Shown: positions 1-64,000 of the stretch, piece by piece
Layout: every line of letters starts with the position of its first letter
Position numbering within the stretch: position 1 is the first letter of the stretch
Assembly (NCBI GenBank): GCA_002269645.1
Contig: NIVC01001976.1
Span: 152,767-216,766 of the forward strand
Direction of reading: 5' to 3'
DNA length: 64,000 nucleotides
DNA from: Macrostomum lignano
Taxonomy: Eukaryota
Notes under the pieces: generated by a model
The model's input: only the letters and a program-made list of their open reading frames with translations
What the model was told of the DNA's origin: nothing
The model's database searches: none
Made by a program: the position numbers and the translations under genes

Positions 1-87
1 TTCACTGCCGCATTGCACCTTCCAACATGCTGGCAGCTTGGGGAAAAAATTCCAGCGAAACTCAGCAGGGTTGAGATGGGTTGGACT

Positions 88-825
88 GAGTGCTGCAGCA
101 GCTGCACTCTCAGCTCTCCTGCTTGAGATGCCAGTCTGAGTGCTGCAGCAGCTGCACTCTCAGCTCTCCTGCTTGAGATGCCAGTCTGAGTGCTGCAGCA
201 GCTGCACTCTCAGCTCTCCTGCTTGAGATGCCAGTCTGAGTGCTGCAGCAGCTGCACTCTCAGCTCTCCTGCTTGAGATGCCAGTCTGAGTGCTGCAGCA
301 GCTGCACTCTCAGCTCTCCTGCTTGAGGTGCCAGTCTGAGTGCTGCAGCAGCTGCACTCTCAGCTCTCCTGCTTGAGGTGCCAGTCTGAGTGCTGCAGCA
401 GCTGCAATCTCAGCTCTTCTACTTGAGATGCCAGTCTGAGTGCTGCAGCAGCTGCACTCTCAGCTCTCCTGCTTGAGGTGCCAGTCTGAGTGCTGCAGCA
501 GCTGCACTCTCAGCTCTCCTGCTTGAGATGCCAGTCTGAGTGCTGCAGCAGCTGCAATCTCAGCTCTTCTACTTGAGATGCCAGTCTGAGTGCTGCAGCA
601 GCTGCACTCTCAGCTCTCCTGCTTGAGATGCCAGTCTGAGTGCTGCAGCAGCTGCAATCTCAGCTCTTCTACTTGAGATGCCAGTCTGAGTGCTGCAGCA
701 GCTGCACTCTCAGCTCTCCTGCTTGAGATGCCAGTCTGAGTGCTGCAGCAGCTGCACTCTCAGCCCTCCTGCTTGAGATGCCAGTCTGAGTGCTGCAGCA
801 GCTGCACTCTCAGCTCTCCTGCTTG
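88..825. repeat. 50-bp minisatellite, ~15 copies (intron 2 of gene 1)
   Basis: GAGTGCTGCAGCAGCTGCACTCTCAGCTCTCCTGCTTGAGATGCCAGTCT recurs at 88, 138, 188 ... 788. Confidence 0.97.
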
Positions 826-879
826 TTCTGTCCATCCAACTCTGAGCAAGTCACCCACACGCATCTCGGATCATTCCAG

Positions 880-1241
880 GCTCTCAGACGACTCCAAGCA
901 AGACATGCGCCTGAGCAAGTGGCTGCATCGACTGCTCAGCGATGCGGGATTCACCGAGCAGAGAGCAAAGTGTCAGCAGAGACTGGCTCGCTGGCTCGAA
1001 GAAGTCGCTCGAGTCCTTGCACAGGATGGCAGGCAGATGACGGGCAGCTACGTAGAGGGCTGGGCCAACAGTCTGGTGCAAGTGAACGGCAGGACAGCTG
1101 CAGACTCGGACATTGACTGGACTGTGCTGGTTGATGGGCAAGAGTTCCATCTGGAAGGTGTCTGCAAAGGATATGGTTCCTGCCGAGACGCCACTCGGCT
1201 GAAGGTCACGGAGGGCCACGCACAGGTGGCAGTGGGAGCAG
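880..1241 (+). CDS. Gene 1 exon 3: N-lobe of cGAS/Mab-21-like nucleotidyltransferase (cGLR)
   Basis: Acceptor TCATTCCAG|G (exon starts 880), donor GCAG|GTGAGT (intron starts 1242); 362 nt = 1+360+1. Encodes MTGSYVEGW...AADSDIDWTV (GS and DxD motifs). Confidence 0.85.
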
Positions 1242-1802
1242 GTGAGTGAGGCTGGGTTCATCCTCAGAATGCTGAGATCCGCATGCAACTGGAAGCCCAT
1301 TAACTTTGCTCAATTTTAAATTTGCAATGGAGTGGCGCCCAGCCTCCAGCAGCTTCTGTGACTGCGAATGTCGGCTTGGGTGCTGAAACAAGCGGCAGGC
1401 GAAATTGAAAAGAAAACTCTGATGCGCACTCGTAGATACTGCTGAATCATTGTCGTGTTTTAATATAGGAATGTACATCTCGCTTTATATGTACATTTAT
1501 GCCAACAACTCTATCGTTCACTGCCCCGCGGAGCTTTCGTGTTTTTTATCCCACACTGCCAAATACCGTGGGTTTCACAGATACGAGTAGTACTTGTCTA
1601 AAGAGGTATTCAGCTATCTTTATTCTGGTCGAATGAATTATCGAGCTTTGAAACTACCGAACTGAAGCTCTACATTGCGCGCTTTTCTTTATTATTCTTA
1701 TCAAGTCTTCAAGTCAATTATATCTTTTTGATAATTACAAACCGGGTTTCGTTTTAAAAATAAGAAAATTGAGTGGAAACTTCCACCTTTTAGGTTGGAA
1801 AG

Positions 1803-1972
1803 TGTTGTACTTTTCGTAGTAATGGAGACGAATGCAAGGTGCCGAGTTAGGAAGAGATCGTAGATGCATGCAGCGCGTATATTTTTTCCAGCAGCAAAGT
1901 AGCTGGCTGCTATACTTAAAATAGGAATAAGGCTTCACCCATAAACCATAGAACTTAAGTTCATACACAACA
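1803..1972 (-). repeat. 3' LTR of Mag-like element
   Basis: Direct repeat of 6971-7140, adjacent to the PPT. Confidence 0.95.
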
Positions 1973-2044
1973 CCCCCACATTTTAGCAATTAACCTGGAG
2001 AGAAATAAATGACTGTTTTCTATTTTGTCTAACGATCAAATAAA

Positions 2045-2809
2045 TCAGGAATAGGTCAGCCGATCAGGGGCTTTTCGGAGCCTCTGACTTCGACGAGAAA
2101 CTTGGTACTCGGGACTTTGATCGCTGGTTGTCTCCACTTCAGCAGGAGTCGTAGTCTCCATTTCCTTCTCCTTGCTGCTGCCAACATTGGCAGGTCTAGG
2201 CGAGGTAATCTCTTGTGAGTTCTCTGTAGTCCTTGGCGTTGCATCAGATGCATGGACAACCCGTCCTTTGCTGTCCAAGTAGGTATTTGATCCATGAAGT
2301 TCTTGGATTTCTTCTGGGACCTTGTCTGACTTTCCTTCGACGTTGATGTAGACAGGAATTGGGGTAGTTAGCGGTTTGTCCCATTCTGTAAAGGTTGCAG
2401 TGAGGCGCGTTCTTGGGCGTTGCATAAACAGTTGTGCAGCAGGAATCGCTCCTTCGGAATTCGGTGTAGTGTTCTTCGAAAGGCAGAATGATATCAACAC
2501 CTTCTCACATTCGGAACCTATGTCATTACTGTTCTGCTTCAGAGTCACTTTCAACTCTTGGATAGCTCTCTCCACAATCCCATTTGACTGGTGATGACCA
2601 GGTGGTGTTAGGACGTGGTTAATTAGATTCTTCTTGAGAAATTCTGCGAACTCTTTTGATCGAAAATTGGTTCCATTGTCAGTCACAATGCACGTTGGAA
2701 GTCCCATGTTCTTAAATGTTCGTCTGCATGCTGGAATAAGAGAGTTGGCTGTGAGATTTGACAGCTGATGTACATCAATCCACCGAGAGAACGAGTCGAT
2801 GAGAACCAA
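2045..2809 (-). pseudogene. pol: Integrase core of Mag-like element
   Basis: LIDSFSRW, IVTDNGTNF, SNGIVERAI (D,D35E). Joined to the upstream pol frame by a 1-bp frameshift near 2820. Confidence 0.9.
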
Positions 2810-4421
2810 GAAGTGTTTCTCCTTTGAAATATGCTATGTCCAGATGAACACGTTCGAAGAAGAACTTTGAATCCTCCCATGAATGCAGATTTGCATTTGT
2901 TCGCTTTCTCGAATTTAGTTGGCAGGAAGGACACCTTTGAACGAAGCTATTGATCTGGGCGTCAATGTAAGGCCACCAGAAGTACTCTCGAGCTAGTCTG
3001 ATCATGCGCACAATGCCCGGATGATTCTCGTGAAGAATTTGAAGACTTTCTTTGCGCATGGACTTTGGAGGCACGATTCGGATCCCTTTAAACAGAATCC
3101 CGTTTTGAATGGAGTATTCCGCCTTGGATTTGGTGTACGGAAGAAGCTGTTTAGAAATGTAGCTTGGCCAACCTTGAGTAACAAACTTCTTGATAATATC
3201 AATTTCAGGGTCTCTGGTGTTGGCGACACGCCGAAGAATTGTCCCAGAAGAAGAAAATTCTACGAGAGAGTTTACCTCCAGCAGATTGACATCAAATTTT
3301 GAAAACGAAGTAGAAGCGTTTGTTGAAGGAATTCTGGACAGAGTATCTGCTGCGAGCATGGTGTCTCCCTTTGAGTAAGTGACGGTGTAGTCATAGGATC
3401 TGAGCAGCAATGCCCATCTCTGGAGTCTCGCAGAAACTCGGTCAGGAACTTTCGTTGTAGAGAAGATGTACTGCAAAGGTCTGTGATCAGAGATGATGGT
3501 AAAATGACGGCCTGCCAGAAATTGATGAAAATATTTTAAACCCTCGATGATTGCAAGAGCCTCCCGCTCAATGCGATAGTTGGCGTCAGCCTTGGTCAAA
3601 ACTCTGCTTCCCAGCCATACAACTTCTTTTTGGTTCGTGTCGTGGGACAGCACAAATCCTACTCCACTCTGAGAAGCGTCGCAGGTTAGAAACAACGGCC
3701 TCTTTATATCATAAGAAACGATTCGACCTTCCGTTACAGCAGCTTTCAGTTGGGAGAACGCACCTGAGTGAACGACGGTCCATTTCCACTGAACCCCTTT
3801 CTTTAGGAGGTAATAGAGCGGCTTGGCGATCATAGAGAAATTCCGACAAAAAATCCCGTAGTGTCTTAAGGTGCATATAGCACTTCTCAATTGATCCCGG
3901 TCCTTTGGCTCTGACAAGTTGGATAGAGCTTCCACTCTTGCAGGATCAGGCAGAAGTTTCCCATCTCGGAGGAGAAGTCCCAAAAATTTGACTTCTTTCT
4001 TGCACTCCTGAGTCTTACGCTCATTGATCTTGAATCCATGCTTTTTCAGTTTTTCCTTGACTTGCACCAGGATCTGTCGATGCTGCTCCACTGTTTCAGT
4101 GCCTAGAATGATGTCGTCCTGATAAGAAGCAGTGCCTGGTATTCCTTTGAGCAAGATATCCATAACTTCCTGAAATATCAGTGGTGCTGCCGATATCCCA
4201 AATTGTAACTTGCGGAAGGCAAAATGCCCTACGTGGGTGGAAATACACGTAAAATCCTGACTTTCTGGCGTTAGGGAAATCTGCAAGAATGCGTCTTCGA
4301 GGTCGAGCACTGAATACACTTTCGAATTTGGGATCTTTTGAAGGATTTCTTTCAAAGTTGGCAGTCGATATCGATCTCTCGGTCTATCAGTCTGTTGAGA
4401 GTGACTGAATAGTCTCCACAC
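2775..4421 (-). pseudogene. pol: RT, RNase H and integrase HHCC finger of Mag-like element
   Basis: LDLEDAFLQI, LQFGISAAP, YQDDI; TCDASQSGVG, EREALAII, SDHRPL, ADTLSR; HENHPG...CPSC. An extra GA near 4378 shifts the frame from the gag-PR ORF. Confidence 0.92.
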
Positions 4422-5704
4422 AGTCTAATGGGTCTCTTTGATCCTTCTGGTTTCAACACAGGAACAATAGGGCACGATACCTTAGGCGAGTGAACTGGGT
4501 AGATGATACCTGCACTTTCCAGTCCTTTCAGCTCCAGTTCAACCAAAGTTTTAATTGAGAACGGAAGGGATCTGGCAGGAAAGCACATTCCATCGTCCTT
4601 CAGGCGAAAGCTGGCCTGGAATCTTGAATTTTCATCACACTGCACTGGATGGCACAGAAATTCGTCTACCGTCAATAGGTTGAAGGCACGAATAAAATTT
4701 ATTCCCAAAATGGCTTGACTGGATGGGTCCCCGACATATATGTCTCCGCATGCCGTTTTGCCATTTCTCAGCTCAATCGTGACGTCCTTAGCCATGCCTC
4801 GTACGGAAACTGAAGCTCCCCCGAAAACTTTGAGTGATCGAATGTCCGCGTCAACCATGTGCAATCCGGCTTGCTCTACGATGGTTACTGGCAAAATTGT
4901 TACCTGACTACCAGAGTCGACGCACATATGGACTGTGGAATCACCGATCGTGCAGACTATTTTCCAGAGTTCGTCGCATGGAGTAGCCTTGATCACCGAG
5001 TACACAGCTGAATCAGGTGGGTCAGCGTCGGTTGCTTCAACTTCCGCGTACGTGACTTTCTTGCTGCTACCGATGTTGGACCTGCATGCTCTGGCAATGT
5101 GCCCGGTTTTTCCGCACTTGTGACATGTCACATTACGGAGCTTGCAGGTATTTCTAAGATGACCCGGGTTACCACAGGAATGGCAGCTAGACTTAGAATG
5201 ATTCGGCGCTGTTGGCATTGGCCTGGATACCGTTGGATACTTTTGGTTGCTGCCGGTCTTCTTGTGAGTGGTTTTCTGCATTGCTGCGACGGTTTTGCTC
5301 GAATCAGTAGCTTGAGATACGGACTCCGATAAGAGACTATCCTTAACCGCAGTCTCTAGATCCAGCTTTTCCTTCACTAGTAATTTTTGCTTCAGAGAAT
5401 TATCAGCCAGTCCGAAAATATACTGAGAAAGAATTAACTCTTCTCGCAGGTTGCCGAATTCGCATTTGTTGGCTTGTGTCTTCAGTCTCTCCAAAAACTT
5501 TGTCACCGACTCACCCTGTATTTGGACCATAGTATGTAGCAGATGTCTGTCGTAGTGAAGAAGGCGCTTGGGTTTCAATTGGCTCAGTGCCGCTTCTTTG
5601 ATGAAATCGAACGTACACTTTGTATCGTTTAAAATGTCTTCTGGCTGCACAAGTGTCTCAATCAGTGAAAATGCGGCATCACCACAAGTAGCAATTAGAA
5701 CGGC
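4352..5704 (-). pseudogene. gag: Gag (two CCHC knuckles), protease and RT N-terminus of Mag-like element
   Basis: CHSCGNPGHLRNTC, CHKCGKTGHIARAC, protease VDSGSQVT, RLCGDY. The N-terminal part lies at 6784-6874. Confidence 0.9.
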
Positions 5705-6783
5705 TGATGTGTTCCTTATTACCCGACTTTTGGTAATCAAAGAACACTCACTTCTAGCTCAGTAGCTAGGCAACCCAGTACGTCAACAGAAGGTATTTAA
5801 TTACCTTGAGTCCTTAAGTGAGAGCTCTCGTCAATACTCCTTGTTCGTTGATCTCGCTATCTGTAGCGTTCCTGTCCTTCAGGAATTCCGGGCGCCGGTC
5901 AACAGTTGATCTGGTCCGCTCTTGCAATGGTCTCCTTGACTTCTTGCCGGCCGGTTATCTGTAGTTCGGACCAATCGGAAGCTTCCAAATTAACAATGGG
6001 TACCCTGCGCCAAACTGCGGTTTAATGTAAGCCTACTCCTTCTAGTAGTGCCTCTATGCACTCCAGGTATGGCTCCGGAAACCACTGATAGTCTTCTAAG
6101 ATCTATCAGGGGCAGTCCTTCTGGAGACTGCAACCAGTAGAGTCTAAACAGACTCAGGAGTCTCAACAGACTCACAATAAACTCAAGTCACTCTTGGACT
6201 TGAGCGAGACGTCTCAACCAACAGGCGCAAATGAGTAAGGCTTACCGCAAGAACCCGACCACGTCTTCGAGTTGCTTCAGGAAGTCTGCTGCAGAGCTTC
6301 CTCTTCGGAGCTTTCTCTCTCGGAGATTCTGTGGCTCCGGGTCCGTTCCGGACCACTTGTATTTATAGGCAAATGGACCCCCATGAGGTCACGTGGGTCC
6401 TACTCTTCAGCTGTCAAAAAGGTCACGGTTTGGTTGCTGTCAAACTTGGCAGGGTAGAAAGTTACTCCATTGGTTCAGTGTAAAAGCGCGTGATTGGTCA
6501 TCGCATTCGAGTTATTTTTAGTTACATTTGATTGGGTCACGTGCGTACGGTTGAATGATGCATCTTTCCTGGGGTTTGCGTTCGACACGTACAGGTTACA
6601 CGTGATTGGGTGATTTCTAAATTTAGCATGCTCAAGGTCTCTCTTTTTCTATTGGTTAGTCAGAATATACTTATAATTCAAAGCATACTTTTATTCATGC
6701 TCTTCAACTTACTACTGAATAAAATGTGTGAGTAGTACGTTAACACTTTTATGTCTTTTTTACGGGAGGTAGAACACTCTACA
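5705..6783. mobile_element. Solo-LTR-like element (1,079 bp) nested in gag
   Basis: TGATGTG...CTCTACA termini with 4-bp TSD CGGC (5701-5704, 6784-6787). Removing it rejoins gag in frame. Confidence 0.85.
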
Positions 6784-6874
6784 CGGCTTTGCTCTGGTCA
6801 TTCTTTTCCGTTGCGCTAATGTAAAAACCGAGGCGCTTGAAATACTGTTCGACATCGGGGTAGCACAGCGGCAT
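6784..6874 (-). pseudogene. gag: Gag N-terminal segment
   Basis: MPLCYPDVEQYFKRLGFYISATEKNDQSKA(V) continues into LIATCGDAAFSLI once the insert is excised. Confidence 0.75.
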
Positions 6875-6970
6875 CTCCCCCCAGTCGGAAGTCGAGTCCG
6901 GAAGACATCGGAATGAAGATTTGGTGACTGCAGTATCGTCCCCCGGAGAATTAAATTTTCCTCGTCGCCA

Positions 6971-7140
6971 TGTTGTACTTTTCGTACTAATGGAGACGAA
7001 TGCAAGGTGCCGAGTTAGGAAGAGATCGTAGATGCATGCAGCGCGTATATTTTTTCCAGCAGCAAAGTAGCTGGCTGCTATACTTAAAATAGGAATAAGG
7101 CTTCACCCATAAACCATAGAACTTAAGTTTATACACAACA
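6971..7140 (-). repeat. 5' LTR of Mag-like element
   Basis: Direct repeat of 1803-1972, adjacent to the PBS. Confidence 0.95.
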
Positions 7141-7293
7141 GAAAGGAAAGGTAATTTAAATTAACTGTTAATCCTCTAAGTTCTATAGCAGTCGAGAGAA
7201 AATATTGTTGTTTTAAATGATATTTCATTAGTTTCAACCAACCCATCTTCTTCACTCGCCACAAAGCGACTCTCCGCTCACTGCGCCCTGCAG

Positions 7294-8957
7294 GCAACCA
7301 ACCTGCAGTGAGAGCCACGGCGTGCGGTGTGCGGCCTGCACAGGACACGTGCCATGCGATCAAGTGCTGCAGCAGTTTCTGTGAGGTCAGGATTAGAAAA
7401 CTGATTGATGACACATATATTCCAGTTCACCTCGTTCGGGCGACCAGACCGAGCTCGACCAACGAGCTCAGAGTGAGCTTCAGCTTCCAAGAGAAACACA
7501 TCATGAGACGGCTGAGCACAGTCCAGGGCCAGCTGTTCACACTCATCAAGTTCATCTTCAAGAGACACTTGCCGCTCACTCTGGACACACCTGGACTCAA
7601 GACCTACCATGCAAAGACTCTGCTCTTCACAATGCTAGAGAGGCATGGCACAGATCCTGAAACTGAGGCTTGGCAGCCCCACAATCTGATCACTCTGCTC
7701 AAGGAGTCTCTCGACATGATGCTGAGCTTCATCGACTCAAGCAGCTCGCCCGATGAGTGCATGCCGCACTTCTTCATGCCCGACGCTCCGCTCTACTTCA
7801 AGAACGCTGGAATCGGTGGCGACTTTGACAACACAAAGGCGAGGATTCGAGACCGACTTTGTGAGCTGAGAAGCGACATCGGCGGAGTGGTCGAGCAGCT
7901 GAGGAGTCTCGTGAGACCTCTCCAGCCAGAGAAGTTCTACTTTCACCCGTTCACTCTGCTGCCTCTGAGTGCGCCGCCTGCTGTCACGGAGGAAAGGGAC
8001 AGTAGATACTATATACTAGAGAAATTCCGGTTCGAACACGTGTACAGTGTGGTGCATCAGTGTGTGAGCGAGCTGCAGTCGGAATCGAGCGACAGAGATA
8101 CCCTGATGAGGCAGCTCAGTCTCCTGCATGAGCTGCAGTGGTGCAAGTGCGCCGCCCTGTGCATGACCGTCATGGCGCATTTGAAGTTTGGAGAATCTGA
8201 GAAGGCTGAGAGACTCGCGATGGAGCTGCAGAGACATCAGGTTGAGTCAGGGTTGAAGCCACAGGATATTCAAGTATATGACTTGCCAAAAGACTCAGAC
8301 TGGGCGTGGAGGTTCTGCCTCCCCTGCGACTCTCCGCCTCGCTTCCCATTCCTTCCCGAGTTCACGCAGACTCTGTTCACAGCCAGACTGTCGCAGCCTC
8401 TCTCCTCCCACCTGTACGTGAACTTCCGCTGCCTGAGCTGGAGTCTCCAAGCTGAGCTGCTCCGCAATCCCGCACCTGCAATTGAACTGGAGGATTGGAA
8501 GCGAGAGCTGGAAGATGAGCCGGACTTGGAGGAGCTGCTCACTCTGGCTCACTACAGCGACTGCCGCGAGCACGTGGAGCTCAGCCTTCAGCAGATGGAG
8601 ATGATCGAGGAAGAGAGACGCGTCACCATGGAGACGCAGGACGAGGAGAAGATCGGCTGGGTCAGGCAGAAGAGGTGGCGAGTTTCGAACCGCAGCGGCA
8701 GCGACAGCGGCGCTCACCGCAGCAGGGAAGATGAGGAGCGGAGGCTGTGGGCGAGGGCGAGGCTGCGTCGAGACGGCGGGGCCGACTTTGGGCGCCTGGT
8801 TGCCATGGAAACTGCAGCGGAGCAGAGAGACAGCTGGACTCACGCCAAGCTCAGTCGGATGAGACTAGAGAAGCTGGAGAGACTTGATGCAGCAGCCGGA
8901 GTCCTCAAAGTCGAGTCGCAAAGTCGAGGTCGGAAAAGGAAGGCCGAGTCAGACTGA
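7294..8957 (+). CDS. Gene 1 exon 4: Mab-21/cGAS C-lobe plus helical tail
   Basis: Acceptor CCCTGCAG|GC gives G|GC in frame with ORF 7308..8957. Motifs QDTCHAI, LRVSFSFQEKHIM, LIKFIFK, LKTYHAKTLLF, MPHFFMP. Ends RGRKRKAESD*. Confidence 0.88.
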
Positions 8958-9419
8958 CTGCGTGGTGCGGTGTTCCGTACTGACACAAATTTCATGTAAT
9001 TTTGGTTTGTTCAATCGAACTGTTTATTTTGCTGCATGCTGGGTTGATGAGGGTTCTGCGCGTTCTGCCAATTTCTGTCTAATTTAGCAACTGAAATGCT
9101 GCTTTGTTTTCTCTGCTTTTTTAGGAAATGAGCACATGGAGAGCTATCGAGTGCGAGCAGCCCTCCTGCTATGAACTGCAGTTTTGCACATTTGTTGAAC
9201 TCATAATTTTGTAAGCTTCTTTGGCTTTTGCGTGAGCTGTTTGAGAAATTTTACTCTATTTATTTCTGACATATTTCAGATGCACTCTTGTGTCTTAAGA
9301 ATTTGTTGTCCGTTCTCTTTGGTTTTTTAAGTACCAGTTTTGAGTACTTTCTCAATCAGCCTTCAAATTTATTACATCATGTACTTTCATCATATTGTCG
9401 TGTACCCTGCAGCAACTGC

Positions 9420-10000
9420 CAGCCTGACAGCTACCTCATGAACATTCACTGACTGACAGCCTGACATCTGTTTTATGAACATTCACTGACTGACAGCCTG
9501 ACAGCTCCCTAATGAACATTCAGTGACTGACAGCCTGACAGCTCCCTAATGAACATTCAGTGACTGACAGCCTGACAGCTCCCTCATGAACATTCAGTGA
9601 CTGACAGCCTGACAGCTCCCTAATGAACATTCAGTGACTGACAGCCTGACAGCTCCCTCATGAACATTCAGTGACTGACAGCCTGACAGCTCCCTCATGA
9701 ACATTCAGTGACTGACAGCCTGACAGCTCCCTCATGAACATTCAGTGACTGACAGCCTGACAGCTCCCTCATGAACATTCAGTGACTGACAGCCTGACAG
9801 CTCCCTCATGAACATTCAGTGACTGACAGCCTGACAGCTCCCTCATGAACATTCAGTGACTGACAGCCTGACAGCTCCCTCATGAACATTCAGTGACTGA
9901 CAGCCTGACAGCTCCCTCATGAACATTCACTGACTGACAGCCTGACATCTCCCTCATGAACATTCAGTGACTGACAGCCTGACATCTCTTTTATGAACAT
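9420..10000. repeat. 37-bp minisatellite, ~15 copies
   Basis: GACAGCCTGACAGCTCCCTCATGAACATTCAGTGACT; about 6 copies in unit B (35188-35432). Confidence 0.95.
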
Positions 10001-10704
10001 CAGCTCCGTCATGAAATTTTATTTTGTTTTTTATTTCTGTTTCATATTTGTCAGAAAACGATATGAATGATAAAATTCCCTAATGTGTACTTCTGCACTA
10101 GAAGGTTTATATTATGTTTACCTGATTGTTACAGTTCGAAAATAGATTTGAAAATAATGGAAGAATTCGTGCATGAAGTCTCGAAATTTTCGACTTTTGC
10201 CCATAATGCTGCCTTTAAAGTGCGGCAAAGAGTTTTTTGGTTAAGGAAACTAAATTTGATTTTTTACGGCGGCACAACACGAGGATTGCATTGAATTCCG
10301 AATATAATATGATAATGATAAACCAAATCACAGGCAGATCCCTAAAGACAACAATAACACAAAACACATGGAACGCTGCGGGTCAAAAAAGGTCAGCCAG
10401 CACTTCATCAGCCAGCAGGCAGTCGACGAATCGCCTGTGGCTGCCTGCAGCGTCAACAGCAGCACCTCCTGAACTTCCGGCTGTGGGTGGCCACTCAACG
10501 CGGATGACTCGCTCTGAAGCATCTGAAGTGCAGCAGCCAGCGCCGCATCAGGCTGCGGTTCGAGCGAGTCCGTCAGAGTCCTGCGCTCGGCGTTGCCTGA
10601 GCTGCGCCGCCCTCTGACGGTCAGGCAAGGCTTCGGACTGCAGGGCCGCCCTCACACAGCCACAGGCAGCCATCATCTGTATTGATCTTCACGGACATCA
10701 GAAA

Positions 10705-11660
10705 CCACTGACTCATCTGTATTGGCGCCACTGACTCATCTGTATTGGCGCCACTGACTCATCTGTATTGGCGCCACTGACTCATCTGTATGGCGCCACT
10801 GACTCATCTGTATCGGCGCCACTGACTCATCTGTATTGGCGCCACTGACTCATCTGTATTGGCGCTACTGACTCATCTGTATTGGCGCCACTGACTCATC
10901 TGTATTGGCGCCACTGACTCATCTGTATTGGCGCTACTGACTCATCTGTATTGGCGCCACTGACTCATCTGTATTGGCGCCACTGACTCATCTGTATGGC
11001 GCCACTGACTCATCTGTATCGGCGCCACTGACTCATCTGTATTGGCGCCACTGACTCATCTGTATTGGCGCCACTGACTCATCTGTATTGGCGCCACTGA
11101 CTCATCTGTATTGGCGCCACTGACTCATCTGTATTGGCGCTACTGACTCATCTGTATTGGCGCCACTGACTCATCTGTATTGGCGCCACTGACTCATCTG
11201 TATGGCGCCACTGACTCATCTGTATCGGCGCCACTGACTCATCTGTATTGGCGCCACTGACTCATCTGTATTGGCGCCACTGACTCATCTGTATTGGCGC
11301 TACTGACTCATCTGTATTGGCGCCACTGACTCATCTGTATTGGCGCTACTGACTCATCTGTATTGGCGCCACTGACTCATCTGTATTGGCGTCACTGACT
11401 CATCTGTATGGCGCCACTGACTCATCTGTATTGGCGCTACTGACTCATCTGTATTGGCGCCACTGACTCATCTGTATTGGCGCCACTGACTCATCTGTAT
11501 TGGCGCCACTGACTCATCTGTATTGGCGCTACTGACTCATCTGTATTGGCGCCACTGACTCATCTGTATTGGCGTCACTGACTCATCTGTATGGCGCCAC
11601 TGACTCATCTGTATCGGCGCCACTGACTCATCTGTATCGGCGCCACTGACTCATCTGTAT
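10705..11660. repeat. 23-bp minisatellite, ~41 copies
   Basis: CCACTGACTCATCTGTATTGGCG; contains TGACTCA and ATTGG. Confidence 0.97.
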
Positions 11661-11661
11661 C

Positions 11662-11790
11662 CGGTTGCTAAGGAAATCATCAAGCTAATCCGTTTGCTAA
11701 GGAAATCATCAAGCTTATCCGGTTGCTAAGGAAATCAAGCTTATCCAGTTGCTATGGAAGTCATCAAGCTGATCCGGTTGCTAGGGAAAT
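11662..11790. repeat. ~28-bp repeat, ~5 copies, inverted relative of the 24-bp array at 12722
   Basis: GGTTGCTAAGGAAATCATCAAGC... resembles the reverse complement of GATTCCCTAGCAACC. Confidence 0.8.
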
Positions 11791-12195
11791 CCTGTTTCTA
11801 TAGCAACGCTGCGTAAATCGAAAGCTGGTAATGCTTCTTAGAAACATTGCTCAAACCCGAACAATTCTGCAACCCAGCTTCATTCCCCTGCATCATTCAC
11901 AACCAGAAATTCGAACCAATGAACGATATGAGCCATAAGAAAATGCTCATAACTTTAGGAACAGGGATGGTCAAGGGCACCTGCTCGTGTCACCTGGCCG
12001 AGGCTGGACGGCAACGAGAGGACCCGATGAGAGCCTGGAGCGAGGGGACCAAAGTCAAGAAGTTGGCCCTAACATTGCGGACGCCAGCCTCTGTCAAAGA
12101 CACCCACCGCAGCTCGGCTCGCACCAGCAGCAGCATCAAGGATCTCAGCAGTGCGTACATCAGCAATGAGCCGATCAGCCCAGGACAGCAAGACC

Positions 12196-12375
12196 AGCTC
12201 AGCAGGAGTTCATTGTGCTTCCCATGCTCAATTGTTTGCACAAGTGAAAGTTAGAAAAGCTCAGCAGGAGTTCATTGTGCTTCCCATGCTCAACTGTGTG
12301 CACAAGTGAAAGTTAGAAAAGGTCAGCAGGAGTTCATTGTGCTTCCCATGCTCAACTGTGTGCACAAGTGAAAGT
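12196..12375. repeat. 62-bp tandem repeat, 3 copies (1 copy in unit B)
   Basis: AGCAGGAGTTCATTGTGCTTCCCATGCTCAA... at 12201, 12263, 12325. Confidence 0.9.
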
Positions 12376-12721
12376 TGGAAAAGTTCAGCCGAATGAAGCT
12401 GGTTTGCACTGAGAACGTCTGGTTCTCACGGAAACTGCTGAGACCAGCGCCCCGGATCTGCGACAGCTGCGACTCTGGTGGAGCTGCCGGAGGATGCAGG
12501 ACGGCCGGGTCAGATCAGGCCGTGTTGCCATGGAACTGGCTTGCAGGCGTCCAAACTTTCTCACCAAATAAAATTGCCAGGCCTTCTTGCTATTGCTATT
12601 GAAAGCAAAAACACATTTAGCCACCTGTACTGACCGAAAATAAACCTCTTATAAACTGCCAGCCTTATTCAAATGCAAATCTCACATCTGACACCCAACT
12701 TTTACTCGGACCAGGCAACCC

Positions 12722-13250
12722 CCCTAGCAACCTGATCAGGGATTCCTCTAGCAACCTAATCAGGGATTCCCCTAGCAACCTGATCAGGGATTCCTCTAGC
12801 AACCTGATCAGAGATTCCCCTTGCAACCTGATCTGTGATTCCCTAACAACCTGATCCGGGATTCCCTAACAACCTGATCCGGGATTCCCCTAGCAATCTG
12901 ATCTGGGATTCCCTAGCAACCTGATCTGGGATTCCCTAACAACCTGATCCGGGATTCCCCTAACAACCTGATCTGGGATTCCCTAGCAACCTGATCTGGG
13001 ATTCCCTAACAACCTGATCCGGGATTCCCTAACAACCTGATCCGGGATTCCCCTAGCAATCTGATCCGCGATTCCCCTAGCAACCTGATTAAGGATTCCC
13101 CTAGCAACCTGATCAGGGATCCCCTATTAACCTGATCCGCGACTCTCCTAGCAACGTGATCAAAGATTCCCCAAGCAACCCTATTAGGGATTCCCCAAGC
13201 AACCCTATTAAGGATTCCCCTAGCAACCCGATCAAGGATTCCTCTAGCAA
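12722..13250. repeat. 24-bp minisatellite, ~22 copies
   Basis: CTAGCAACCTGATCAGGGATTCCC; about 14 copies in unit B (38538-38875). Confidence 0.95.
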
Positions 13251-13572
13251 CGCGATCTGCTAATTATAGACATGTTTGATTGGCAGTCAATGAATTTCTC
13301 TAGTATTCGGTTTTCGTGTTCTCGCTCATACACACAATCACACAGGGTGCACAGAGGCCCGGACTGTCTAATCGGCAGGCATGTACACTCTCTGTGGCCT
13401 GGGGGTTGGCGGTACACGAGCTGCAACTCCATCAATATTTAGTCACTACTGACTACTGCTTTTTAAGATTGTTAGTAGTAGGTAAGGAGAATGCTCAGCA
13501 TAATTAACATTTAATAACTTTATATTATGATGCGAGGTGTATTGACAAAAATAATAAAACATCTTCATGCAC

Positions 13573-13646
13573 GGGCGTGGAGGTTCCGCCTCTCCTGCGA
13601 CTCTCCGCCTCGCTTCTCATTCCTTCCCGAGTTCACGCAGACTCTG
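13573..13646 (+). pseudogene. Displaced ~74-bp fragment of cGLR exon 4
   Basis: GGGCGTGGAGGTTCCGCCTCTCCTGCGACTCTCCGCC...GCAGACTCTG matches 8302-8375 with few mismatches; also present in unit B at ~39153-39226. Confidence 0.85.
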
Positions 13647-13927
13647 CTCTCGTGAGATGCTGCTCAGCTGTGGCAAACCCAGACGGTGTCGGCATGTCGA
13701 CCAGGTGAAGCCTTGGCGGTCTAAACGACTAAAGGCTGGGGATTCCAGCTGCGTGTTTGTTGCATCAAGCTCCGGGTTTTCTGATTGGTCGAGCCCGGGA
13801 TGACCAGCTCGACTCTGATTGGCTGAGCTCGAAACTCTGAAATCCTCTCGACCTTTGAGACCCCATTGGACTTGGCAGGTGCGAGCATAAATCATAAAAA
13901 TGGGTAAGGCTAGCCAACAAGATGAAA

Positions 13928-14875
13928 GATAGGTGATCATATATCAACTGTGACAGGTAGGTGATCATATATCTAATTTGACAGGTAGGTGATCATATAT
14001 CAAATGTGACAGGTAGGTGATCATATATCAAATGTGACAGGTAGGTGATCATATATCGACAGATAAGCCACTCAACAAAAGTAGATACCACAGAAACCAT
14101 TGACTCTTATTGACCCCATTGACCCCATTGACCCCATTGACCCCATCGACCTCATTGACCCCGTTGACCCCATCGACCTCATTGACCCCATTGACCCCAT
14201 TGAGCCCCTTTGAGTGAGTCTTCAATGAGTGAGTCACCAATGTGGCCTCAGCTCACAGTCACCAATGAGTGAGTCACCAATCCGGCCTCAACTCACAGTC
14301 ACCAATGAGTGAGTCACAAATCTGGCCTCAGCTCACTCCAGTGCGCCAATTCCAGGCCGCTGCGGGCAGCAGGAAAAGGGCGCCAATGCCAGGCCACAGT
14401 GAAGGGGCAGCAGGAAAAGGGCGCCAATGCCAGGCCGCAATGCAGGGGCAGCAGGAAAAGGGCGCCAATGCCAGGCCGCAATGCAGGGGCAGCAGGAAAA
14501 GGGCGCCAATACCAGGCCGCAATGCAGGGGCAGCAGGAAAAGGGCGCCAATGCCAGGCCGCAGTGCAGGGGCAGCAGGAAAAGGGCGCCAATGCCAGGCC
14601 GCAGTGCAGGGGCAGCAGGAAAAGGGCGCCAATGCCAGGCCGCAGTGCAGGGGCAGCAGGAGAAGGGCGCCAATACCAGGCCGCAATGCAGGGGCAGCAG
14701 GAAAAGGGCGCCAATGCCAGGCCGCAGTGCAGGGGCAGCAGGAAAAGGGCGCCAATGCCAGGCCGCAATGCAGGGGCAGCAGGAAAAGGGCGCCAATGCC
14801 AGGCCGCAGTGCAGGGGCAGCAGGAAAAGGGCGCCAATGCCAGGCCGCAGTGCAGGGGCAGCAGGAGAAGGGCGC
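13928..14875. repeat. Cluster of 28-bp (13928-14056), 9-bp (14108-14205), 40-bp (14225-14335) and 41-bp (14345-14875) tandem repeats
   Basis: Units GACAGGTAGGTGATCATATATCAAATGT; GACCCCATT; GAGTGAGTCACCAATCTGGCCTCAGCTCACAGTCACCAAT; GCGCCAATGCCAGGCCGCAATGCAGGGGCAGCAGGAAAAGG. Confidence 0.93.
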
Positions 14876-17800
14876 AATGGCTGCGGTGCAGAGGCTGCAT
14901 TTGAGCGCCGGTCCTCAGCGGCTGTCCTGGCGGGGTCGCCAGAAGGGCAGCTCAAAACTTCAGTGCTTCCTCAGCTCAGCCCAGTGGATTCGCCCCTGCT
15001 GCAAAATGGCTGAGTGCCGCACTGCTCAAACTCAAACTGCTGCAGGATGGTGGAAGCAAGAGGAGAGCAAATGCTGTGTGTGGCAGGTGGGCGAGCGGTC
15101 AGCCCTGGCAACACGGGAGACATAGGAGCGGTCAGAACAAAAAAGTGTTCTGCATCACAAATTTTCATGGTTGGGTTTTATAACATAGTGAAAATATTTT
15201 CTTTGAAACTTCCCCTACCATAAACACTGAGCTCGTGCTCAGTTTCCACTGAAACTCAGTTGTGTTATGTAGTATTGTGAGCAGACAGTCAGCTGCCTCC
15301 GCCAATATTTACAAGCTGCTCTTTGGAAACGAACCGGCCTGGGCCGCCTAAGCCTTCCACGTCTGCTGCGCTCCCCGCGGCCAGCTTATCCATTGTTTTG
15401 GGGTGGACCAGAGGTTCCGCTTTCCAATGTGCGTTTCAGCCCCACTTCTGCCAGTACGCAGCCAAGTTCTACTCAATTGTCTGAGGGTAGGGATTACCTG
15501 CAGTTGCCCTGTCAGCCATCCGGATGTACGGGAATGAATTTCTGTGACGGCTGCGTAAGCTCCGTTTCCCTCCCGGCCTTCCCTCCAGCTCTCCCCTGCA
15601 TTGTTTGGTCTTCCTACCTCTGACCCTCTGTCTCTTCATTTCATCTCAAGTACCGTGTTTGCTTGCTGCAGAGCCTCCTGTCTGCTTTTGCAAGTTCCGC
15701 CTTCTCTGCAAACTGCGAGTCTCTGCCTGCCGCTCCATCTGCAGATTGACGAGTTCAAAATCATAACTGGCAATCGGTGAGTCCTTCTCTGCCCTGCTTC
15801 AGTCTGCTGGGCTGGCATTGAAGTGAGCTGTCAGTTAGGCTTGCGATTAGGCTGGGAAAATGTGCTGACGCCCCCGGCGCTAACGAAGCCGTCACAGCCT
15901 CACAGTCACTTCAATATGGGGCCGGATGATTAGCAGAAGCTGACTGACCATCTCACATTCTTACAGATAACTGATAACCCAATTAACTGTTTAAATTGGT
16001 GCCACTTGAAACAACAGCGATTATAACAAAGGATAATAATAATTAGAGACACGCAGACGATATACTACTGCCAGTAGGGTGAGGCGTCACTTTGAACAGC
16101 CGGTCAGGTCGCTTGTAAATATGAATAAAAAACAGAGCTGGCAGTGGGAGAAGCCCGGACCGGTGCGGCAGGCTTTGAGACTCGCCGCACAGCAGGGGGC
16201 CGGCAGGTTGCATTTCTAACAGGCAACAGCACACTGTAACACCCTGATTCTGTGATATTGTGCATGACTGTCGATTTGTCGACGGTATTGTCTGTGTCTG
16301 CTGTCTACAACTGGATGATATTGTATTTTTCGAGCCATTAAATTTCTTCTCAGTCCTCAAAACGAGGACTCAGAAACGATAGGTTGAGGACTCAGAAAGA
16401 AACGATTTTAGGACTTAAACGATTCAATCGTCTCATACGAGTAGAAGCAAGATGAATACAAATGTGCAACAACGAGGCAAAAAGTAGTTAAAAGTGGAAA
16501 ACAATTGTCCAAAAGTTCATCACATTAAGAGCGTATTAACTCTGTAAATGTAGACAGTCACTCCCATGCAACAGCTGAATTAAAGCATTGCACTTGCTCC
16601 CATCCTGTTTGCGCTTTTCGAAAAAGAATCGCCTCAGAAGATATTTCCAACTGCCTCGACTCGGTTCTTCAATCGGTTTGGAGACAAGTGCTTTGGTTTC
16701 ACCTTGCTAATCTGTGCAATCTCATGAGGTCACACAAATTGTTAAGATGAGGAGCCAGCACTGAATGTATGACTCTGACTGACTCTCTATGCTAGTCTGG
16801 CCAAAATGAGATGGCCATATGCGTTTCCAACCCTCTTCTCCTGCCAATGCGCTGTCAAATTGTACTCATTGGTGTGCGGGCAGGGCCTTCTTTCCTGTGC
16901 TCTGTGCTTGCACCATCAGCCCTCCTGTCGTGCGGGAATGACTTTCTGTGACGGCTTTGTACGCTCGTTTCGACAAGCGCTCACTCTGCTGTGCATTTCT
17001 GTGCTTTGCTTGACTTTTGGCTTGCCATTCTCTTCCAGATTGCTTTCCAACCAGCGTTCAATACCTCTGTAGCAGCCCACCATAATTTATTTGGTCTCTT
17101 ATTTTTCCACAAGTACCGTGTTTGGTTATTGCAGAGCGCCCTTTCTGCTTTTGAGAGTTGTGCTTTCTCTGCGAGTCTCTGCTGCCAGAAGCCTTGCGAG
17201 TTCAGAACTGGCCATCGGTGAGTCCTGCACTGCCCTGCTGCAGTCTGCTGTGTTGGCGTTGGAGTAAGCTGTCGATTTCCCACTCACTGAATCCTTTACT
17301 CTAAATTCACAGACTGGCTTCTCCTTCTGTTCTCCCTCCTTCTTCCCCTCTTCTTTCCCCTGTTTTTCTCGCTCCCCTCTTTTTCCCTCGAGTTCAGGTT
17401 TACTCTGGGCTGAGACCTGACCACTGTGACTACTTACACTGCTCAGTAGGAGAGATTTTAAGATCTCAGACTGCACTGAGGCCCAATGGGTCAGCTCAGC
17501 CTCATCAAGTACAGCTTGGCGTGGCCGCTGCAACCGCAGACTCTCCGTTGCCATGCTGGGTGCACAGAGGCGAAGGCGGCGACTCAGCGCTCATGCTCGG
17601 GAGAGAAGTTTCGGCTGCTCAGGCCGGGGTGGTCGGCCTCGCATGAGACTACAGAGTGTGGGCAGCTGAGAGACTTTGGCAACCTGCTGCACAAACGTTT
17701 GAAATGCATGCCTCTCTGACTGCAGCCGTGACTGACATCTGCCACTCTGACAACATCTAGGAATCATTAGGTATTCCCTTCACAAGTCTTCAAAATCACG

Positions 17801-17917
17801 ACGCCACCCTTTTTCTCTCTGACCGTTTCTCTAAATCCATTAAAGTACTCGTAAAAAACCAGGAGAAAACTATTTACGTACCTTCTAGATGAAGCACGCA
17901 CCAGCGCACCAAGCGAA

Positions 17918-20875
17918 ATGAGCCAACAAATCAGTGCCGATGAGGCCGCCAAGACAGGAAATATCCAGGCACTCAAACATCATCTGGACCTTCAGAGAGA
18001 AACAAACAGGATATATCTTTTTTGCAAAAGCTATTCTAAACTTGCCGCAAGAAAGGGTCAGTTAGACGTGGTCAAGTTTCTCGTGTCTAAAGTCACTGAC
18101 CAAACAAACAGAGATCAGTGCTGCATCGAGGCTGCAGAATCTGCTGCATACAATGATCAGTGGAAAGTCATCAAGTTTCTCGTGCCTGAAGTCGCTGACC
18201 AAACAAAAAGAGATCAGTGCTGCATCGAGGCTGCCACATCTGCTGCATACAATGGTCAGTTAGAAGTGGTCAAGTTTCTCGTGCCGAAAGTCGCTGACCA
18301 AACAAAAAGAGATCAGTGCTGCATCAAGGCTGCCAAATCTGCTGCATACAATAGTCAGTTAGAACTGGTCAAGTTTCTCGTGCCGAAAGTCGCTGACCAA
18401 ACAAAAAGAGATCAGTGCTGCATCGAGGCTGCCAAATCTGCTGCAGTCGAGGGTCACTTAGAAGTCGTCAAGTTTCTCGTGCCGACAGTCGCTGACCCAA
18501 CAAAAAGAGATCAGTGCTGCATCGAGGCTGCAGAATCTGCTGCTGACAATGATCAGTGGGGAGTCGTCAAGTTTCTCGTGCCGACAGTCGCTGACCAAAC
18601 AAAAAGAGATCAGTGCTGCATCGAAGCTGCCACATCTGCTGCATACAATGATCACTGGGAAGTCGTTAAGTTTCTCGTGTGGATAGTCGCTGACCAGACA
18701 AAAAGAGATCAGTGCTGCATCGAGGCTGCCAAATCTGCTGCATACAATGGTCAGTTAAAAGTGGTCAAGTTTCTCGTGCCGAAAGTCGCTGACCAAACAA
18801 AAAGAGATCAGTGCTGCATCGAGGCTGCCAAATCTGCTGCAGTCGAGGGTCACTTAGAAGTCGTCAAGTTTCTCGTGCCGACAGTCGCTGACCCAACAAA
18901 AAGAGATCAGTGCTGCATCGAGGCTGCAGAATCTGCTGCTGACAATGATCAGTGGGAGTCGTCAAGTTTCTCGTGCGACAGTCGCTGACCAAACAAAAAG
19001 AGATCAGTGCTGCATCGAAGCTGCCACATCTGCTGCATACAATGATCACTGGGAAGTCGTTAAGTTTCTCGTGTGGATAGTCGCTGACCAGACAAAAAGA
19101 GATCAGTGCTGCATCGAGGCTGCCAAATCTGCTGCATACAATGGTCAGTTAAAAGTGGTCAAGTTTCTCGTGCCGAAAGTCGCTGACCAAACAAAAAGAG
19201 ATCAGTGCTGCATCAAGGCTGCAATATCTGCTGCAGTCAAGGGTCACTTAGAAGTCGTCAAGTTTCTCGTAGCGATAGTCGCTAACCAGACAAAAAGAGA
19301 TCAGTGCTGCATCGAGGCTGCAAAATCTGCTGCATACAATGGTCAGTTAGAAGTGGTCAAGTTTCTCGTGCCGAAAGTCGCTGACCAAACAAAAAGAGAT
19401 CAGTGCTGCATCAAGGCTGCAATATCTGCTGCAGTCAAGGGTCACTTAGAAGTCGTCAAGTTTCTCGTGGCGATAGTCGCTGACCAAACAAAAAGAGATC
19501 AGTGCTGCATCGAGGCTGCAGAATGTGCTGCATACAATGGTCAGTTAGAAGTGGTCAAGTTTCTCGTGCCGAAAGTCGCTGACCAAACAAAGAGAGATCA
19601 GTGCTGCACCGAGGCTGCAAAATGTGCTGCATACAATGGTCACTTAGAAGTCGTCAAGTTTCTCGTGCCGAAAGTCGCTGACCAAACAAAAAGAGATCAG
19701 TGCTGCATCAAGGCTGCCAAATCTGCTGCAAGAAATGGTCAGTGGGAATTCGTTAAGTTTCTCGTGCCGACAGTCGCTGACCAAACAAAAAGAGATCAGT
19801 GCTGCATCGAGGCTGCCAAATCTGCTGCATACAATAGTCAGTTAGAACTGGTCAAGTTTCTCGTGCCGAAAGTCGCTGACCAAACAAAAAGAGATCAGTG
19901 CTGCATCGAGGCTGCCAAATCTGCTGCAGTCGAGGGTCACTTAGAAGTCGTCAAGTTTCTCGTGCCGACAGTCGCTGACCCAACAAAAAGAGATCAGTGC
20001 TGCATCGAGGCTGCAGAATCTGCTGCTGACAATGATCAGTGGGGAGTCGTTAAGTTTCTCGTGCCGACAGTCGCTGACCAAACAAAAAGAGATCAGTGCT
20101 GCATCAAGGCTGCCAAATCTGCTGCTGACAATTATAAGTGGGAAGTCGTTAAGTTTCTCGTGCCGATAGTCGCTGACCTGACAAAAAGAGATCAGTGCTG
20201 CATCGAGGCTGCCAAAACTGCTGCAAGCGAGGGTCAGTGGGAAGTCGTCAAGTTACTCATCTTGTGTCTCTCAAGTTCGGATAAGAGAGCGAATCTCCGT
20301 TTCCAATACGCAGTCCCGGCTTGCTCTCGTCTCCGCGAAGATGTCGTTGCCTCCCTCGGCCTTGAGCCCGACTGGCTCTTCCAATCCAGCACCATCCTCA
20401 GCTTTACTGCAGCAATGGCCATCGAAGGCAGGAACTCTGTTCTCAACGACACACTCTCTCGTATGCAGCCAGCTCACATCACACAGCTGCTCCGTCTCTC
20501 CATCTCTCAAAGACACGTCGCACATGCTGTCGCAATTGCTGTCACACTGATCAATGATGAGCGAGTCAGCACACAGCATGTCGATCTGCCAGACAGCACT
20601 GGAGCCACTGCTCTCATGCTGGCAGCTGATGCAGGTCATCACGAGCTCATTGAGAAACTCATCGATCTCGGTGCGTCAGTGTGTGCTGAAGACAGTCAGG
20701 GTCGGACTGCTCTGTCACGAGCGTGCGAAGCCGGTCACGTGCGAGCAGCCAAGGCTCTGAAGGACGGAGGAGCGGATGCGAGTCATCGAGACGGTCAGGG
20801 TCAGACGTGTGCGCAGGTGGCAGAGCGATTCGAGCGGTGGCAGGTGCTGCGGCTGCTGGATCCCATTGGAGCGGG
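17918..20875 (+). CDS. Gene 2 exon 1: 22 variable 33-aa ankyrin-like repeats plus ~3 canonical ankyrin repeats
   Basis: Unit ADQTKRDQCCIEAAKSAAYNGQLEVVKFLVPKV (99 bp). Canonical C-terminal repeats GATALMLAADAGHHELIEKLI and GRTALSRACEAGHVRAAKAL. Phase-2 donor GG|GTGAGT (intron starts 20876). Two 1-bp deletions near 18955-18977 split the ORF. Coding sequence upstream of 17918 is possible (acceptor CTTCTAG at 17888). Confidence 0.85.
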
Positions 20876-21631
20876 GTGAGTGTTGGTCTAGGCAAAACTG
20901 AGCCAGGTCATGTTTGCATGCGAAGAAGACTACGATTGAACAGAACCATGCTCACTGGCAAGCGCAAATGTACAAACTGTTAGGGGTAAAACGATAGCGC
21001 GCAAGAATGACCAGTCACGGGAGGGAGAGAGAGAGAAAGTGACAGTGAAACAACGTGAAAACTAAGGTACAACTCGAACAGTGAGTGAGGCGGGAATTTT
21101 GCGAACATCTTTTCATGATATTATCATTTTTTTAAGCTAAGCACAAGCAATCTGGAGCCCCCCTACGGGGTGCACACATGGACAATTCCTTCTTCTGTTT
21201 TATAAATCACCTTATTCGAGTAAAATTGTCACGGACAAAGATGTTTCCTAAGAATCTCTATTTTGTGAAAGTAACAAAAATGCGAAAAATTACAACAAAA
21301 TAACACAACAAAGATAACACGCATTTGTCTTAATAGAATGAATAACTCAGACCGCAAGCATCCCCCAAATAGCAAGCATCCTCCGGTAGCATGCACCCCC
21401 TCCCTAGATAGCAAGTACCCCCCAGATGGAGAGCAACCCAGACACGAAGCATCCTACCCCCCCCCCCCCCAAGATGATAGAAAGCAACCCAGACAGCAAG
21501 CAATCCTACCCTCCCCCCCCCAAGATACAAAGCATACGCCCCAGCAAGCACCCCCAAACAATAGCAAGCACCCCCAAAATACAATCTCAAGTATCCCCCA
21601 GATAGCATACCCCAAGATGGCAAGATTCTTA

Positions 21632-22517
21632 GCAATAATCCTTGGTTTATCAAGTGCAGTAATCCTTGGTTCATCAAGTGCAGTAATTCTTGGTTCATCA
21701 AGTGCAGTAATTCTTGGTTTATCAAGTGCAGTAATCCTTGGTTTATCAAGTGCAGTTCCTTGGTTTATCAAGTGCAATAATCCTTGTTTCATCAAGTGCA
21801 GTAATCCTTGGTTCATCAAGTGCAGTAATCCTTGGTTTATCAAGTGCAGTAATCCTTGGTTTATCAAGTGCAATAATCCTTGGTTTATCAAGTGCATTAA
21901 TCCTTGGTTTATCAAGTGCAGTAATCCTTGGTTTATCAAGTGCAATAATCCTTGGTTTATCAAGTGCAATAATCCTTGGTTTATCAAGTGCAGTAATCCT
22001 TGGTTTATCAAGTGCAGTAATCCTTGTTTCATCAAGTGCAGTAATCCTTGGTTCATCAAGTGCAGTAATCCTTGGTTTATCAAGTGCAATAATCCTTGGT
22101 TCATCAAGTGCAGTAATCCTTTGTTTATCAAGTGCAGTAATCCTTTGTTCATCAAGTGCAGTAATCCTTGTTTCATCAAGTGCAGTAATCCTTGGTTCAT
22201 CAAGTGCAGTAATCCTTGGTTTATCAAGTGCAGTAATCCTTGTTTCATCAAGTGCAGTAATCCTTGGTTCATCAAGTGCAGTAATCCTTGGTTTATCAAG
22301 TGCAGTAATCCTTGTTTCATCAAGTGCAGTAATCCTTGGTTCATCAAGTGCAGTAATCCTTGGTTTATCAAGTGCAGTAATCCTTGGTTTATCAAGTGCA
22401 ATAATCCTTGGTTTATCAAGTGCAGTAATCCTTGGTTTATCAAGTGCAGTAATCCTTGGTTCATCAAGTGCAGTAATCCTCGGTTTATCAAGTGCAGTAA
22501 TCCTTGGTTTAGCAAGT
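21632..22517. repeat. 24-bp satellite, ~37 copies (intron 1 of gene 2)
   Basis: ATCAAGTGCAGTAATCCTTGGTTY. Confidence 0.97.
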
Positions 22518-23716
22518 TGATGTAACCACGTTTTGATCGCGGGGTCATGTCAGGAAATTTTCGAAATGTCCCCGATCCCCTTTGACCCACTGGGCAGAGC
22601 TGTCGAGACTGGACCGGGTGCCTGACCAGGCGCAATGACTCCCGCTCTGTAGCGACCCCCTGCTGTCTCTGTTCCGTCTCCCACTCAGACACACTTGCCC
22701 TTCCGGAGCCCCCTGTTTGTGCACCTCGTCTGCCTCCCCATTTCTCATGCGCCACACCCCATGCATCATGTACTTCTCATGTTTCCCATCTTTTTGTCAA
22801 CGTTATAGCACGGTTTTCTTGCGCTGTCCCTTCTTCATCCCGTGCCTACTTAGAGTATTGCTTGTGCTCCTCGTCACCCTATCTCCTTTTAGAATCCCAA
22901 ATGGTGACGCAAGGCTCGTGATCCCTCCTTCACCCCGATGACTCGATCATCACCCTCCTCTTTCGCAGCCTTTTCTCATGCTACGAGTATTATTCTCTTA
23001 TCAAAATTTCTCATGCGACACCCACCCCTCCTCCGCCTCTATTATTCTCTTTTACTATTTTTTGTTCTCCTTTGTGCACATAATTATCACATTTTTCCAG
23101 ATTTTCTCGTTTTTTTGTTCTCGTTTTCGCACCCAATTGGCATCCCTCTCTCGATTTTTGCTCTGCTATTGTTCTCGGTTCTCCCCAATTATCCCCGTTT
23201 TCCATTTCCTTTGATCTCGTTCTGGATCCCATTGTTCTTATTTGCTTACGCAACACTTCTTCGGCTCCCCGCTGTGCTCATTTTCCCCCACCCCTCCTCC
23301 AAATTGCGCAATTCTCCCATTTCTCATGTTGCTATGCCGTTGTCATACTTCTCATCATGACTCATTGACGCCATTTTCCCGGCAGCCAATCAGAGAGAGG
23401 GAGTCTTGGAAACGAGCTTGGAGCGGCCGCTGTGAGGACTATTTAAAGAAGTGATTTTCGGCTTGATAGCCTCCAGAAGTCTTTCTTTCCTTCCTTCGGA
23501 TGGTTGCCTTTGGCCTTTGCTACGGCTAACGCCTAGGGCTTGTACCTTCGGTCCTACCTTTGGACTCGTTTCGTCTATAAGACGAACCTATGCCTGCCCG
23601 CGGTCCAGCATGCTCAGCATCACCTGAGCTTCATCAGCGCCTCGTCGCTTCAGCGCATCGCCACTTCACTACCTGCCTGTCTGCAGTCAACAGCCGCCCT
23701 CGGTCACTCCATCGCC

Positions 23717-23758
<42 letters not shown>

Positions 23759-24450
23759 AGCTGCCGGTGAGTTCCTGTACTGATACTCTAATCGACCTTG
23801 CTTATCCGGGGTTTGCTTATTTCCCATTGCTTGATTAGAGAACTGAGCCATTTGTGTACCGTACTTTGCTGCATTTTACTCAATAGTGAAGCCGCCGAAT
23901 CGCCTGCTTATTTCGCCTAAGGGCCTAATTATTAAAAATTACTAAACTCCTCCTTATTCACTCTTTCACCACCATTTCACTCATGAGTTGCTGAGCCTTT
24001 CTCCCTGGGTGACAAAGCATAAGGAAGTTTGGGTAAGCTAATGGCCTCTCCCTGTGCAAACCCCGCCTGTGAGTGCGTGCTGCGGGTCCGTGTGTGCGTG
24101 CAGTAGAGGGAATTAGCGAGTTGTGGCACAGAATGGCAGCAGGAAGGTTGCAACCCCATGCTGACGCGTCCCTTCGCCCTGAGCAATCTGAACTTTAGCT
24201 AGCACATGTTCACCTCACACTACTCTTAGTAATTGAAGCCGCAAGTCCGCCTCATTCACAGCCACAAAGGATCCCCTGCTGAGAAATCCTCCAGGTTGAT
24301 CCCAGAATACCCGATTGTGCCCAAAGCAGAGTCCTTTTTGGGCGGGACAGTCTGGAGCTGGAGGTCCTTCAGGTAATTGCCCGGTCATAGGCAGCCTACG
24401 GTCATTGCTCCTCCCTGCGAAGCGGACGGCCATCAAGGGCGGTTACATCA
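22518..24450 (+). mobile_element. Solo-LTR-like element family A (1,933 bp)
   Basis: TGATGTAACC...GGTTACATCA termini. Flanks AAGT/AATT; the orthologous copy at 50906 has a perfect AAGT TSD. Internal CCAAT and TATA-like box, and (CT)n. Orientation is arbitrary. Confidence 0.8.
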
Positions 24451-26046
24451 AATTGCAATAATTCTTGGCTTAGCAAGTGCTACGTGGCAAAATGGCGAGC
24501 ACAGTAAAGAAGAGGAGAAAAAGATGGGCATCAGTTTGCTCAGGTGCAGTCCACGGCAGACCGCAGCCGGTTTGATATTTTTAAATCATCAAGAATCATC
24601 ATCCAACTATACTAATTGTCTAATCCAACTATACTAAACGTCTAAGATCTGTTTATCTGTCTGTCTGTCTGTCTGTCCATCTGAAACGCTCTAGAGATTG
24701 AACCGATTGACGAATTTTGATCGCGTTTTCGCTAAAAGATCTGGAAAGAAGAAAGTTAAAATTTCTTTAATCTGCTTCAATGCTAAAGGAATTAAATATT
24801 CGAAAAATGGTTTTAAATGGCGTTTTCAATGTATTTTTTATCAACCTGCTTGCAGCGAGAGAATTCACAGCCAATTTAAATGATTGCGCCAGAGCCAACT
24901 GATAAGAAAACTCACTGGGCCCCACTGCCGAGATAATTACTCTATTTAAATTGCGCAACCATACCAGGGGTCAAAAAAATACTCTGGATGCTGGCAGACA
25001 GCTCTTATACGTCTAAGATCTGTTTTTCTGTAACGCTCTTTTACTGGGGCTACGCTAAGCTTCTAGAGCAATGCTAATCGGTTTTAAGTGCTAATTTGCA
25101 AAGGGTATTGCTAATCTGGGTGAGCAGCGCGAATCGGGGAGAGCAGTGCTAATCTGACGCATATAATAATTAGTAATAAATATGTAAGAAGATTGCAAAT
25201 CAAATTTCAACTGCAAGTTGCAAACATTTCAAATGGTTTCAATTATTGAGAAGCATCGAGATTAGTGGCCATCTGCTCACTGATTGTGCAAAACAGTGCT
25301 GGTGAGCCATCATTGCTAAACTGCTGGTGAACCATTGCTAAACTGCAGAATATTCTGCAAAACTAAGGCCGTTCAATTCTGGGCAAGTTTGCTGAGGACA
25401 CTGAGGAGAACTGCAGATTGTCGAAAGGATCATTCAGTCTGCAGAGGGGACAAGCTGTAAACAGTTTCTCAAGACTTATGAGCGTCGTATAGCTGCAAAC
25501 TGCTGAGTGGATAACTGCGGACTGATTGGGGGGCAGACTTCTGAGGATAATAACTATATACAGAGTTTTGAGCGGATAATAACTTTTGAGGATTAATTGC
25601 CAGTTGTTGGAGGAATTACTGCGGACTGCTGAGTGAATTATTTTTGCTAGCTGAGGGGACAATTCTAGCCCTAATTTTAATGCTGAGGTATTAAATGCTT
25701 AAGTTGATAAAAGTTGTATTGACTGCAAAGTGGATAAATGGAGGCTGCTAAGAGATAACTGCAGTCTGTTTTGCGGGATTAGATGAAGGGATCATTTCAG
25801 GTTGTTGTGGTGATAACTGCCGATTTCTGAGGGTTAACTTCAAACTGCTGAACTTACTAAACCTCTTGAAATGCTAAACTTCTTAAATAGCAAATGGTTT
25901 ATTTCGACCATCTGTCAATAGGCACAATAACCGCAGTAGGCAGGTAGTAACAGGCATAGACTGAAGTTGGCGGTTCGAGTCTGCATTGGAGCAAAGAATT
26001 TATCTTTGTGACCTGTGACAATAATGATTGTCACAGGTCAGTGCTG

Positions 26047-26690
26047 AACCATTGCTAAACTGCTGGTAAACCATTGCTAAACTGCTGGTAAACAAATTGC
26101 TAAAGTGGTGATGAACCATTGCTAAACTGCTGGTGAACCATTGCTAAACTGCTGGTGAACCATTGCTAAACTGCTGGTGAACCATTGCTAAACTGCTGGT
26201 GAAGCATTGCTAAACTGCTGGTAAACCATTGCTAAACTGCTGGTGAACCATTGCTAAACTGCTGGTGAACCATTGCTAAACTGCTGGTGAACCATTGCTA
26301 AACTGGTGGTGAGCCATTGCTAAACTGGTGGTGAGCCATTGCTAAACTGCTGGTAAACCATTGCTAAACTGCTGGTGAACCATTGCTAAACTGCTGGTGA
26401 ACCATTGCTAAACTGGTGGTGAACCATTGCTAAACTGGTGGTGAGCCATTGCTAAACTGGTGGTGAGCCATTGCTAAACTGGTGGTGAACCATTGCTAAA
26501 CTGGTGGTGAACCATTGCTAAACTGCTGGTGAACCATTGCTAAACTGCTGGTGAAGCATTGCTAAACTGCTGGTAAACCATTGCTAAACTGCTGGTGAAC
26601 CATTGCTAAACTGCTGGTGAACCATTGCTAAACTGCTGGTGAACCATTGCTAACCTGCTGGTAAACAAATTGCTAAAGTGGTGATGAACC
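26047..26690. repeat. 22-bp minisatellite, ~29 copies
   Basis: CCATTGCTAAACTGCTGGTGAA; stray monomers at ~25310-25345. Confidence 0.95.
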
Positions 26691-26809
26691 ATTCCATTGT
26701 TTAAGAAAGGCTACCTTTAAAGAGAAGAAAACTCAGCGAAAAAATAGCGAAAAAAATCACCATGTTAAACATAACAGAAGCGCTCTGTCGAACATAAAAG
26801 ACTCATTGG

Positions 26810-28350
26810 GATTTGCTAAGATGTCAAGGCTCATGATAGACATTCTGAGATGTCGTGTCAAGGCTCAGGGGGAATTGCTATAATGATGTGATTCTGGGGA
26901 GAATTGCTATGATTTCAAGGTTCATTTGGGAAATCGCTGAGGTATCAAGGCTCAATAAAAATGCTTTGCTGTCAAGGATCATGGAGATAACTACAAGCAC
27001 TAAAATGCTGCGACTGTTGGAGGAATTGCCGACATTGTTAGGGAAAGAGTAAGACGTAAATCATAAATGAATTGGCTTGTCAAACATAAAAGACTCATTG
27101 GGGAGTTGCTAGAATGTCAAGGCTCATGGGGAATATCTGAATTATAATGTGGCTCAATGCTCAAGGGGAAATGTTGTGATTGCAACACATGGGGATATTT
27201 CCGATATTTTGTGGCTTAAATAGGAGTTGCTGAGATATCAAGGCTCATTATGGAATCACTGAGATTTCAGAGCTCACGGGGGATTCCTGTAATGCTGTAG
27301 GCTGTGACTCTTGGGTATTGCTGAGATGCTAAGGTTCACAGGGGAATGGCTGAAATTTCAAATGCTCCTAAAGGGAATAGCTGAAATTCACGAAATTTCA
27401 AGGTTAATTGGGTATACGCTCAGGCTCAAGGCTCACGGGGGATATTGCTATTAGTACCCGGCCCGGAAGGAACCCAGAGAAACAGAGGAACACCGAGGTT
27501 GGCGAGAACACGGAGGCGAAGCAACGGCCTCCCACAAGACTCGAATGCTTGTATATTTGGTGACGAACACGGCATTAACAGCCGAATAAAAACCGAAGAA
27601 AAAATTTTTTTTTTAAATCGACCAAGGTTAGCGAGAGCGAGAACGCAGGAGCTCCTGAGAAAACGGGGCAATAAAAACCCTCAGCAGGCGGAGGGGGGAG
27701 GGCCGCTGCACAAAGGAGGGTAGAGACACACAACGTACAACCCCCCCCCCCACGCCAACCCCGCGCACGCACAAAGGCCCAAAACCAACCCCCCCGGGGG
27801 TACTAAAGCTGGTCTGCTCAAAGGCACGCCTCAGAGCAAACCAAGGCAACATTCCAAGACTCACTTATGGGTTAGGGTTAGGGGCTTCGGGTCAGTTTTG
27901 GTTCAATCATAGAATAACCGCTCAACCATCAATTAGACTTACTAAGATGGGAATTGCTAAGATTTCAAGGCTCATGGGGGGAATCGCTGGGTTGACAAGG
28001 CTCATGAAGAAATTGCTGAGTTATCAAGGCTCATATGGGGATTGCTGAATTGGGGAGAGGGGAGTTGAGTTGTTGGGATGTCAAGGCTTACTGAGCTGGA
28101 AGAATTGAGTTGATGTCAATGATCGAGTTTAATTGCTGCGATGTCGATGCTTACTGAGGGAATTGCTGAGATTTCAAGGCTTACTGGGGTAATTGCTGAG
28201 ATTTCAAGGCTTATTGGGGGAATTACTGAGATGTCAAGGCTCGAGTTTAATTGCTGCAATGTCGATGCTTAATAAGGGAATTTCTGAGATGTCAAAGCCT
28301 ACTGGGGAAATTGTTGAGATGTCAAGGCTCATGGGGGATGGCTGAATTGT
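26810..28350. repeat. Degenerate ~27-bp tandem repeat
   Basis: Recurrent GGGAATTGCTGAGATTTCAAGGCTCAT-like units; interrupted at 27451-27945. Confidence 0.7.
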
Positions 28351-29091
28351 TGGGGAGGGGGGGTTAGGTTGTTGAGCGATTGTCAGATCGTCAAGTAGTA
28401 CGGCTCAAGTAGCTCATTTAATTCAGATAATGAAATAGTACACACAAGTGATTCTGAATTCTGCTGATAGGAAATACCAGCGTGTTTATTAAAGGTTTGA
28501 TTCTTTGAGTTAGGCTAATAAAGAGGGGGTCAAAGGCCGTCAGGGATTGACATATTGAGCTCCTGTTACGGACCAGAATATGCCCAGGCCAATGACGATA
28601 TGCTCTAAGATTTTGTGCTTGAAAGGATAAGCACTATTTGCTGATTGAAAAAGGGTTTTGGGCTGATGAAGGAAACTATTTTGCTGGTAAAAGTTTTGAT
28701 TCATAGCAATTTATTTTTTTTCAAAATGAGAAAAATTAATTTTTGATTAATGGAAATGAAAATTAATGGTTACTGTTGGGCCAAAACAAAAACCACTTGG
28801 TGTCATTTTAAAGCCCCTCAGCGGGGAGCTAAATGGCTAGTCCATCCAATATACTAAAACTAAAGTCTCAAATCTCCGGCCCAGCAAGCGAGCTTCTCCT
28901 TCAATCTGCGGAATTCACTCGCTCTTGGCTCGACTCTCTTTCTCATTGATACTTCTACCTTAAAGAGCGTTGGAAATTGATGAAGCTGCAGATGAAGATT
29001 AATTTTTAAATCAATCAAGAAATATGTGGCGCAAAAAACATTGTAAATCCTCACTGCTGTGAGAACCCTGGCTTTCCTTTCCGCATTTCAG

Positions 29092-29145
29092 AAGCCCAGA
29101 GGCCCGGCAGGCAGCCGCTCACGGCTTGGATTCGGGCCTCCATCG
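29092..29145 (+). CDS. Gene 2 exon 2: 54-nt linker exon
   Basis: CTTTCCTTTCCGCATTTCAG| ... CATCG|GTGAGT. Phase 2 to phase 2, open (SPEARQAAAHGLDSGLH); conserved at 53079-53132. Confidence 0.7.
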
Positions 29146-29271
29146 GTGAGTCTGACGGTTCGGCTTTCTGCCGCATTGCGCCTTCCAACAGGCTGGCAGC
29201 TTGGGGCAGAAATTGCAGCGAAACTCAGCAGGGTTGAGATTGGGTTGGACTGAGTGCTGCAGCAGCTGCAC

Positions 29272-29729
29272 CCAACAGGGACCGGGTGCCCCAGTCCATC
29301 GGGGGCACGGTCATGGACACTGCCTTGTCGTGGCGACCCGGCTTAATCCTGTTGTCGGCCCAAGCCGGTTGCCGGCGGCAGGAGAACCAAAGTGTCCTCC
29401 ACCCTTCGGCTGTCGACAGGGACACAGCGGCTGACTGCGTCCCTGCCGCCCTGCTGGCAGGCAGGCGCTCCGACTCGGCTGGGAGTGCGACCGACCAGGC
29501 GCCGAAGCCAGTGTCGGCCGGTCCAGCACTCGCCCCATGCGAGGCTGCGTCTGGTCCCCTGGCTGGCTCGTCTGGGATGACGTTGGCGTTGACTGGCTCC
29601 GGTGGGAGGATAACATGCCATGCTCCCGCGCTGGCAGCAACCACCCTACCGGAGTCCAGGATGATGCGCGGCTTGTCCCCTCCCTGCCCGGCGCTCGGAG
29701 GCGCTTCCTGACAGGCTATCCCCAACATC

Positions 29730-29786
<57 letters not shown>

Positions 29787-29806
29787 AACAACAACAATAA
29801 CAACAA
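29272..29806 (+). mobile_element. Retroposed (non-LTR or SINE-like) insertion with (CAA)n tail
   Basis: 13-bp TSD GCAGCAGCTGCAC (29259-29271, 29807-29819); (CAA)n tail at ~29725-29806; absent from units A and C. Confidence 0.8.
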
Positions 29807-29944
29807 GCAGCAGCTGCACTCTCAGCTCTCCTGCTTGAGATGCCAGTCTGAGTGCTGCAGCAGCTGCACTCTCAGCTCTCCTGCTTGTTCTGTCCAACTC
29901 TAAGCATTAAGCAAGTCACCCACACGCATCTCGGATCATTCCAG

Positions 29945-30309
29945 GCTCTCAGACGACTCCCAGCAAGACAGGCGCTTGAGCTTTGAGCTGCATCAACTGC
30001 TCAGCAATGCGGGATTCACCGAGCAGAGAGCAAAGCGTCAGCAGATGCTGGCTGACTGGCTGCAACATGTCGCTCAAGTCCTCACACAGGATCGCAGGCA
30101 GATGACGGGCAGCTACGCAGAGGGCTGGGCCAACAGTCTGGTGCAAGTGAACGGCAGGACAGCTGCAGACTCGGACATTGACTGGACTGTGCTGGTTGCT
30201 GGGCAAGAGTTCCATTTGGAGGGTGGCTGCTATAAATTGTATGGTTCCTGCCAAAACGCCACTCGGCTGCAGGTCACGGAGGGCCACGCTCAGGTGGCAG
30301 TGGGAGCAG
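29945..30309 (+). CDS. Gene 2 exon 3: cGLR catalytic N-lobe
   Basis: TTCCAG|G ... GCAG|GTGAGT; 365 nt = 1+363+1; MTGSYAEGW...DSDIDW. Confidence 0.87.
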
Positions 30310-31012
30310 GTGAGTGAGGCTGGGTTCATCATCAGAATGCTGAGATCCGCATGCAACTGGAAGCCCATTAACTTTGCTCAATTTTAAATTCGCAACCGAG
30401 TGGCGCCCAGCCTCCAGCAGCTTCTGTGACTGCGAATGTCGGCTTGGGTGCTGAAACAAGCGGCAGGCGAAATTGAAAAGAAAACTCTGATGCCAACTGG
30501 CTGAGCCGGGCCATTGGGTTTTGAATTCACAGGCTCCGATTGCAGCAGAGTGGGTGCAGCGGTGCTTGGGTGACTCACGGTAGGCGGCAGGGCTCTGCTG
30601 AGGTGCTGCTGCTCTCACTTGAAAAATTTCAAACAAAATAAACCGAAGCCGCCCTGACTGCCTGATTGGTGCCTTGCTGCTCGCACTGAGTCCTGATGAT
30701 GCTTGAGCAGCTGTGCTCAGCTGCAACCTGATGAAGCAAGAGCAGCTGAGGGCAAACTCAGTGGGTGCAGAGGTTTTTATTCGGCTCTTCAGAGGGCGCC
30801 AAAATTTTGTGGCGTCTCATCAAGCAGCCAAAAATCTATTGAATACCAGCTAAAGATTTAAAGGCTAACATACAATAACATATGTACAATAGCATGTGTA
30901 TATTCAGCTAGTGTATAAATACGAGGCAAATAAATCGTAAGTAGCAAACAGGTGCGCTCCCTCGCAACTGATGACACAACTTTATGTATCTATAATTTCT
31001 GTGCAAACGATT

Positions 31013-32595
31013 GCGGCGCCAGTTCCTGACCGACTTTCACGAGGGCATCGGCGGCCACTTCCAACTCCCGACGAAAATTCCCAAGGAGTCGACACTCACA
31101 GCCGGCTCAAGCGCTGGTGGTTGCTGCTGAGGGGGACCGAGCTGCGGACGCCGGCGCCACCGGAACTCCCTGCGCGACACCGCAGCACTAGCTGCCCGTG
31201 GTCGCCAGGAGTTAGCGAAATGGGCGACAACGCCTTCTCGCTGTTTCCGGACGCACGGAGCCCCCTGCAGCTAAGTCAAGTGGTTGCTGCTGCAGGAGTT
31301 CACCTTCACCTTCAAGTGCTCAAAGGGCGTCGACAAAGTGGAGGCAGGCGGCCTGTCGAGGATGCACGAGAGACGTTTTTTATCGTCAGCAACAGAGCTG
31401 CAGCCGCAGGTGTCCAACCGAGAGATACGGCAGGCGAAGCGGGCCGATCAGAAGCTCAAGCTGGTCATCGATGCACTGGAGAACGACAGCGCGACCCCGC
31501 CAAGTTGGTCCGACAGCGGACTGCGACACCTCAGCCGCATCTGGCGGAAGTTGCGGATTCAAGACGGCTTTCTCTGTCGCGCCTTTAACGATGCTGCGGG
31601 ACAGAGGGAGGTGTCCGTGATTCCTGAGTCGAAGTTCCTGACCGACTTTCACGAGGGCATCGCGGCCACTTTGGACCGGAGAAAATGGCCGACACGCTGA
31701 AGCAGACCGCGTACTGGCCTGGGCTGCAGAGCGACGCGGTGAGTTTCTGCCAGGAGTGCCAGACCTGCCAGCTGAAAAAGGCGCAGCACCGGCCAGCAGC
31801 CCCACTCGGTGAGATGCCGATCGGCAAGCCCTAGCAGACGGTGGCGATCGATGTTCTGAAGGTGCCGACATAAGACCGAGGCAACAGCTACCTGCTGGTG
31901 ATGCAGGACCAGTTCTCCAAGTTCCTGACCGCCATGCCGATGCCAGATCAGACCGCCAAGACCATCGCGGACGCTGCAGTGAAGGTCTTCTCCCTGCTCG
32001 GAGTCCCGTCTATCATCCACTCGGACCGGGGCGCGAACTTCGAGAGCGAGCTGTTCCAGGAGACGCTGCGAGCACTGGGCATCAGGAAGACGCGCAACAC
32101 GCCGTACCATCCGCAGGGAAATGGACTGGTGGAGCGCGGTAACAAGTCGCTGCTGCAGCTGCTGAGGCTTTTCGCCGAGACCGAGTCCAGCTGGGAGGAG
32201 CAGCTGTCGCTGGCGGTCCTGTCCTACAACTCCAGGGTCCACAGCTCAACCAAGGTGGCACCGCTGACGGTGATGACCGGCTACGACTCGGCGCTCCCAA
32301 CGAAGATGAGGAGCAGCATCAGCACCTACTTGGCACTACTGGGGTGGCGGCTGGCCTGGATTCGCGAATTCGTCAAGGAGAACTTGGTAGCCGCAAGACA
32401 GCAGCAGAAGGCGGCTCACGACAAGAAGGCGTTAGATCTGTTGCAGTTTCTCCAAGGCGCCGAGGTGCTGCTCAGCATTGAAATGTGGCGCTCGAAGCTG
32501 GCGCCCTATGCGCAAGCGGTTTGAAGCCCAGCCCGACTCTGACCAGCTCCGCCAGCAACCGGTGACCCACCAGGTCGTGCCGGAGCCCAGCCCAG
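31013..32595 (+). mobile_element. Degenerate gypsy RNaseH/integrase relic in intron 3 of gene 2
   Basis: LLQEFTFT...GLSR, YWPGL...CQECQTC, QDQFSKF, HSDRGANFES, YHPQGNGLVER. In-frame stops and frameshifts; no LTR seen. Confidence 0.88.
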
Positions 32596-32997
32596 GACTT
32601 TTTTTGCGTTTTCTCTTTTTATTGGGGGTAACAAAAGTACGAATAGTTACTTATCTAAACAGGTGTTAAGCGATCGAATAAATGGTCGAATGAATGACAG
32701 AGCTTTGAAACTACGCGCTTGTATTAAGTTTTCTTATCAAGTCTTTAAGTCCAATTCAATATTTTTCATGATTGCATGCCGGGTTGCTGCTTAAAAATAT
32801 GAAAATTGGGTGGAAACTTCTACCTTTTGGCCTTTTAGGTTTGAAAGGAGAGTAAATTTAATTTAACTGTCGAATCATCAGAACTGTATAGCAGCTGAGA
32901 GAAAATATTGTTGTTTTAAATGATATTTCATTGGATTCAAACCAACCCATCCTTTTCACTCGTCACAAAGCGACTCTCCGCTCACTGCGCCCTGCAG

Positions 32998-34484
32998 GCA
33001 GCCAACCTGCAGTGACAGCCACGGCGTGCGGTGTGCGGCCTGCACAGGACACGTGCTATGCCATTCGGTGCTGCAGAATTTTCTATGTGGACAGAATTAG
33101 AAAACAGACGGTAAACAGTGATGGGAAAATTCACCTCGTTCGGGCGACCAGACCGAGCTCGACCAACGAGCTCAGAGTGAGCTTCAGCTTCCAAGAGAAA
33201 CACATCATGAGACAGCTGAGCACAGTCCAGGGCCAGCTGTTCACACTCATCAAGTTCATCTTCAAGAGACACTTGCCGCTCACTCTGGACACACCTGGAC
33301 TCAAGACCTACCATGCAAAGACTCTGCTCTTCACAATGCTGGAGAAGCATGGCACAGATCCCGAAACTGAGGCTTGGCAGCCCCACAATCTGATCGCTCT
33401 GCTCAAGGAGTCTCTCGACATGATGCTGAGCTTCATCGACTCGAGCAGCTCGCCCGATGAGTGCATGCCGCACTTCTTCATGCCCGACGCTCCGCTCTAC
33501 TTCAAGAACGCTGGAATCGGCGGCGACTTCGACAACACGAAGGCGAGGGTTCGAGACCGACTTTGTGAGCTAAGAAGCGACATCGGCGGAGTGGTCGAGC
33601 AGCTGAGGAGTCTCGTGAGACCTCTGCAGTCAGAGAATTTCTACTTTCACCCGTTCACTCTGCTGCCTCTGACAGCGCCGCCTGCTGTCACGAAGATCAG
33701 GAAAGGACGTGACTATCCAGCTAGGTACTACAAGTTCGCAGACGTGTACAGTGTGGTGCACCAGTGTGTGAGCGAGCTGCAGTCGGAATCGAGCGACAGA
33801 GACACCCTGATGAGGCAGCTCAGTCTCCTTCGTGAGCTGAAGTGGTGCAAGTGCGCCGCCCTGTGCATGACCGCCATGGCGCATTTGAAGTTCAAGGACG
33901 ATAAGGAGGCTGGGAGACTCGCGATGAAGATGCGGGGACATCAAGTTGAGTCGGGGTTGAAGCCATTGGATATTCGAGATAAGGGTAGATACCAGTTTAG
34001 TGAGATAAAACTGCCGGAAGACTCAGACTGGGCGTGGAGGTTCTGCCTCCCCTGCGACTCTCCGCCTCGCTTCCCATTCCTTCCCGAGTTCACGCAGACT
34101 CTGTTCACAGCCAGACTGTCGCAGCCTCTCTCCTCCCACCTGTACGTGAACTTCCGCTGCCTGAGCTGGAGTCTCCAAGCTGAGCTGCTCCGCAATCGCG
34201 CACCTGCAATCGCATTCGATCATTGGATTGAACAGCTGCTTGGAGACCCGGACTTGGAGGAGCTGCTCACTCTGGCTCACTACAGCGACTGCCGCGAGCA
34301 CGTTGAGCTCAGCCTGCAGCAGATGGAGATGATCGAGAAAGAGAGACGCGTCGCCATGGAGACGCAGGACGAGGAGAAGATCGGCTGGGTCAGGCGGAAG
34401 CTGGAGAGACTTGATGCAGCAGCCGGAGTCCTCAAAAACGAGCCGCAAAGTCGAGGTCGGAAAAGGAAGGCTGAATCAGACTGA
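32998..34484 (+). CDS. Gene 2 exon 4: Mab-21 C-lobe plus helical tail
   Basis: CCTGCAG|GC; 1,487 nt = 2+1,485, open to TGA; same Mab-21 motifs as gene 1. Confidence 0.88.
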
Positions 34485-35187
34485 CTACCTGGTGCGGTGC
34501 TCGATGCTGACACAATTTCATGTACTCTGGGTTTTCAAATCAAACGATGAATGCCGACTTAATGAGGGATCTGCGTGTTCTGCCAATTTCTGTATACTCG
34601 TAATTTAGCAACTGAAATGCTGCTTTGGTTTGTCTGGAATATTCAGGAAATGAGCACATCGAGAGCCATCGAGTGAGAGCAGCACTCCTGCTGTGAACTG
34701 CAGTTTTGTACATTTGTGCTGCAATTCAATTCACACTGAATGCTGAATTGCTTTTTCCGTTCAAACTGCGTGTCTGCTTTGATGCGGGCTTTTCTCTGCT
34801 ATTTTGTTCTGCGGACTTCAATACCCAATTGCCAATGCTGTTTATTGAAATATTCAAGCCGCATGTACAGGCTGCAGTTTTCTGTATGAAACTGGAAAAT
34901 TCGAAGTTCGGCTGGGTCAGGGAGAAGCTGGAGAGACTTGATGCAGCAGCTTGAGTCGAACTCGGAATTTTGTAAGCTTCTCTGGCTTTTTCTCGAGCTG
35001 TTTGAGAAATTTTTCTCTACAAAATACTTTTTACTCTAAATATTCTCGATGTTTTTATGGCTTAAAATTTTGTGTCGGTGCTCATCGTTATTTTTAAAGT
35101 AACTGCTCTCAGAATCAGCTCGATCAGTCTGCAAATTGATTTTGTCATGTACTTTCCCCATGTGCTCATGTGCTTAGCAGCAACTGC

Positions 35188-35432
35188 AAGCCTGACAGCT
35201 CCCTCATGAGCATTCACTGACTGACAGCCTTACAGCTCCCTCATGAACATTCAGTGACTGACAGCCTGACAGCTCCCTCATGAACATTCAGTGACTGACA
35301 GCCTGACAGCTCCCTCATGAACATTCAGTGACTGACAGCCTGACAGCTGCCTCATGAACATTCAGTGACTGACAGCCTGACAGCTCCCTCATGAAAATTC
35401 AGTGACTGACAGCCTGACATCTCTTTTATGAA
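35188..35432. repeat. 37-bp minisatellite (unit B)
   Basis: Same unit as 9420-10000. Confidence 0.93.
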
Positions 35433-36139
35433 CATCAGCTCCGTCATGAAATTTTATTTTGTTTTTTATTTCTGTTTCATATTTGTCAGAAAGCGATATG
35501 AATGATAAAATTCCCTAATGTGTACTTCAGTACTAGAAGGTTTATATTATGTTTACCTGATTGTTACAGTTCGAAAATAAATTTGAAAATAATGGAAGAA
35601 TTCGTGAATGAAGTCTCGAAATTTTCGACTTTTGCCCATAATGCTGCCTTTAAAGTGCGGCAAAGAGTTTTTTGGTTAAGGAAACAAAATTTGATTTTTT
35701 ACGGCGGCACAACACGAGGATTGCATTGAATTCTGAATATAATATGATAATGATAAACCAAATCACAGGCAGATCCCTAAAGACAACAATAACACAAAAC
35801 ACATGGAACGCTGCGGGTCAAAAAAGGTCAGCCAGCACTTCATCAGCCAGCAGGCAGTCGACGAATCGCCTGTGGCTGCCTGCAGCGTCAACAGCAGCAC
35901 CTCCTGAACTTCCGGCTGTGGGTGGCCACTCAACGCGGATGACTCGCTCTGAAGCATCTGAAGTGCAGCAGCCAGCGCCGCATCAGGCTGCGGTTCGAGC
36001 GAGTCCGTCAGAGTCCTGCGCTCGGCGTTGCCTGAGCTGCGCCGCCCTCTGACGGTGAGGCAGGGCTTCGGACTGCAGGGCCGCCCTCACACAGCCACAG
36101 GCAGCCATCATCTGTATTGATCTTCACGGACATCAGAAA

Positions 36140-37799
36140 CCACTGACTCATCTGAATTGGCGCCACTGACTCATCTGCATTGGCGCCACTGACTCATCTG
36201 TATTGGCGCCACTGACTCATCTGTATTGGCGCCACTGACTATCTGTATTGGCGCTGTGATGAATACAATATGAATATATATAGCATGCACGATAAGCAAT
36301 TATTTAGGCCCTAGACAAACCTATTTTGGAGCGTTCGGAGATTTTAAAGCTATTGGCCTAATTGCCTATCGCCGGTCGGCGAGTCCTACCAGTCTTTCTC
36401 CAATAGCCGCAGGTACAGTACAAGAAAAGAAAGAACACGAGGGAACACGAACCGAATAGATTTAGAGAGTGATAATCCTATGAGAATAGCTAAACTTGAT
36501 TGACGGTTTAATTTGACAAGCTATGATAAGTTACAAGGCTCTCAATACTATTCACGGCACAGATAAATTGACACTGATGATAACGAGTAATAACGATTAG
36601 CGATAATAAATTAATAACGCAACTGGCAAGCGGATCTCAGCAGAGGAAAAGGAAGAAGAACCGAACGCGACCACGGAGAAGACTCCTAACCCCTGGCCTA
36701 AACCAGAACCTACACTCAAACGAGAGCCCTGCCGAATTGACCGTTCAACGGAGCACTGACTAAATTCTATCTGCGCTGCCCTTCAGTGTGACACTGAGGC
36801 CCTCGGGGTCGAGGCCGCGTACTTGATCAGATCCGACAGTCTCTATCCAAACCGCGCTTGATAGCGACGACGTCAGACAAGGATGCCGAATCGTTACGCT
36901 ACAAGACTGAAGCGGTCGGGCGGGGAACAAAAATATGGACCGGGGGTGACGAACTCAGGCGCCTCAAAGCGCGAACCAAAAAAATCGGGCGAACAGCCGG
37001 GAAACCGGGACAGAATCAAAACCGGGGAAGGGAAGGCGAGGAGAGATCCGATTGCCAAACACACTTTCATATATAGTCAGAGTCAAACCCTCACAACCCT
37101 CCCCCTCAAGCCGGGTGGTGGTCGTCTGGCCGGCCGCCCGCTAAGCCGACTTGCACTGTGCCCGCGGCGCCGGGTAGAACTGGAACTTGCCGCGTGCCAG
37201 GGTCCAGGCCGGTTCTGATTGGCTGGCCGCGCAAAGCTGGGGTTCGCAGAAACTCAACCCTCCGCTGAGTCACAGATTTGGCGTCTAACTTCTAACCTGT
37301 TTACAATTTTAGATTTTAACTAACAAGAAAAAAGTACATTGAAAACGCATGACTAAACTAAAGCAAAATATTAATTATTCAATAACAATATAGAAACTAA
37401 TACAATTAATTAACTAACTAAAGATGCTCACACTACAGCGCCACTGACTCATCTGTATTGGCGCTACTGACTCATCTGTATTGGCGCCACTGACTCATCT
37501 GTATTGGCGCCACTGACTCTTCTGTATTGGCGCCACTGACTCATCTGTATTGGCGCCACTGACTCATCTGTATTAGCGCTACTGATCTGTATTGGCGCCA
37601 CTAACTCATCTGTATTGGCGCTACTGACTCATCTGTATTGGCGCCACTGACTCATCTGAATTGGCGCCACTGACTCATCTGTATCAGCGCCACTAACTCA
37701 TCTGTATTGGCGCTACTGACTCATCTGTATTGGCGCCACTGACTCATCTGAATTGGCGCCACTGACTCATCTGTATCAGCGCCACTGACTCATCTGTAT
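36140..37799. repeat. 23-bp minisatellite (unit B), split by an insertion
   Basis: About 5 copies at 36140-36254 and about 16 copies at 37438-37799. Confidence 0.93.
36255..37437. mobile_element. Solo-LTR-like element (1,183 bp) in the 23-bp satellite
   Basis: TGTGATG...CACTACA with 4-bp TSD GCGC (36251-36254, 37438-37441); absent from unit A. Confidence 0.82.
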
Positions 37800-38537
37800 C
37801 CGGTTGCTAAGGAAATCATCAAGCTTATCCGGTTGCTAAGGAGAGCTGGTAATGCTTCTTAGAAACAGTGCTCAAATTCGAACAATTCTGCAATCCAGCT
37901 TCATTCCCCTGCATTATTCACAACCAGAAATTCGAACCAATCAACGATATGAGCCATAAGAAAATGCTCATAAGTTTAGGAACAGGGATGGTCAAAAGCA
38001 CCTGGTCGTGTCACCTGGCCGAGGCTGAACGGCAGCGAGAGGACCCGATGAGAGCCTGGAGCGAGGGGACCAAAGTCAAGAAGTTGGCCCCAACATTGCG
38101 GTCGCCAGCCTCTGTCAAAAACACCCACCGCAGCTCGGCTCGCACCATCAGCAGTATCAAGGATCTCAGCAGTGCGCACATCAGCAATGAGCCGCTCAGC
38201 CCAGGACAGCCAAGACCAGCTCAGCAGGAGTTCATTGTGCTTCCCACGCTCAATTGTTTGCACAAGTGAAAGTTAGAAAAGTTCAGCTAGCTAAAATTGG
38301 TTTGCACTGGTGTGTTGTTGCTGGTCAGGCCGTGTTGCATGGAACTGGCTTGCAGGCGTCCAAACTTTCTCACCAAATAAAATTGCCAGGCTTTCTTGCT
38401 GTTGCTTTTGAAAAGGAGGCGCGAGCGAACGCATATAGCCACCTGTACTGACCGAAAATAAACCTCTTTAAACTGCCAGCCTTATTCAAATGCAAATCTC
38501 ACATCTGACACACAACTTTTACTCGGACCAGGCAACC

Positions 38538-38875
38538 CCCCTAGCAACCTGATCAGGGATTTCCCTAGCAACCTGATCAGGGATTCCCCTAGCAACCTGA
38601 TCAGGGATTCCTCTAGCAACCTAATCAGGGATTCCCCTAGCAACCTGATCAGGGATTCCTCTAGCAACCTAATCAGGGATTCCCCTAGCAACCTGATCAG
38701 GGATTCCTCTAGCAACCTGATCAGAGATTCTCCTAGCAACCTGATCAGGGATTCCTCTAGCAACCTAATCAGGGATTCCCCTAGCAACCTGATCAGGGAT
38801 TCCTCTAGCAACCTATTCAGGGATTCCCCTAGCAACCTGATCAGGGATTCCTCTAGCAACCTGATCAGGGATTCT
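38538..38875. repeat. 24-bp minisatellite (unit B)
   Basis: Same unit as 12722-13250. Confidence 0.95.
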
Positions 38876-39508
38876 GAACTCAAATAATGGCATTTTTACA
38901 CTAACTGTGCTCAGAAGTATTCTGTCTCAGTTCTCGCTCACTCACGCGATCACACAGGGTGCACAGAGGCCCGGACTGTCTAATCCTCAGGCGTACACGA
39001 ACTGCAACTCCATCAATCTTTAGTCACTACTGACTACTGCTTTTTAGATTGTTAGTAGTAGGTAAGGAGAATGCTCAGCATAATTATTATTTTATAACTG
39101 TCTGATATTATGAGAGGTGTATTGACAAAAATAATAAAACATCTTCATGCACGGGCGTGGATGTTCCGCCTCTCCTGCGACTCTCCGCCTCGCTTCTCAT
39201 TCGTTCCCGAGTTCACGCAGACTCTGCTCTCGTGAGATGCTGCTCAGCTGCGGCAAACCCAGACGGTGTCGGCATATCGACCAGGTGAAGCCTTGGCGGT
39301 CTAAACGACTAAAGGCTGGGGATTCCAGCTGCGTGTTTGTTGCATCAAGCTCCGGGTTTTCTGATTGGTCGAGCCCGGGATGACCAGCTCGACTCTGATT
39401 GGCTGAGCTCGAAACTCTGAAATCCTCTCGACCTTTGAGACCCCATTGGACTTGGCAGGTGCGAGCATAAATCATAAAAATGGGTAAGGCTAGCCAACAA
39501 GGTGAAAG

Positions 39509-40815
39509 ATAGGTGATCATATATCTAATGTGACAGGTAGGTGATCATATATCAAATGTGACAGGTAGGTGATCATATATCTAATGTGACAGGTAGGTGA
39601 TCATATATCTAATGTGACAGGTAGGTGATCATATATCAAATGTGACAGGTAGGTGATCATATATCAAATGTGACAGGTAGGTGATCATATATCGACAGAT
39701 AAGCCACTCAACAAAAGTAGATACCGCAGAAACCATTGACTCCTATTGACCCCATTGACCCCATTGACCCCATTGACCCCATTGACCCCATTGACCCCAT
39801 CGACCTCATTGACCCCGTTGACCCCATCGACCTCATTGACCCCGTTGACCCCATTGATCCCATTGACCCCATTGAGCCCCTTAGAGTGAGTCTTCAATGA
39901 GTGAGTCACCAATGTGGCCTCAGCTCACAGTCACCAATGAGTGAGTCACCAATCTGGCCTCAGCTCACAGTCACCAATGAGTGAGTCACCAATCTGGCCT
40001 CAGCTCACAGTCACCAATGAGTGAGTCACCAATCTGGCCTCAGCTCACAGTCACCAATGAGTGAGTCACCAATCTGGCCTCAGCTCACAGTCACCAATGA
40101 GTGAGTCACCAATCTGGCCTCAGCTCACAGTCACCAATGAGTGAGTCACCAATCTGGCCTCAGCTCACAGTCACCAATGAGTGAGTCACCAATCTGGCCT
40201 GAGCTCACAGTCACCAATGAGTGAGTCACCAATCTGGCCTGAGCTCACAGTCACCAATGAGTGAGTCACCAATCTGGCCTGAGCTCACAGTCACCAATGA
40301 GTGAGTCACCAATCTGGCCTCAGCTCACAGTCACCAATGAGTGAGTCACCAATCTGGCCTCAGCTCACTCCAGTGTGCCAATTCCATGGCGCCAATAGGG
40401 CGCCAATGCCAGGCCGCAATGCAGGGGCAGCAGGAAAAGGGCGCTAATGCAAGGCCGCAATGCAGGGGCAGCAGGAAAAGGGCGCCAATGCCAGGCCGCA
40501 ATGCAGGGGCAGCAGGAAAAGGGCGCCAATGCCAGGCCGCAATGCAGGGGCAGCAGGAAAAGGGCGCCAATGCCAGGCCGCAATGCAGGGGCAGCAGGAA
40601 AAGGGCGCCAATGCCAGGCCGCAATGCAGGGGCAGCAGGAAAAGGGCGCCAATGCCAGGCCGCAATGCAGGGGCAGCAGGAAAAGGGCGCCAATGCCAGG
40701 CCGCAATGCAGGGGCAGCAGGAAAAGGGCGCCAATGCCAGGCCGCAATGCAGCGGCAGCAGCAAAAGGGCGCCAATGCCAGGCCGCAATGCAGGGGCAGC
40801 AGCAAAAGGGCGCCG
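39509..40815. repeat. 28-, 9-, 40- and 41-bp repeat cluster (unit B)
   Basis: 40-bp unit expanded to ~12 copies (39895-40368); 41-bp unit ~10 copies (40388-40815). Confidence 0.93.
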
Positions 40816-43800
40816 TGGCTGCGGTGCAGAGGCTGCATTTGAGCGCCGGTCCTCAGCGGCTGTCCTGGCGGGGTCGCCAGAAGGGCAGCTCAAAACTTCA
40901 GTGCTTCCGCAGCAGCCCCTCAGCTCAGCCCAGTGGATTCGCCCCTGCTGCAAAATGGCTGAGTCCCGCACTGCTCAAACTCAAACTGCTGCAGGATGGT
41001 GGAAGCAAGAGGAGAGCAAATGCTCTGTGTGGCAGGTGGGCGAGCGGTCAGCCCTGGCAACACGGGAGACATAGGAGCGGTCAGCCCTAGCAACACGGGA
41101 GACATAGGAGCGGTCAGCCATGGCAACACGGGAGACAGGAGCGGTCAGAACAAAAAAGTGTTCTGCATCACAAATTTTCATGGTTGAGTTTTATAACATA
41201 GTGAAAATATTTTCTTTGAAACTTCCCCTACCATAAACACTGAGCTCGTGCTCAGTTTCCACTGAAACTCAGTTGTGTTATGTAGTATTGTGAGCAGACA
41301 GTCAGCTGCCTCCGCCAATCTTCACAAGCTGCTCTTTGGAAACGAACCGGCCTGGGCCGCCTAAGCCTTCCACGTCTGCTGCGCTCCCCGGCCAGCTCAT
41401 CCATTGTTTTGGGGTGGACCAGAGGTTCCGCTTTCCAATGTGCGTTTCAGCCCCACTTCTGCCAGTACGCAGCCAAGTTCTACTCAATTGTCTGAGGGTA
41501 GGGATTACCTGCAGTTGCCCTGTCAGCCATCCGGATGTACGGGAATGAATTTCTGTGACGGCTGCGTAAGCTCCGTTTCCCTCCCAGCCTTCCCTCCAGC
41601 TCTCCCCTGCATTGTTTGGTCTTCCTACCTCTGACCCTCTGTCTCTTCATTTCATCTCAAGTACCGTGTTTGCTTGCTGCAGAGCCTCCTGTCTGCTTTT
41701 GCGAGTTCCGCCTTCTCTGCAAACTGCGAGTCTCTGCCTGCCGCTCCATCTGCAGATTGACGAGTTCAAAATCATAACTGGCAATCGGTGAGTCCTGCTC
41801 TGCCCTGCTTCAGTCTGCTGGGCTGGCATTGGAGTGAGCTGTCAGTTAGGCTTGCGATTAGGCTGGGAAAATGTGCTGACGCCCCCGGCGCTAACGAAGC
41901 CGTCACAGCCTCACAGTCACTTCAATATGGGGCCGGATGATTAGCAGAAGCTGACTGACCATCTCACATTCCTACAGATAACTGATAACCCAATTAACTG
42001 TTTAAATTGGTGCCACTTGAAACAACAGCGGTTATAACAAAGGATAATAATAATTAGAGACACGCAGACGATATACTACTGTCAGTAGGGTGAGCCGTCA
42101 CTTTGAACAGCCGGTCAGGTCGCTTATAAATATGAATAAAAAACAAAGCTGGCAGTGGGAGAAGCCCGGACCGGTGCGGCCGGCTTTGAGACTCGCCGCA
42201 CAGCAGGGGGCCGGCAGGTTGCATTTCTAACAGGCAACCAGCACACTGTAACACCCTGATTCTGTGATATTGTGCATGACTGTCGATTTGTCGACGGTAT
42301 TGTCTGTGTCTGCTGTCTACAACTGGATGATATTGTATTTTTCGAGCCATTAAATTTCTTCTCAGTCCCCAAAACGAGGACTCAGAAATGATAGGTTGAG
42401 GACTCAGAAACGATAGGTTGAGGACTCAGAAAGAAACGATTTTAGGACTTAAACGATTCAATCGTCTCATACGAGTAGAAGCAAGATGAATACAAAAGTG
42501 CAACAACGAGGCAACAAGTAGTTAAAAGTGGCAAAAATTGTCCAAAAGTTCATCACATTATTAACTGTGTAAATGTAGACAGTCACTCCTATGCAACAGC
42601 TGAATTAAAGCATTGCACTTGCTCCCATCCTGTTTGCGCTTTTCGAAAAAGAATCGCCTCAGAAGATATTTCCAACTGCCTCGACTCGGTTCTTCAATCG
42701 GTTTGGAGACAAGAAGTGCTTTGGTTTCACCTTGCAAATCTGTGCAATCTCATGAGGTCACGCAAATTGTTAAGATGAGGAGCCAGCACTGAATGTATGA
42801 CTCTGTCTGCCTCTGTCTATGCTAGTCTGGCCAAAATGAGATGGCCATATGCGTTTCCAACCCTCTTCTCCTGCCAATGCGCTGTCAAATTGTACTCATT
42901 GGTGTGCGGGCAGGGCCTTCTTTCCTGTGCTCTGTGCTTGCACCATCAGCCCTCCTGTCGTGCGGGAATGACTTTCTGTGACGGCTTTGTACGCTCGTTT
43001 CGACAAGCGCTCACTCTGCTGTGCATTTCTGTGCTTTGCTTGACTTTTGGCTTGCCATTCTCTTCCAGATTGCTTTCCAACCAGCGTTCAATTCCACTAT
43101 AGCAGCCCACCATAATTTATTTGGTCTCTTCTTTTTCCACAAGTACCGTGTTTGGTTATTGCAGAGCGCCCTGTCTGCTTTTGAGAGTTGTGCTTTCTCT
43201 GCAAGTCTCTGCTGCCAGCAGCCTTGCGAGTTCAGAACTGGCCATCGGTGAGTCCTGCACTGCCCTGCTGCAGTCTGCTGTGTTGGCGTTGGAGTGAGCT
43301 GTCGATTTCCCACTCACTGAATCCTTTACTCTGAATTCACAGACTGGCTTCTCCTTCTCTTCTCCCTCCTTCTTCCCCTCTTCTTTCCCCTGTTTTTCTC
43401 GCTCCCCTCTTTCTCCCTCGAGTTCAGGTTTACTCTGGGCTGAGACCTGACCACTGTGACTACTTAAACCGCTCAGTAGGAGAGATTTTAAGATCTCAGA
43501 CTGCACTGAGGCACAGTGTGTCAGCTCAGCTTCATCAAGTACAGCTTGGCGTGGCCGCTGCAACCGCAGACTCTCCGTTGCCATGCTGGGTGCACAGAGG
43601 CGAAGGCGGCGACTCAGCGCTCATGCTCGGGAGAGAAGTTTCGGCTGCTCAGGCCGGGGTGGTCGGCCTCGCATGAGACTACAGAGTGTGGGCAGCTGAG
43701 AGACTTTGGCAACCTGTTGCACATACGTTTGAAATGCATGCCTCTCTGACTGCAGCCGTGACTGACATCTGCCACTCTGACAACATCTAGGAATCATTAG

Positions 43801-43947
43801 GTATTCCCTTCACAAGTCTTCAAAATCACGACGCCACCCTTTTTCTCTCTGACCGTTTCTCTAAATCCATTAAAGTACTCGTAATAAACCAGGAGAAAAC
43901 TATTTACGTACCTTCTAGATGAAGCACGCATCAGCACACCAAGCGAA

Positions 43948-46900
43948 ATGAGCCAACAGGTCAGATCCGATGAGGCCGCCAAGACAGGAAATATCCAGGC
44001 ACTCCAACATCATCTGGACCTTCAGAGAGAGACAAACAGAAAATATCTTTTTTGCAAAAAATATTCTAAACTTGCCGCAAGAAAGGGTCAGTTAAAAGTA
44101 GTCAAGTTTCTCGTCTCTAAAGTCGCTGACCCAACAAGAAGAGATCAGTGCTGCATCGAGGCTGCAGAATCTGCTGCATACAATGATCAGTGGGATGTCA
44201 TCAAGATTCTCGTGTCTAAAGTCGCTGACAAAACAAAAAAATATGATTGCTGCATCGAGGCTGCCACATCTGCTGCATACAATGGTCAGTTAGAAGTGGT
44301 CAAGTTTCTCGTGCTAACAGTCGCTGACCAAACAAGAAGAGATCAGTGCTGCATCAAGGCTGCCAAATCTGCTGCATACAATGGTCAGTTAGAAGTGGTC
44401 AAGTTTCTCGTACCGACAGTCGCTGACCAAACAAAAAAAGATGATTGCTGCATCGAGGCTGCAAAATCTGCTGCATACAATGATCATTGGGAAGTCGTCA
44501 AGTTTCTTGTAGCGACAGTCGCTGACAAGATAAGAAGAGATCAGTGCTGCATCGAGGCTGCTGAATCTGCTGCTGACAATTACCAGTGGGAAGTCGTCAA
44601 GTTTCTCGTGCCGACAGTCGCTGACCAAACAAAAAGAGATCAGTGCTGCATCGAGGCTGCCACATCTGCTGCATACAATGGTCAGTTAGAAGTGGTCAAG
44701 TTTCTCGTGTCGACAGTCGCTGACCAAACAAGAGGAGATCAGTGCTGCATCAAGGCTGCCACGTCCGCTGCATCCAATGGTCAGTTAGAAGTTGTCAAGT
44801 TTCTCGTGTCGACAGTCGCTGACCAAACAAAAAGAGATCAGTGCTGCATCGAGGCTGCCACATCTGCTGCATACAATGGTCAGTTAGAAGTGGTCAAGTT
44901 TCTCGTGTCGACAGCCGCTGACCAAACAAGAAGAGATCAGTGCTGCATCAAGGCTGCCACATCTGCTGCATACAATGGTCAGTTAGAAGTGGTCAAGTTT
45001 CTCGTGGCGACAGTCGCTGACGAAACAAGAAGAGATCAGTGCTGCATCGAGGCTGCCACATCTGCTGCTGACAATGATCAGTGGGAAGTCGTCAAGTTTC
45101 TCGTGCCTGAAGTCGCTGACCAAATAAAAAAAGATCAGTGCTGCATCGAGGCTGCTGAATCTGCTGCTGACAATGATCAGTGGGAAGTCGTCAAGTTTCT
45201 CGTGCCTAAAGTCGCTGAGCAAACAAAAAGAGATCAGTGCTGCATCAAGGCTGCAAAAATGGCTGTAATCAGTGGTCAGTGGGAAGTCGTCAAGTTTCTC
45301 GTGCCGACAGTCGCTGACCAAACAAAAAGAGATCAGTGCTGCATTGAGGCTGCCACATCTGCTGCTGACAATTATCAGTGGGAAGTCGTTAAGTTTTTCG
45401 TGCCTAAAGTCACGGACCAAAAAAAAAGATATGATTGCTGCATCGAGGCAGCTAAATGTGCTGCACACAAAGGTAAGATAGAAGTCGTCAAGTTTCTCGT
45501 GCCGACAGTCGCTGACCAGACAAAAAGAGATCAGTGCTGCATCAAGGCTGCCACATCTGCTGCAAGAAATGGTCAGTTAGAGGTCGTCAAGTTTCTCGTG
45601 CCTGAAGTCGCTGTCCAAACAAAAAGATATGATTGCTGCATCGAGGCTGCCACATCTGCTGCAATAAATGGTCACTTAGAAGTCGTCAAGTTTCTCGTGC
45701 CGACAGTCGCTGACCAAACAAAAAGAGATCAGTGCTGCATCAAGGCTGCTAAATCTGCTGCAAGAAAAGGTCAGTTAGAAGTCGTCAAGTTTCTCGTGCT
45801 GACAGTCGCAGACCAAACAAAAAGAGATCAGTGCTGCATCAAGGCTGCTAAATCTGCTGCAAGAAATGGTCACTTAGAAGTCGTCAAGTTTCTCGTGCTG
45901 ACAGTCGCAGACCAAACAAAAAGAGATCAGTGCTGCATCAAGGCTGCAGAATCTGCTGCTGACAATTGTCAGTGGGAAGTCGTCAAGTTTCTCGTGCCGA
46001 CAGTCGTTGAACAAACAAAAAGAGATCAGTGCTGCATCAAGGCTGTCAAATCTGCTGCTGACAATTGTCAGTGGAAAGTCGTCAAGTTTCTCGTGCCGAC
46101 AGTCGTTGACCAAACAAAAAGAGATCAGTGCTGCATCAAGGCTGCGAGAATAGCTGTAATCAGTGGTCAGTGGGAAGTCGTCAAGTTTCTCGTGCCGACA
46201 GTCGCTGACCAAACTAGAAGAGATCAGTGCTGCATCGAGGCTGCTGAAACTGCTGCTGACAATTATCATTGGGAAGTCGTTAAGTTTCTTGTGCTGACAG
46301 TCGCTGACCAAAGAAAAAGAAATCAGTACTGCATCCAGGCTGCACAATATGCTACAGAAAAGAATCAAGGAGAAGCGGTTGATTTTCTCATCTCGTGTCT
46401 CTCAAGTCCGGATCAGAGAGCGAATCTCCGTATCCATTGCGCAGTCACGGCTTGCTCTCGTCTTCACGAAGATGTCGTTGCCTCCCTCGGCCTCGAGCCC
46501 GAATGGCTCTTCCAATCCAGCAACATCCTCAACTTCACCGCAGCAATGGCCATCGAAGGCAGGAACTCTGTTCTCAAAAAACATTCTCTCGAATGCAGCC
46601 AGCTCACATCACACAGCTGCTCCGTCTCTCCATCTCTCAAAGACACGTCGCTCTTGCTGTCACACTGATCAATGATGAGCGAGTCAGCACAGAGCATGTC
46701 GATCTACCAGACAGCACTGGAGCCACTGCTCTCATGCTGGCAGCTGATGCAGGTCATCACGAGCTCATTGAGAAACTCATCGATCTCAGTGCGTCAGTGC
46801 GTGCTGAAGACAGTCAGGGTCGGACTGCTCTGTCACGAGCGTGCGAAGCCGGTCACGTGCGAGCAGCCAAGGCTCTGATGGGCAGAGGAGCAGATGCGAG

Positions 46901-46993
46901 TCATCGAGACGGTCAGGGTCTGACGTGCGCGCAGGTGGCAGAGCGATATGAGCAGCGGGAGATGCTGCGGCTACTGGATCCCATTGGAGCGGG
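43948..46993 (+). CDS. Gene 3 exon 1: 23 variable ankyrin-like repeats plus ~3 canonical ankyrin repeats
   Basis: ORF 43948..46668 continues into ORF 46395..46997 after a missing A in an A-run at ~46576; phase-2 donor GG|GTGAGT (intron starts 46994). Confidence 0.85.
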
Positions 46994-47754
46994 GTGAGTG
47001 TTGGTCTAGGCAAAACTGAGCCAGGTCATGTTTGCAAGCGAAGAAGACTACGATTGAACAGAACCATGCTCACTGGCAAAGGCAAATGTACAAACTGTTA
47101 GGGGTAAAACGATAGCGCGCAAGAATGACCAGTCACGGTAGGGAGAGAGAGAGAAAGTGACAGTGAAACAACGTGAAAACCAAAGTACAACCCCAACAGT
47201 GAGTGAGGCGGGAATTTCGCGAACATCTTTTTATGATATTATTTTTTAAGCTAAGCACTAGAAATCTAGTGCCCCCTTACGAGGCGCACAACAAGCAATC
47301 AAAGAACCAATTCCTTCTTCTGTTTTATAAATCACCTTATTCGAGTAAAATTGTCACGGACAAAGATGTTTGCTAAGAATCTCTATTTTGTGAAAGTAAC
47401 AAAAATACGAAAAAAATACAACAAAAAAGCTTTCACAAAGATAACACGCATTTGTCCTAATAGAATGTATAACTCAGACCGCAAGAATCCCCCCAAATAG
47501 CAAGCTTCCTCCGGTAGCATGCACCCCCTTCCTAAATAGCAAGTACCCCCAGATGGAGAGCAACCCAGACAGAAAGCATCCTACTCCCCCCCCCCCCCCA
47601 AGATACAAAGCATACGCCCAATTACAACAGCAAGCACCCCCCAAACAATAGCAAGAACCCCAAAATACAATCCTAAGTATCCCCCAGATAGCATACCCCA
47701 AGATGGCAAGATCCTTAGCAATAATCCTTGGTTCATCAAGTGCAGTAATCCTTG

Positions 47755-49090
47755 TGTTATGCTTTTGGCGGCTTCTCTTCTGGCTCGAGATAGAACAAGG
47801 ACTTCCCTGGGTGGTCGGGTAGGTCTTGATATCCCACCGCTGCCACCAGTGTGATGCTGTGGCTTTTTGCCTTGTGGATCCCACCAATGTAACCAATGTA
47901 ATGGCCTTGTGGATCCCCGTCTCTATGGTGATTACTGCTGTTGCCTACTACTTCCTCTGTCTGTCCTCGCCATCTAGCACGGCCGGTAGCTGGCCTGAGT
48001 GGTCTAGCACTATGGTCCGAATTAACCCCTCTTAGTCTCCACTGAGTACCGTTAGATAATAACCGAGTAATGGTAGTTGGGTTGCTGCCACCTTGTAGGT
48101 CTACAGGTGATATCCTCGACAGGTTACCCCTAGGTAGGCCTACTGATAAGTAGAAAATAAATAAGACAACACAAGTCAGTTAAACGTTTATTAATGTGAG
48201 TAACGGTCACAGGCCGATCCTAAAATATCGTTTAGTAGCTCAACTGGTGTCGCAGTAAACGCCCTAAGCTGTACTGTGCGTCAGTTGATGTTGCCCAACA
48301 GTGTAGGTTGTAGGCCACGAGACCAGGTCCAGACGGTGTTGAAGGTCTGGCGAGCTGCTGACACAAAGACCTGCGGCAGTCTTAATGAGCAAATGGCAGC
48401 TGCAACAAAGGTTTGTTAGCAGGTTATCCCTAGGGAAAACGTCTAGCGATCTGCCTAAGCTAGTTCGTCTAGGAAAAGCATCTAGGAATCTAGCCTTTGC
48501 TCGAAGCCAAGCAGGCGGTCTCCGAACGGATCGAGATCGTCTCCTGAACGAGGATGGTCTCTTTGGGCCTTCACCTATTCTGTATTTATACTAAAATTCG
48601 GGGGTCTCAGGGCCAATGGGAAGCTCAGAGGCAGTTCCGTGGCAGATCCCATGGCAGTTCCGTGGACTACCCGGAGCCAGGAGCGATCTTGGAGATGTCC
48701 ATAAGACATCTGCCTCATCATGCAGCCTCCGCATGGCCTGCTGGTACACTGCTTGCATGTTGCCGCATGCAAGGAGTGCAACCAAGACCCACGAAATCCT
48801 ACCCGGGCGGAGAGCTATGCTCTCACTCCCGCTGACTAAAAAAGCCTGTACTAAAGGAGAAATATCCCACTGACTAATGTTTCTATTTTTAGCCCATTGC
48901 AGACTGCGCCAGGGGGAGAGGGGGGGAGAGTTTCTCTCCCTGTCCCGCGACAGCTGCACACCTGAGCCTGCACAAGGGAAGAGGAGAAAGGGACAGCCCT
49001 ATGCCCAGCTCCCACTGCTGCAGCCCAAGCACTAACTGACTAAGAGGGGATCCCAGGAGCAGCCTATGCTAGCTATGCTGGATCACCACA
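47755..49090. mobile_element. Solo-LTR-like element (1,336 bp) in the 24-bp satellite
   Basis: TGTTATG...TCACCACA with 4-bp TSD CTTG (47751-47754, 49091-49094); absent from unit A. Confidence 0.82.
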
Positions 49091-50905
49091 CTTGGTTCAT
49101 CAAGTGCAGTAATTCTTGGTTTATCAAGTGCAGTAATCCTTGGTTTATCAAGTGCAGTAATCCTTGGCTTATTAAGTGCAGTAATCCTTGGCTTATCAAG
49201 TGCAGTAATCCTTGGTTTATCAAGTGCAGTAATCCTTGGTTCATCAAGTGCAATAATCCTTGGTTCATCAAGTGCAATAATCCTTGGTTCATCAAGTGCA
49301 ATAATCCTTGGTTTATCAAGTGCAATAATCCTTGGTTCATCAAGTGCAATAATCCTTGGTTCATCAAGTGCAAGAATCATTGGTTTATCAAGTGCAGTAA
49401 TCCTTGGCTTATTAAGTGCAGTAATCCTTGGCTTATCAAGTGCAGTAATCCTTGGTTTATCAAGTGCAGTAATCCTTGGTTCATCAAGTGCAATAATCCT
49501 TGGTTCATCAAGTGCAATAATCCTTGGTTCATCAAGTGCAATAATCCTTGGTTTATCAAGTGCAATAATCCTTGGTTCATCAAGTGCAATAATCCTTGGT
49601 TCATCAAGTGCAAGAATCATTGGTTTATCAAGTGCAGTAATCCTTGGTTCATCAAGTGCAATAATCCTTGGTTCATCAAGTGCAATAATCCTTGGTTCAT
49701 CAAGTGCAAGAATCATTGGTTTATCAAGTGCAATAATCCTTGGTTCATCAAGTGCAATAATCCTTGGTTTATCAAGTGCAATAATCCTTGGTTCATCAAG
49801 TGCAATATTCCTTGGTTCATCAAGTGCAATAATCATTGGTTCATCAAGTGCAATAATCCTTGGTTCATCAAGTGCAAGAATCCTTGGTTTATCAAGTGCA
49901 ATAATCCTTGGTTCATCAAGTGCAATAATCCTTGGTTCATCAAGTGCAAGAATCATTGGTTTATCAAGTGCAATAATCCTTGGTTCATCAAGTGCAATAA
50001 TCCTTGGTTTATCAAGTGCAATAATCCTTGGTTCATCAAGTGCAATATTCCTTGGTTCATCAAGTGCAATAATCATTGGTTCATCAAGTGCAATAATCCT
50101 TGGTTCATCAAGTGCAAGAATCATTGGTTTATCAAGTGCAATAATCCTTGGTTCATCAAGTGCAAGAATCATTGGTTTATCAAGTGCAATATTCCTTGGT
50201 TCATCAAGTGCAATAATCATTGGTTCATCAAGTGCAATAATCCTTGGTTCATCAAGTGCAAGAATCATTGGTTTATCAAGTGCAATAATCCTTGGTTCAT
50301 CAAGTGCAATAATCCTTGGTTTATCAAGTGCAATAATCCTTGGTTCATCAAGTGCAATATTCCTTGGTTCATCAAGTGCAATAATCATTGGTTCATCAAG
50401 TGCAATAATCCTTGGTTCATCAAGTGCAAGAATCCTTGGTTTATCAAGTGCAATAATCCTTGGTTCATCAAGTGCAATAATCCTTGGTTCATCAAGTGCA
50501 AGAATCATTGGTTTATCAAGTGCAATAATCCTTGGTTCATCAAGTGCAATAATCCTTGGTTTATCAAGTGCAATAATCCTTGGTTCATCAAGTGCAATAT
50601 TCCTTGGTTCATCAAGTGCAATAATCATTGGTTCATCAAGTGCAATAATCCTTGGTTCATCAAGTGCAAGAATCATTGGTTTATCAAGTGCAATAATCCT
50701 TGGTTCATCAAGTGCAAGAATCATTGGTTTATCAAGTGCAATATTCCTTGGTTCATCAAGTGCAATAATCATTGGTTCATCAAGTGCAATAATCCTTGGT
50801 TCATCAAGTGCAAGAATCATTGGTTTATCAAGTGCAATAATCCTTGGTTCATCAAGTGCAATAATCCTTGGTTTATCAAATGCAGTAATCCTTGGTTTAT
50901 CAAGT
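49091..50905. repeat. 24-bp satellite, ~75 copies with higher-order structure
   Basis: ATCAAGTGCAATAATCCTTGGTTY; variant monomers recur at 240-bp and 552-bp spacing. Confidence 0.97.
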
Positions 50906-51755
50906 TGATGTAACCACGTTTTGATCGCGGGGTCATGTCAGGAAATTTTTCGAAATGTCCCCGATCCCCTTTGACCCACTGGGCAGAGTTGTCGAGACTG
51001 GACCGGGTTCCTGACCAGGCGCACTGACTCCCGCTCTGTAGCGTTCCCTTGCTGTCCCTGTTCCGTCTTCCAATCAGTCGCACTTGCCCTTCCGGAGCCC
51101 CCTTTTTGTGCATCTCGCCTGCCTCCCCATTTCTCATGCGCCACACCCCATGCATCATGTGCTTCTCATGTTTCCCATCTTTTTGTCAACGTTATAGCAC
51201 GGTTTTCTTGCGCTGTCCCTTCTTCATCCCGTGCCTACTTAGAGTATTGTTTGTGCTCCTCGTCACCCCATCTCCTTTTAGAATCCCAAATGGTGACGCA
51301 AGGCTCCAGACCCCTCCCTCACCCCGATGACTCGATCATCACCCTCCTCTTGCGCAACCTTTTCTCATGCTATTGTTCTCTTATCAAGATTTCTCATGCG
51401 ACACCCACCCCTCCTCCGCCTCTATTGTTCTCTTTTTTAATTTTTTTGTTCTCCTTTTAGCAAATATTGATAATTATCACATTTTTCCTGATTTTCTCGT
51501 TCTTTTGTTCTCGTTTTCGCACCCAATTAGCACCCCTCTCTCAATGTTTGCTCTGCTATTGTTCTCGGTTCTCCCCAATTATTGGCTTGTACTCGTACCT
51601 TCGGTCCTACCTTTGGACTCGTTTCGTCTATAAGACGAACCTATGCCGGCCCGCGGTCCAGCATGCTCAGCATCACCTGAGCTTCATCAGCGCCTCGTCG
51701 CTTCAGCGCATCGCCACTTCACTACCTGCCTGTCTGCAGTCAACAGCTCACTCCA

Positions 51756-51794
<39 letters not shown>

Positions 51795-52684
51795 AGCTGC
51801 CGGTGAGTTCGTGTACTGATTTGTACTCTAATTGCCTTTGCTTATCCGGGGTTTGCTTATTTCCCATTGCTTGACTAGAGGACTGAGCCAATTGTGTACC
51901 GTACTTTGCTGTATTTTACTCAATAGTGAAGCCGCCGAATCGCCTGCTTATTTCGCCTAAGGGCCTAATTATTAACAATTACTAAACTCCTCCTTATTCA
52001 CTCTTTCACCACCATTTCACTCATGAGTTGCTGAGCCTTTCTCCCTGGGTGAAAAAGCATAAGGAAGTTTGGGTAAGCCAATGGCCTCTCCCTGTGAAAC
52101 GCCCGCCTGTGTGTGCGTGCTGCGGGTCCGTGTGTGTCAGTAGAGGGGATTAGCGATTTGTGGCACAGAATGGCAGCAGGGAGGTTGCAACCCCATGCTG
52201 ACGCGTCCCTTCGCCCTGAGCAATCTGAACTTTAGCTAGCACATGTTCACCTCACACTACTCTTAGTAATTGAAGCCGCAAGTCCGCCTCATTCACAGCC
52301 ACAAAGGATCTCCTGCTGAGAAATGCTCCAGATTGATCCCAGAGTTCCCGATTGTGCCCAAAGCAAAGTCCCTGTACTCGGTTGCATGCGCCTCCCCTGT
52401 TAGCTTAAATCCTCTGGTAATCAATCCAGACAGGGCTCTAGCCTGATAAGGTCTGGTCATAGATCCAGGTGAGCCCGGTCATATAGAGTGGTGGCAGCCA
52501 CTCGGTCACGCCAATTATTGCACCTTGGCTGCAGGTGGGGCCCATGTGGGTCCTCGGCCCTCTGGTTTCGAGGTCCTTCAGGTCATTCAGGGCAAAGGTC
52601 CTTCAGGTCATTGCCCGGTCATAGGCAGCCTACGGTCATTGCTCCTCCCTGCGAAGCGGACGGTCATCAAGGGCGATTACATCA
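50906..52684 (+). mobile_element. Solo-LTR-like element family A (1,779 bp), orthologous to 22518-24450
   Basis: TGATGTAACC...GATTACATCA; TSD AAGT (50902-50905, 52685-52688). Confidence 0.83.
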
Positions 52685-53078
52685 AAGTGCAATAATTCTT
52701 GGCTTAGCAAGTGCTACGTGGCAAAATGGCGAGCACAGTAAAGAAGAGGAGAAAAGATGGGCATCAGTTTGCTCAGGTGGAGCCCACGGCAGACCGCAGC
52801 CGGTTTGATATTTTTAAATCATCAAGCATCCAATATACTAAAACTAAAGTCTTAAATCTCCGGTCCAGCAATCGAGCTTCTCCTTCAATCTGCGGAATTC
52901 ACTCGCTCTTGGCTCGACTCTCTCTCTTGCTCATTGATACTTCTACCTTAAAGAGCGTTGAAAATTGATGAAGCTGCAGATGAAGATGAATTTTTAACTC
53001 AATCAAAAATGTGTGGCACAAAAAACATTGTAAATCCTCACTGCTGTGAGAACCCTGGCTTTCCTTCTCGCATTGCAG

Positions 53079-53132
53079 AAGCCGAGAGGCCCGGCGGGCA
53101 GCCGCTCACGGCTTGGATTCGCGCCTCCATCG
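53079..53132 (+). CDS. Gene 3 exon 2: 54-nt linker exon
   Basis: CATTGCAG|AAGCC...CATCG|GTGAGT; phase 2 to phase 2, open. Confidence 0.7.
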
Positions 53133-53241
53133 GTGAGTCTGACCGGTTCGGCTTTCACTGCCGCATTGCGCCTTCTAACAGGCTGGCAGCTTGGGGCAGA
53201 AATTGCAGCGAAACTCAGCAGGGTTGAGATTGGGTTGGACT

Positions 53242-53431
53242 GAGTGCTGCAGCAGCTGCACTCTCAGCTCTCCTGCTTAAGATGACAGTCTGAGTGCTGC
53301 AGCAGCTGCACTCTCAGCTCTCCTGCTTGAGATGACAGTCTGAGTGCTGCAGCAGCTGCACTCTCAGCTCTCCTGCTTGAGATGACAGTCTGAGTGCTGC
53401 AGCAGCAGCTGCACTCTCAGCTCTCCTGCTT
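53242..53431. repeat. 50-bp minisatellite, ~4 copies (unit C)
   Basis: Same unit as 88-825. Confidence 0.93.
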
Positions 53432-53486
53432 GTTCTGACCATCCAACTCTGAGCAATTCACCCACACGCATCTCGGATCATTCCAG

Positions 53487-53857
53487 GCTCCCAGACGACT
53501 CCCAGCAAGACAGGCGCCTGAGCGAGGAGCTGCATCGACTGCTCAGCGATGCGGGATTCACCGAGCAGAGAGCAGAGTGTCAGCAGAGACTGGCTGACTG
53601 GCTGCAACAAGTCGTTCGAGTCCTCACACTGGAAGGCGATCGCAGGCAGATGACGGGCAGCTACGCAGAGGGCTGGGCCAACAGTCTGGTGCAAGTGAAC
53701 GGCAGGACAGCTGCAGACTCGGACATTGACTGGACTGTGCTGGTTGCTGGGCAGGAGTTTCATCTGGAAGGTGGCTGCAAAGGAAGATCTGGATCCTGCC
53801 GAAACGCCACTTGGCTGCAGGTCACGGAGGGCCACGCACAGGTGGCAGTGGGAGCAG
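53487..53857 (+). CDS. Gene 3 exon 3: cGLR catalytic N-lobe
   Basis: TTCCAG|G ... GCAG|GTGAGT; 371 nt = 1+369+1, open; GS and DSDID motifs intact. Confidence 0.87.
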
Positions 53858-53980
53858 GTGAGTGAGGCTGGGTTCATCATCAGAATGCTGAGATCCGCAT
53901 GCAACTGGAAGCCCATTAACTTTGCTCAAATATAAATTCGCAACCGAGTGGTGCCCAGCTTCCAGCAGCTTCTGTGACTG

Positions 53981-55734
53981 TGTCTTTACCTGGGTCGGTT
54001 TGGGTGTCCAGTCCCGAGTGCAATATGTAATATACGTGATATTATATATTGTGATGTATATTGTGACGCTCTGTCTGTACTTTTTTGGATACGAGCAGAC
54101 GTGACGACGCTCTTCGAAAGTAATTCGATCCATTTGGTGTTGTGACACTCAGAGTTCACGCTGCGGCTCGAGGTGTGGTGACACTCTCGAGTGCTTCTAG
54201 TCTCGATACTGTAGGTTGTACAAACTGTATAGAGTAGCCGGTACAGTACTACAAGAAGCTATATCATCTCCGGCGTTATGACGCTCTGGCAAGAACTCTG
54301 CCTAACAAGCTCCCCAGAAAAGAATGAACTCAAGCAGCAGGCGGCTTACCAGTGGCCAAATCGCCGTTCGTACGTTTATTGATTTGCTCGTTGGTCTTGA
54401 CTTCTTGACTTGACTTCTTGACTGGTTTCTGACTTCTCAATTCTCAAAGACTCTTCTCACTAAGGCTCTTATGTTTCGTTTATCGTAGTAGCTAGTGTTG
54501 CTGTTTATTACGTCAATTCTCGCGCTTGCACTCTCGGAGCACACCAAAACACAAAAGCGCAAACAGCACGAAGGGCGTGGGCAAGACCCAGAGCCGCACT
54601 ATAAATAACAACCAAACCCTGGGGCCGATGGCCTCACCGGCTAAGCCCACAAAAACAAACAAACAACCCCAACTGTGATGTTGGGGCTCAAGGGCTCGGT
54701 CCTTTCGTGCCCCTTTTCCAGACCCGGGTTCGTGTACTGACCCCGGCTGCGGTCCTCCACTGACACGCGTACGACGCGGTGTCCGTCGGGACTAGGCTGC
54801 TCGAGCGTACGACGCTCGACAGCCTACAGACTCGCGTACGACGCAGAGCTGCTTGGGGTGGGACCGGCGTACGACGCACTTAATCCCTCTAAGGTGCCTA
54901 GTACAGATGCAGACCCAAATGACGTACAAATTGGAAGGCTTACCAGCCGCGATTTCAGTCGTACAAGAAACAGCGCCGTCAGACCAGTAGTGATCTCGAT
55001 ATTCTTTACTTATATATTTGTCTAGCAATTCTGCGAGGAATAGCAATTCAGCAACCAACGCTGGCACAATCGCCGAGGAGCCACGAAGACGACAAGAATG
55101 GGGTCCCAAGGGGGTCCGAATAAATAGGCAGCAAACTGGGGGTTGAGGGCGCAGGATAAAGGCAGAAAAGGGGGCTTAGACATCAGCCAAGGCAACAAAT
55201 GAGCTGTACCAGCCAATCGCCGGGGCGCAGCACGGCAGACTGGGACTGGCAGCCAATCACAAACAGGGGCGGGGCAGCAAAGCTAACAAAAGAATGGGGC
55301 GGGGTCGCACGCAAAGAATGGGGGGTCGCACGCAGAGAATGGGGGTTGAACAACAGACAAGGCCTAGGCAGAGAGGGGGGGGGAGGGTACGCACGCGCAG
55401 AAGTGCAGGTGGGTGAGTCAGAAAATATCTAAGGAGGGGGGGGGAGAGGACGGCCCACTGGCCCGGTGCAGCAACTTAGCAAAGAGCACACTGTCATAAC
55501 ACATTCATGACACAACAAAATAAAGACTGGCCGCGCCGGCCAGCCAATCAAAACCCCGCCTAGGAAGGGAGGGGCTGCACCCGCGCCAAAGCTGGCCCGG
55601 CCGCAGCCAACCAGCACTGAGCACGGGGCAGGGGCACGGCTGGAGAGGGGCACGCGCAAAGCACGACCGGCAGCCAGACCCTGCCACGCCCGCCAAACCC
55701 CCTAGCCAGCCTCAAAGTGCAACGCGCCCTGCCA
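53981..55734. mobile_element. Insertion specific to gene 3 intron 3, possibly two TG..CA elements in tandem
   Basis: Absent from units A and B. ACTG occurs at 53977-53980, 54672-54675 and 55735-55738, each at a CA or TG junction. The right host flank matches the empty site only loosely. Confidence 0.5.
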
Positions 55735-56283
55735 ACTGACTGAGTGAATGAATGGAACCAGCGGCAGGCGAAATTGAAAAGAAAACTCTGACGCCGACTG
55801 GCTGAGCCGGGCCATTGGGTTTTGAATTCACAGGCTCCGATTGCAGCAGAGTGGGTGCAGCGGTGCTTGGGTGACCCACGGTAGGCGGCATAGCTCTGCT
55901 GAGGTGCTGCTGCTCTCAATTGGAAATTTCAAAAAAAATAAACCGAAGCCGCCCTGACTGCCTGATTGGTGCCTTGCTGCGGGGCACTGAGTCCTGATGA
56001 TTCTTGAGCAGCTGTGCTGAGCTGCCACCTGATGAAGCCAGAGCAGCTGAGGGCAAACTCAGTGGGTGCAGAGGTTTTTATTCGGCTCTTCAGAGGGCGC
56101 CAAAATTTTGTGGCGTCTCATCAAGCAGCCAAAAATCTATTGAATACCAGCTAAAAATTTAGAGGCTAACATACAATAACATATGTACAATAGCATGTGT
56201 ATATTCAGCTAGTGTATAAATACGAGGCAAATAAATCGTAAGTGGCAAACAGGTGCGCTCCCTCACAACTGATGACACAACTT

Positions 56284-56390
56284 TCCAATATACTAAAAAT
56301 GAAAATTTTGCTTGCAATCGATTATCTCCAGAATGGCTTAAACGATTTTCATGAGACTTGCAGTGTTCGATCAGAAATTTTCTCGTGACG
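56284..56390 (+). mobile_element. Helitron-like 5' fragment
   Basis: TTCCAATATACTAAAA...AATGGCTTAAACGATTTTCATGAGACTTG resembles the 5' ends at 24600 and 28842; absent at the equivalent unit B position (~30985). Confidence 0.4.
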
Positions 56391-56417
56391 GTACATGTGT
56401 TCTCGTTCCGGAGTCGC

Positions 56418-57950
56418 TGCGGCGCCAGTTCCTGACCGACTTTCACGAGGGCATCGGCGGCCACTTCCAATTCCCAACGAAAATTCCTAAGGAGTCGACA
56501 CTCACAGCCGGCTCAAGCACTGGTGGTTGCTGCTGCAGGAGTTCACCTTCACCATCAAGTGCTCAAAGGGCGTCGACAAAGTGGAGGCAGGCGGCCTGTC
56601 GAGGATGCACGAGAGACGTTTTTTATCGTCAGCAACAGAGCTGCAGCCGCAGGTGTCCAACCGAGAGATACGGCAGGCGAAGCGGGCCGATCAGAAGCTC
56701 AAGCTGGTCATCGATGCACTGGAGAACGACAGCGCGACCCCGCCAAGTTGGTCCGACAGCGGACTGCGACACCTCAGCCGCATCTGGCGGAAGTTGCGGA
56801 TTCAAGACGGCTTTCTCTGTCGCGCCTTTAACGATGCTGCGGGACAGAGGGAGGTGTCCGTGATTCCTGAGTCGAAGTTCCTGACCGACTTTCACGAGGG
56901 CATCGCGGCCACTTTGGACCGGAGAAAATGGCCGACACGCTGAAGCAGACCGCGTACTGGCCTGGGCTGCAGAGCGACGCGGTGAGTTTCTGCCAGGAGT
57001 GCCAGACCTGCCAGCTGAAAAAGGCGCAGCACCGGCCAGCAGCCCCACTCGGTGAGATGCCGATCGGCAAGCCCTAGCAGACGGTGGCGATCGATGTTCT
57101 GAAGGTGCCGACATCAAACCGAAACAACAGCCAAGACCAGTTCTCCAAGTTCCTGACCGCCGGGCCGATGTCAGATCAGACCGCCAAGACCATCGCGGAC
57201 GCTGCAGTGAAGGTCTTCTCCCTGCTCGGAGTCTCGTCCGTCCTCCACTCGGACCAGGGCGCGAACTTGGATAGCGAGCTGTTCCAGGAGACGCTGCGAG
57301 CACTGGGCATCAGGAAGACGCGCACCACGCCGTACCATCCACAGGGAAATGGACTGACTGATGCAGCTCGGCAACAAGTCGCTGCTGCAGCTGTTGAGGC
57401 TGCTTGCCGATACCGATTCCAGCTGGAAGGAGCAGCTGCCTCTGGTGGTCCTGTCCTACAACTCCAGGGTCCACAGCTCAACCAAGGTGGCGCCGCTGAC
57501 GGTGATGACCGGCTACGACCCGGCGCTCCCGCCGAAGGTGAAGAGCAGCATCAGCACCTACTTGGCACTACTGGGGTGGCGGCTGGCCCGGATTCGCGAG
57601 TTCGTCAAGGAGAATCTGGTAGCCGCCGGGCAGCAGCAGAAGGCGGCTTACGACAAGAAGGCGTCAGATCTGTTGCAGTTTCTCCAAGGCGCCGAGGTGC
57701 TGCTGAGCATTGAGATGCGGCGCTCGAAGCTGGCGCCCTATTTGGAGCCGGGCTGGACGGTGCTTGAGCAGGGCGGTCACTCTGTGTGCATCCGCCGCGT
57801 CTTCGGCAGCCGGCCGATTCGCTGGGTGCACGTGAACCGGCTGTGCAGGCCGTTTGAAACCCAGCAGCCCGACTCTGAGCAGCTCCGCCAGCCGCCGGTG
57901 ACCCACCGGGTCGCGCCGGAGCCCAGCCCAGGACTTCTTTGGTGTGAGCA
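56418..57950 (+). mobile_element. Degenerate gypsy RNaseH/integrase relic, orthologous to 31013-32595
   Basis: Same motifs and the same in-frame TAG (AAGCCCTAGCAG) as the unit B copy. Confidence 0.88.
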
Positions 57951-58449
57951 TTGAGTGAGAGACCGAGACTGGTGCGGACAGTTCTGTTATTGCATCTGCC
58001 GTAGCTGTTTGCTCTTATTGTTCTTTCGTTCCACTGTTTGATTTAGTCACCTCATTTGCGTTTTCTCTTTTCATTGGGGGTAACAAAAGTACGAATAGTT
58101 ACTTATCTAAAGAGGTGTTAAGCGATCTTTATTATGGTCGAATGAATCACAGAGCTTTGAAACTACGCGCTTGTCTTAAAGTTTTCTTATCAAGTCTTTA
58201 AGTCCAATTCAATATTTTTCATAATTGCATGCCGGGTTGCTGCTTAAAAATATGAAAATTGGGTGGAAACTTCTACCTTTTGGCCTTTTAGGTTTGAAAG
58301 GAGAGTAAATTTAATTTAACTGTCGAATCATCAGAATTGTCTAGCAGCCGAGAAAAAAATATTGTTGTTTTAAATGATATATCATTAGATTCAAACCAAC
58401 CCCTTATTCACTCGCCACAAAGCGACTCTCCGCTCACTGCGCCCTGCAG

Positions 58450-59883
58450 GCAGCCAACCTGCAGTGACAGCCACGGCGTGCGGTGTGCGGCCTGCACAGG
58501 ACACGTGCCATGCGATCCAGTGCTGCAGCAGTTTCTGTGAGGACAGAATTAGAAAACTGATTGAAGACACATATATTCCAGTTCACCTCGTTCGGGCGAC
58601 CAGACCGAGCTCGACCAACGAGCTCAGAGTGAGCTTTAGCTTCCAAGAAAAACACATCATGAGACGGCTGAGCACAGTCCAGGGCCAGCTGTTCACACTC
58701 ATCAAGTTCATCTTCAAGAGACACTTGCCGCGCACTCTGGACACACATGGACTCAAGACCTACCATGCAAAGACTCTGCTCTTCACAATGCTGGAGAAGC
58801 ATGGCACACATCCTCAAAAGAAGGCTTGGCAGCCCCACAATCTGATTGCTCTGCTCAAGGAGTCTCTCGACATGATGCTGAGCTTCATCGACTCGAGCAG
58901 CTCTCCCGATGAGTGCATGCCGCACATCTTCATGCCGACGCTCCGCTCTACTTCAAGAACGCTGGAATCGGCGGCGACTTCGACAACACGAAGGCGAGAG
59001 TTCGAGACCGACTTCGTGAGCTTAGAAGCGACATCGGCGGAGTGGTCGAGCAGCTGAAGACACTCGTGAAACCTCTGCACTCAGAGAAGTTCTTCTACTT
59101 TCAACCGTTCACTCTGCTACCCCTGACAGCGCCGCCTGCTGTCTCGGAGATCAGGAAAGGACGTGACTATCCAGCTAGGTACTATAAGTTCGCAGACGTG
59201 TACAGTGTGGTGCACCAGTGTGTGAGCGAGCTGCAGTCGGAATCGAGCGACAGAGACACCCTGATGAGGCAGCTCAGTCTCCTTCGTAAGCTGAAGTGGT
59301 GCAAGTGCGCCGCCCTGTGCATGACCGCCATGGCGCATTTGAAGTTCAATGACTTTAAGGAGGCTGAGAGACTCACGATGAAGCTGCGGGGACATCAGGT
59401 TGAGTCAGGGTTGAAGCCATTGGATATTCGAGATAAGGGTAGATACCAGTTTAGTGAGATAAAGCTGCCAGAAGACTCTGACTGGGCGTGGAGGTTCTGC
59501 CTCCCCTGCGACTCTCCGCCTCGCTTCCCATTCCTTCACGAGTTCACGCAGACTCTGTTCACAGCCAGACTGTCGCAGTCTTACTCGCAGCCCCACCTGT
59601 ACGTGAACTTCCGCTGCCTGAGCTGGAGTCTCCAAGCTGAGCTGCTCCGCAATCGCGCACCTGCAATCGCATTCGATCATTGGATTGAACAGCTGCTTGG
59701 AGACCCGGACTTGAGGAGCTGCTCACTCTGGCTCACTACAGCGACTGCCGCGAGCACGTGGAGCTCAGCCTGCAGCAGATGGAGATGATTGAGGAAGAGA
59801 GACGCGTCGCCATGGATACGCAGGACGAGGAGAAGATCGGCAGGGTCAGGCGGAAGCTGGAGAGACTTGATGCAGCGGCTTGA
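58450..59883 (+). CDS. Gene 3 exon 4: Mab-21 C-lobe plus shortened tail (two 1-bp deletions)
   Basis: CCTGCAG|GC; CCC to CC at ~58936 and GG to G at ~59715 relative to genes 1 and 2; ends KLERLDAAA*. Confidence 0.75.
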
Positions 59884-59977
59884 GTTGAACTCGTAATTTT
59901 GTAAGCTTCTGTGGCTTTTCTCTCTTTTGAGTACACGAAGTTTTACTGAACATATTTTACATATATAATATAGCTTC

Positions 59978-61060
59978 TTGCAATTGAATTCGCCGCCTCA
60001 AAGTTGAGCAAAAAGGAGTGGTCTACCATAGACAAGTCAGCAGACGCAGCAGTTGATTTCGCACAAGCTGCAGTTCAAATTCGCAGCAAATTCAGCAGTT
60101 TATTTCCATGCTCATGATGATGTAACCGCCCTTGTCGCCTGTCCTAGAGCGTAGGACCATAGAAGGCAATTATGACCGTAGGCTGCCTATGACCGGGCAA
60201 TGACCTGACGGACCTCCAGCACCAGACTGTCCCGCCCACATGATTGATAGCTTTGGTAGCGCTTTCGTGACCAGAGGGCCAACACCCACATGGACTCCGC
60301 CTGTAGCCAAGGTGCAATAGTTGGTCACTAGGTCATAGCATGACCAAGTGGCTGCCACCACTCTATGTGACCTGGCGCACCTGGATCTTACTACCAGACC
60401 TCTCGAGGCTAGAGCCCCGCCTGGATTGGTTTCCAGGAGATTTAGTCTAACAGGGGAGACACATGCAGCCGAGTACAAGGACTCTGCTTGGGGCATGATC
60501 GGAACTCTGGCTCAATCTGGAGGATTTCCCAGCAGGGATACTTTGTGGTTGTGAGCGAGGCTGACTCACGGCTTTGATTACTAAGAGTAGTGTGAGGTGA
60601 ACATGTGCTGTCTATAGTTTAAATTGCGCAGGGCGAAGGGACGCGTCAGCATGGGGTTGCAACCTTCCTACTGCCATTCTGTGCCAAGTCTCGCTAATTC
60701 CCTCTACTGCACGCACACACGGACCCGCCGCACACACACACAGGCGGGCTTTGCACAGGGAGAGGCCATTAGCTTACCCAACTTCCTTATGCTTTTTCAC
60801 CCCGGGAGAAAGACTTAGCAAGCCATGGGTGAAATGATGACGAAAGAGTTAGTAAGGATGAGGTTAGTTATAGTTAATAATTAGGCCCTTAGGCGAATAA
60901 TTAGGCGATTGGGCGGCTTCACTATTTAGTAAAAGTGCAGCAAATGATACGATATCACAATTGGCTCAGCTCTCTATAATTAAGCAATGGAAAATAGGTA
61001 AACCCCGGATAAGCAAGGCAGTTAGAGCACAAATTAGTAATATGAACTTTTCGGCAGCTG

Positions 61061-61124
<64 letters not shown>

Positions 61125-62775
61125 TGGAGTTACCGAAGGCGGCTGTAGGCTGCAGTCGCCGCCGTGAAGCGGCGATGCGCTGGAGCGACGGGGCGCTGAT
61201 GTAGATCAGACGATGCTGATGGTGATGGCGGTATCAGACCGCTGGCCGACAGGCGAGCTCACTTGGGGAGCTGAATATAACTTGGCGATAACAGACAGCG
61301 GACCGGCAGAGGTTTGTCCTATAGACGAATGGGTCTGACAACTACGTCTGACAACAAGTCTAAAGAAAGACGAGGAGCCCGAAGGTTCAGGGCGACTCCT
61401 GAAGGTTTAAGATTCTCAGGCCGAAAACCGCTTTCTATATAGCCTTCCCAGCCGCCGCTCCAAGGTCGTTTCCATGACTCCCTCTCTCTGATTGGCTGCC
61501 GGCAGAATGACGTCAGAATGAGTCATGATGAGAAGCATGAGAACGGCATAGCAACATGAGAAATGGGAGAACTGCGCAATCCGGAGGTGGGGTGGGGGAT
61601 AATTGGCGCAGCGGGAGCTCGCGAAAGTGTTGCGCAAGCAAACATTGAGAACAATAGGGCTGGGGTCAAGAACAAAGGAATTGGAGATCGGGGAAAAAGG
61701 TGATAATTAGGTGCGAAAGCGAGAACAATAGAAAGAGAAAATCGGAGAAAATGTGATAATTTGTGGGGGTAAAAAGAACAAAAGAATAAAAAAACGAGAA
61801 CAATAGAAGCGGAGGTGGGTGGTGTCGCATGAGAAATTTGGGAGGAGAACAATGGCATGACAACAGGTTGCGCAAGAGAGGGGGATGAGTCATCGATGAG
61901 TCATCGGGAGAAGGAGGGGTCACTGTTTGGGAGTCTGAGGAGGGATGGGGGACGGTGAGCACGCAAAATGCTGTAAGTAGACGCAGGAAAAGAGGGTACA
62001 GCGCAGGAAAATAGTGCAGGAAGGGGCAAAAGAGAGGAGACAGGAAAAGTACATAGAGAATGGGGTGGAGCGCAGAGGAGATAGAGTAGAAGGGGAGGTA
62101 CAGAGAGGGACAGGGAGCTCCGGAAAGGCAAGTGTGGCGGCAGGGAAACGGAGCCAAGGCAGCAGGGGGGGGTGCAGCAGAGCGGGAGTCTGCAGGCCTG
62201 GTCGAAGACCTGGCCCAGTCTCGACGGCCCTGTGCAGAAGGTGCGCGCGATAGGAGGTACTTTGAAAAAGTTTCCCTGCCCTATCCCGCGACCAGAGAGG
62301 TTACATCAATGAGTCGAAATGAGTCATGAGATGAGTCATGATGAGTCAATACCATAGATGAGTCATGAGAAGTACATGCTAAGCCAAAATGTCTTTATGA
62401 TCCAAGCAGCGATTGAAGTAGGTTGTAGCGTGATTCACCCAACGTAAACACTTCTGCTGTGTCAGCTCTGGAAGTGCAGCAGTCACCTCGCGTTTCTGCC
62501 TTCATTGCACGCTCGCACTAGCCGCAGCCGATCTGTCGTTGATACAGGCTTGTAACGGTCCACTCAGCATGTTGAATTGGTAAACTAGCTTACGCAATCG
62601 CTATTCTATGGCAGATTGTGCAATTGAATTGAATCGCAGAAGCAGAGAGCGAATTCTATGGCAGATTGTGCGAATTGAATTGCCGCCTTGTTTGTTCGTC
62701 ATGGCCAAGTCGCGGGGGGCACATAGCGCGTCAGCCGCGCGAATTCAATTGCAGTTTCTGCGAATTCAATTGCAA
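59978..62775. mobile_element. Possible TIR element hosting the family A insertion
   Basis: TTGCAATTGAATTCGC (59978-59993) and its reverse complement (62760-62775), with further internal copies of the motif at 62600-62755. No transposase. Confidence 0.4.
60118..62308 (-). mobile_element. Solo-LTR-like element family A (2,191 bp), independent diverged insertion
   Basis: TGATGTAACC...GGTTACATCA; TSD ATGA (60114-60117, 62309-62312); homologous in reverse to 22518-24450; (GA)n at ~61067-61120; TATA (GGCTATATAGAAAG) and CCAAT on the minus strand. Confidence 0.83.
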
Positions 62776-62781
62776 AAAGGT

Positions 62782-63417
62782 ATAAACGCCGTTTAATTCA
62801 CATTCTGTGGTTAGAATGTCTGAGGCTGCATTTAATAGTCCGAGGCGAGCAAAGCTAGCCGAGGACCATTGATCGAAATGTCACTTCACATTAATGTTGT
62901 TGTAAGCCCCGTCCTCCGGAGCAACGCCTACAGCTTTAACCTGTCGGGAAGCTGCGACCCCCAGGTCCCCAGTCAGAGCTCCCGTCCCGCGCCCTAGGGA
63001 GAAGCAGAAGAAAGGACAGTAACTCGCGAACACGAACTTACACACCGTAGCCGATGCAGTTCGCCGTGCACTTTTATGGTAGATCGACGAGTCGTTTAAT
63101 TCAATAGCCAACGGAGGCGGACCAACGCGCGCAAGGGAGGAGTCTGCCCTCCAGACAGCGACTATATATTTTTCATTGGTCCTACGCGTACATGAATATA
63201 ACTTAAGAAACAAATTACAGTACAGCAGGGGAGGTGGGGCGGGGTGGTGTGATCGGCGTACGCATTGATTATTGATTGGAGGGGTGGGGCAGACTGGAGG
63301 GTTGGGCGGGGCAGGAGGGCGAGAAAGGGCACGATTGCACAATAATGTCAGACCGGTCATTGATTGCAGCCGAGGATTATTCTAACCATAGACTATGATG
63401 AATTAAACGGCGTTTAT
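62782..63417. mobile_element. MITE-like element (636 bp)
   Basis: Perfect 19-bp TIR ATAAACGCCGTTTAATTCA, extending imperfectly to ~40 bp; no clear TSD. Confidence 0.55.
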
Positions 63418-64000
63418 CATGTATTAAATTCGATTGCTCCTGATTTTCGAGGAGATTATATGTGTTGGGCTGCGCCCTTCCAGTGCGGGTGTACTTGTCG
63501 TGTTATTAGTTTTGCATGCCGCCCCGCCACCCCCCCACTCGCGCCGGGCCAGGGTTTGTGAGAGGCGTAAGCCTCAACCCTGGCCTAGCCCCTTTTGCAC
63601 CCAGCCCCCGGCCCAACTTCTGTCCAATCTGGGTGCTGGCCCCCCTTCCCATTTCCGCCTCACCCTGGGGCTGCTCGTATAGGCTGGCTGGCTGATAAGC
63701 CGGCTGGGCCCCAGGGTTTGGCTCGCCTCTCTATTCTGCCCCACCCCCCCCCTTTTTGTGTAATATTATTTAAAGGCTAGCCCTGCAGCGGGCTGCGCTC
63801 CACATTTCCTTTCCTTCCTCCTTCTCTCTTTGGTTTATATTCTATCCGTTCGTCGGCGTCACTTTGCTCTCTGCTTTGTGCCTATAACTGCTTCGTGCCA
63901 AAAACGCGTCGCCAATTCTAACGCTTCGTTAATAAAGCTGAATACATCAAGAGGTGAGCGCGTGCTTTAGTCTTCCGGGTTGCCGCGTGGGCCGGGAGCT

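Follow-up and report, generated by a model that had tools for sequence, protein, structure and literature searches.

Organization of the locus

The window, by which we mean the whole stretch of DNA analysed, comprises 64,000 nucleotides of the Macrostomum lignano assembly GCA_002269645.1 (contig NIVC01001976.1, positions 152,767 to 216,766), and its self-comparison reveals a minisatellite-rich tandem repeat unit of about 25.5 kb and three paralogous genes on the plus strand. The genes are laid out as a Met-starting exon of 99-nt (33-aa) ankyrin repeats, an exon 3 and a last exon of about 1.5 kb, and the 5' part of gene 1 is located upstream of the window start.

Exon 3 of gene 1 (880-1241, plus strand, 362 nt) is a complete internal exon, which read from position 881 gives LSDDSKQDMRLSKWLHRLLSDAGFTEQRAKCQQRLARWLEEVARVLAQDGRQMTGSYVEGWANSLVQVNGRTAADSDIDWTVLVDGQEFHLEGVCKGYGSCRDATRLKVTEGHAQVAVGA, and it encodes the N-terminal helices and the GS and DxD motifs of a nucleotidyltransferase. 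Its counterparts are found at 29945-30309 in gene 2 (365 nt) and at 53487-53857 in gene 3 (371 nt), both on the plus strand. The exon borders are common to the three copies, with the acceptor cattccag/G and the donor GCAG/gtgagtgagg, and the phase is equal throughout, so the exon indels that had been reported as in-frame are indeed so. A 26-aa block, EGWANSLVQVNGRTAADSDIDWTVLV, which contains D75, D77 and D79, occurs three times in the window (1055-1132, 30120-30197 and 53668-53745, plus strand), and the claim that it is the same in all copies holds also at the DNA level, where the 78 nt beneath the block, and about 100 nt in all, are identical.

The last exon of gene 1 (7294-8957, plus strand) encodes the remaining nucleotidyltransferase (NTase) core, the Mab-21_C lobe and a C-terminal domain in an intact open reading frame, and that of gene 2 (32998-34484, plus strand) is also intact, so both genes have intact exons 3 and 4. 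The last exon of gene 3 (58450-59886, plus strand) has lost a single nucleotide at each of two places, about 58935 (CCC to CC) and about 59713 (GG to G), and its 3' end is diverged. The QDT triplet that had been described in this exon is kept, within RPAQDTC[H/Y]AI, in all three copies (7341-7349, 33045-33053 and 58497-58505).

The ankyrin exon of gene 2 (17918-20879, plus strand) starts with Met and consists of an array of 99-nt repeats. The array appears to be frameshifted once, near 18950-18990, though an assembly error could account for this. The ankyrin exon of gene 3 (43948-46997, plus strand) has a frameshift near 46600, which brings the total in this gene to three, two of them in exon 4. 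Judged from its reading frames, gene 3 is probably a decaying copy or pseudogene, unless the frameshifts are homopolymer errors, and the initial annotation of an active enzyme does not extend to it, given the two 1-nt deletions in exon 4 and the frameshift in the ankyrin exon. Both ankyrin exons have at least 20 near-identical 33-aa repeats, far more than the annotated paralogues, and the number of repeats apparently differs between copies.

The remaining sequence is rich in repeats and mobile elements. Intron 3 of gene 1, and of this gene only, contains a gypsy-like LTR retroelement on the minus strand (2045-5740) with zinc-knuckle gag, aspartyl protease, reverse transcriptase, RNase H and integrase domains, and intron 3 of genes 2 and 3 contains a different integrase fragment (31898-32524 and about 56523-57741). 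Intron 2 of gene 1 has a minisatellite with about 15 copies of a 50-nt unit (86-825); at this place the unit is present just once or twice in genes 2 and 3, and gene 2 has an additional (CAA)n run (29730-29806). More minisatellites, with units of 22-41 nt, are present between the genes (9415-10003, 10705-11790, 12721-13257, 14217-14879, 21632-22517, 26041-26693 and 49091-50905) and give long spurious open reading frames. A solitary 26-aa fragment of the last exon, 69-85% identical to the paralogues, lies in intergenic DNA at 13575-13652 and 39155-39232, and a segment of the repeat unit (23614-24336 and 51759-52511) recurs inverted at 60338-61219 with 84-86% identity.

Fold and catalytic motifs

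The AF2 model has a pLDDT of 82 and a pTM of 0.85, and its best 50 Foldseek matches in the PDB are all cGAS structures (E 2e-7 to 5e-6, target TM 0.43-0.55). A family profile matches cGLR1 (8gjy, E 9e-8) and mouse and human cGAS (E 2e-7 to 2e-6) in the PDB, and the alignment places ELRVSFSFQEK on WRLSFSHxEK of cGAS and YHAKT on YHVKT, while a single-sequence phmmer search of the PDB gives a weak match to the cGAS C-lobe alone (E 0.2). The Pfam model Mab-21_C (PF20266) is matched with 24.9 and 26.8 bits, just above the cut-off of 24.1, and by 20 of 20 diverse family members (best E 4e-10). The structural matches (E about 2e-7), the profile matches (E 9e-8 to 2e-6) and the Mab-21_C scores above threshold thus agree with the earlier identification of a cGAS-like protein. 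PF03281, the model of the Mab-21 NTase lobe, matches neither gene 1, gene 2 nor any of the 20 members, a few of which have weak Pol-beta-type NTase matches (E 0.02-0.07), so the NTase assignment of the N-lobe is made through the predicted fold and the motifs.

In the model, the N-terminal helices span residues 2-21 and 26-47 and are followed by a strand (50-54) that ends in G55-S56, a strand (77-91) that starts with D77-I-D79 and a strand (137-146) that starts with D139. G55, S56, D77, D79, D139 and A143 are conserved in 77-85 of the 86 family domains (50%-identity clusters), and G55-S56, D77-x-D79 and D139 are retained in all three window copies. D139, which is encoded at 33048-33050 in gene 2, is the acidic residue of QDT, and its proposed role as the third catalytic acidic residue is corroborated by the retention of D139 and A143 in 77 of 86 domains and by its place at the opening of strand 137-146. 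Distant members have D-[LIV]-V-x-A-[FY] at this position and the window genes have D-T-C-[HY]-A-I; this agrees with the pattern in human cGAS, in which we take D319 to be followed by an alanine four residues on. The mapping of D139, like that of the selected sites described below, is based on the order of secondary-structure elements and on family motifs rather than on distances. The predicted fold and the motifs are those of an active cGAS-type nucleotidyltransferase.

As in vertebrate cGAS (4k9b, 6edc), the predicted fold is bilobal (Foldseek E 2e-7, target TM about 0.5), an N-terminal helical spine precedes beta-1 with GS and beta-2 with DxD, and the R-x-S-F-S-x-x-E-K motif and the Y-H-x-K-T helix can be aligned. 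The identity is, however, only 11-17%, the loop between GS and DxD is about nine residues longer in the flatworm proteins and bears the family signature EGW[AG]NSL...NG, an insertion is lacking at the position of the Zn thumb, and the proteins have an additional domain of about 270 aa at the C-terminus and an array of ankyrin repeats at the N-terminus.

His and Cys residues are nearly invariant around a hypervariable loop of the N-lobe, which in gene 2 is flanked by H90, C95, C102, H114, C146 and C147 (30213-30251 and the 33066-33074 region), and distant members have H-x(3,4)-C-x-C at the brackets of this loop. Judged from their conservation, these residues may form a candidate N-lobe metal site, which would be placed unlike the zinc thumb of cGAS.

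A family of ankyrin-repeat cGLRs

The spliced product of gene 2 matches at least 39 proteins, nearly all from M. lignano and at most 86% identical, and the best database matches are M. lignano proteins with 84-86% identity whose annotation goes no further than ANK-repeat or Mab-21_C. Among cluster representatives, searched exhaustively, there are 166 relatives. Li et al. 2023 included five M. lignano proteins among the cGLRs that they cloned for their screen (PMC9980059, supplement 3, entries 89-93). Entry 93 is PAA68676.1 (P0008, from locus L001), which is 81% identical to gene 2, and entry 92 is PAA93208.1, a P0012-like protein. In that study ankyrin-repeat fusions are a minor cGLR architecture and flatworms are mostly without cGLRs beyond Mab21-like proteins; the M. 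lignano enzymes are absent among those characterised in its main text, which gives no activity for the family.

The window genes are therefore a tandem triplet of ankyrin-repeat cGLRs that belong to a large M. lignano-specific family of a kind already catalogued. They share with the cGLRs of Li et al. 2023 the family, the GS...DxD...D motif and the Mab-21_C lobe, but are at most 86% identical to any catalogued protein, and the hypervariable patches, gene conversion and tandem arrays of the flatworm family are absent from that work (PMC9980059). Among the relatives, P0032 has SNVN in place of SDID and is probably a catalytically dead paralogue, and P0004 and P0046 have two cGLR domains per predicted protein.

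Divergence of exon 3 among the three copies

The estimate of about 22 amino acid differences between exon 3 of genes 1 and 2 is accurate, since 22 substitutions and one 1-codon indel are found in 121 aligned residues. The further claim that the surface around the catalytic core had diverged far more than the non-coding DNA stands for one pair of copies only. Between genes 1 and 2 the non-core exon differs at 33 of 260 positions (12.7%) and the adjacent intron ends at 10 of 184 (5.4%; Fisher p=0.014), whereas the contrast is not significant between genes 1 and 3 (28/260, 10.8%, against 14/184, 7.6%; p=0.32) nor between genes 2 and 3 (31/263, 11.8%, against 16/184, 8.7%; p=0.35). The start of intron 3 of gene 1 (1242-1425, plus strand) is little diverged from that of gene 2 (4/184 nt). 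The intergenic open reading frames that had served as the comparator (10237-10617 and 35672-36052) translate identically, as described, and differ at 2 of 381 nt, but they belong to the most conserved block of the repeat unit (97.9% identity), and the other intergenic blocks are 82.6-96.3% identical. As a general statement, the contrast between exon and non-coding DNA is overstated.

The invariance of the core needs a similar qualification. The amino acids of the 26-aa block are identical in the three window copies, but synonymous differences are also zero, so this invariance among three copies is not by itself evidence for protein-level selection, and homogenisation explains it better than purifying selection alone.

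The dN/dS of exon 3 (Nei-Gojobori) is 1.39, 1.36 and 0.80 for the three window pairs. In the helix part the ratio is 1.7-2.6 (pN/pS 1.6-2.5), with merely 2-4 synonymous differences (Fisher p 0.25-0.60), and dN is not significantly higher than dS among the three copies, neither exon-wide nor in the helix (Fisher p 0.25-0.84). In the 3' half of the exon dS is 0.12-0.30 and dN is 0.09-0.12, so synonymous divergence there is as high as non-synonymous divergence or higher, a result that the initial annotation had itself counted against selection.

Hypervariable patches and gene conversion

Exon 3, its flanks and the last exon were extracted from eleven further M. lignano loci (such as L001 and L011). 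The donor and acceptor are the same in all paralogue copies, and intron 3 varies from 70 nt to 17 kb. Its first 45 nt or so are conserved in nine paralogues (window positions 1242-1286, 30310-30354 and 53858-53902, and loci L001-L004, L007 and L011), and the rest of the intron differs among these nine in sequence and in length (235 nt to 17 kb). The conserved 45 nt fit conversion tracts that cross the exon border, and could alternatively be a splicing element.

The protein alignment has a near-invariant framework that is broken by short hypervariable patches, which are located in part of helix 26-47, in the Cys-Cys loop after EFHLEG and at four places in the last exon. The patches are discrete stretches of 5-20 codons whose length changes only in frame. 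The Cys-bracketed loop, which follows strand beta-2 (plus strand, 1163-1183 in gene 1, 30228-30251 in gene 2 and 53776-53799 in gene 3), shows only in-frame length variation in 13 paralogues, and the exon 3 length variants of 362, 365, 371 and 380 nt all keep the phase in 10 gene copies, which argues for coding constraint.

Synonymous and non-synonymous differences rise and fall together along the gene (pS 0.04-0.12 for the framework, 0.35-0.53 for the patches), and no 20-codon window along the gene has pN higher than pS. Region-wise rates were estimated by maximum likelihood on a fixed tree. The core has a synonymous rate 0.13 times the gene mean (p=1e-7) and an omega of 0.66, and the hypervariable parts have synonymous rates 1.7-6 times the mean. 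For the helix block the synonymous rate is 0.46 times the mean and omega is 1.67 (p=0.09 against 1), and for the Cys-loop the values are 6.0 times and 0.49 (p=0.057), so omega is not significantly above 1 for either of these regions as a whole.

In comparison with the 60%-identical paralogue L010, the core has a pS of 0.69 and a pN of 0.11, which indicates that its low dS among close copies reflects recent homogenisation and not constraint at the nucleotide level. An RNA or DNA element that freezes the core is rejected, since its synonymous sites are saturated against this distant paralogue. Over long times, then, the core behaves as a motif under classical constraint on the protein, with synonymous sites that change freely.

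In a Sawyer-type run test, gene 2 and L005 share an identical tract that spans about 285 nt and 50 polymorphic sites in a row (p=0.0002, or 0.006 after Bonferroni correction), and a whole hypervariable patch is common to L003 and L006. The Cys-loop of gene 3 is identical in DNA to that of L004, which is located on a different contig, and nearest neighbours switch along the gene. A PHI-type 4-gamete test gives p=0.42, with incompatibility that does not depend on distance; as the run tests are positive, this value is not accepted as absence of recombination. The shared tracts show that paralogues located on different contigs have traded segments. The family is a mosaic, in which a framework with low divergence even at synonymous and non-coding sites alternates with hypervariable patches. 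L011, an independent paralogue, has its frameshift (about 8305-8311) in the region of the last exon that is also affected in gene 3 (58935), and pseudogenes, or indel errors, therefore recur in the family.

Codon site models and the origin of the variable positions

Site models were fitted to 12 paralogues with a home-written Goldman-Yang codon likelihood (F3x4, neighbour-joining tree, branch lengths fixed from M0, naive empirical Bayes), and exon 3 was also run with its own tree on ungapped columns (318 nt). For the whole coding sequence omega under M0 is 0.57 and the comparison of M1a with M2a gives an LRT of 375, which was rejected as stand-alone evidence because a null with synonymous-rate classes fits better than M2a (-7148.4 against -7170.9). 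With three synonymous-rate classes the LRT is 42.7 (p=5e-10), with about 10% of sites at an omega of about 6. For exon 3 alone the LRT of M1a against M2a is 43.7; it falls to 17.9 (p=1.3e-4) when three synonymous-rate classes are added, with omega at 4.3 for 19% of the sites. Overall the class with omega above 1 comprises about 15-20% of exon 3 sites with an omega of about 4-5. The maximum LRT in 40 null simulations is 4.8.

Sites with a posterior above 0.9 fall in two places. Residues 34, 40, 41 and 44 are confined to an arc of 120 degrees on the second N-terminal helix (residues 34-44; 980-1012 in gene 1 and 30045-30077 in gene 2, plus strand), and residues 85, 96, 99, 100, 103 and 104 lie in or after the Cys-bracketed loop. 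These are the sites that the initial annotation had named, the WLxx/VAx stretch of the second helix and the loop after EFHLEG. The diversifying selection that it proposed is partly supported: a class with omega above 1 is found across the 12 paralogues, but the three window copies alone have a dN/dS of 0.80-1.39, which is not significant. It is detectable only with more paralogues, and recombination, which is present among these paralogues and is known to inflate site-model tests, is a possible confounder.

We favour, with a probability of about 0.6, the reading that the exon encodes the spine helices and the first catalytic motifs (G55-S56 and D77-x-D79) of an ankyrin cGLR in which a framework subject to gene conversion is combined with diversifying selection at a minority of sites. 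The pattern that the initial annotation described is thus real but has two sources, conversion that holds the framework fixed and surplus replacements at a minority of predicted surface positions, and patchy conversion accounts for most of the contrast between core and surface. Short-tract gene conversion, acting atop an old protein-level constraint, would keep the framework similar, and diversifying selection would drive or keep apart the few surface positions, which in this exon are located along one face of helix 26-47 and within the Cys-x(4-11)-Cys loop, as might be expected of ligand-facing or antagonist-facing surfaces in a family of pattern-recognition receptors. Engagement of a ligand by the variable surface, by the ankyrin array or by both would then trigger synthesis of a cyclic nucleotide signal.

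Relaxed constraint would explain the same divergence by neutral drift of loops and helix surfaces (omega about 1) in redundant or dying copies of a family that has expanded too far, with blocks that look conserved merely through recent homogenisation or duplication and with no positive selection. Omega for exon 3 overall is 0.84-0.87, which is indistinguishable from 1, patches HV5 and HV6 have an omega of 0.9-1.1, the window copies have the non-significant pairwise ratios given above, and frameshifts are present in gene 3, in the ankyrin exon of gene 2 and in L011, all of which suit this explanation. Yet a model with an omega class above 1 improves significantly on M1a, with or without synonymous-rate classes, the observed LRT is never reached by the null simulations, 10 gene copies show only in-frame indels in the exon, purifying selection acts on exon 4 (omega 0.53, significantly below 1, p=2e-14) and patch HV3 has an omega of 2.4 (p=0.004 against 1). 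We therefore regard relaxed constraint as unlikely.

The variants could also be old ones that gene conversion has moved among the genes as cassettes, in which case the site-model signal would be a false positive that arises when one tree is imposed on recombinants. This is suggested by the climb of pS with pN in each hypervariable patch, by the synonymous rate of the loop patches, 3-6 times the mean, by the significant shared tracts, which include the entire L003-L006 patch, by the identity of the gene 3 and L004 Cys-loops on separate contigs and by the changing nearest neighbours. It is opposed by the PHI-type result, by the persistence of the exon 3 signal with its own tree and with synonymous-rate classes, and by the helix sites, which lie in an indel-free and clearly aligned region with less than half the mean synonymous rate. 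Shuffling as a full explanation appears distinctly improbable. Repeat mis-assembly or long-read indel errors, which might be suspected from the minisatellites throughout the window, the 1-nt losses in short homopolymers at both exon 4 frameshifts of gene 3 and the position of the gene 2 frameshift within a 99-nt tandem array, are very hard to reconcile as the source of the copies and their differences with about 10% divergence between copies, distinct in-frame indels, different transposons in intron 3 (the gypsy-like element being in gene 1 only) and the same pattern in independent paralogues of the assembly.

Parallels and meaning

Conserved frameworks with variable patches under gene conversion are a feature of immune receptor families such as the MHC and the LRRs of plant NLRs. 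The flatworm family resembles them in its alternation of a homogenised framework with divergent patches, and in having tandem arrays, pseudogenes and birth-and-death evolution, but its patches are only putative ligand-binding surfaces and pN/pS is at most 1 on the scale of 20 codons. In primates, the helical spines of cGAS and OAS1 have been described as targets of positive selection (Hancks et al. 2015, PMC4420275). There, as in the flatworm proteins, the fast sites are on N-terminal spine helices and inter-strand loops and the catalytic residues are fixed. The primate study compared orthologues across species with standard PAML and HyPhy, whereas the present analysis compares paralogues within one genome, with demonstrable gene conversion and a home-made test.

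cGLRs are now regarded as a major family of animal pattern-recognition receptors, for most of which the ligands are unknown, and a flatworm lineage with dozens of ankyrin-fused cGLRs is a candidate for studying the origin of new ligand specificities. The variation is focused on a few loops and one helix face, so the patches point to surfaces that can be mutated or swapped in biochemical screens. If only drift and gene conversion are at work, the locus is an ordinary decaying tandem array. A doubtful but conceivable extension of the favoured reading is that the ankyrin cGLR family forms a germline-encoded sensor repertoire, with CDR-like loops, candidates for which are the loop between the cysteines, the face of the spine helix and three to four loops of the last exon, with expandable arrays of 33-aa ankyrin repeats, and with a framework that conversion keeps uniform around selected and shuffled cassettes. 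If true, this would be a scheme of innate receptor diversification that is new for cGLRs.

What the first reader, a model, noticed from the sequence alone, without database searches (positions are those of the whole stretch)
17918..34484. Hidden four-exon gene fusing a giant ankyrin-repeat array to a cGAS-like nucleotidyltransferase, in a three-copy tandem array
Seen: the ankyrin ORF ends on GG|GTGAGT (phase 2). A 54-nt exon with a strong acceptor and donor follows (phase 2 to 2), then TTCCAG|G opens the NTase exon (phase 2 in, phase 1 out), then CTGCAG|GC opens the Mab-21 exon (phase 1). All junctions are in phase and conserved in every copy: gene 2 17918-20875/29092-29145/29945-30309/32998-34484; gene 3 43948-46993/53079-53132/53487-53857/58450-59883; gene 1 exons 3-4 at 880-1241/7294-8957. 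The model also explains why genes 2 and 3 have no ATG upstream of the GS motif in the NTase exon. Predicted products are ~1,621 and ~1,635 aa after indel correction. Established: cGAS/Mab-21-fold receptors (cGLRs) make cyclic dinucleotides upon ligand sensing, and ankyrin arrays are binding scaffolds. Inference: a modular innate-immune receptor family in which a variable repeat sensor gates second-messenger synthesis, analogous to the LRR-plus-signalling layout of NLRs. I cannot tell from sequence whether this exact architecture has been described.
Basis: partly seen in the sequence, partly recalled or inferred. Interest (0 to 1): 0.95.

Follow-up and report, generated by a model that had tools for sequence, protein, structure and literature searches.

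The report
Flatworm ankyrin–cGAS-like receptor gene cluster
The four-exon gene joining a long ankyrin-repeat array to a cGAS-like enzyme is real, but it belongs to a large Macrostomum lignano family that is already annotated and listed in the published cGLR survey, and the two complete copies in this window carry frameshifts.

Summary
Every junction is a canonical GT-AG site, in phase, in all copies. The copy straddling the window start (gene 1) is GenBank PAA62074.1 (Macrostomum lignano BOX15_Mlig034155g1, 1217 aa). It maps at 100% identity to exactly the four predicted exons, and that annotation derives from RNA-seq.

The C-terminal part is a true cGAS/Mab-21 domain:
- Pfam Mab-21_C scores above its cut-off.
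- hhalign against mouse cGAS gives 92.8% probability.
- An AlphaFold model of a paralogue (pLDDT 84) has only cGAS, MAB21L1 and Sp-cGLR1 among its 50 listed Foldseek matches.
- The GS…DID…D catalytic motif is intact.

The gene is neither hidden nor new. More than 60 ANK+Mab-21 proteins of this species are in NCBI or UniProt. Li et al. 2023 list ANK-cGLR fusions as an architecture and cloned an 84%-identical paralogue (PAA68676.1).

The array has at least four copies, and only gene 1 is intact as assembled. Gene 2 has two 1-nt deletions. Gene 3 has three frameshifts and a truncated 3' end. Gene 0, upstream of the window, is also broken. dN/dS between copies is 0.5-1.0.

Enzymatic activity, ligand and receptor are unknown, and no STING domain was detected in the genome. 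Verdict: new, possibly dead, members of a known kind.

The parts
880..1241 (+). Gene 1 (PAA62074.1) exon 3: NTase N-lobe with MTGS and DID motifs. Exons 1 and 2 lie just upstream of the window at contig 150659-152233 and 152693-152746.
   Evidence: tblastn 100% identity; junctions
1803..7140 (-). LTR retrotransposon (Ty3/gypsy-like: gag zinc knuckle, protease, RT, RNase H, integrase) inserted in intron 3 of gene 1. The flanking direct repeats, 1803-1972 and 6971-7140, are 99% identical.
   Evidence: Pfam; direct repeats
7294..8957 (+). Gene 1 exon 4: third catalytic Asp, Mab-21 C-lobe, family-specific C-terminal domain and basic tail. Intact.
17918..20875 (+). Gene 2 exon 1: ATG, about 23 degenerate 33-aa ANK units (99-nt array 18056-20258), a linker and 3 canonical ANK repeats. 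Two 1-nt deletions, after 18957 and after 18976, break the frame.
29092..29145 (+). Gene 2 exon 2: 54-nt mini-exon (SPEARQAAAHGLDSGLHR), phase 2 to 2.
29945..30309 (+). Gene 2 exon 3: NTase N-lobe (spine helix, MTGS, DSDIDW).
32998..34484 (+). Gene 2 exon 4: third Asp (PAQDTC), Mab-21_C lobe, C-terminal domain and RGRKRK tail. Open to the stop codon.
43948..46993 (+). Gene 3 exon 1: ANK array (99-nt units 44086-46343) plus canonical ANK repeats. Frameshift at about 46576-46580.
53079..53132 (+). Gene 3 exon 2: 54-nt mini-exon.
53487..53857 (+). Gene 3 exon 3: NTase N-lobe.
58450..59883 (+). Gene 3 exon 4: frameshifts at about 58937 and about 59704-59713. Homology to the other copies stops at 59880, so the basic tail is lost.

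Best explanation
The window holds part of a tandem cluster of at least four Macrostomum lignano genes of the lineage-expanded ANK-cGLR family. Each gene has four exons. Exon 1 encodes a degenerate 33-aa ankyrin-unit array (8 regular units found in gene 1, 22-23 in genes 2 and 3) followed by 3 canonical ANK repeats. Exon 2 is an 18-codon linker. Exons 3 and 4 encode a cGAS/Mab-21-fold nucleotidyltransferase with an intact GS / D-h-D / D catalytic motif, then a ~215-aa family-specific domain and a basic tail. Shown: the exon structure; one transcript-based CDS for gene 1; the fold (on a paralogue); the motif; the family size; and the frameshifts in genes 0, 2 and 3 as assembled. Inferred: the ANK array, whose variability sits at a few positions per unit, binds a ligand or partner and controls the NTase, either by relieving autoinhibition or by clustering. 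The NTase would then make a nucleotide second messenger for a receptor that is not a recognisable STING. Gene 1 is the functional copy. Genes 2 and 3 are either decaying duplicates or carry uncorrected indel errors of the PacBio/Canu assembly.
For: - Junctions and phases are conserved in all copies.
- PAA62074.1 maps at 100% identity to the four exons, and the BOX15 annotation is built from StringTie/TACO/RNA-seq with TBONE boundary cutting.
- 38 long proteins (893-2381 aa) of M. lignano match the C-terminal 617 aa, nearly all with ANK Pfam domains, and they come from two sets of records, NCBI BOX15 proteins and UniRef-only A0A1I8 entries.
- Mab-21_C scores above its cut-off. hhalign against mouse cGAS gives 92.8%.
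- The AF2 model has pLDDT 83.9 and pTM 0.84. All 50 listed Foldseek matches are cGAS, MAB21L1 or Sp-cGLR1, with probability 1.00.
- The catalytic motif is conserved in this subfamily but lost in divergent paralogues.
- ANK variability is concentrated at positions 7, 8, 21, 24 and 28-32 of the 33-aa unit.
- Li et al. list ANK-cGLR fusions and include PAA68676.1.
Against: - No nucleotide product is documented for any M. lignano member. The five cloned by Li et al. carry no 'active' note.
- No STING_LBD hit was found in the genome.
- dN/dS between the tandem copies is 0.54-1.0, so constraint on the local copies is weak.
- Genes 2 and 3 are frameshifted and have no annotated product above 86% identity.
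- Pfam's NTase-lobe model PF03281 does not hit.
- The fold was predicted on an 84-85%-identical paralogue (P0048), not on the window's own spliced protein.
Confidence: 0.8

Rival explanations
1. Genes 2 and 3 (and gene 0) are true pseudogenes. They would be dead duplicates in a fast birth-and-death cluster, and only gene 1 would encode a protein.
For: - Gene 2 has two frameshifts. Gene 3 has three plus a truncated 3' end. Gene 0 has at least three plus a premature stop.
- dN/dS between genes 1 and 2 is 0.86 overall and 1.0 in the catalytic core.
- No annotated protein is more than 86% identical to gene 2.
Against: - The assembly is PacBio/Canu polished with Pilon. Short reads polish poorly in 99-nt arrays and in a family with at least 40 near-identical loci.
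- Both gene 2 lesions are single-base losses from 2-nt runs, 19 nt apart, which is typical of a consensus error.
- All splice sites, the catalytic motif and 1487 nt of open exon 4 are preserved in gene 2.
- A high dN/dS is also expected for immune receptors under diversifying selection.
Confidence: 0.4
2. The ankyrin ORF and the NTase/Mab-21 exons are separate transcription units. The NTase mRNA would start by spliced-leader trans-splicing at the strong acceptor of exon 2 or 3, and the fused CDS would be a read-through artefact of transcript assembly.
For: - M. lignano trans-splices about 39% of its genes, and about 7% of assembled transcripts are polycistronic precursors.
- An ANK-less paralogue is annotated (P0048, 659 aa).
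- The gene 0 model (P0055) starts inside the ANK tail and uses a different exon 1/2 junction.
Against: - The TBONE pipeline cuts at trans-splice and poly(A) evidence and still left gene 1 as one CDS.
- The ANK exon ends without a stop codon, in phase, in all four copies.
- The ANK-linker-NTase reading frame is continuous in dozens of paralogues down to about 40% identity, in both NCBI and UniRef-only records.
- Gene 3 has no usable ATG for a complete NTase.
Confidence: 0.1
3. The Mab-21 domain here is not a signalling enzyme. It would act as a non-catalytic scaffold or sensor module, as proposed for MAB21L1, and the ANK array would recruit partners without any second messenger.
For: - No STING_LBD was detected.
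- The other platyhelminth species listed in Li et al. Table S5 have 0 cGLR and 0 STING genes.
- No activity note is attached to the M. lignano enzymes in the published screen.
- Related paralogues have lost the catalytic acids, and some of those are fused to caspase domains.
Against: - The full h[QT]GS…DhDh…hDh motif is conserved in every member of this subfamily examined, in contrast to the degenerate paralogues.
- The Li et al. screen used isolated cGLR domains without the ANK array or any ligand, so it would miss ligand-gated enzymes.
- The STING search had no positive control.
Confidence: 0.3

Closest known systems
M. lignano ANK-cGLR paralogues already in databases: PAA62074.1 (identical to gene 1), PAA68676.1 and PAA93208.1 (cloned as samples 93 and 92 by Li et al. 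2023), PAA61139.1 and PAA92822.1
   Same: Same four-part layout (ANK array, linker, cGAS-like core, C-terminal domain). They are 73-86% identical over the C-terminal 617 aa and share the catalytic motif.
   Different: Genes 2 and 3 have no database entry above 86% identity and are frameshifted as assembled. ANK copy number differs (8 regular units found in gene 1, 22-23 in genes 2 and 3).
ANK-fused cGLRs of other animals (for example Stylophora pistillata) described in Li et al. 2023, Fig. 1C, 4C and S2A
   Same: A cGLR NTase core joined to ankyrin repeats in one polypeptide, interpreted as an added ligand- or protein-interaction module.
   Different: Sequence relatedness outside Macrostomum is confined to the Mab-21 C-lobe (E 1e-9 to 1e-4). 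The flatworm proteins also have an unusual CC-containing ANK unit and an extra C-terminal domain. Whether the fusions share an origin was not tested.
Vertebrate cGAS, Sp-cGLR1 and MAB21L1 (solved structures)
   Same: Bilobal Mab-21 fold (Foldseek probability 1.00, TM about 0.5 normalised to the target). Shared motifs are GS, acid-h-acid, the third Asp, WRLSFS/LRVSFS, YH(V/A)KT and H(Y/F)F(I/M)P.
   Different: 13-19% identity. The product and activating ligand are unknown. There is an N-terminal ANK array instead of cGAS's disordered basic tail, and an additional 215-aa domain with no structural match.
NLR / STAND receptors (repeat sensor plus signalling module)
   Same: By analogy only: a variable solenoid repeat array attached to a signalling domain, encoded in tandem, rapidly turning-over clusters.
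   Different: No NACHT/NB-ARC ATPase is present. The repeats are N-terminal ANK rather than C-terminal LRR. No homology is claimed.

Membership tests
cGLR / Mab-21 nucleotidyltransferase | Mab-21 C-lobe (HhH/H2TH-like, PF20266) | tested here: met
   27.2 bits (gene 2) and 25.3 bits (gene 1) against a cut-off of 24.1. hhalign of the family profile against mouse cGAS gives 92.8% over 109 columns. Weak phmmer hits outside the species are PF03281+PF20266 proteins.
cGLR / Mab-21 nucleotidyltransferase | Pol-beta-type NTase lobe recognised by Pfam PF03281 | tested here: not met
   No PF03281 hit at E<=0.1 for exon 3 or at E<=0.01 for P0048. The lobe is recognised only by motif and by fold.
cGLR / Mab-21 nucleotidyltransferase | Active-site motif h[QT]GS-X8-20-[DE]h[DE]h-X50-90-h[DE]h (the motif is quoted from my own knowledge of the cGLR literature; it was not among the passages of Li et al. 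2023 read here) | tested here: met
   QMTGS…(20 aa)…DIDW…(57 aa)…QDTC is present in genes 0, 1, 2 and 3 and in all close paralogues. It is degenerate in the caspase-fused and other divergent paralogues.
cGLR / Mab-21 nucleotidyltransferase | Bilobal cGAS fold | tested here: met
   AF2 model of paralogue P0048 (84-85% identical): pLDDT 83.9, pTM 0.84. The 50 listed Foldseek PDB hits are all cGAS, MAB21L1 or Sp-cGLR1. The window's own spliced protein was not folded.
cGLR / Mab-21 nucleotidyltransferase | Synthesis of a nucleotide second messenger on ligand sensing | not testable with these tools
   Li et al. cloned five M. lignano cGLR domains, including 84%-identical PAA68676.1. None carries an 'active' note in Table S3, and none is mentioned in the main text.
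cGLR-STING pathway | A STING receptor encoded in the same genome | tested here: inconclusive
   The six-frame HMM search with PF15009 found no candidate in the 764-Mb genome, but nothing rang in the control genomes either and exons are scored one by one.
Ankyrin-repeat proteins | Tandem 33-aa ANK repeats recognised by Pfam | tested here: met
   Ank_2 E 4.7e-66 (gene 2) and 4.1e-90 (gene 3). 99-nt period with 22.3 and 22.8 copies.
ANK-cGLR fusion (Li et al. 2023 architecture class) | ANK repeats and the cGLR core on one polypeptide, supported by a transcript | tested here: met
   Met for gene 1: the RNA-seq-derived CDS PAA62074.1 maps to the four exons. For genes 2 and 3 this is inferred only from conserved in-phase junctions.
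Intact protein-coding gene | Uninterrupted reading frame across all exons | tested here: not met
   Gene 2 has 2 one-base deletions in exon 1. Gene 3 has 3 frameshifts and a truncated end. Gene 1 is intact.

The most novel reading that the evidence does not exclude
M. lignano has a very large cGLR-like repertoire (at least 144 Mab-21_C loci, most annotated members carrying ANK arrays), although no STING domain was detected in its genome and the other platyhelminth species listed by Li et al. have neither cGLR nor STING genes. If these proteins are active, ligand-gated enzymes, they would signal through a receptor that is not STING. That route might involve the family-specific C-terminal domain, which has no structural match, or direct coupling to caspases, as in the paralogues where a catalytically degenerate cGLR-like domain is fused to ANK repeats and a caspase. 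That would be a STING-independent branch of animal cGLR immunity.
Probability: 0.25. Interest if true: 0.7.

Novelty: new member of a known kind. Interest (0 to 1): 0.3.

Why it matters
The locus itself matters little. It adds two unannotated, probably damaged copies to a family that is already in GenBank, UniProt and the cGLR survey. The family is a better target. It is one of the largest ANK-fused cGLR expansions, and it sits in a genetically tractable flatworm where transgenesis is published (Wudarski et al. 2017) and RNAi is in use (my knowledge). No STING was detected and no product or ligand is known. Testing full-length proteins, rather than isolated cGLR domains, could show whether repeat arrays gate cGLR enzymes and what lies downstream when STING is absent.

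Tried and rejected
1. The PDB profile search with the full alignment was swamped by ankyrin proteins. Repeating it with ANK-less P0048 gave only a marginal hit to cGLR1 chain 8gjy_A (E 0.011), so I relied on AF2 plus Foldseek instead.
2. The 215-aa C-terminal domain was folded separately (pLDDT 88.7) and searched against the PDB. There was no significant match (best E 0.73, TPR-like), so its fold class remains unassigned.
3. I looked for a near-identical homeologous copy of gene 2 to decide between assembly error and pseudogene. None reaches 98% identity; the best matches are gene 0 at 96% and other loci at 95% or less.
4. I looked for an annotated or transcript-derived protein for genes 2 and 3. 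None is more than 86% identical.
5. The large ORFs in introns 1 (21275-22776, 49036-50937) are open in several frames because they are 24-nt tandem repeats. The 'Cornifin' Pfam hits there are low-complexity matches and were rejected as genes.
6. Literature searches for Macrostomum with Mab21, cGLR or cGAS found no paper that discusses this family in its main text.
7. No STING sequence was available in the supplements for a protein-level genome search.
8. The kinase (P0016), ABC-transporter (P0022) and RT (P0012) 'fusions' in the hit list were not followed up. They are probably chimeric gene models.

Full report
**Origin of the window**

The window is positions 152767-216766, the 3' end, of a 216,766-nt contig. 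The assembly has 764 Mb in 5269 contigs. All strong protein matches are Macrostomum lignano BOX15_Mlig proteins. That is the Mlig_3_7 assembly, built from PacBio reads with Canu and polished with Pilon. Its GenBank annotation was derived from genome-guided RNA-seq assemblies (StringTie/TACO). Gene boundaries were cut at experimentally observed trans-splice and poly(A) sites (Wudarski et al. 2017, PMC5730564).

**Checking the observation**

- Gene 2, spliced as proposed, reads through from 18858 to the stop at 34484 without interruption.
- Upstream of that point, exon 1 changes frame twice within 20 nt. Alignment with a neighbouring repeat unit shows two single-base losses from 2-nt runs, GGGA[A]GTC after 18957 and GTGC[C]GAC after 18976.
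- Pfam confirms the ankyrin repeats (E 4.7e-66 and 4.1e-90) and a Mab-21_C domain above its gathering cut-off on exon 4.

**External confirmation of the gene model**

Searching with the C-terminal 617 residues, with candidates limited to long proteins, returned 38 M. lignano proteins of 893-2381 aa. Nearly all carry ANK Pfam domains, and many also carry PF20266.

One of them is P0010 = PAA62074.1 (BOX15_Mlig034155g1, 1217 aa). It lies on this very contig and maps at 100% identity to four blocks:

| Exon | Position | Content |
|---|---|---|
| 1 | contig 150659-152233 | ANK exon |
| 2 | contig 152693-152746 | 18-codon mini-exon |
| 3 | window 878-1243 | NTase exon |
| 4 | window 7290-8954 | Mab-21 exon |

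The same continuous ANK-linker-NTase frame appears in paralogues from many other contigs. It also appears in UniRef-only entries (A0A1I8…) that are not among the NCBI BOX15 proteins. The fusion is therefore real, and it is not hidden.

**Extent and state of the array**

The array is larger than described. A fourth copy, gene 0, lies at contig ~135200-140170. It is partly annotated as PAA62073.1. Nothing related lies further upstream, and the contig ends with the window.

| Copy | State as assembled |
|---|---|
| Gene 0 | at least three frame changes in the ANK array; premature stop after the cGAS-like core |
| Gene 1 | intact |
| Gene 2 | two 1-nt deletions in exon 1 |
| Gene 3 | frameshifts at ~46578, ~58937 and ~59708; homology ends at 59880, so the basic tail is lost |

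- No database protein is more than 86% identical to gene 2, so genes 2 and 3 are unannotated.
- Nei-Gojobori dN/dS is 0.54 for gene 0 against gene 1. It is 0.86 for gene 1 against gene 2, and 1.0 in the catalytic core.
- That pattern fits either decay or diversifying selection.
- I could not separate pseudogenisation from residual long-read indel errors. Exon 4 of gene 2 has at least 40 relatives at 89% nucleotide identity or more on over 20 contigs. None reaches 98%, so none can serve as a homeologous check.

**What the protein is**

- *Fold.* An annotated ANK-less paralogue (P0048, 84-85% identical) was folded with a 36-sequence family alignment. The model is confident (pLDDT 83.9, pTM 0.84). 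All 50 listed Foldseek PDB matches are mouse or human cGAS, MAB21L1 or the coral Sp-cGLR1. They score probability 1.00, E about 1e-7 and TM about 0.5 normalised to the target.
- *Sequence.* hhalign of the family profile against mouse cGAS gives 92.8% probability. It aligns LRVSFSFQEK with WRLSFSHTEK, TYHAKT with SYHVKT, and PHFFMP with HYFIP (the cGAS sequence was taken from Li et al. Table S3).
- *Active site.* The motif is complete: QMTGS, then DIDW 20 residues later (both in exon 3), then QDTC 57 residues further on (exon 4). It is conserved in every close paralogue. More divergent paralogues have D-M-N/S, S-I-K/E or G-I-D/S at these positions.
- *Gap in the evidence.* Pfam's NTase-lobe model PF03281 does not hit, so that lobe rests on motif and fold alone.
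- *Extra domain.* Beyond the cGAS-like core lies a ~215-aa domain. It folds confidently (pLDDT 88.7) but has no significant PDB match (best E 0.73, weakly TPR-like). An RGRKRK basic tail follows.
- *ANK array.* The array is built from an unusual 33-aa unit, VVKFLVP.VADQTKRDQCCIEAA.SAA.NG.LE. Variation is concentrated at positions 7, 8, 21, 24 and 28-32, and the framework is nearly invariant. Positions 28-29 correspond to the 'AAxxGH' positions. From my own knowledge of designed ankyrin proteins (not tested here), those face the binding surface.

**Comparison with what is known**

- Li et al. 2023 (bioRxiv 10.1101/2023.02.22.529553, PMC9980059) describe cGLRs fused to ankyrin repeats as one of the domain architectures (Fig. 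1C, S2A). They also describe ANK-fused cGLRs in Stylophora.
- Their Table S2 lists PAA68676.1 (= P0017, 84% identical to gene 1's C-terminal part over its full length) with Ank_2 domains.
- Their Table S3 shows that five M. lignano cGLR domains were cloned for the biochemical screen. These include PAA68676.1 and the close paralogue PAA93208.1.
- The 'Note' column marks the 15 enzymes chosen as active. It is empty for these rows, and M. lignano is not mentioned in the main text.
- The paper notes that 'most platyhelminthes' have no cGLRs beyond Mab21-like proteins.
- No paper I could find discusses the Macrostomum family itself.

**Family size and downstream partner**

- A six-frame search finds at least 144 Mab-21_C loci in this genome.
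- phmmer against 1.84 billion representative proteins finds 180 relatives. Every named cluster I looked up is from M. lignano. Matches outside the species cover only the Mab-21 C-lobe.
- A six-frame HMM search for the STING ligand-binding domain found nothing. There was no positive control, so this is suggestive only.
- The other platyhelminth species listed in Li et al. Table S5 have 0 cGLR and 0 STING genes.

**Mechanism**

- *Shown:* the exon structure, one transcript-supported fused CDS, the cGAS fold on a paralogue, the intact catalytic motif, variable ANK surface positions and tandem birth-and-death organisation.
- *Inferred:* the ANK array binds a ligand or partner and gates the NTase, which then makes a nucleotide signal for an unidentified receptor.

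Rival explanations:

| Rival | Confidence |
|---|---|
| Genes 2 and 3 are dead copies | ~0.4 |
| The ANK and NTase parts are separate, trans-spliced units | ~0.1 |
| The domain acts as a non-catalytic scaffold | ~0.3 |

The second rival is unlikely given the annotation, the conserved phase and the dozens of paralogues. The third is suggested by the missing STING, the lack of reported activity and the caspase-fused degenerate paralogues.

**Verdict**

The finding is a set of new, possibly defective, members of a known and already catalogued family.

Noticed in passing
window 1803-7140 (- strand coding; LTRs 1803-1972 and 6971-7140): An LTR retrotransposon with open gag (zinc knuckle), protease, RT, RNase H and integrase ORFs sits in intron 3 of gene 1. 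Its 170-nt terminal direct repeats are 99% identical, which suggests a recent insertion. It accounts for most of the 6-kb intron.
   Followed up: partly
window 31874-32524 (+) and 57078-57713 (+): Integrase-core (rve) fragments lie in intron 3 of genes 2 and 3. They are relics of another retroelement, shared by the two copies and absent from genes 0 and 1.
   Followed up: no
window 86-825 and 53240-53432 (50-nt unit); 21632-22517 and 49091-50905 (24-nt unit); 9415-10000, 10705-11660, 35189-35435, 37438-37799 and others: Introns and intergenic spacers are filled with minisatellite arrays whose copy number differs between the tandem gene copies. These arrays create long spurious ORFs in several frames.
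   Followed up: partly
window 15093-17917 versus 41108-43947: The 2.85 kb upstream of the start codons of genes 2 and 3 are 96.9% identical (97.8% over the last 800 nt). That is more similar than their coding exons (about 85-94%), which suggests recent duplication or gene conversion of the promoter region.
   Followed up: partly
window 13575-13652 and 39155-39232 (also contig 145846-145923): A 26-codon fragment homologous to residues 337-362 of the Mab-21 exon recurs once in each intergenic spacer. It looks like a relic of an older copy carried along in the repeat unit.
   Followed up: no
window 8028-8672 (gene 1) and the equivalent part of gene 2 exon 4: A ~215-aa domain after the cGAS-like core folds confidently (pLDDT 88.7) but has no significant match in the PDB. 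It is followed by an RGRKRK basic tail that could be a nuclear localisation signal.
   Followed up: yes
window 8673-8850 (gene 1 exon 4): Gene 1 carries a 58-codon in-frame segment (RWRVSNRSGSDSGAHRS…RMRLE) that is absent from genes 2 and 3. It is present in several paralogues elsewhere, so it is an indel polymorphism within the family.
   Followed up: no
paralogues elsewhere in the genome: P0034 (PAA59752.1), P0073 (PAA80948.1), P0036 (PAA93319.1): Relatives with a cGLR-like domain plus ANK repeats also carry a caspase (Peptidase_C14) domain. In P0034, the only one of the three inspected, the order is cGLR-like, ANK, caspase, and the catalytic acids are replaced (D-M-N and S). This could be a sensor wired directly to a protease.
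   Followed up: partly
contig 135200-140170 (L001, upstream of the window): A fourth tandem copy ('gene 0') has several frame changes in its ANK array and a premature stop after the cGAS-like core. Its annotated product (PAA62073.1) starts at an internal Met and uses a different exon 1/2 junction.
   Followed up: partly

Follow-up and report, generated by a model that had tools for sequence, protein, structure and literature searches.

cGAS-like (cGLR) enzymes sense nucleic acids or ligands yet to be identified, and they normally bind them through a surface of the enzyme. Flatworms have reportedly lost most other families of pattern-recognition receptor. Li et al. (2023, PMC9980059) catalogued ankyrin-fused cGLRs, including PAA67649.1, PAA86972.1 and PAA45980.1 of Macrostomum lignano. 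The domain order in that catalogue, N-terminal ankyrin repeats and then a Mab-21/cGLR nucleotidyltransferase, is the one found in the genes analyzed here, and PAA67649.1 (P0014), a paralogue of these genes, was entered as an Ank_2-bearing cGLR. PAA86972.1 is cGLR #89 of the screen. The M. lignano constructs #89–91 begin inside or just ahead of the enzyme region (PMC9980059), and the ankyrin-containing N-terminal region appears to be missing from them. In the main text, ankyrin fusions are described as a minor architecture with possible ligand-interacting domains, and the screened M. lignano cGLRs receive no mention. A non-exhaustive look through the paper turned up no near-identical 99-bp units, no site-restricted variability, no tandem paralogues that differ in unit number and no repeat without TPLH. 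A literature search combining Macrostomum with cGLR, cGAS, STING, ankyrin or Mab-21 found the family described in no paper other than in the supplementary tables that accompany Li et al. Ankyrin–cGLR fusions were already known, then; the behavior of their repeat arrays appears to be undescribed.

Arrays of a comparable kind have been described in fungal NLRs, where the repeat domains are hypervariable and highly conserved internally (2014, PMC4986451; Podospora HET-E/NWD family). Common to the fungal and the M. lignano arrays are closely similar repeats that vary at few positions, a variable repeat number, shuffling, and concerted evolution within and between paralogues. The variable positions of the fungal repeats map to inner helices (PMC4986451). 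The module differs: the fungal proteins carry a NACHT/NB-ARC NTPase with C-terminal repeats, whereas in M. lignano the repeats are N-terminal to a cGLR nucleotidyltransferase. Pfam detected no NACHT or NB-ARC domain in the M. lignano proteins, the partner being a Mab-21-type nucleotidyltransferase. The fungal criterion is a repeat identity of ≥ 85% over ≥ 100 residues; the M. lignano means (0.74–0.80) fall short of it, although many unit pairs exceed 85%. Fungal NLRs are established to be under positive selection and to have alleles that differ in repeat number, whereas the variation seen in M. lignano is between paralogues.

We analyzed a 64,000-nt stretch (the window) of M. lignano contig NIVC01001976.1, from assembly GCA_002269645.1 (Mlig_3_7; for its description and repeat content, see PMC5730564). 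Three tandem paralogues lie in or at the window, each with its array within coding exon 1. In each encoded protein, an N-terminal solenoid of 8 to 23 ankyrin-derived 33-residue units is followed by a linker and two or three canonical ankyrin repeats; downstream of these come the Mab-21/cGAS-like (cGLR) nucleotidyltransferase and a long C-terminal tail. PAA62074.1 (P0002, BOX15_Mlig034155g1) maps to gene 1 at 100% identity (tblastn). The gene family is specific to M. lignano and has expanded by tandem duplication. Its features at this locus are as follows.

~0.5–2.1 kb upstream of the window (L001 10001–11575): gene 1 exon 1, with 8 units
881..1243, + strand: gene 1 exon for the nucleotidyltransferase core (100% match to PAA62074.1)
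7296..8957, + strand: gene 1 last coding exon, Mab-21_C and tail (Pfam, tblastn)
17918..20876, + strand: gene 2 coding exon 1, with 22 units at 18095–20270
29093..29146, + strand: gene 2 micro-exon (SPEARQAAAHGLDSGLHR)
29943..30311, + strand: gene 2 exon for the nucleotidyltransferase core (tblastn)
32994..34484, + strand: gene 2 last coding exon, Mab-21_C and tail (ORF, Pfam, tblastn)
43948..46995, + strand: gene 3 coding exon 1, comprising N-terminal cap, 23 units, linker and canonical ankyrin repeats (tblastn with P0002)
43948..44124, + strand: gene 3 N-terminal cap, with a degenerate first repeat (…KYSKLAARKGQLKVVKFLVSKV) (translation)
44125..46401, + strand: gene 3 array of 23 in-frame 99-bp units, unit 23 being degenerate
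46402..46994, + strand: gene 3 linker and 2–3 canonical ankyrin repeats (Ank_2 E = 4e-19)
53080..53133, + strand: gene 3 micro-exon, 54 nt, coordinates approximate
53485..53859, + strand: gene 3 exon for the nucleotidyltransferase core (…MTGSYAEGWANSLVQVNGRTAADSDIDWTV…), with GS and DxD motifs (tblastn)
58446..59868, + strand: gene 3 last coding exon, Mab-21 C-terminal domain and long tail (tblastn; the paralogous exon matches Pfam Mab-21_C)

Exon 1 of gene 3 is read from an ORF at 43948–46668 and carried on in a different frame by an ORF at 46395–46997, with GTGAGT as the donor site at ~46995. Its N-terminal cap is 92% identical to that of gene 2 (dN/dS 0.45). In genes 2 and 3, the micro-exon is absent from the first 1.2 kb downstream of exon 1 and was located ~8 kb downstream; the gene 3 copy is in frame only over its second half, so another indel is possible there. 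Likeness of the last exon of gene 3 to that of gene 2 stops 42 nt short of the gene 2 stop codon. Antisense ORFs within the array (44983–45468 and 45874–46368) and long ORFs spanning 24-bp minisatellites were rejected as by-products of periodic sequence.

The enzyme was assigned by several kinds of match. Pfam Mab-21_C (PF20266) scored above cutoff in the window exons and in 9/9 family members, with a best E of 1.7e-8. The Mab-21 core (PF03281) gave no direct match in the enzyme region, and the distant profile matches of that region bear both PF03281 and PF20266. The gene 1 enzyme domain aligned with PAA86972.1 over 353 residues, core included (31% identity, E = 8e-39). A PDB sequence/profile search returned only cGAS, cGLR1 and MAB21L1, at weak E-values (0.09–1), which is suggestive of cGLR kinship. 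The motif GSY…DSDID is invariant across genes 1–3 and the family, and the catalytic core is perfectly conserved among genes 1–3. For the third acidic residue, the D in …PAQDTCHAI… is a candidate only, picked without a reliable structural alignment. AlphaFold run on P0005, supplied with an alignment of 14 paralogues, gave a good model of the ankyrin part and a pLDDT < 50 for the nucleotidyltransferase. A first-pass annotation made from the DNA letters had called the array a sensor without mentioning the enzyme; its fusion to a cGLR nucleotidyltransferase makes the label plausible.

Tandem Repeats Finder reported a 99-bp array at 44086–46343 (22.8 copies, 86% matches, score 2982) and a paralogous array at 18056–20258 (22.3 copies). 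Units were defined by in-frame 99-nt steps, starting at 44125 in gene 3 and 18095 in gene 2, and the resulting counts of 23 and 22 agree with those given earlier. The unit phase is A1 D2 Q3 T4 K5 R6 D7 Q8 C9 C10 I11 E12 A13 A14 K15 S16 A17 A18 Y19 N20 G21 Q22 L23 E24 V25 V26 K27 F28 L29 V30 P31 T32 V33. Mean identity between units is 0.89 for gene 2 and 0.85 for gene 3 at the DNA level, and 0.80 and 0.74, respectively, for amino acids (pairwise). Framework-only amino-acid identity is higher (0.94 and 0.86), versus 0.47–0.50 at the ten variable positions.

The distribution of this variability was partly as proposed. All 11 motifs that had been listed for positions 19–23 were found (YNGQL, VEGHL, DNDQW, YNDHW, VKGHL, RNGQW, DNYKW, ISGQW, HKGKI, INGHL and DNCQW), and position 15 is occupied by K, T, E, I or R, as claimed. 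Variability is indeed restricted to certain sites, but the limitation to positions 15 and 19–23 does not hold, with entropy also high at 32, 31, 12 and 16. In bits, entropy is 2.23 at position 19, 1.85 at 15, 1.66 at 21, 1.62 at 32 and 1.57 at 31, followed by 1.13 at 23, 1.12 at 22, 1.08 at 20, 0.94 at 12 and 0.85 at 16. Positions 21 and 23 are coupled: L23 accompanies G21, and W23 accompanies other residues at position 21 (Fisher p = 7e-7). Part of the apparent hypervariability thus reflects two unit flavors.

Comparison of the arrays points to turnover of whole units. In gene 2, units 4–7 recur as units 8–11 with 0 mismatches in 396 nt, and units 3–5 nearly recur as 18–20 (2 mismatches in 297 nt), both as originally reported; in gene 3, no two units are identical. 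The statement that the adjacent arrays differ completely was overstated. We found no identical 10-residue unit signature in both gene 2 and gene 3, in keeping with that statement, but the first units of the arrays and the unit lineages are common to both. Units 1, 2, 3 and 5 correspond by position, at 91–95% identity, four of the motifs at positions 19–23 occur in both genes, and the unit tree contains lineages common to the two, even with framework codons alone. In the array interior, identity in register (0.875) is about the same as out of register (0.85–0.87), so positional orthology has been lost there. Unit identity is 0.86–0.90 within a gene versus 0.70–0.81 between genes for distant paralogues (P0001, P0003), and unit numbers across family members are 8, 22, 23, 19 and 9, the first three belonging to the adjacent paralogues.

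In these arrays, entire 99-bp units and blocks of several units are duplicated, lost and exchanged, and as a result each paralogue has its own unit number, order and set of signatures. Variation in repeat number and shuffling were seen among paralogues only, the signs being duplicated blocks, lost register and evolution in concert. The first-pass annotation attributed this evolution to unequal crossover. Duplication and exchange of units were borne out; the cause is one that we infer, with support from the perfect 396-bp block and from the greater likeness of units within genes than between distant paralogues. Unit changes would arise via unequal crossover, replication slippage or gene conversion.

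Unit order and number, and the perfect 396-bp duplicate, might instead come from mis-assembly of a repeat in a difficult, neopolyploid genome. The assembly contains redundancy, and by REAPR just 64% of its bases are free of error (PMC5730564); both the lack of mismatches in the duplicated block and the homopolymer indels inside the array would fit such an origin. Yet typical PacBio reads are longer than the 2.3-kb array, and a single contig holds three differently organized arrays, each with unique flanks. Moreover, family members on other contigs have the same architecture with other unit numbers, and the units of gene 3 are all distinct, which is not expected from collapse or expansion. We consider an artefact of this kind very improbable.

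The dN/dS excess anticipated at the variable sites was seen relative to the framework (1.1–1.7 versus 0.3–0.65), but the values are not significantly above 1. Pairwise Nei–Gojobori pN/pS is distorted at position 23, where L (TTA) and W (TGG) are two steps apart via the synonymous TTG, and tree-based counts were added for this reason. By these methods, both of which ignore recombination among units, omega at variable sites is 1.13–1.67 for genes 2 and 3 (p = 0.03–0.43), with a pooled value of 1.56 (95% interval 0.88–2.74). The interval spans 1, so diversifying selection is not demonstrated. In P0001 and gene 1, variable-site omega is ≤ 1, and in paralogue P0003, which repeats the site pattern independently, it is 2.8. 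Variable and framework sites differ in their ratio of nonsynonymous to synonymous change (Fisher p ~1e-6). Relaxed constraint at surface positions accounts equally well for the omega pattern.

Genes 2 and 3 contain at least five frame-breaking 1-nt deletions, all within homopolymers. Two of them fall in unit 9 of gene 2 (18887–18983), which is 97 nt long and differs from unit 5 solely by the deletions GGGG>GGG and CC>C; the gene 2 array is therefore not one open frame. In gene 3, a 1-nt deletion in an A-run at ~46578 breaks the frame of the canonical ankyrin part, and the last exon has 1-nt homopolymer deletions at ~58935 and ~59713. The gene 3 array itself (2.3 kb) is an unbroken ORF, and the shifted frame has stops in nearly all units. 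With the frames followed through both genes, ~2,400 codons yielded no nonsense substitution. Both genes are unannotated in the assembly. Database searches for an independent copy of gene 3 or a near-identical protein gave a best match of 74% identity. The deletions may reflect either errors of the assembly or true pseudogenization of the two genes.

Neutral turnover could account for much of this. The arrays would then be young repeats in a repeat-rich genome, with unit duplication keeping the framework alike and substitutions tolerated at the surface, and genes 2 and 3 would be decaying duplicates of gene 1. Such decay would fit the frame-breaking deletions, the lack of annotation and the high dN/dS that the two genes show against each other beyond the array (0.4–0.85), just as a variable-site omega compatible with 1 would fit neutrality. 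The setting is also congenial, with tandem and simple repeats making up 15% of the M. lignano genome (PMC5730564) and minisatellites abundant in the window. Against decay, however, stand the uninterrupted gene 3 array, with its stop-ridden shifted frame, the lack of nonsense substitutions and the perfect conservation of the catalytic core in genes 1–3. The frame breaks, all of them 1-nt homopolymer deletions, are the typical residual error of a Pilon-polished PacBio CLR assembly in multi-copy sequence. Neutral turnover would also have to accommodate the recurrence of the site pattern in the independent paralogue P0003, at an omega of 2.8. On this evidence we regard it as fairly unlikely. If it were true, the locus would simply add to the gene clusters that duplicate quickly in a genome very rich in repeats.

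The array is of ankyrin type, as first proposed, with a Pfam Ank_2 match at E = 5e-94 (309 bits, cutoff 27.3). Ank_4, Ank and Ank_3 likewise exceeded their cutoffs. No gaps were needed to align the units with designed ankyrin proteins or with a NACHT-ankyrin protein from a fungus (6ne1), the latter being among the top PDB sequence matches. The AlphaFold model of the array has a mean pLDDT of 89 and a regular 17+10-residue two-helix unit, the predicted fold per unit being a helix A of 17 residues, a turn of 3, a helix B of 10 and a loop of 3. Top Foldseek matches of the model were ankyrin-1, the 24-repeat domain of AnkB, NOMPC and DARPins (E = 2e-11 to 1e-6). The best structural matches, the 24-repeat domains of Ankyrin-R/B and the 29-repeat domain of NOMPC, are solenoids of comparable length, at 16–18% sequence identity to the M. 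lignano array. Their repeats are individually diverged and position-conserved across species, unlike the near-identical DNA units that turn over here.

A solenoid of this length could serve as a spacer, spring or oligomerization platform that positions or autoinhibits the enzyme, with surface variation merely tolerated. The nearest structural matches, an ankyrin membrane-binding domain and the NOMPC spring, lend this some color, as does a range of 8–23 units without obvious change elsewhere in the protein. But a pure spacer would be unlikely to focus change on one helical stripe, with omega ≥ 1 versus 0.3–0.65 elsewhere, and the inner face of the Ankyrin-R/B solenoid itself binds many targets (4rlv is such a complex). 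A role confined to structure therefore seems to us quite improbable.

Taken whole, the observations are probably, though by no means securely, best explained by a tandem family of ankyrin-array/cGLR genes that act as fast-diversifying, germline-encoded innate immune sensors. In such sensors, the variable stripe and turn would line one continuous face of the superhelix. This face would bind a ligand, most likely a protein, and binding would control the attached nucleotidyltransferase and thereby a nucleotide second messenger. The family would then resemble the ankyrin/TPR/WD arrays of fungal NLRs, with a cGLR enzyme replacing the NOD module. The combinatorial ligand-recognition repertoire suggested by the first-pass annotation is something we infer, and only infer. 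A stronger version would be NLR-like recognition on a cGLR chassis, with dozens of ankyrin–cGLR genes whose arrays are diversified by shuffling and by selection on the helical stripe, so that paralogues, and possibly individuals, recognize different pathogen proteins and respond by making nucleotide second messengers; this we think unlikely. Somatic diversification of the arrays is barely credible.

A long, fast-turnover ankyrin-type solenoid ahead of the enzyme suggests a second route to cGLR specificity, by modular protein recognition as in the NLRs of fungi and plants. An animal would then have arrived independently, by convergence, at repeat shuffling combined with site-restricted variation. 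Should the NLR-like reading be true, no earlier cGLR would be known to be joined to repeats that recognize proteins and evolve fast. The system is tractable, M. lignano being a transgenic laboratory model.

How the variable sites would be displayed depends on the unit fold, which we compared with that of canonical ankyrin repeats and DARPins. Common to all are the 33-residue period, the A-A, G-x-L-E-V-V-K-x-L-L and A-D motifs and the solenoid fold. The M. lignano units differ in having E-A-A-[K/T/E] for TPLH and C-C for the hairpin 'x-G'. The earlier description, in which CCIEAA replaced TPLH, has to be amended: the gap-free alignment sets TPLH against E12-A13-A14-K15 and the cysteines against the hairpin 'x-G'. 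Canonical G27 aligns with V. In the AlphaFold model, the β-hairpin finger is absent and DSSP gives an unbroken 17-residue helix, so that the region of the canonical hairpin is predicted to be helical. Positions that are hairpin contacts in canonical ankyrin (2, 3, 5 and 33) are conserved in the M. lignano units, whereas canonical framework positions 6, 9, 10 and 15–17 are variable. Without TPLH and the hairpin glycine, and with the hairpin predicted to be absent, the unit represents a divergent ankyrin-derived variant.

Using DSSP segments and helical periodicity, we placed the variable sites on this unit. Helix A has a conserved stripe of small residues (C9C10, A13A14 and A17A18) and a variable stripe at 12, 15, 16 and 19, a spacing of i, i+3, i+4 and i+7. 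Other variable sites are in the turn (20–22) and at both ends of helix B, namely its opening residue (23) and positions 31–32. Helical periodicity would put these sites at the surface of the predicted solenoid. The first-pass annotation had located the variation at the end of the first helix and in the following turn, as part of the ankyrin binding face. The turn is variable, as that argument expects, but the argument needs both an extended helix A stripe and a second patch at 31–32. Because positions 31–32 lie at the opposite helix end from 19–23, a single binding face is not established. Unit positions 19, 20 and 32 align with DARPin positions 13, 14 and 26, which are reportedly library positions in Binz et al. 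2003. An ankyrin variant without TPLH, and by prediction also without the hairpin, is of interest to repeat-protein design as well.

Tandem Repeats Finder placed a 99-bp array at 44086–46343 (22.8 copies, 86% matches, score 2982) in gene 3 and a paralogous 99-bp array at 18056–20258 (22.3 copies) in gene 2. The ORF at 43948–46668 stays open across the entire gene 3 array, which comprises 23 in-frame units of 33 residues (99-nt steps from 44125). Gene 2 has 22 units, the first at 18095. Its unit 9 (18887–18983) is 97 nt long and otherwise equals unit 5; two 1-nt homopolymer deletions (GGGG to GGG and CC to C) set it apart, and they break the gene into two ORFs.

Self-comparison of the window (contig NIVC01001976.1, assembly Mlig_3_7) revealed a tandem segmental duplication of ∼26 kb bearing three paralogues, all encoded on the + strand. 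Gene 1 corresponds to P0002 (PAA62074.1, BOX15_Mlig034155g1), a protein that matches the window at 100% over 878–1243 and 7290–8954. It has four coding exons; the identical exon set is found within the window for genes 2 and 3. The top protein matches come exclusively from the free-living flatworm Macrostomum lignano.

Coding exons of gene 1
Exon 1, just upstream of the window, + strand: cap, repeat array (8 units), linker and canonical ankyrin repeats
Exon 2: 54-nt micro-exon
Exon 3: nucleotidyltransferase core; motif …MTGSYxEGWANSLVQVNGRTAADSDIDWTV…
Exon 4: Pfam Mab-21_C domain, then a long tail

Intron 1 measures ∼460 nt in gene 1 (11576–12034 of L001, a sequence that includes DNA upstream of the window), ∼8.2 kb in gene 2 (20877–29092) and ∼6 kb in gene 3. 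The surplus length in genes 2 and 3 consists of repeats.

The ankyrin-like nature of the array, proposed in a first-pass annotation, was borne out by a Pfam Ank_2 match (E = 5e-94). The units align without gaps to the consensus-designed ankyrin proteins 4o60 and 4qfv and to the fungal NACHT-ankyrin protein 6ne1. In the alignment to designed ankyrins, A-D faces A1-D2, the hairpin 'x-G' faces C9-C10, T-P-L-H faces E12-A13-A14-K15, A-A faces A17-A18, and G-H-L-E-L-V faces G21-Q22-L23-E24-V25-V26. The earlier statement that CCIEAA replaces TPLH is therefore three residues off. AlphaFold modeled the 906-residue ORF with a mean pLDDT of 89 and predicted the same fold for all units: a helix of 17 residues (positions 3–19), a turn of 3 (20–22), a helix of 10 (23–32) and a loop of 3. 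A beta-hairpin finger is absent from this model; the canonical hairpin region is predicted instead to lengthen helix 1. Consistent with a long helix 1, the units lack both the TPLH that caps the helix and the glycines of the hairpin. The small residues C9C10, A13A14 and A17A18 form a stripe with spacing i, i+1, i+4, i+5, i+8, i+9, the kind that packs adjacent helices. Best Foldseek matches were the 24-repeat domains of ankyrin-1 and AnkB, NOMPC, and DARPins (E = 2e-11, TM ∼0.35), the low TM being an expected effect of differing superhelical curvature. We class the array as an unusual subtype of ankyrin-derived solenoid.

C9 and C10 are invariant in 42/42 units (e.g. 44149–44154), which puts at least 45 cysteines along a single stripe of the solenoid. 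These Cys-Cys pairs may simply be small packing residues.

To locate variation, we calculated per-position entropy for 42 units from genes 2 and 3.

Most variable unit positions (entropy, 42 units)
Position 19: 2.23 bits
Position 15: 1.85 bits
Position 21: 1.66 bits
Position 32: 1.62 bits
Position 31: 1.57 bits
Position 23: 1.13 bits
Position 22: 1.12 bits
Position 20: 1.08 bits
Position 12: 0.94 bits
Position 16: 0.85 bits

Positions 15 and 19–23 had been singled out beforehand, and correctly so; every motif listed for 19–23, and each of K/T/E/I/R at position 15, occurs in units of genes 2 and 3. That set was incomplete, however, as positions 31, 32, 12 and 16 vary too. Between-unit amino-acid identity is 0.47–0.50 at the ten variable positions versus 0.86–0.94 in the framework. 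Positions 12, 15, 16 and 19 (i, i+3, i+4, i+7) fall on a single face of helix A, distinct from the conserved small-residue stripe. In the predicted fold, 20–22 form the turn, 23 starts helix B, and 31–32 end it, at the opposite end of the helix pair. Helical periodicity and residue chemistry suggest that the variable positions lie at the surface. The DARPin library positions 13, 14 and 26 of Binz et al. 2003 correspond to unit positions 19, 20 and 32 via the designed-ankyrin alignment. By contrast, positions 2, 3, 5 and 33, the hairpin contact positions of canonical ankyrins, are conserved in the Macrostomum units.

Not all of this variation is independent. Positions 21 and 23 are coupled, with G21 accompanying L23 (codon TTA) and D, Y or C at 21 accompanying W23 (codon TGG; Fisher p = 7e-7). 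Even when the tree rests on framework codons alone, the two flavours fall into distinct clades; positions 21/23 therefore mark two long-standing unit lineages and are not independent hypervariable sites.

Comparison of genes 2 and 3 showed that register has largely been lost. Array identity is 0.875 in register versus 0.85–0.87 out of register, and positional correspondence is confined to units 1, 2, 3, 5 and perhaps 17. In a unit tree, units cluster by type across the two genes. Multi-unit duplicates, exact or nearly so, occur in gene 2 and include the two reported earlier (units 4–7 equal 8–11 over 396 nt, and units 3–5 differ from 18–20 at 2/297 nt), whereas gene 3 units are all mutually different. 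Distinct 19–23 motifs number 10 in gene 2 and 14 in gene 3, with 4 in common. When signatures of all ten variable residues were scored, 13/21 were distinct in gene 2 and 21/22 in gene 3, and none was common to the 21 and 22 units compared. The description of the two arrays as completely different thus holds for these signatures but not for their origin: they are rearranged derivatives of a common unit pool, with shared lineages and four shared motifs. For P0001 and P0003, which are more distant paralogues, unit DNA identity is 0.86 and 0.90, respectively, within the gene, versus 0.70–0.81 between genes. This pattern is concerted evolution via intragenic duplication and exchange. Together, the lost register, block duplicates, concerted evolution and differing unit numbers of five paralogues (8 in gene 1, 22 in gene 2, 23 in gene 3, and 19 and 9 in the other two) support unequal crossover, the mechanism originally suggested.

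Pairwise comparison gave pN/pS of 3–5 at positions 15 and 19–22. Tree-based counts on 38 distinct units, which like the omega values take no account of recombination among units, yielded dN/dS of 1.13–1.67 for variable classes (p = 0.03–0.43 for >1) and 0.33–0.39 for the framework, a strong contrast between classes (Fisher p ∼1e-6). Summed over within-gene trees of five paralogues, omega was 1.56 (95% interval 0.88–2.74) at positions 15 and 19–23 and 0.65 (0.50–0.84) outside them. By gene, omega at these sites was 3.7 for gene 2, 2.8 for P0003, 1.5 for gene 3, 1.0 for gene 1 and 0.6 for P0001. Hence, of the dN/dS excess anticipated for the variable sites, the faster change relative to the framework is clear, but the value above 1 is not significant, as the 95% interval spans 1. 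Variable sites change at the neutral rate or somewhat faster. Such a rate is compatible with diversifying selection, and compatible also with relaxed constraint in its place.

Downstream of the array, Pfam Mab-21_C scored over cutoff in 9/9 family members. A family profile searched against the PDB matched solely cGAS, cGLR1 and MAB21L1, weakly (E = 0.09–1). The enzyme region of gene 1 shares 31% identity over 353 residues (E = 8e-39) with PAA86972.1 of M. lignano, which is cGLR (cGAS-like receptor) #89 in the biochemical screen of Li et al. 2023 (PMC9980059); in the domain table of that study, the paralogue PAA67649.1 (P0014) appears among the cGLRs that bear Ank_2. Profile searching across 1.8 billion representative proteins yielded 349 relatives, of which the distant ones carry Pfam Mab-21 together with Mab-21_C, some also TPRs. 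The catalytic motifs GS and DxD are unchanged in genes 1, 2 and 3, and the catalytic core is identical across them. The AlphaFold model of the nucleotidyltransferase region has pLDDT <50 and gives no fold-level confirmation. On sequence grounds, the domain is a divergent, putatively catalytic cGLR/Mab-21 nucleotidyltransferase.

Some enzyme-domain relatives differ in architecture. P0131 has ankyrin repeats, Mab-21_C, further ankyrin repeats and a caspase domain; P0124 has WSC, ankyrin repeats, Mab-21_C and a RING finger; and P0038, from M. lignano, has a protein kinase domain, Mab-21_C and ankyrin repeats.

Frame breaks in genes 2 and 3 are exclusively 1-nt homopolymer deletions, two in gene 2 unit 9 and three in gene 3 at ∼46578, ∼58935 and ∼59713. 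With frames followed through these deletions, neither gene has a premature stop. Mlig_3_7 was assembled from PacBio CLR reads with Canu and polished with Pilon, and 64% of its bases are error-free by REAPR (PMC5730564). Given this error profile, the confinement of deletions to homopolymers, the lack of premature stops and the identical core, the breaks are more likely consensus errors. Real pseudogenisation is less likely, though outside the array genes 2 and 3 show a high dN/dS (0.4–0.85) and searches turned up no copy of either gene from an independent source. Gene 1 is the sole annotated member of the three; the submitted annotation left out transcripts overlapping repeat annotations (PMC5730564), which would explain this.

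Ankyrin-cGLR fusions are already known. According to Li et al. 2023 (PMC9980059), some cGLRs carry ankyrin or TPR modules and most flatworms have Mab21-like proteins only; several M. lignano ankyrin-cGLRs are tabulated there. The M. lignano constructs in that screen begin inside or just ahead of the enzyme region, so the ankyrin-bearing N-terminus was apparently omitted (PMC9980059). Our literature search found no paper on shuffling hypervariable repeat arrays in cGLRs or in Macrostomum, and this behaviour thus appears undescribed for either. The same evolutionary behaviour is seen in fungal NLRs, whose ankyrin, TPR and WD domains are hypervariable and highly internally conserved (Dyrka et al. 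2014, PMC4986451). The fungal repeats have a partner domain other than the cGLR nucleotidyltransferase; an 85% identity criterion applies to them, whereas mean between-unit amino-acid identity here is below 85%; and positive selection and allelic polymorphism are established there (PMC4986451), whereas the Macrostomum arrays were compared between paralogues. We infer that an animal cGLR family may use a shuffling repeat solenoid for recognition, a hypothesis open to test.

The last intron of gene 1, between exons 881–1243 and 7296–8957, contains the coding region of a Ty3/gypsy-type LTR retrotransposon (2045–5740, – strand), with three overlapping ORFs encoding zinc-knuckle gag, aspartyl protease, reverse transcriptase, RNase H and integrase. 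Paralogous retroelement remnants occupy the equivalent introns in gene 2 (30971–32524, + strand) and gene 3 (56351–57954, + strand), the gene 2 copy with an integrase core domain at 31898–32524. These remnants are ∼94% identical, and the insertion is therefore older than the 26-kb segment duplication. The 2.8 kb 5' of genes 2 and 3 (15093–17917 versus 41108–43947) is 98.3% identical, compared with 92–95% for coding parts (dS 0.06–0.15) and 87.5% for arrays. Two explanations fit: recent homogenisation of the upstream flank, or transfer of sequence from other paralogues into the coding parts. An element of ∼0.8–1 kb lies 3' of the arrays in direct orientation in both duplicated segments (23539–24334 and 51592–52371, 94% identity), and an inverted copy occurs near the window end (61219–60172, 79–84% identity). 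Introns and spacers are dense in minisatellites of period 22–50 bp (among others, 86–825, 9415–10000, 10705–11660, 12721–13251, 14343–14879, 21632–22517, 26045–26693, 39895–40368 and 49091–50905). Their copy number differs sharply between duplicated segments (37 versus 76 for a 24-bp repeat, 14.8 versus 3.8 for a 50-bp repeat), and several yield long spurious ORFs on both strands, e.g. at 49066–50913.
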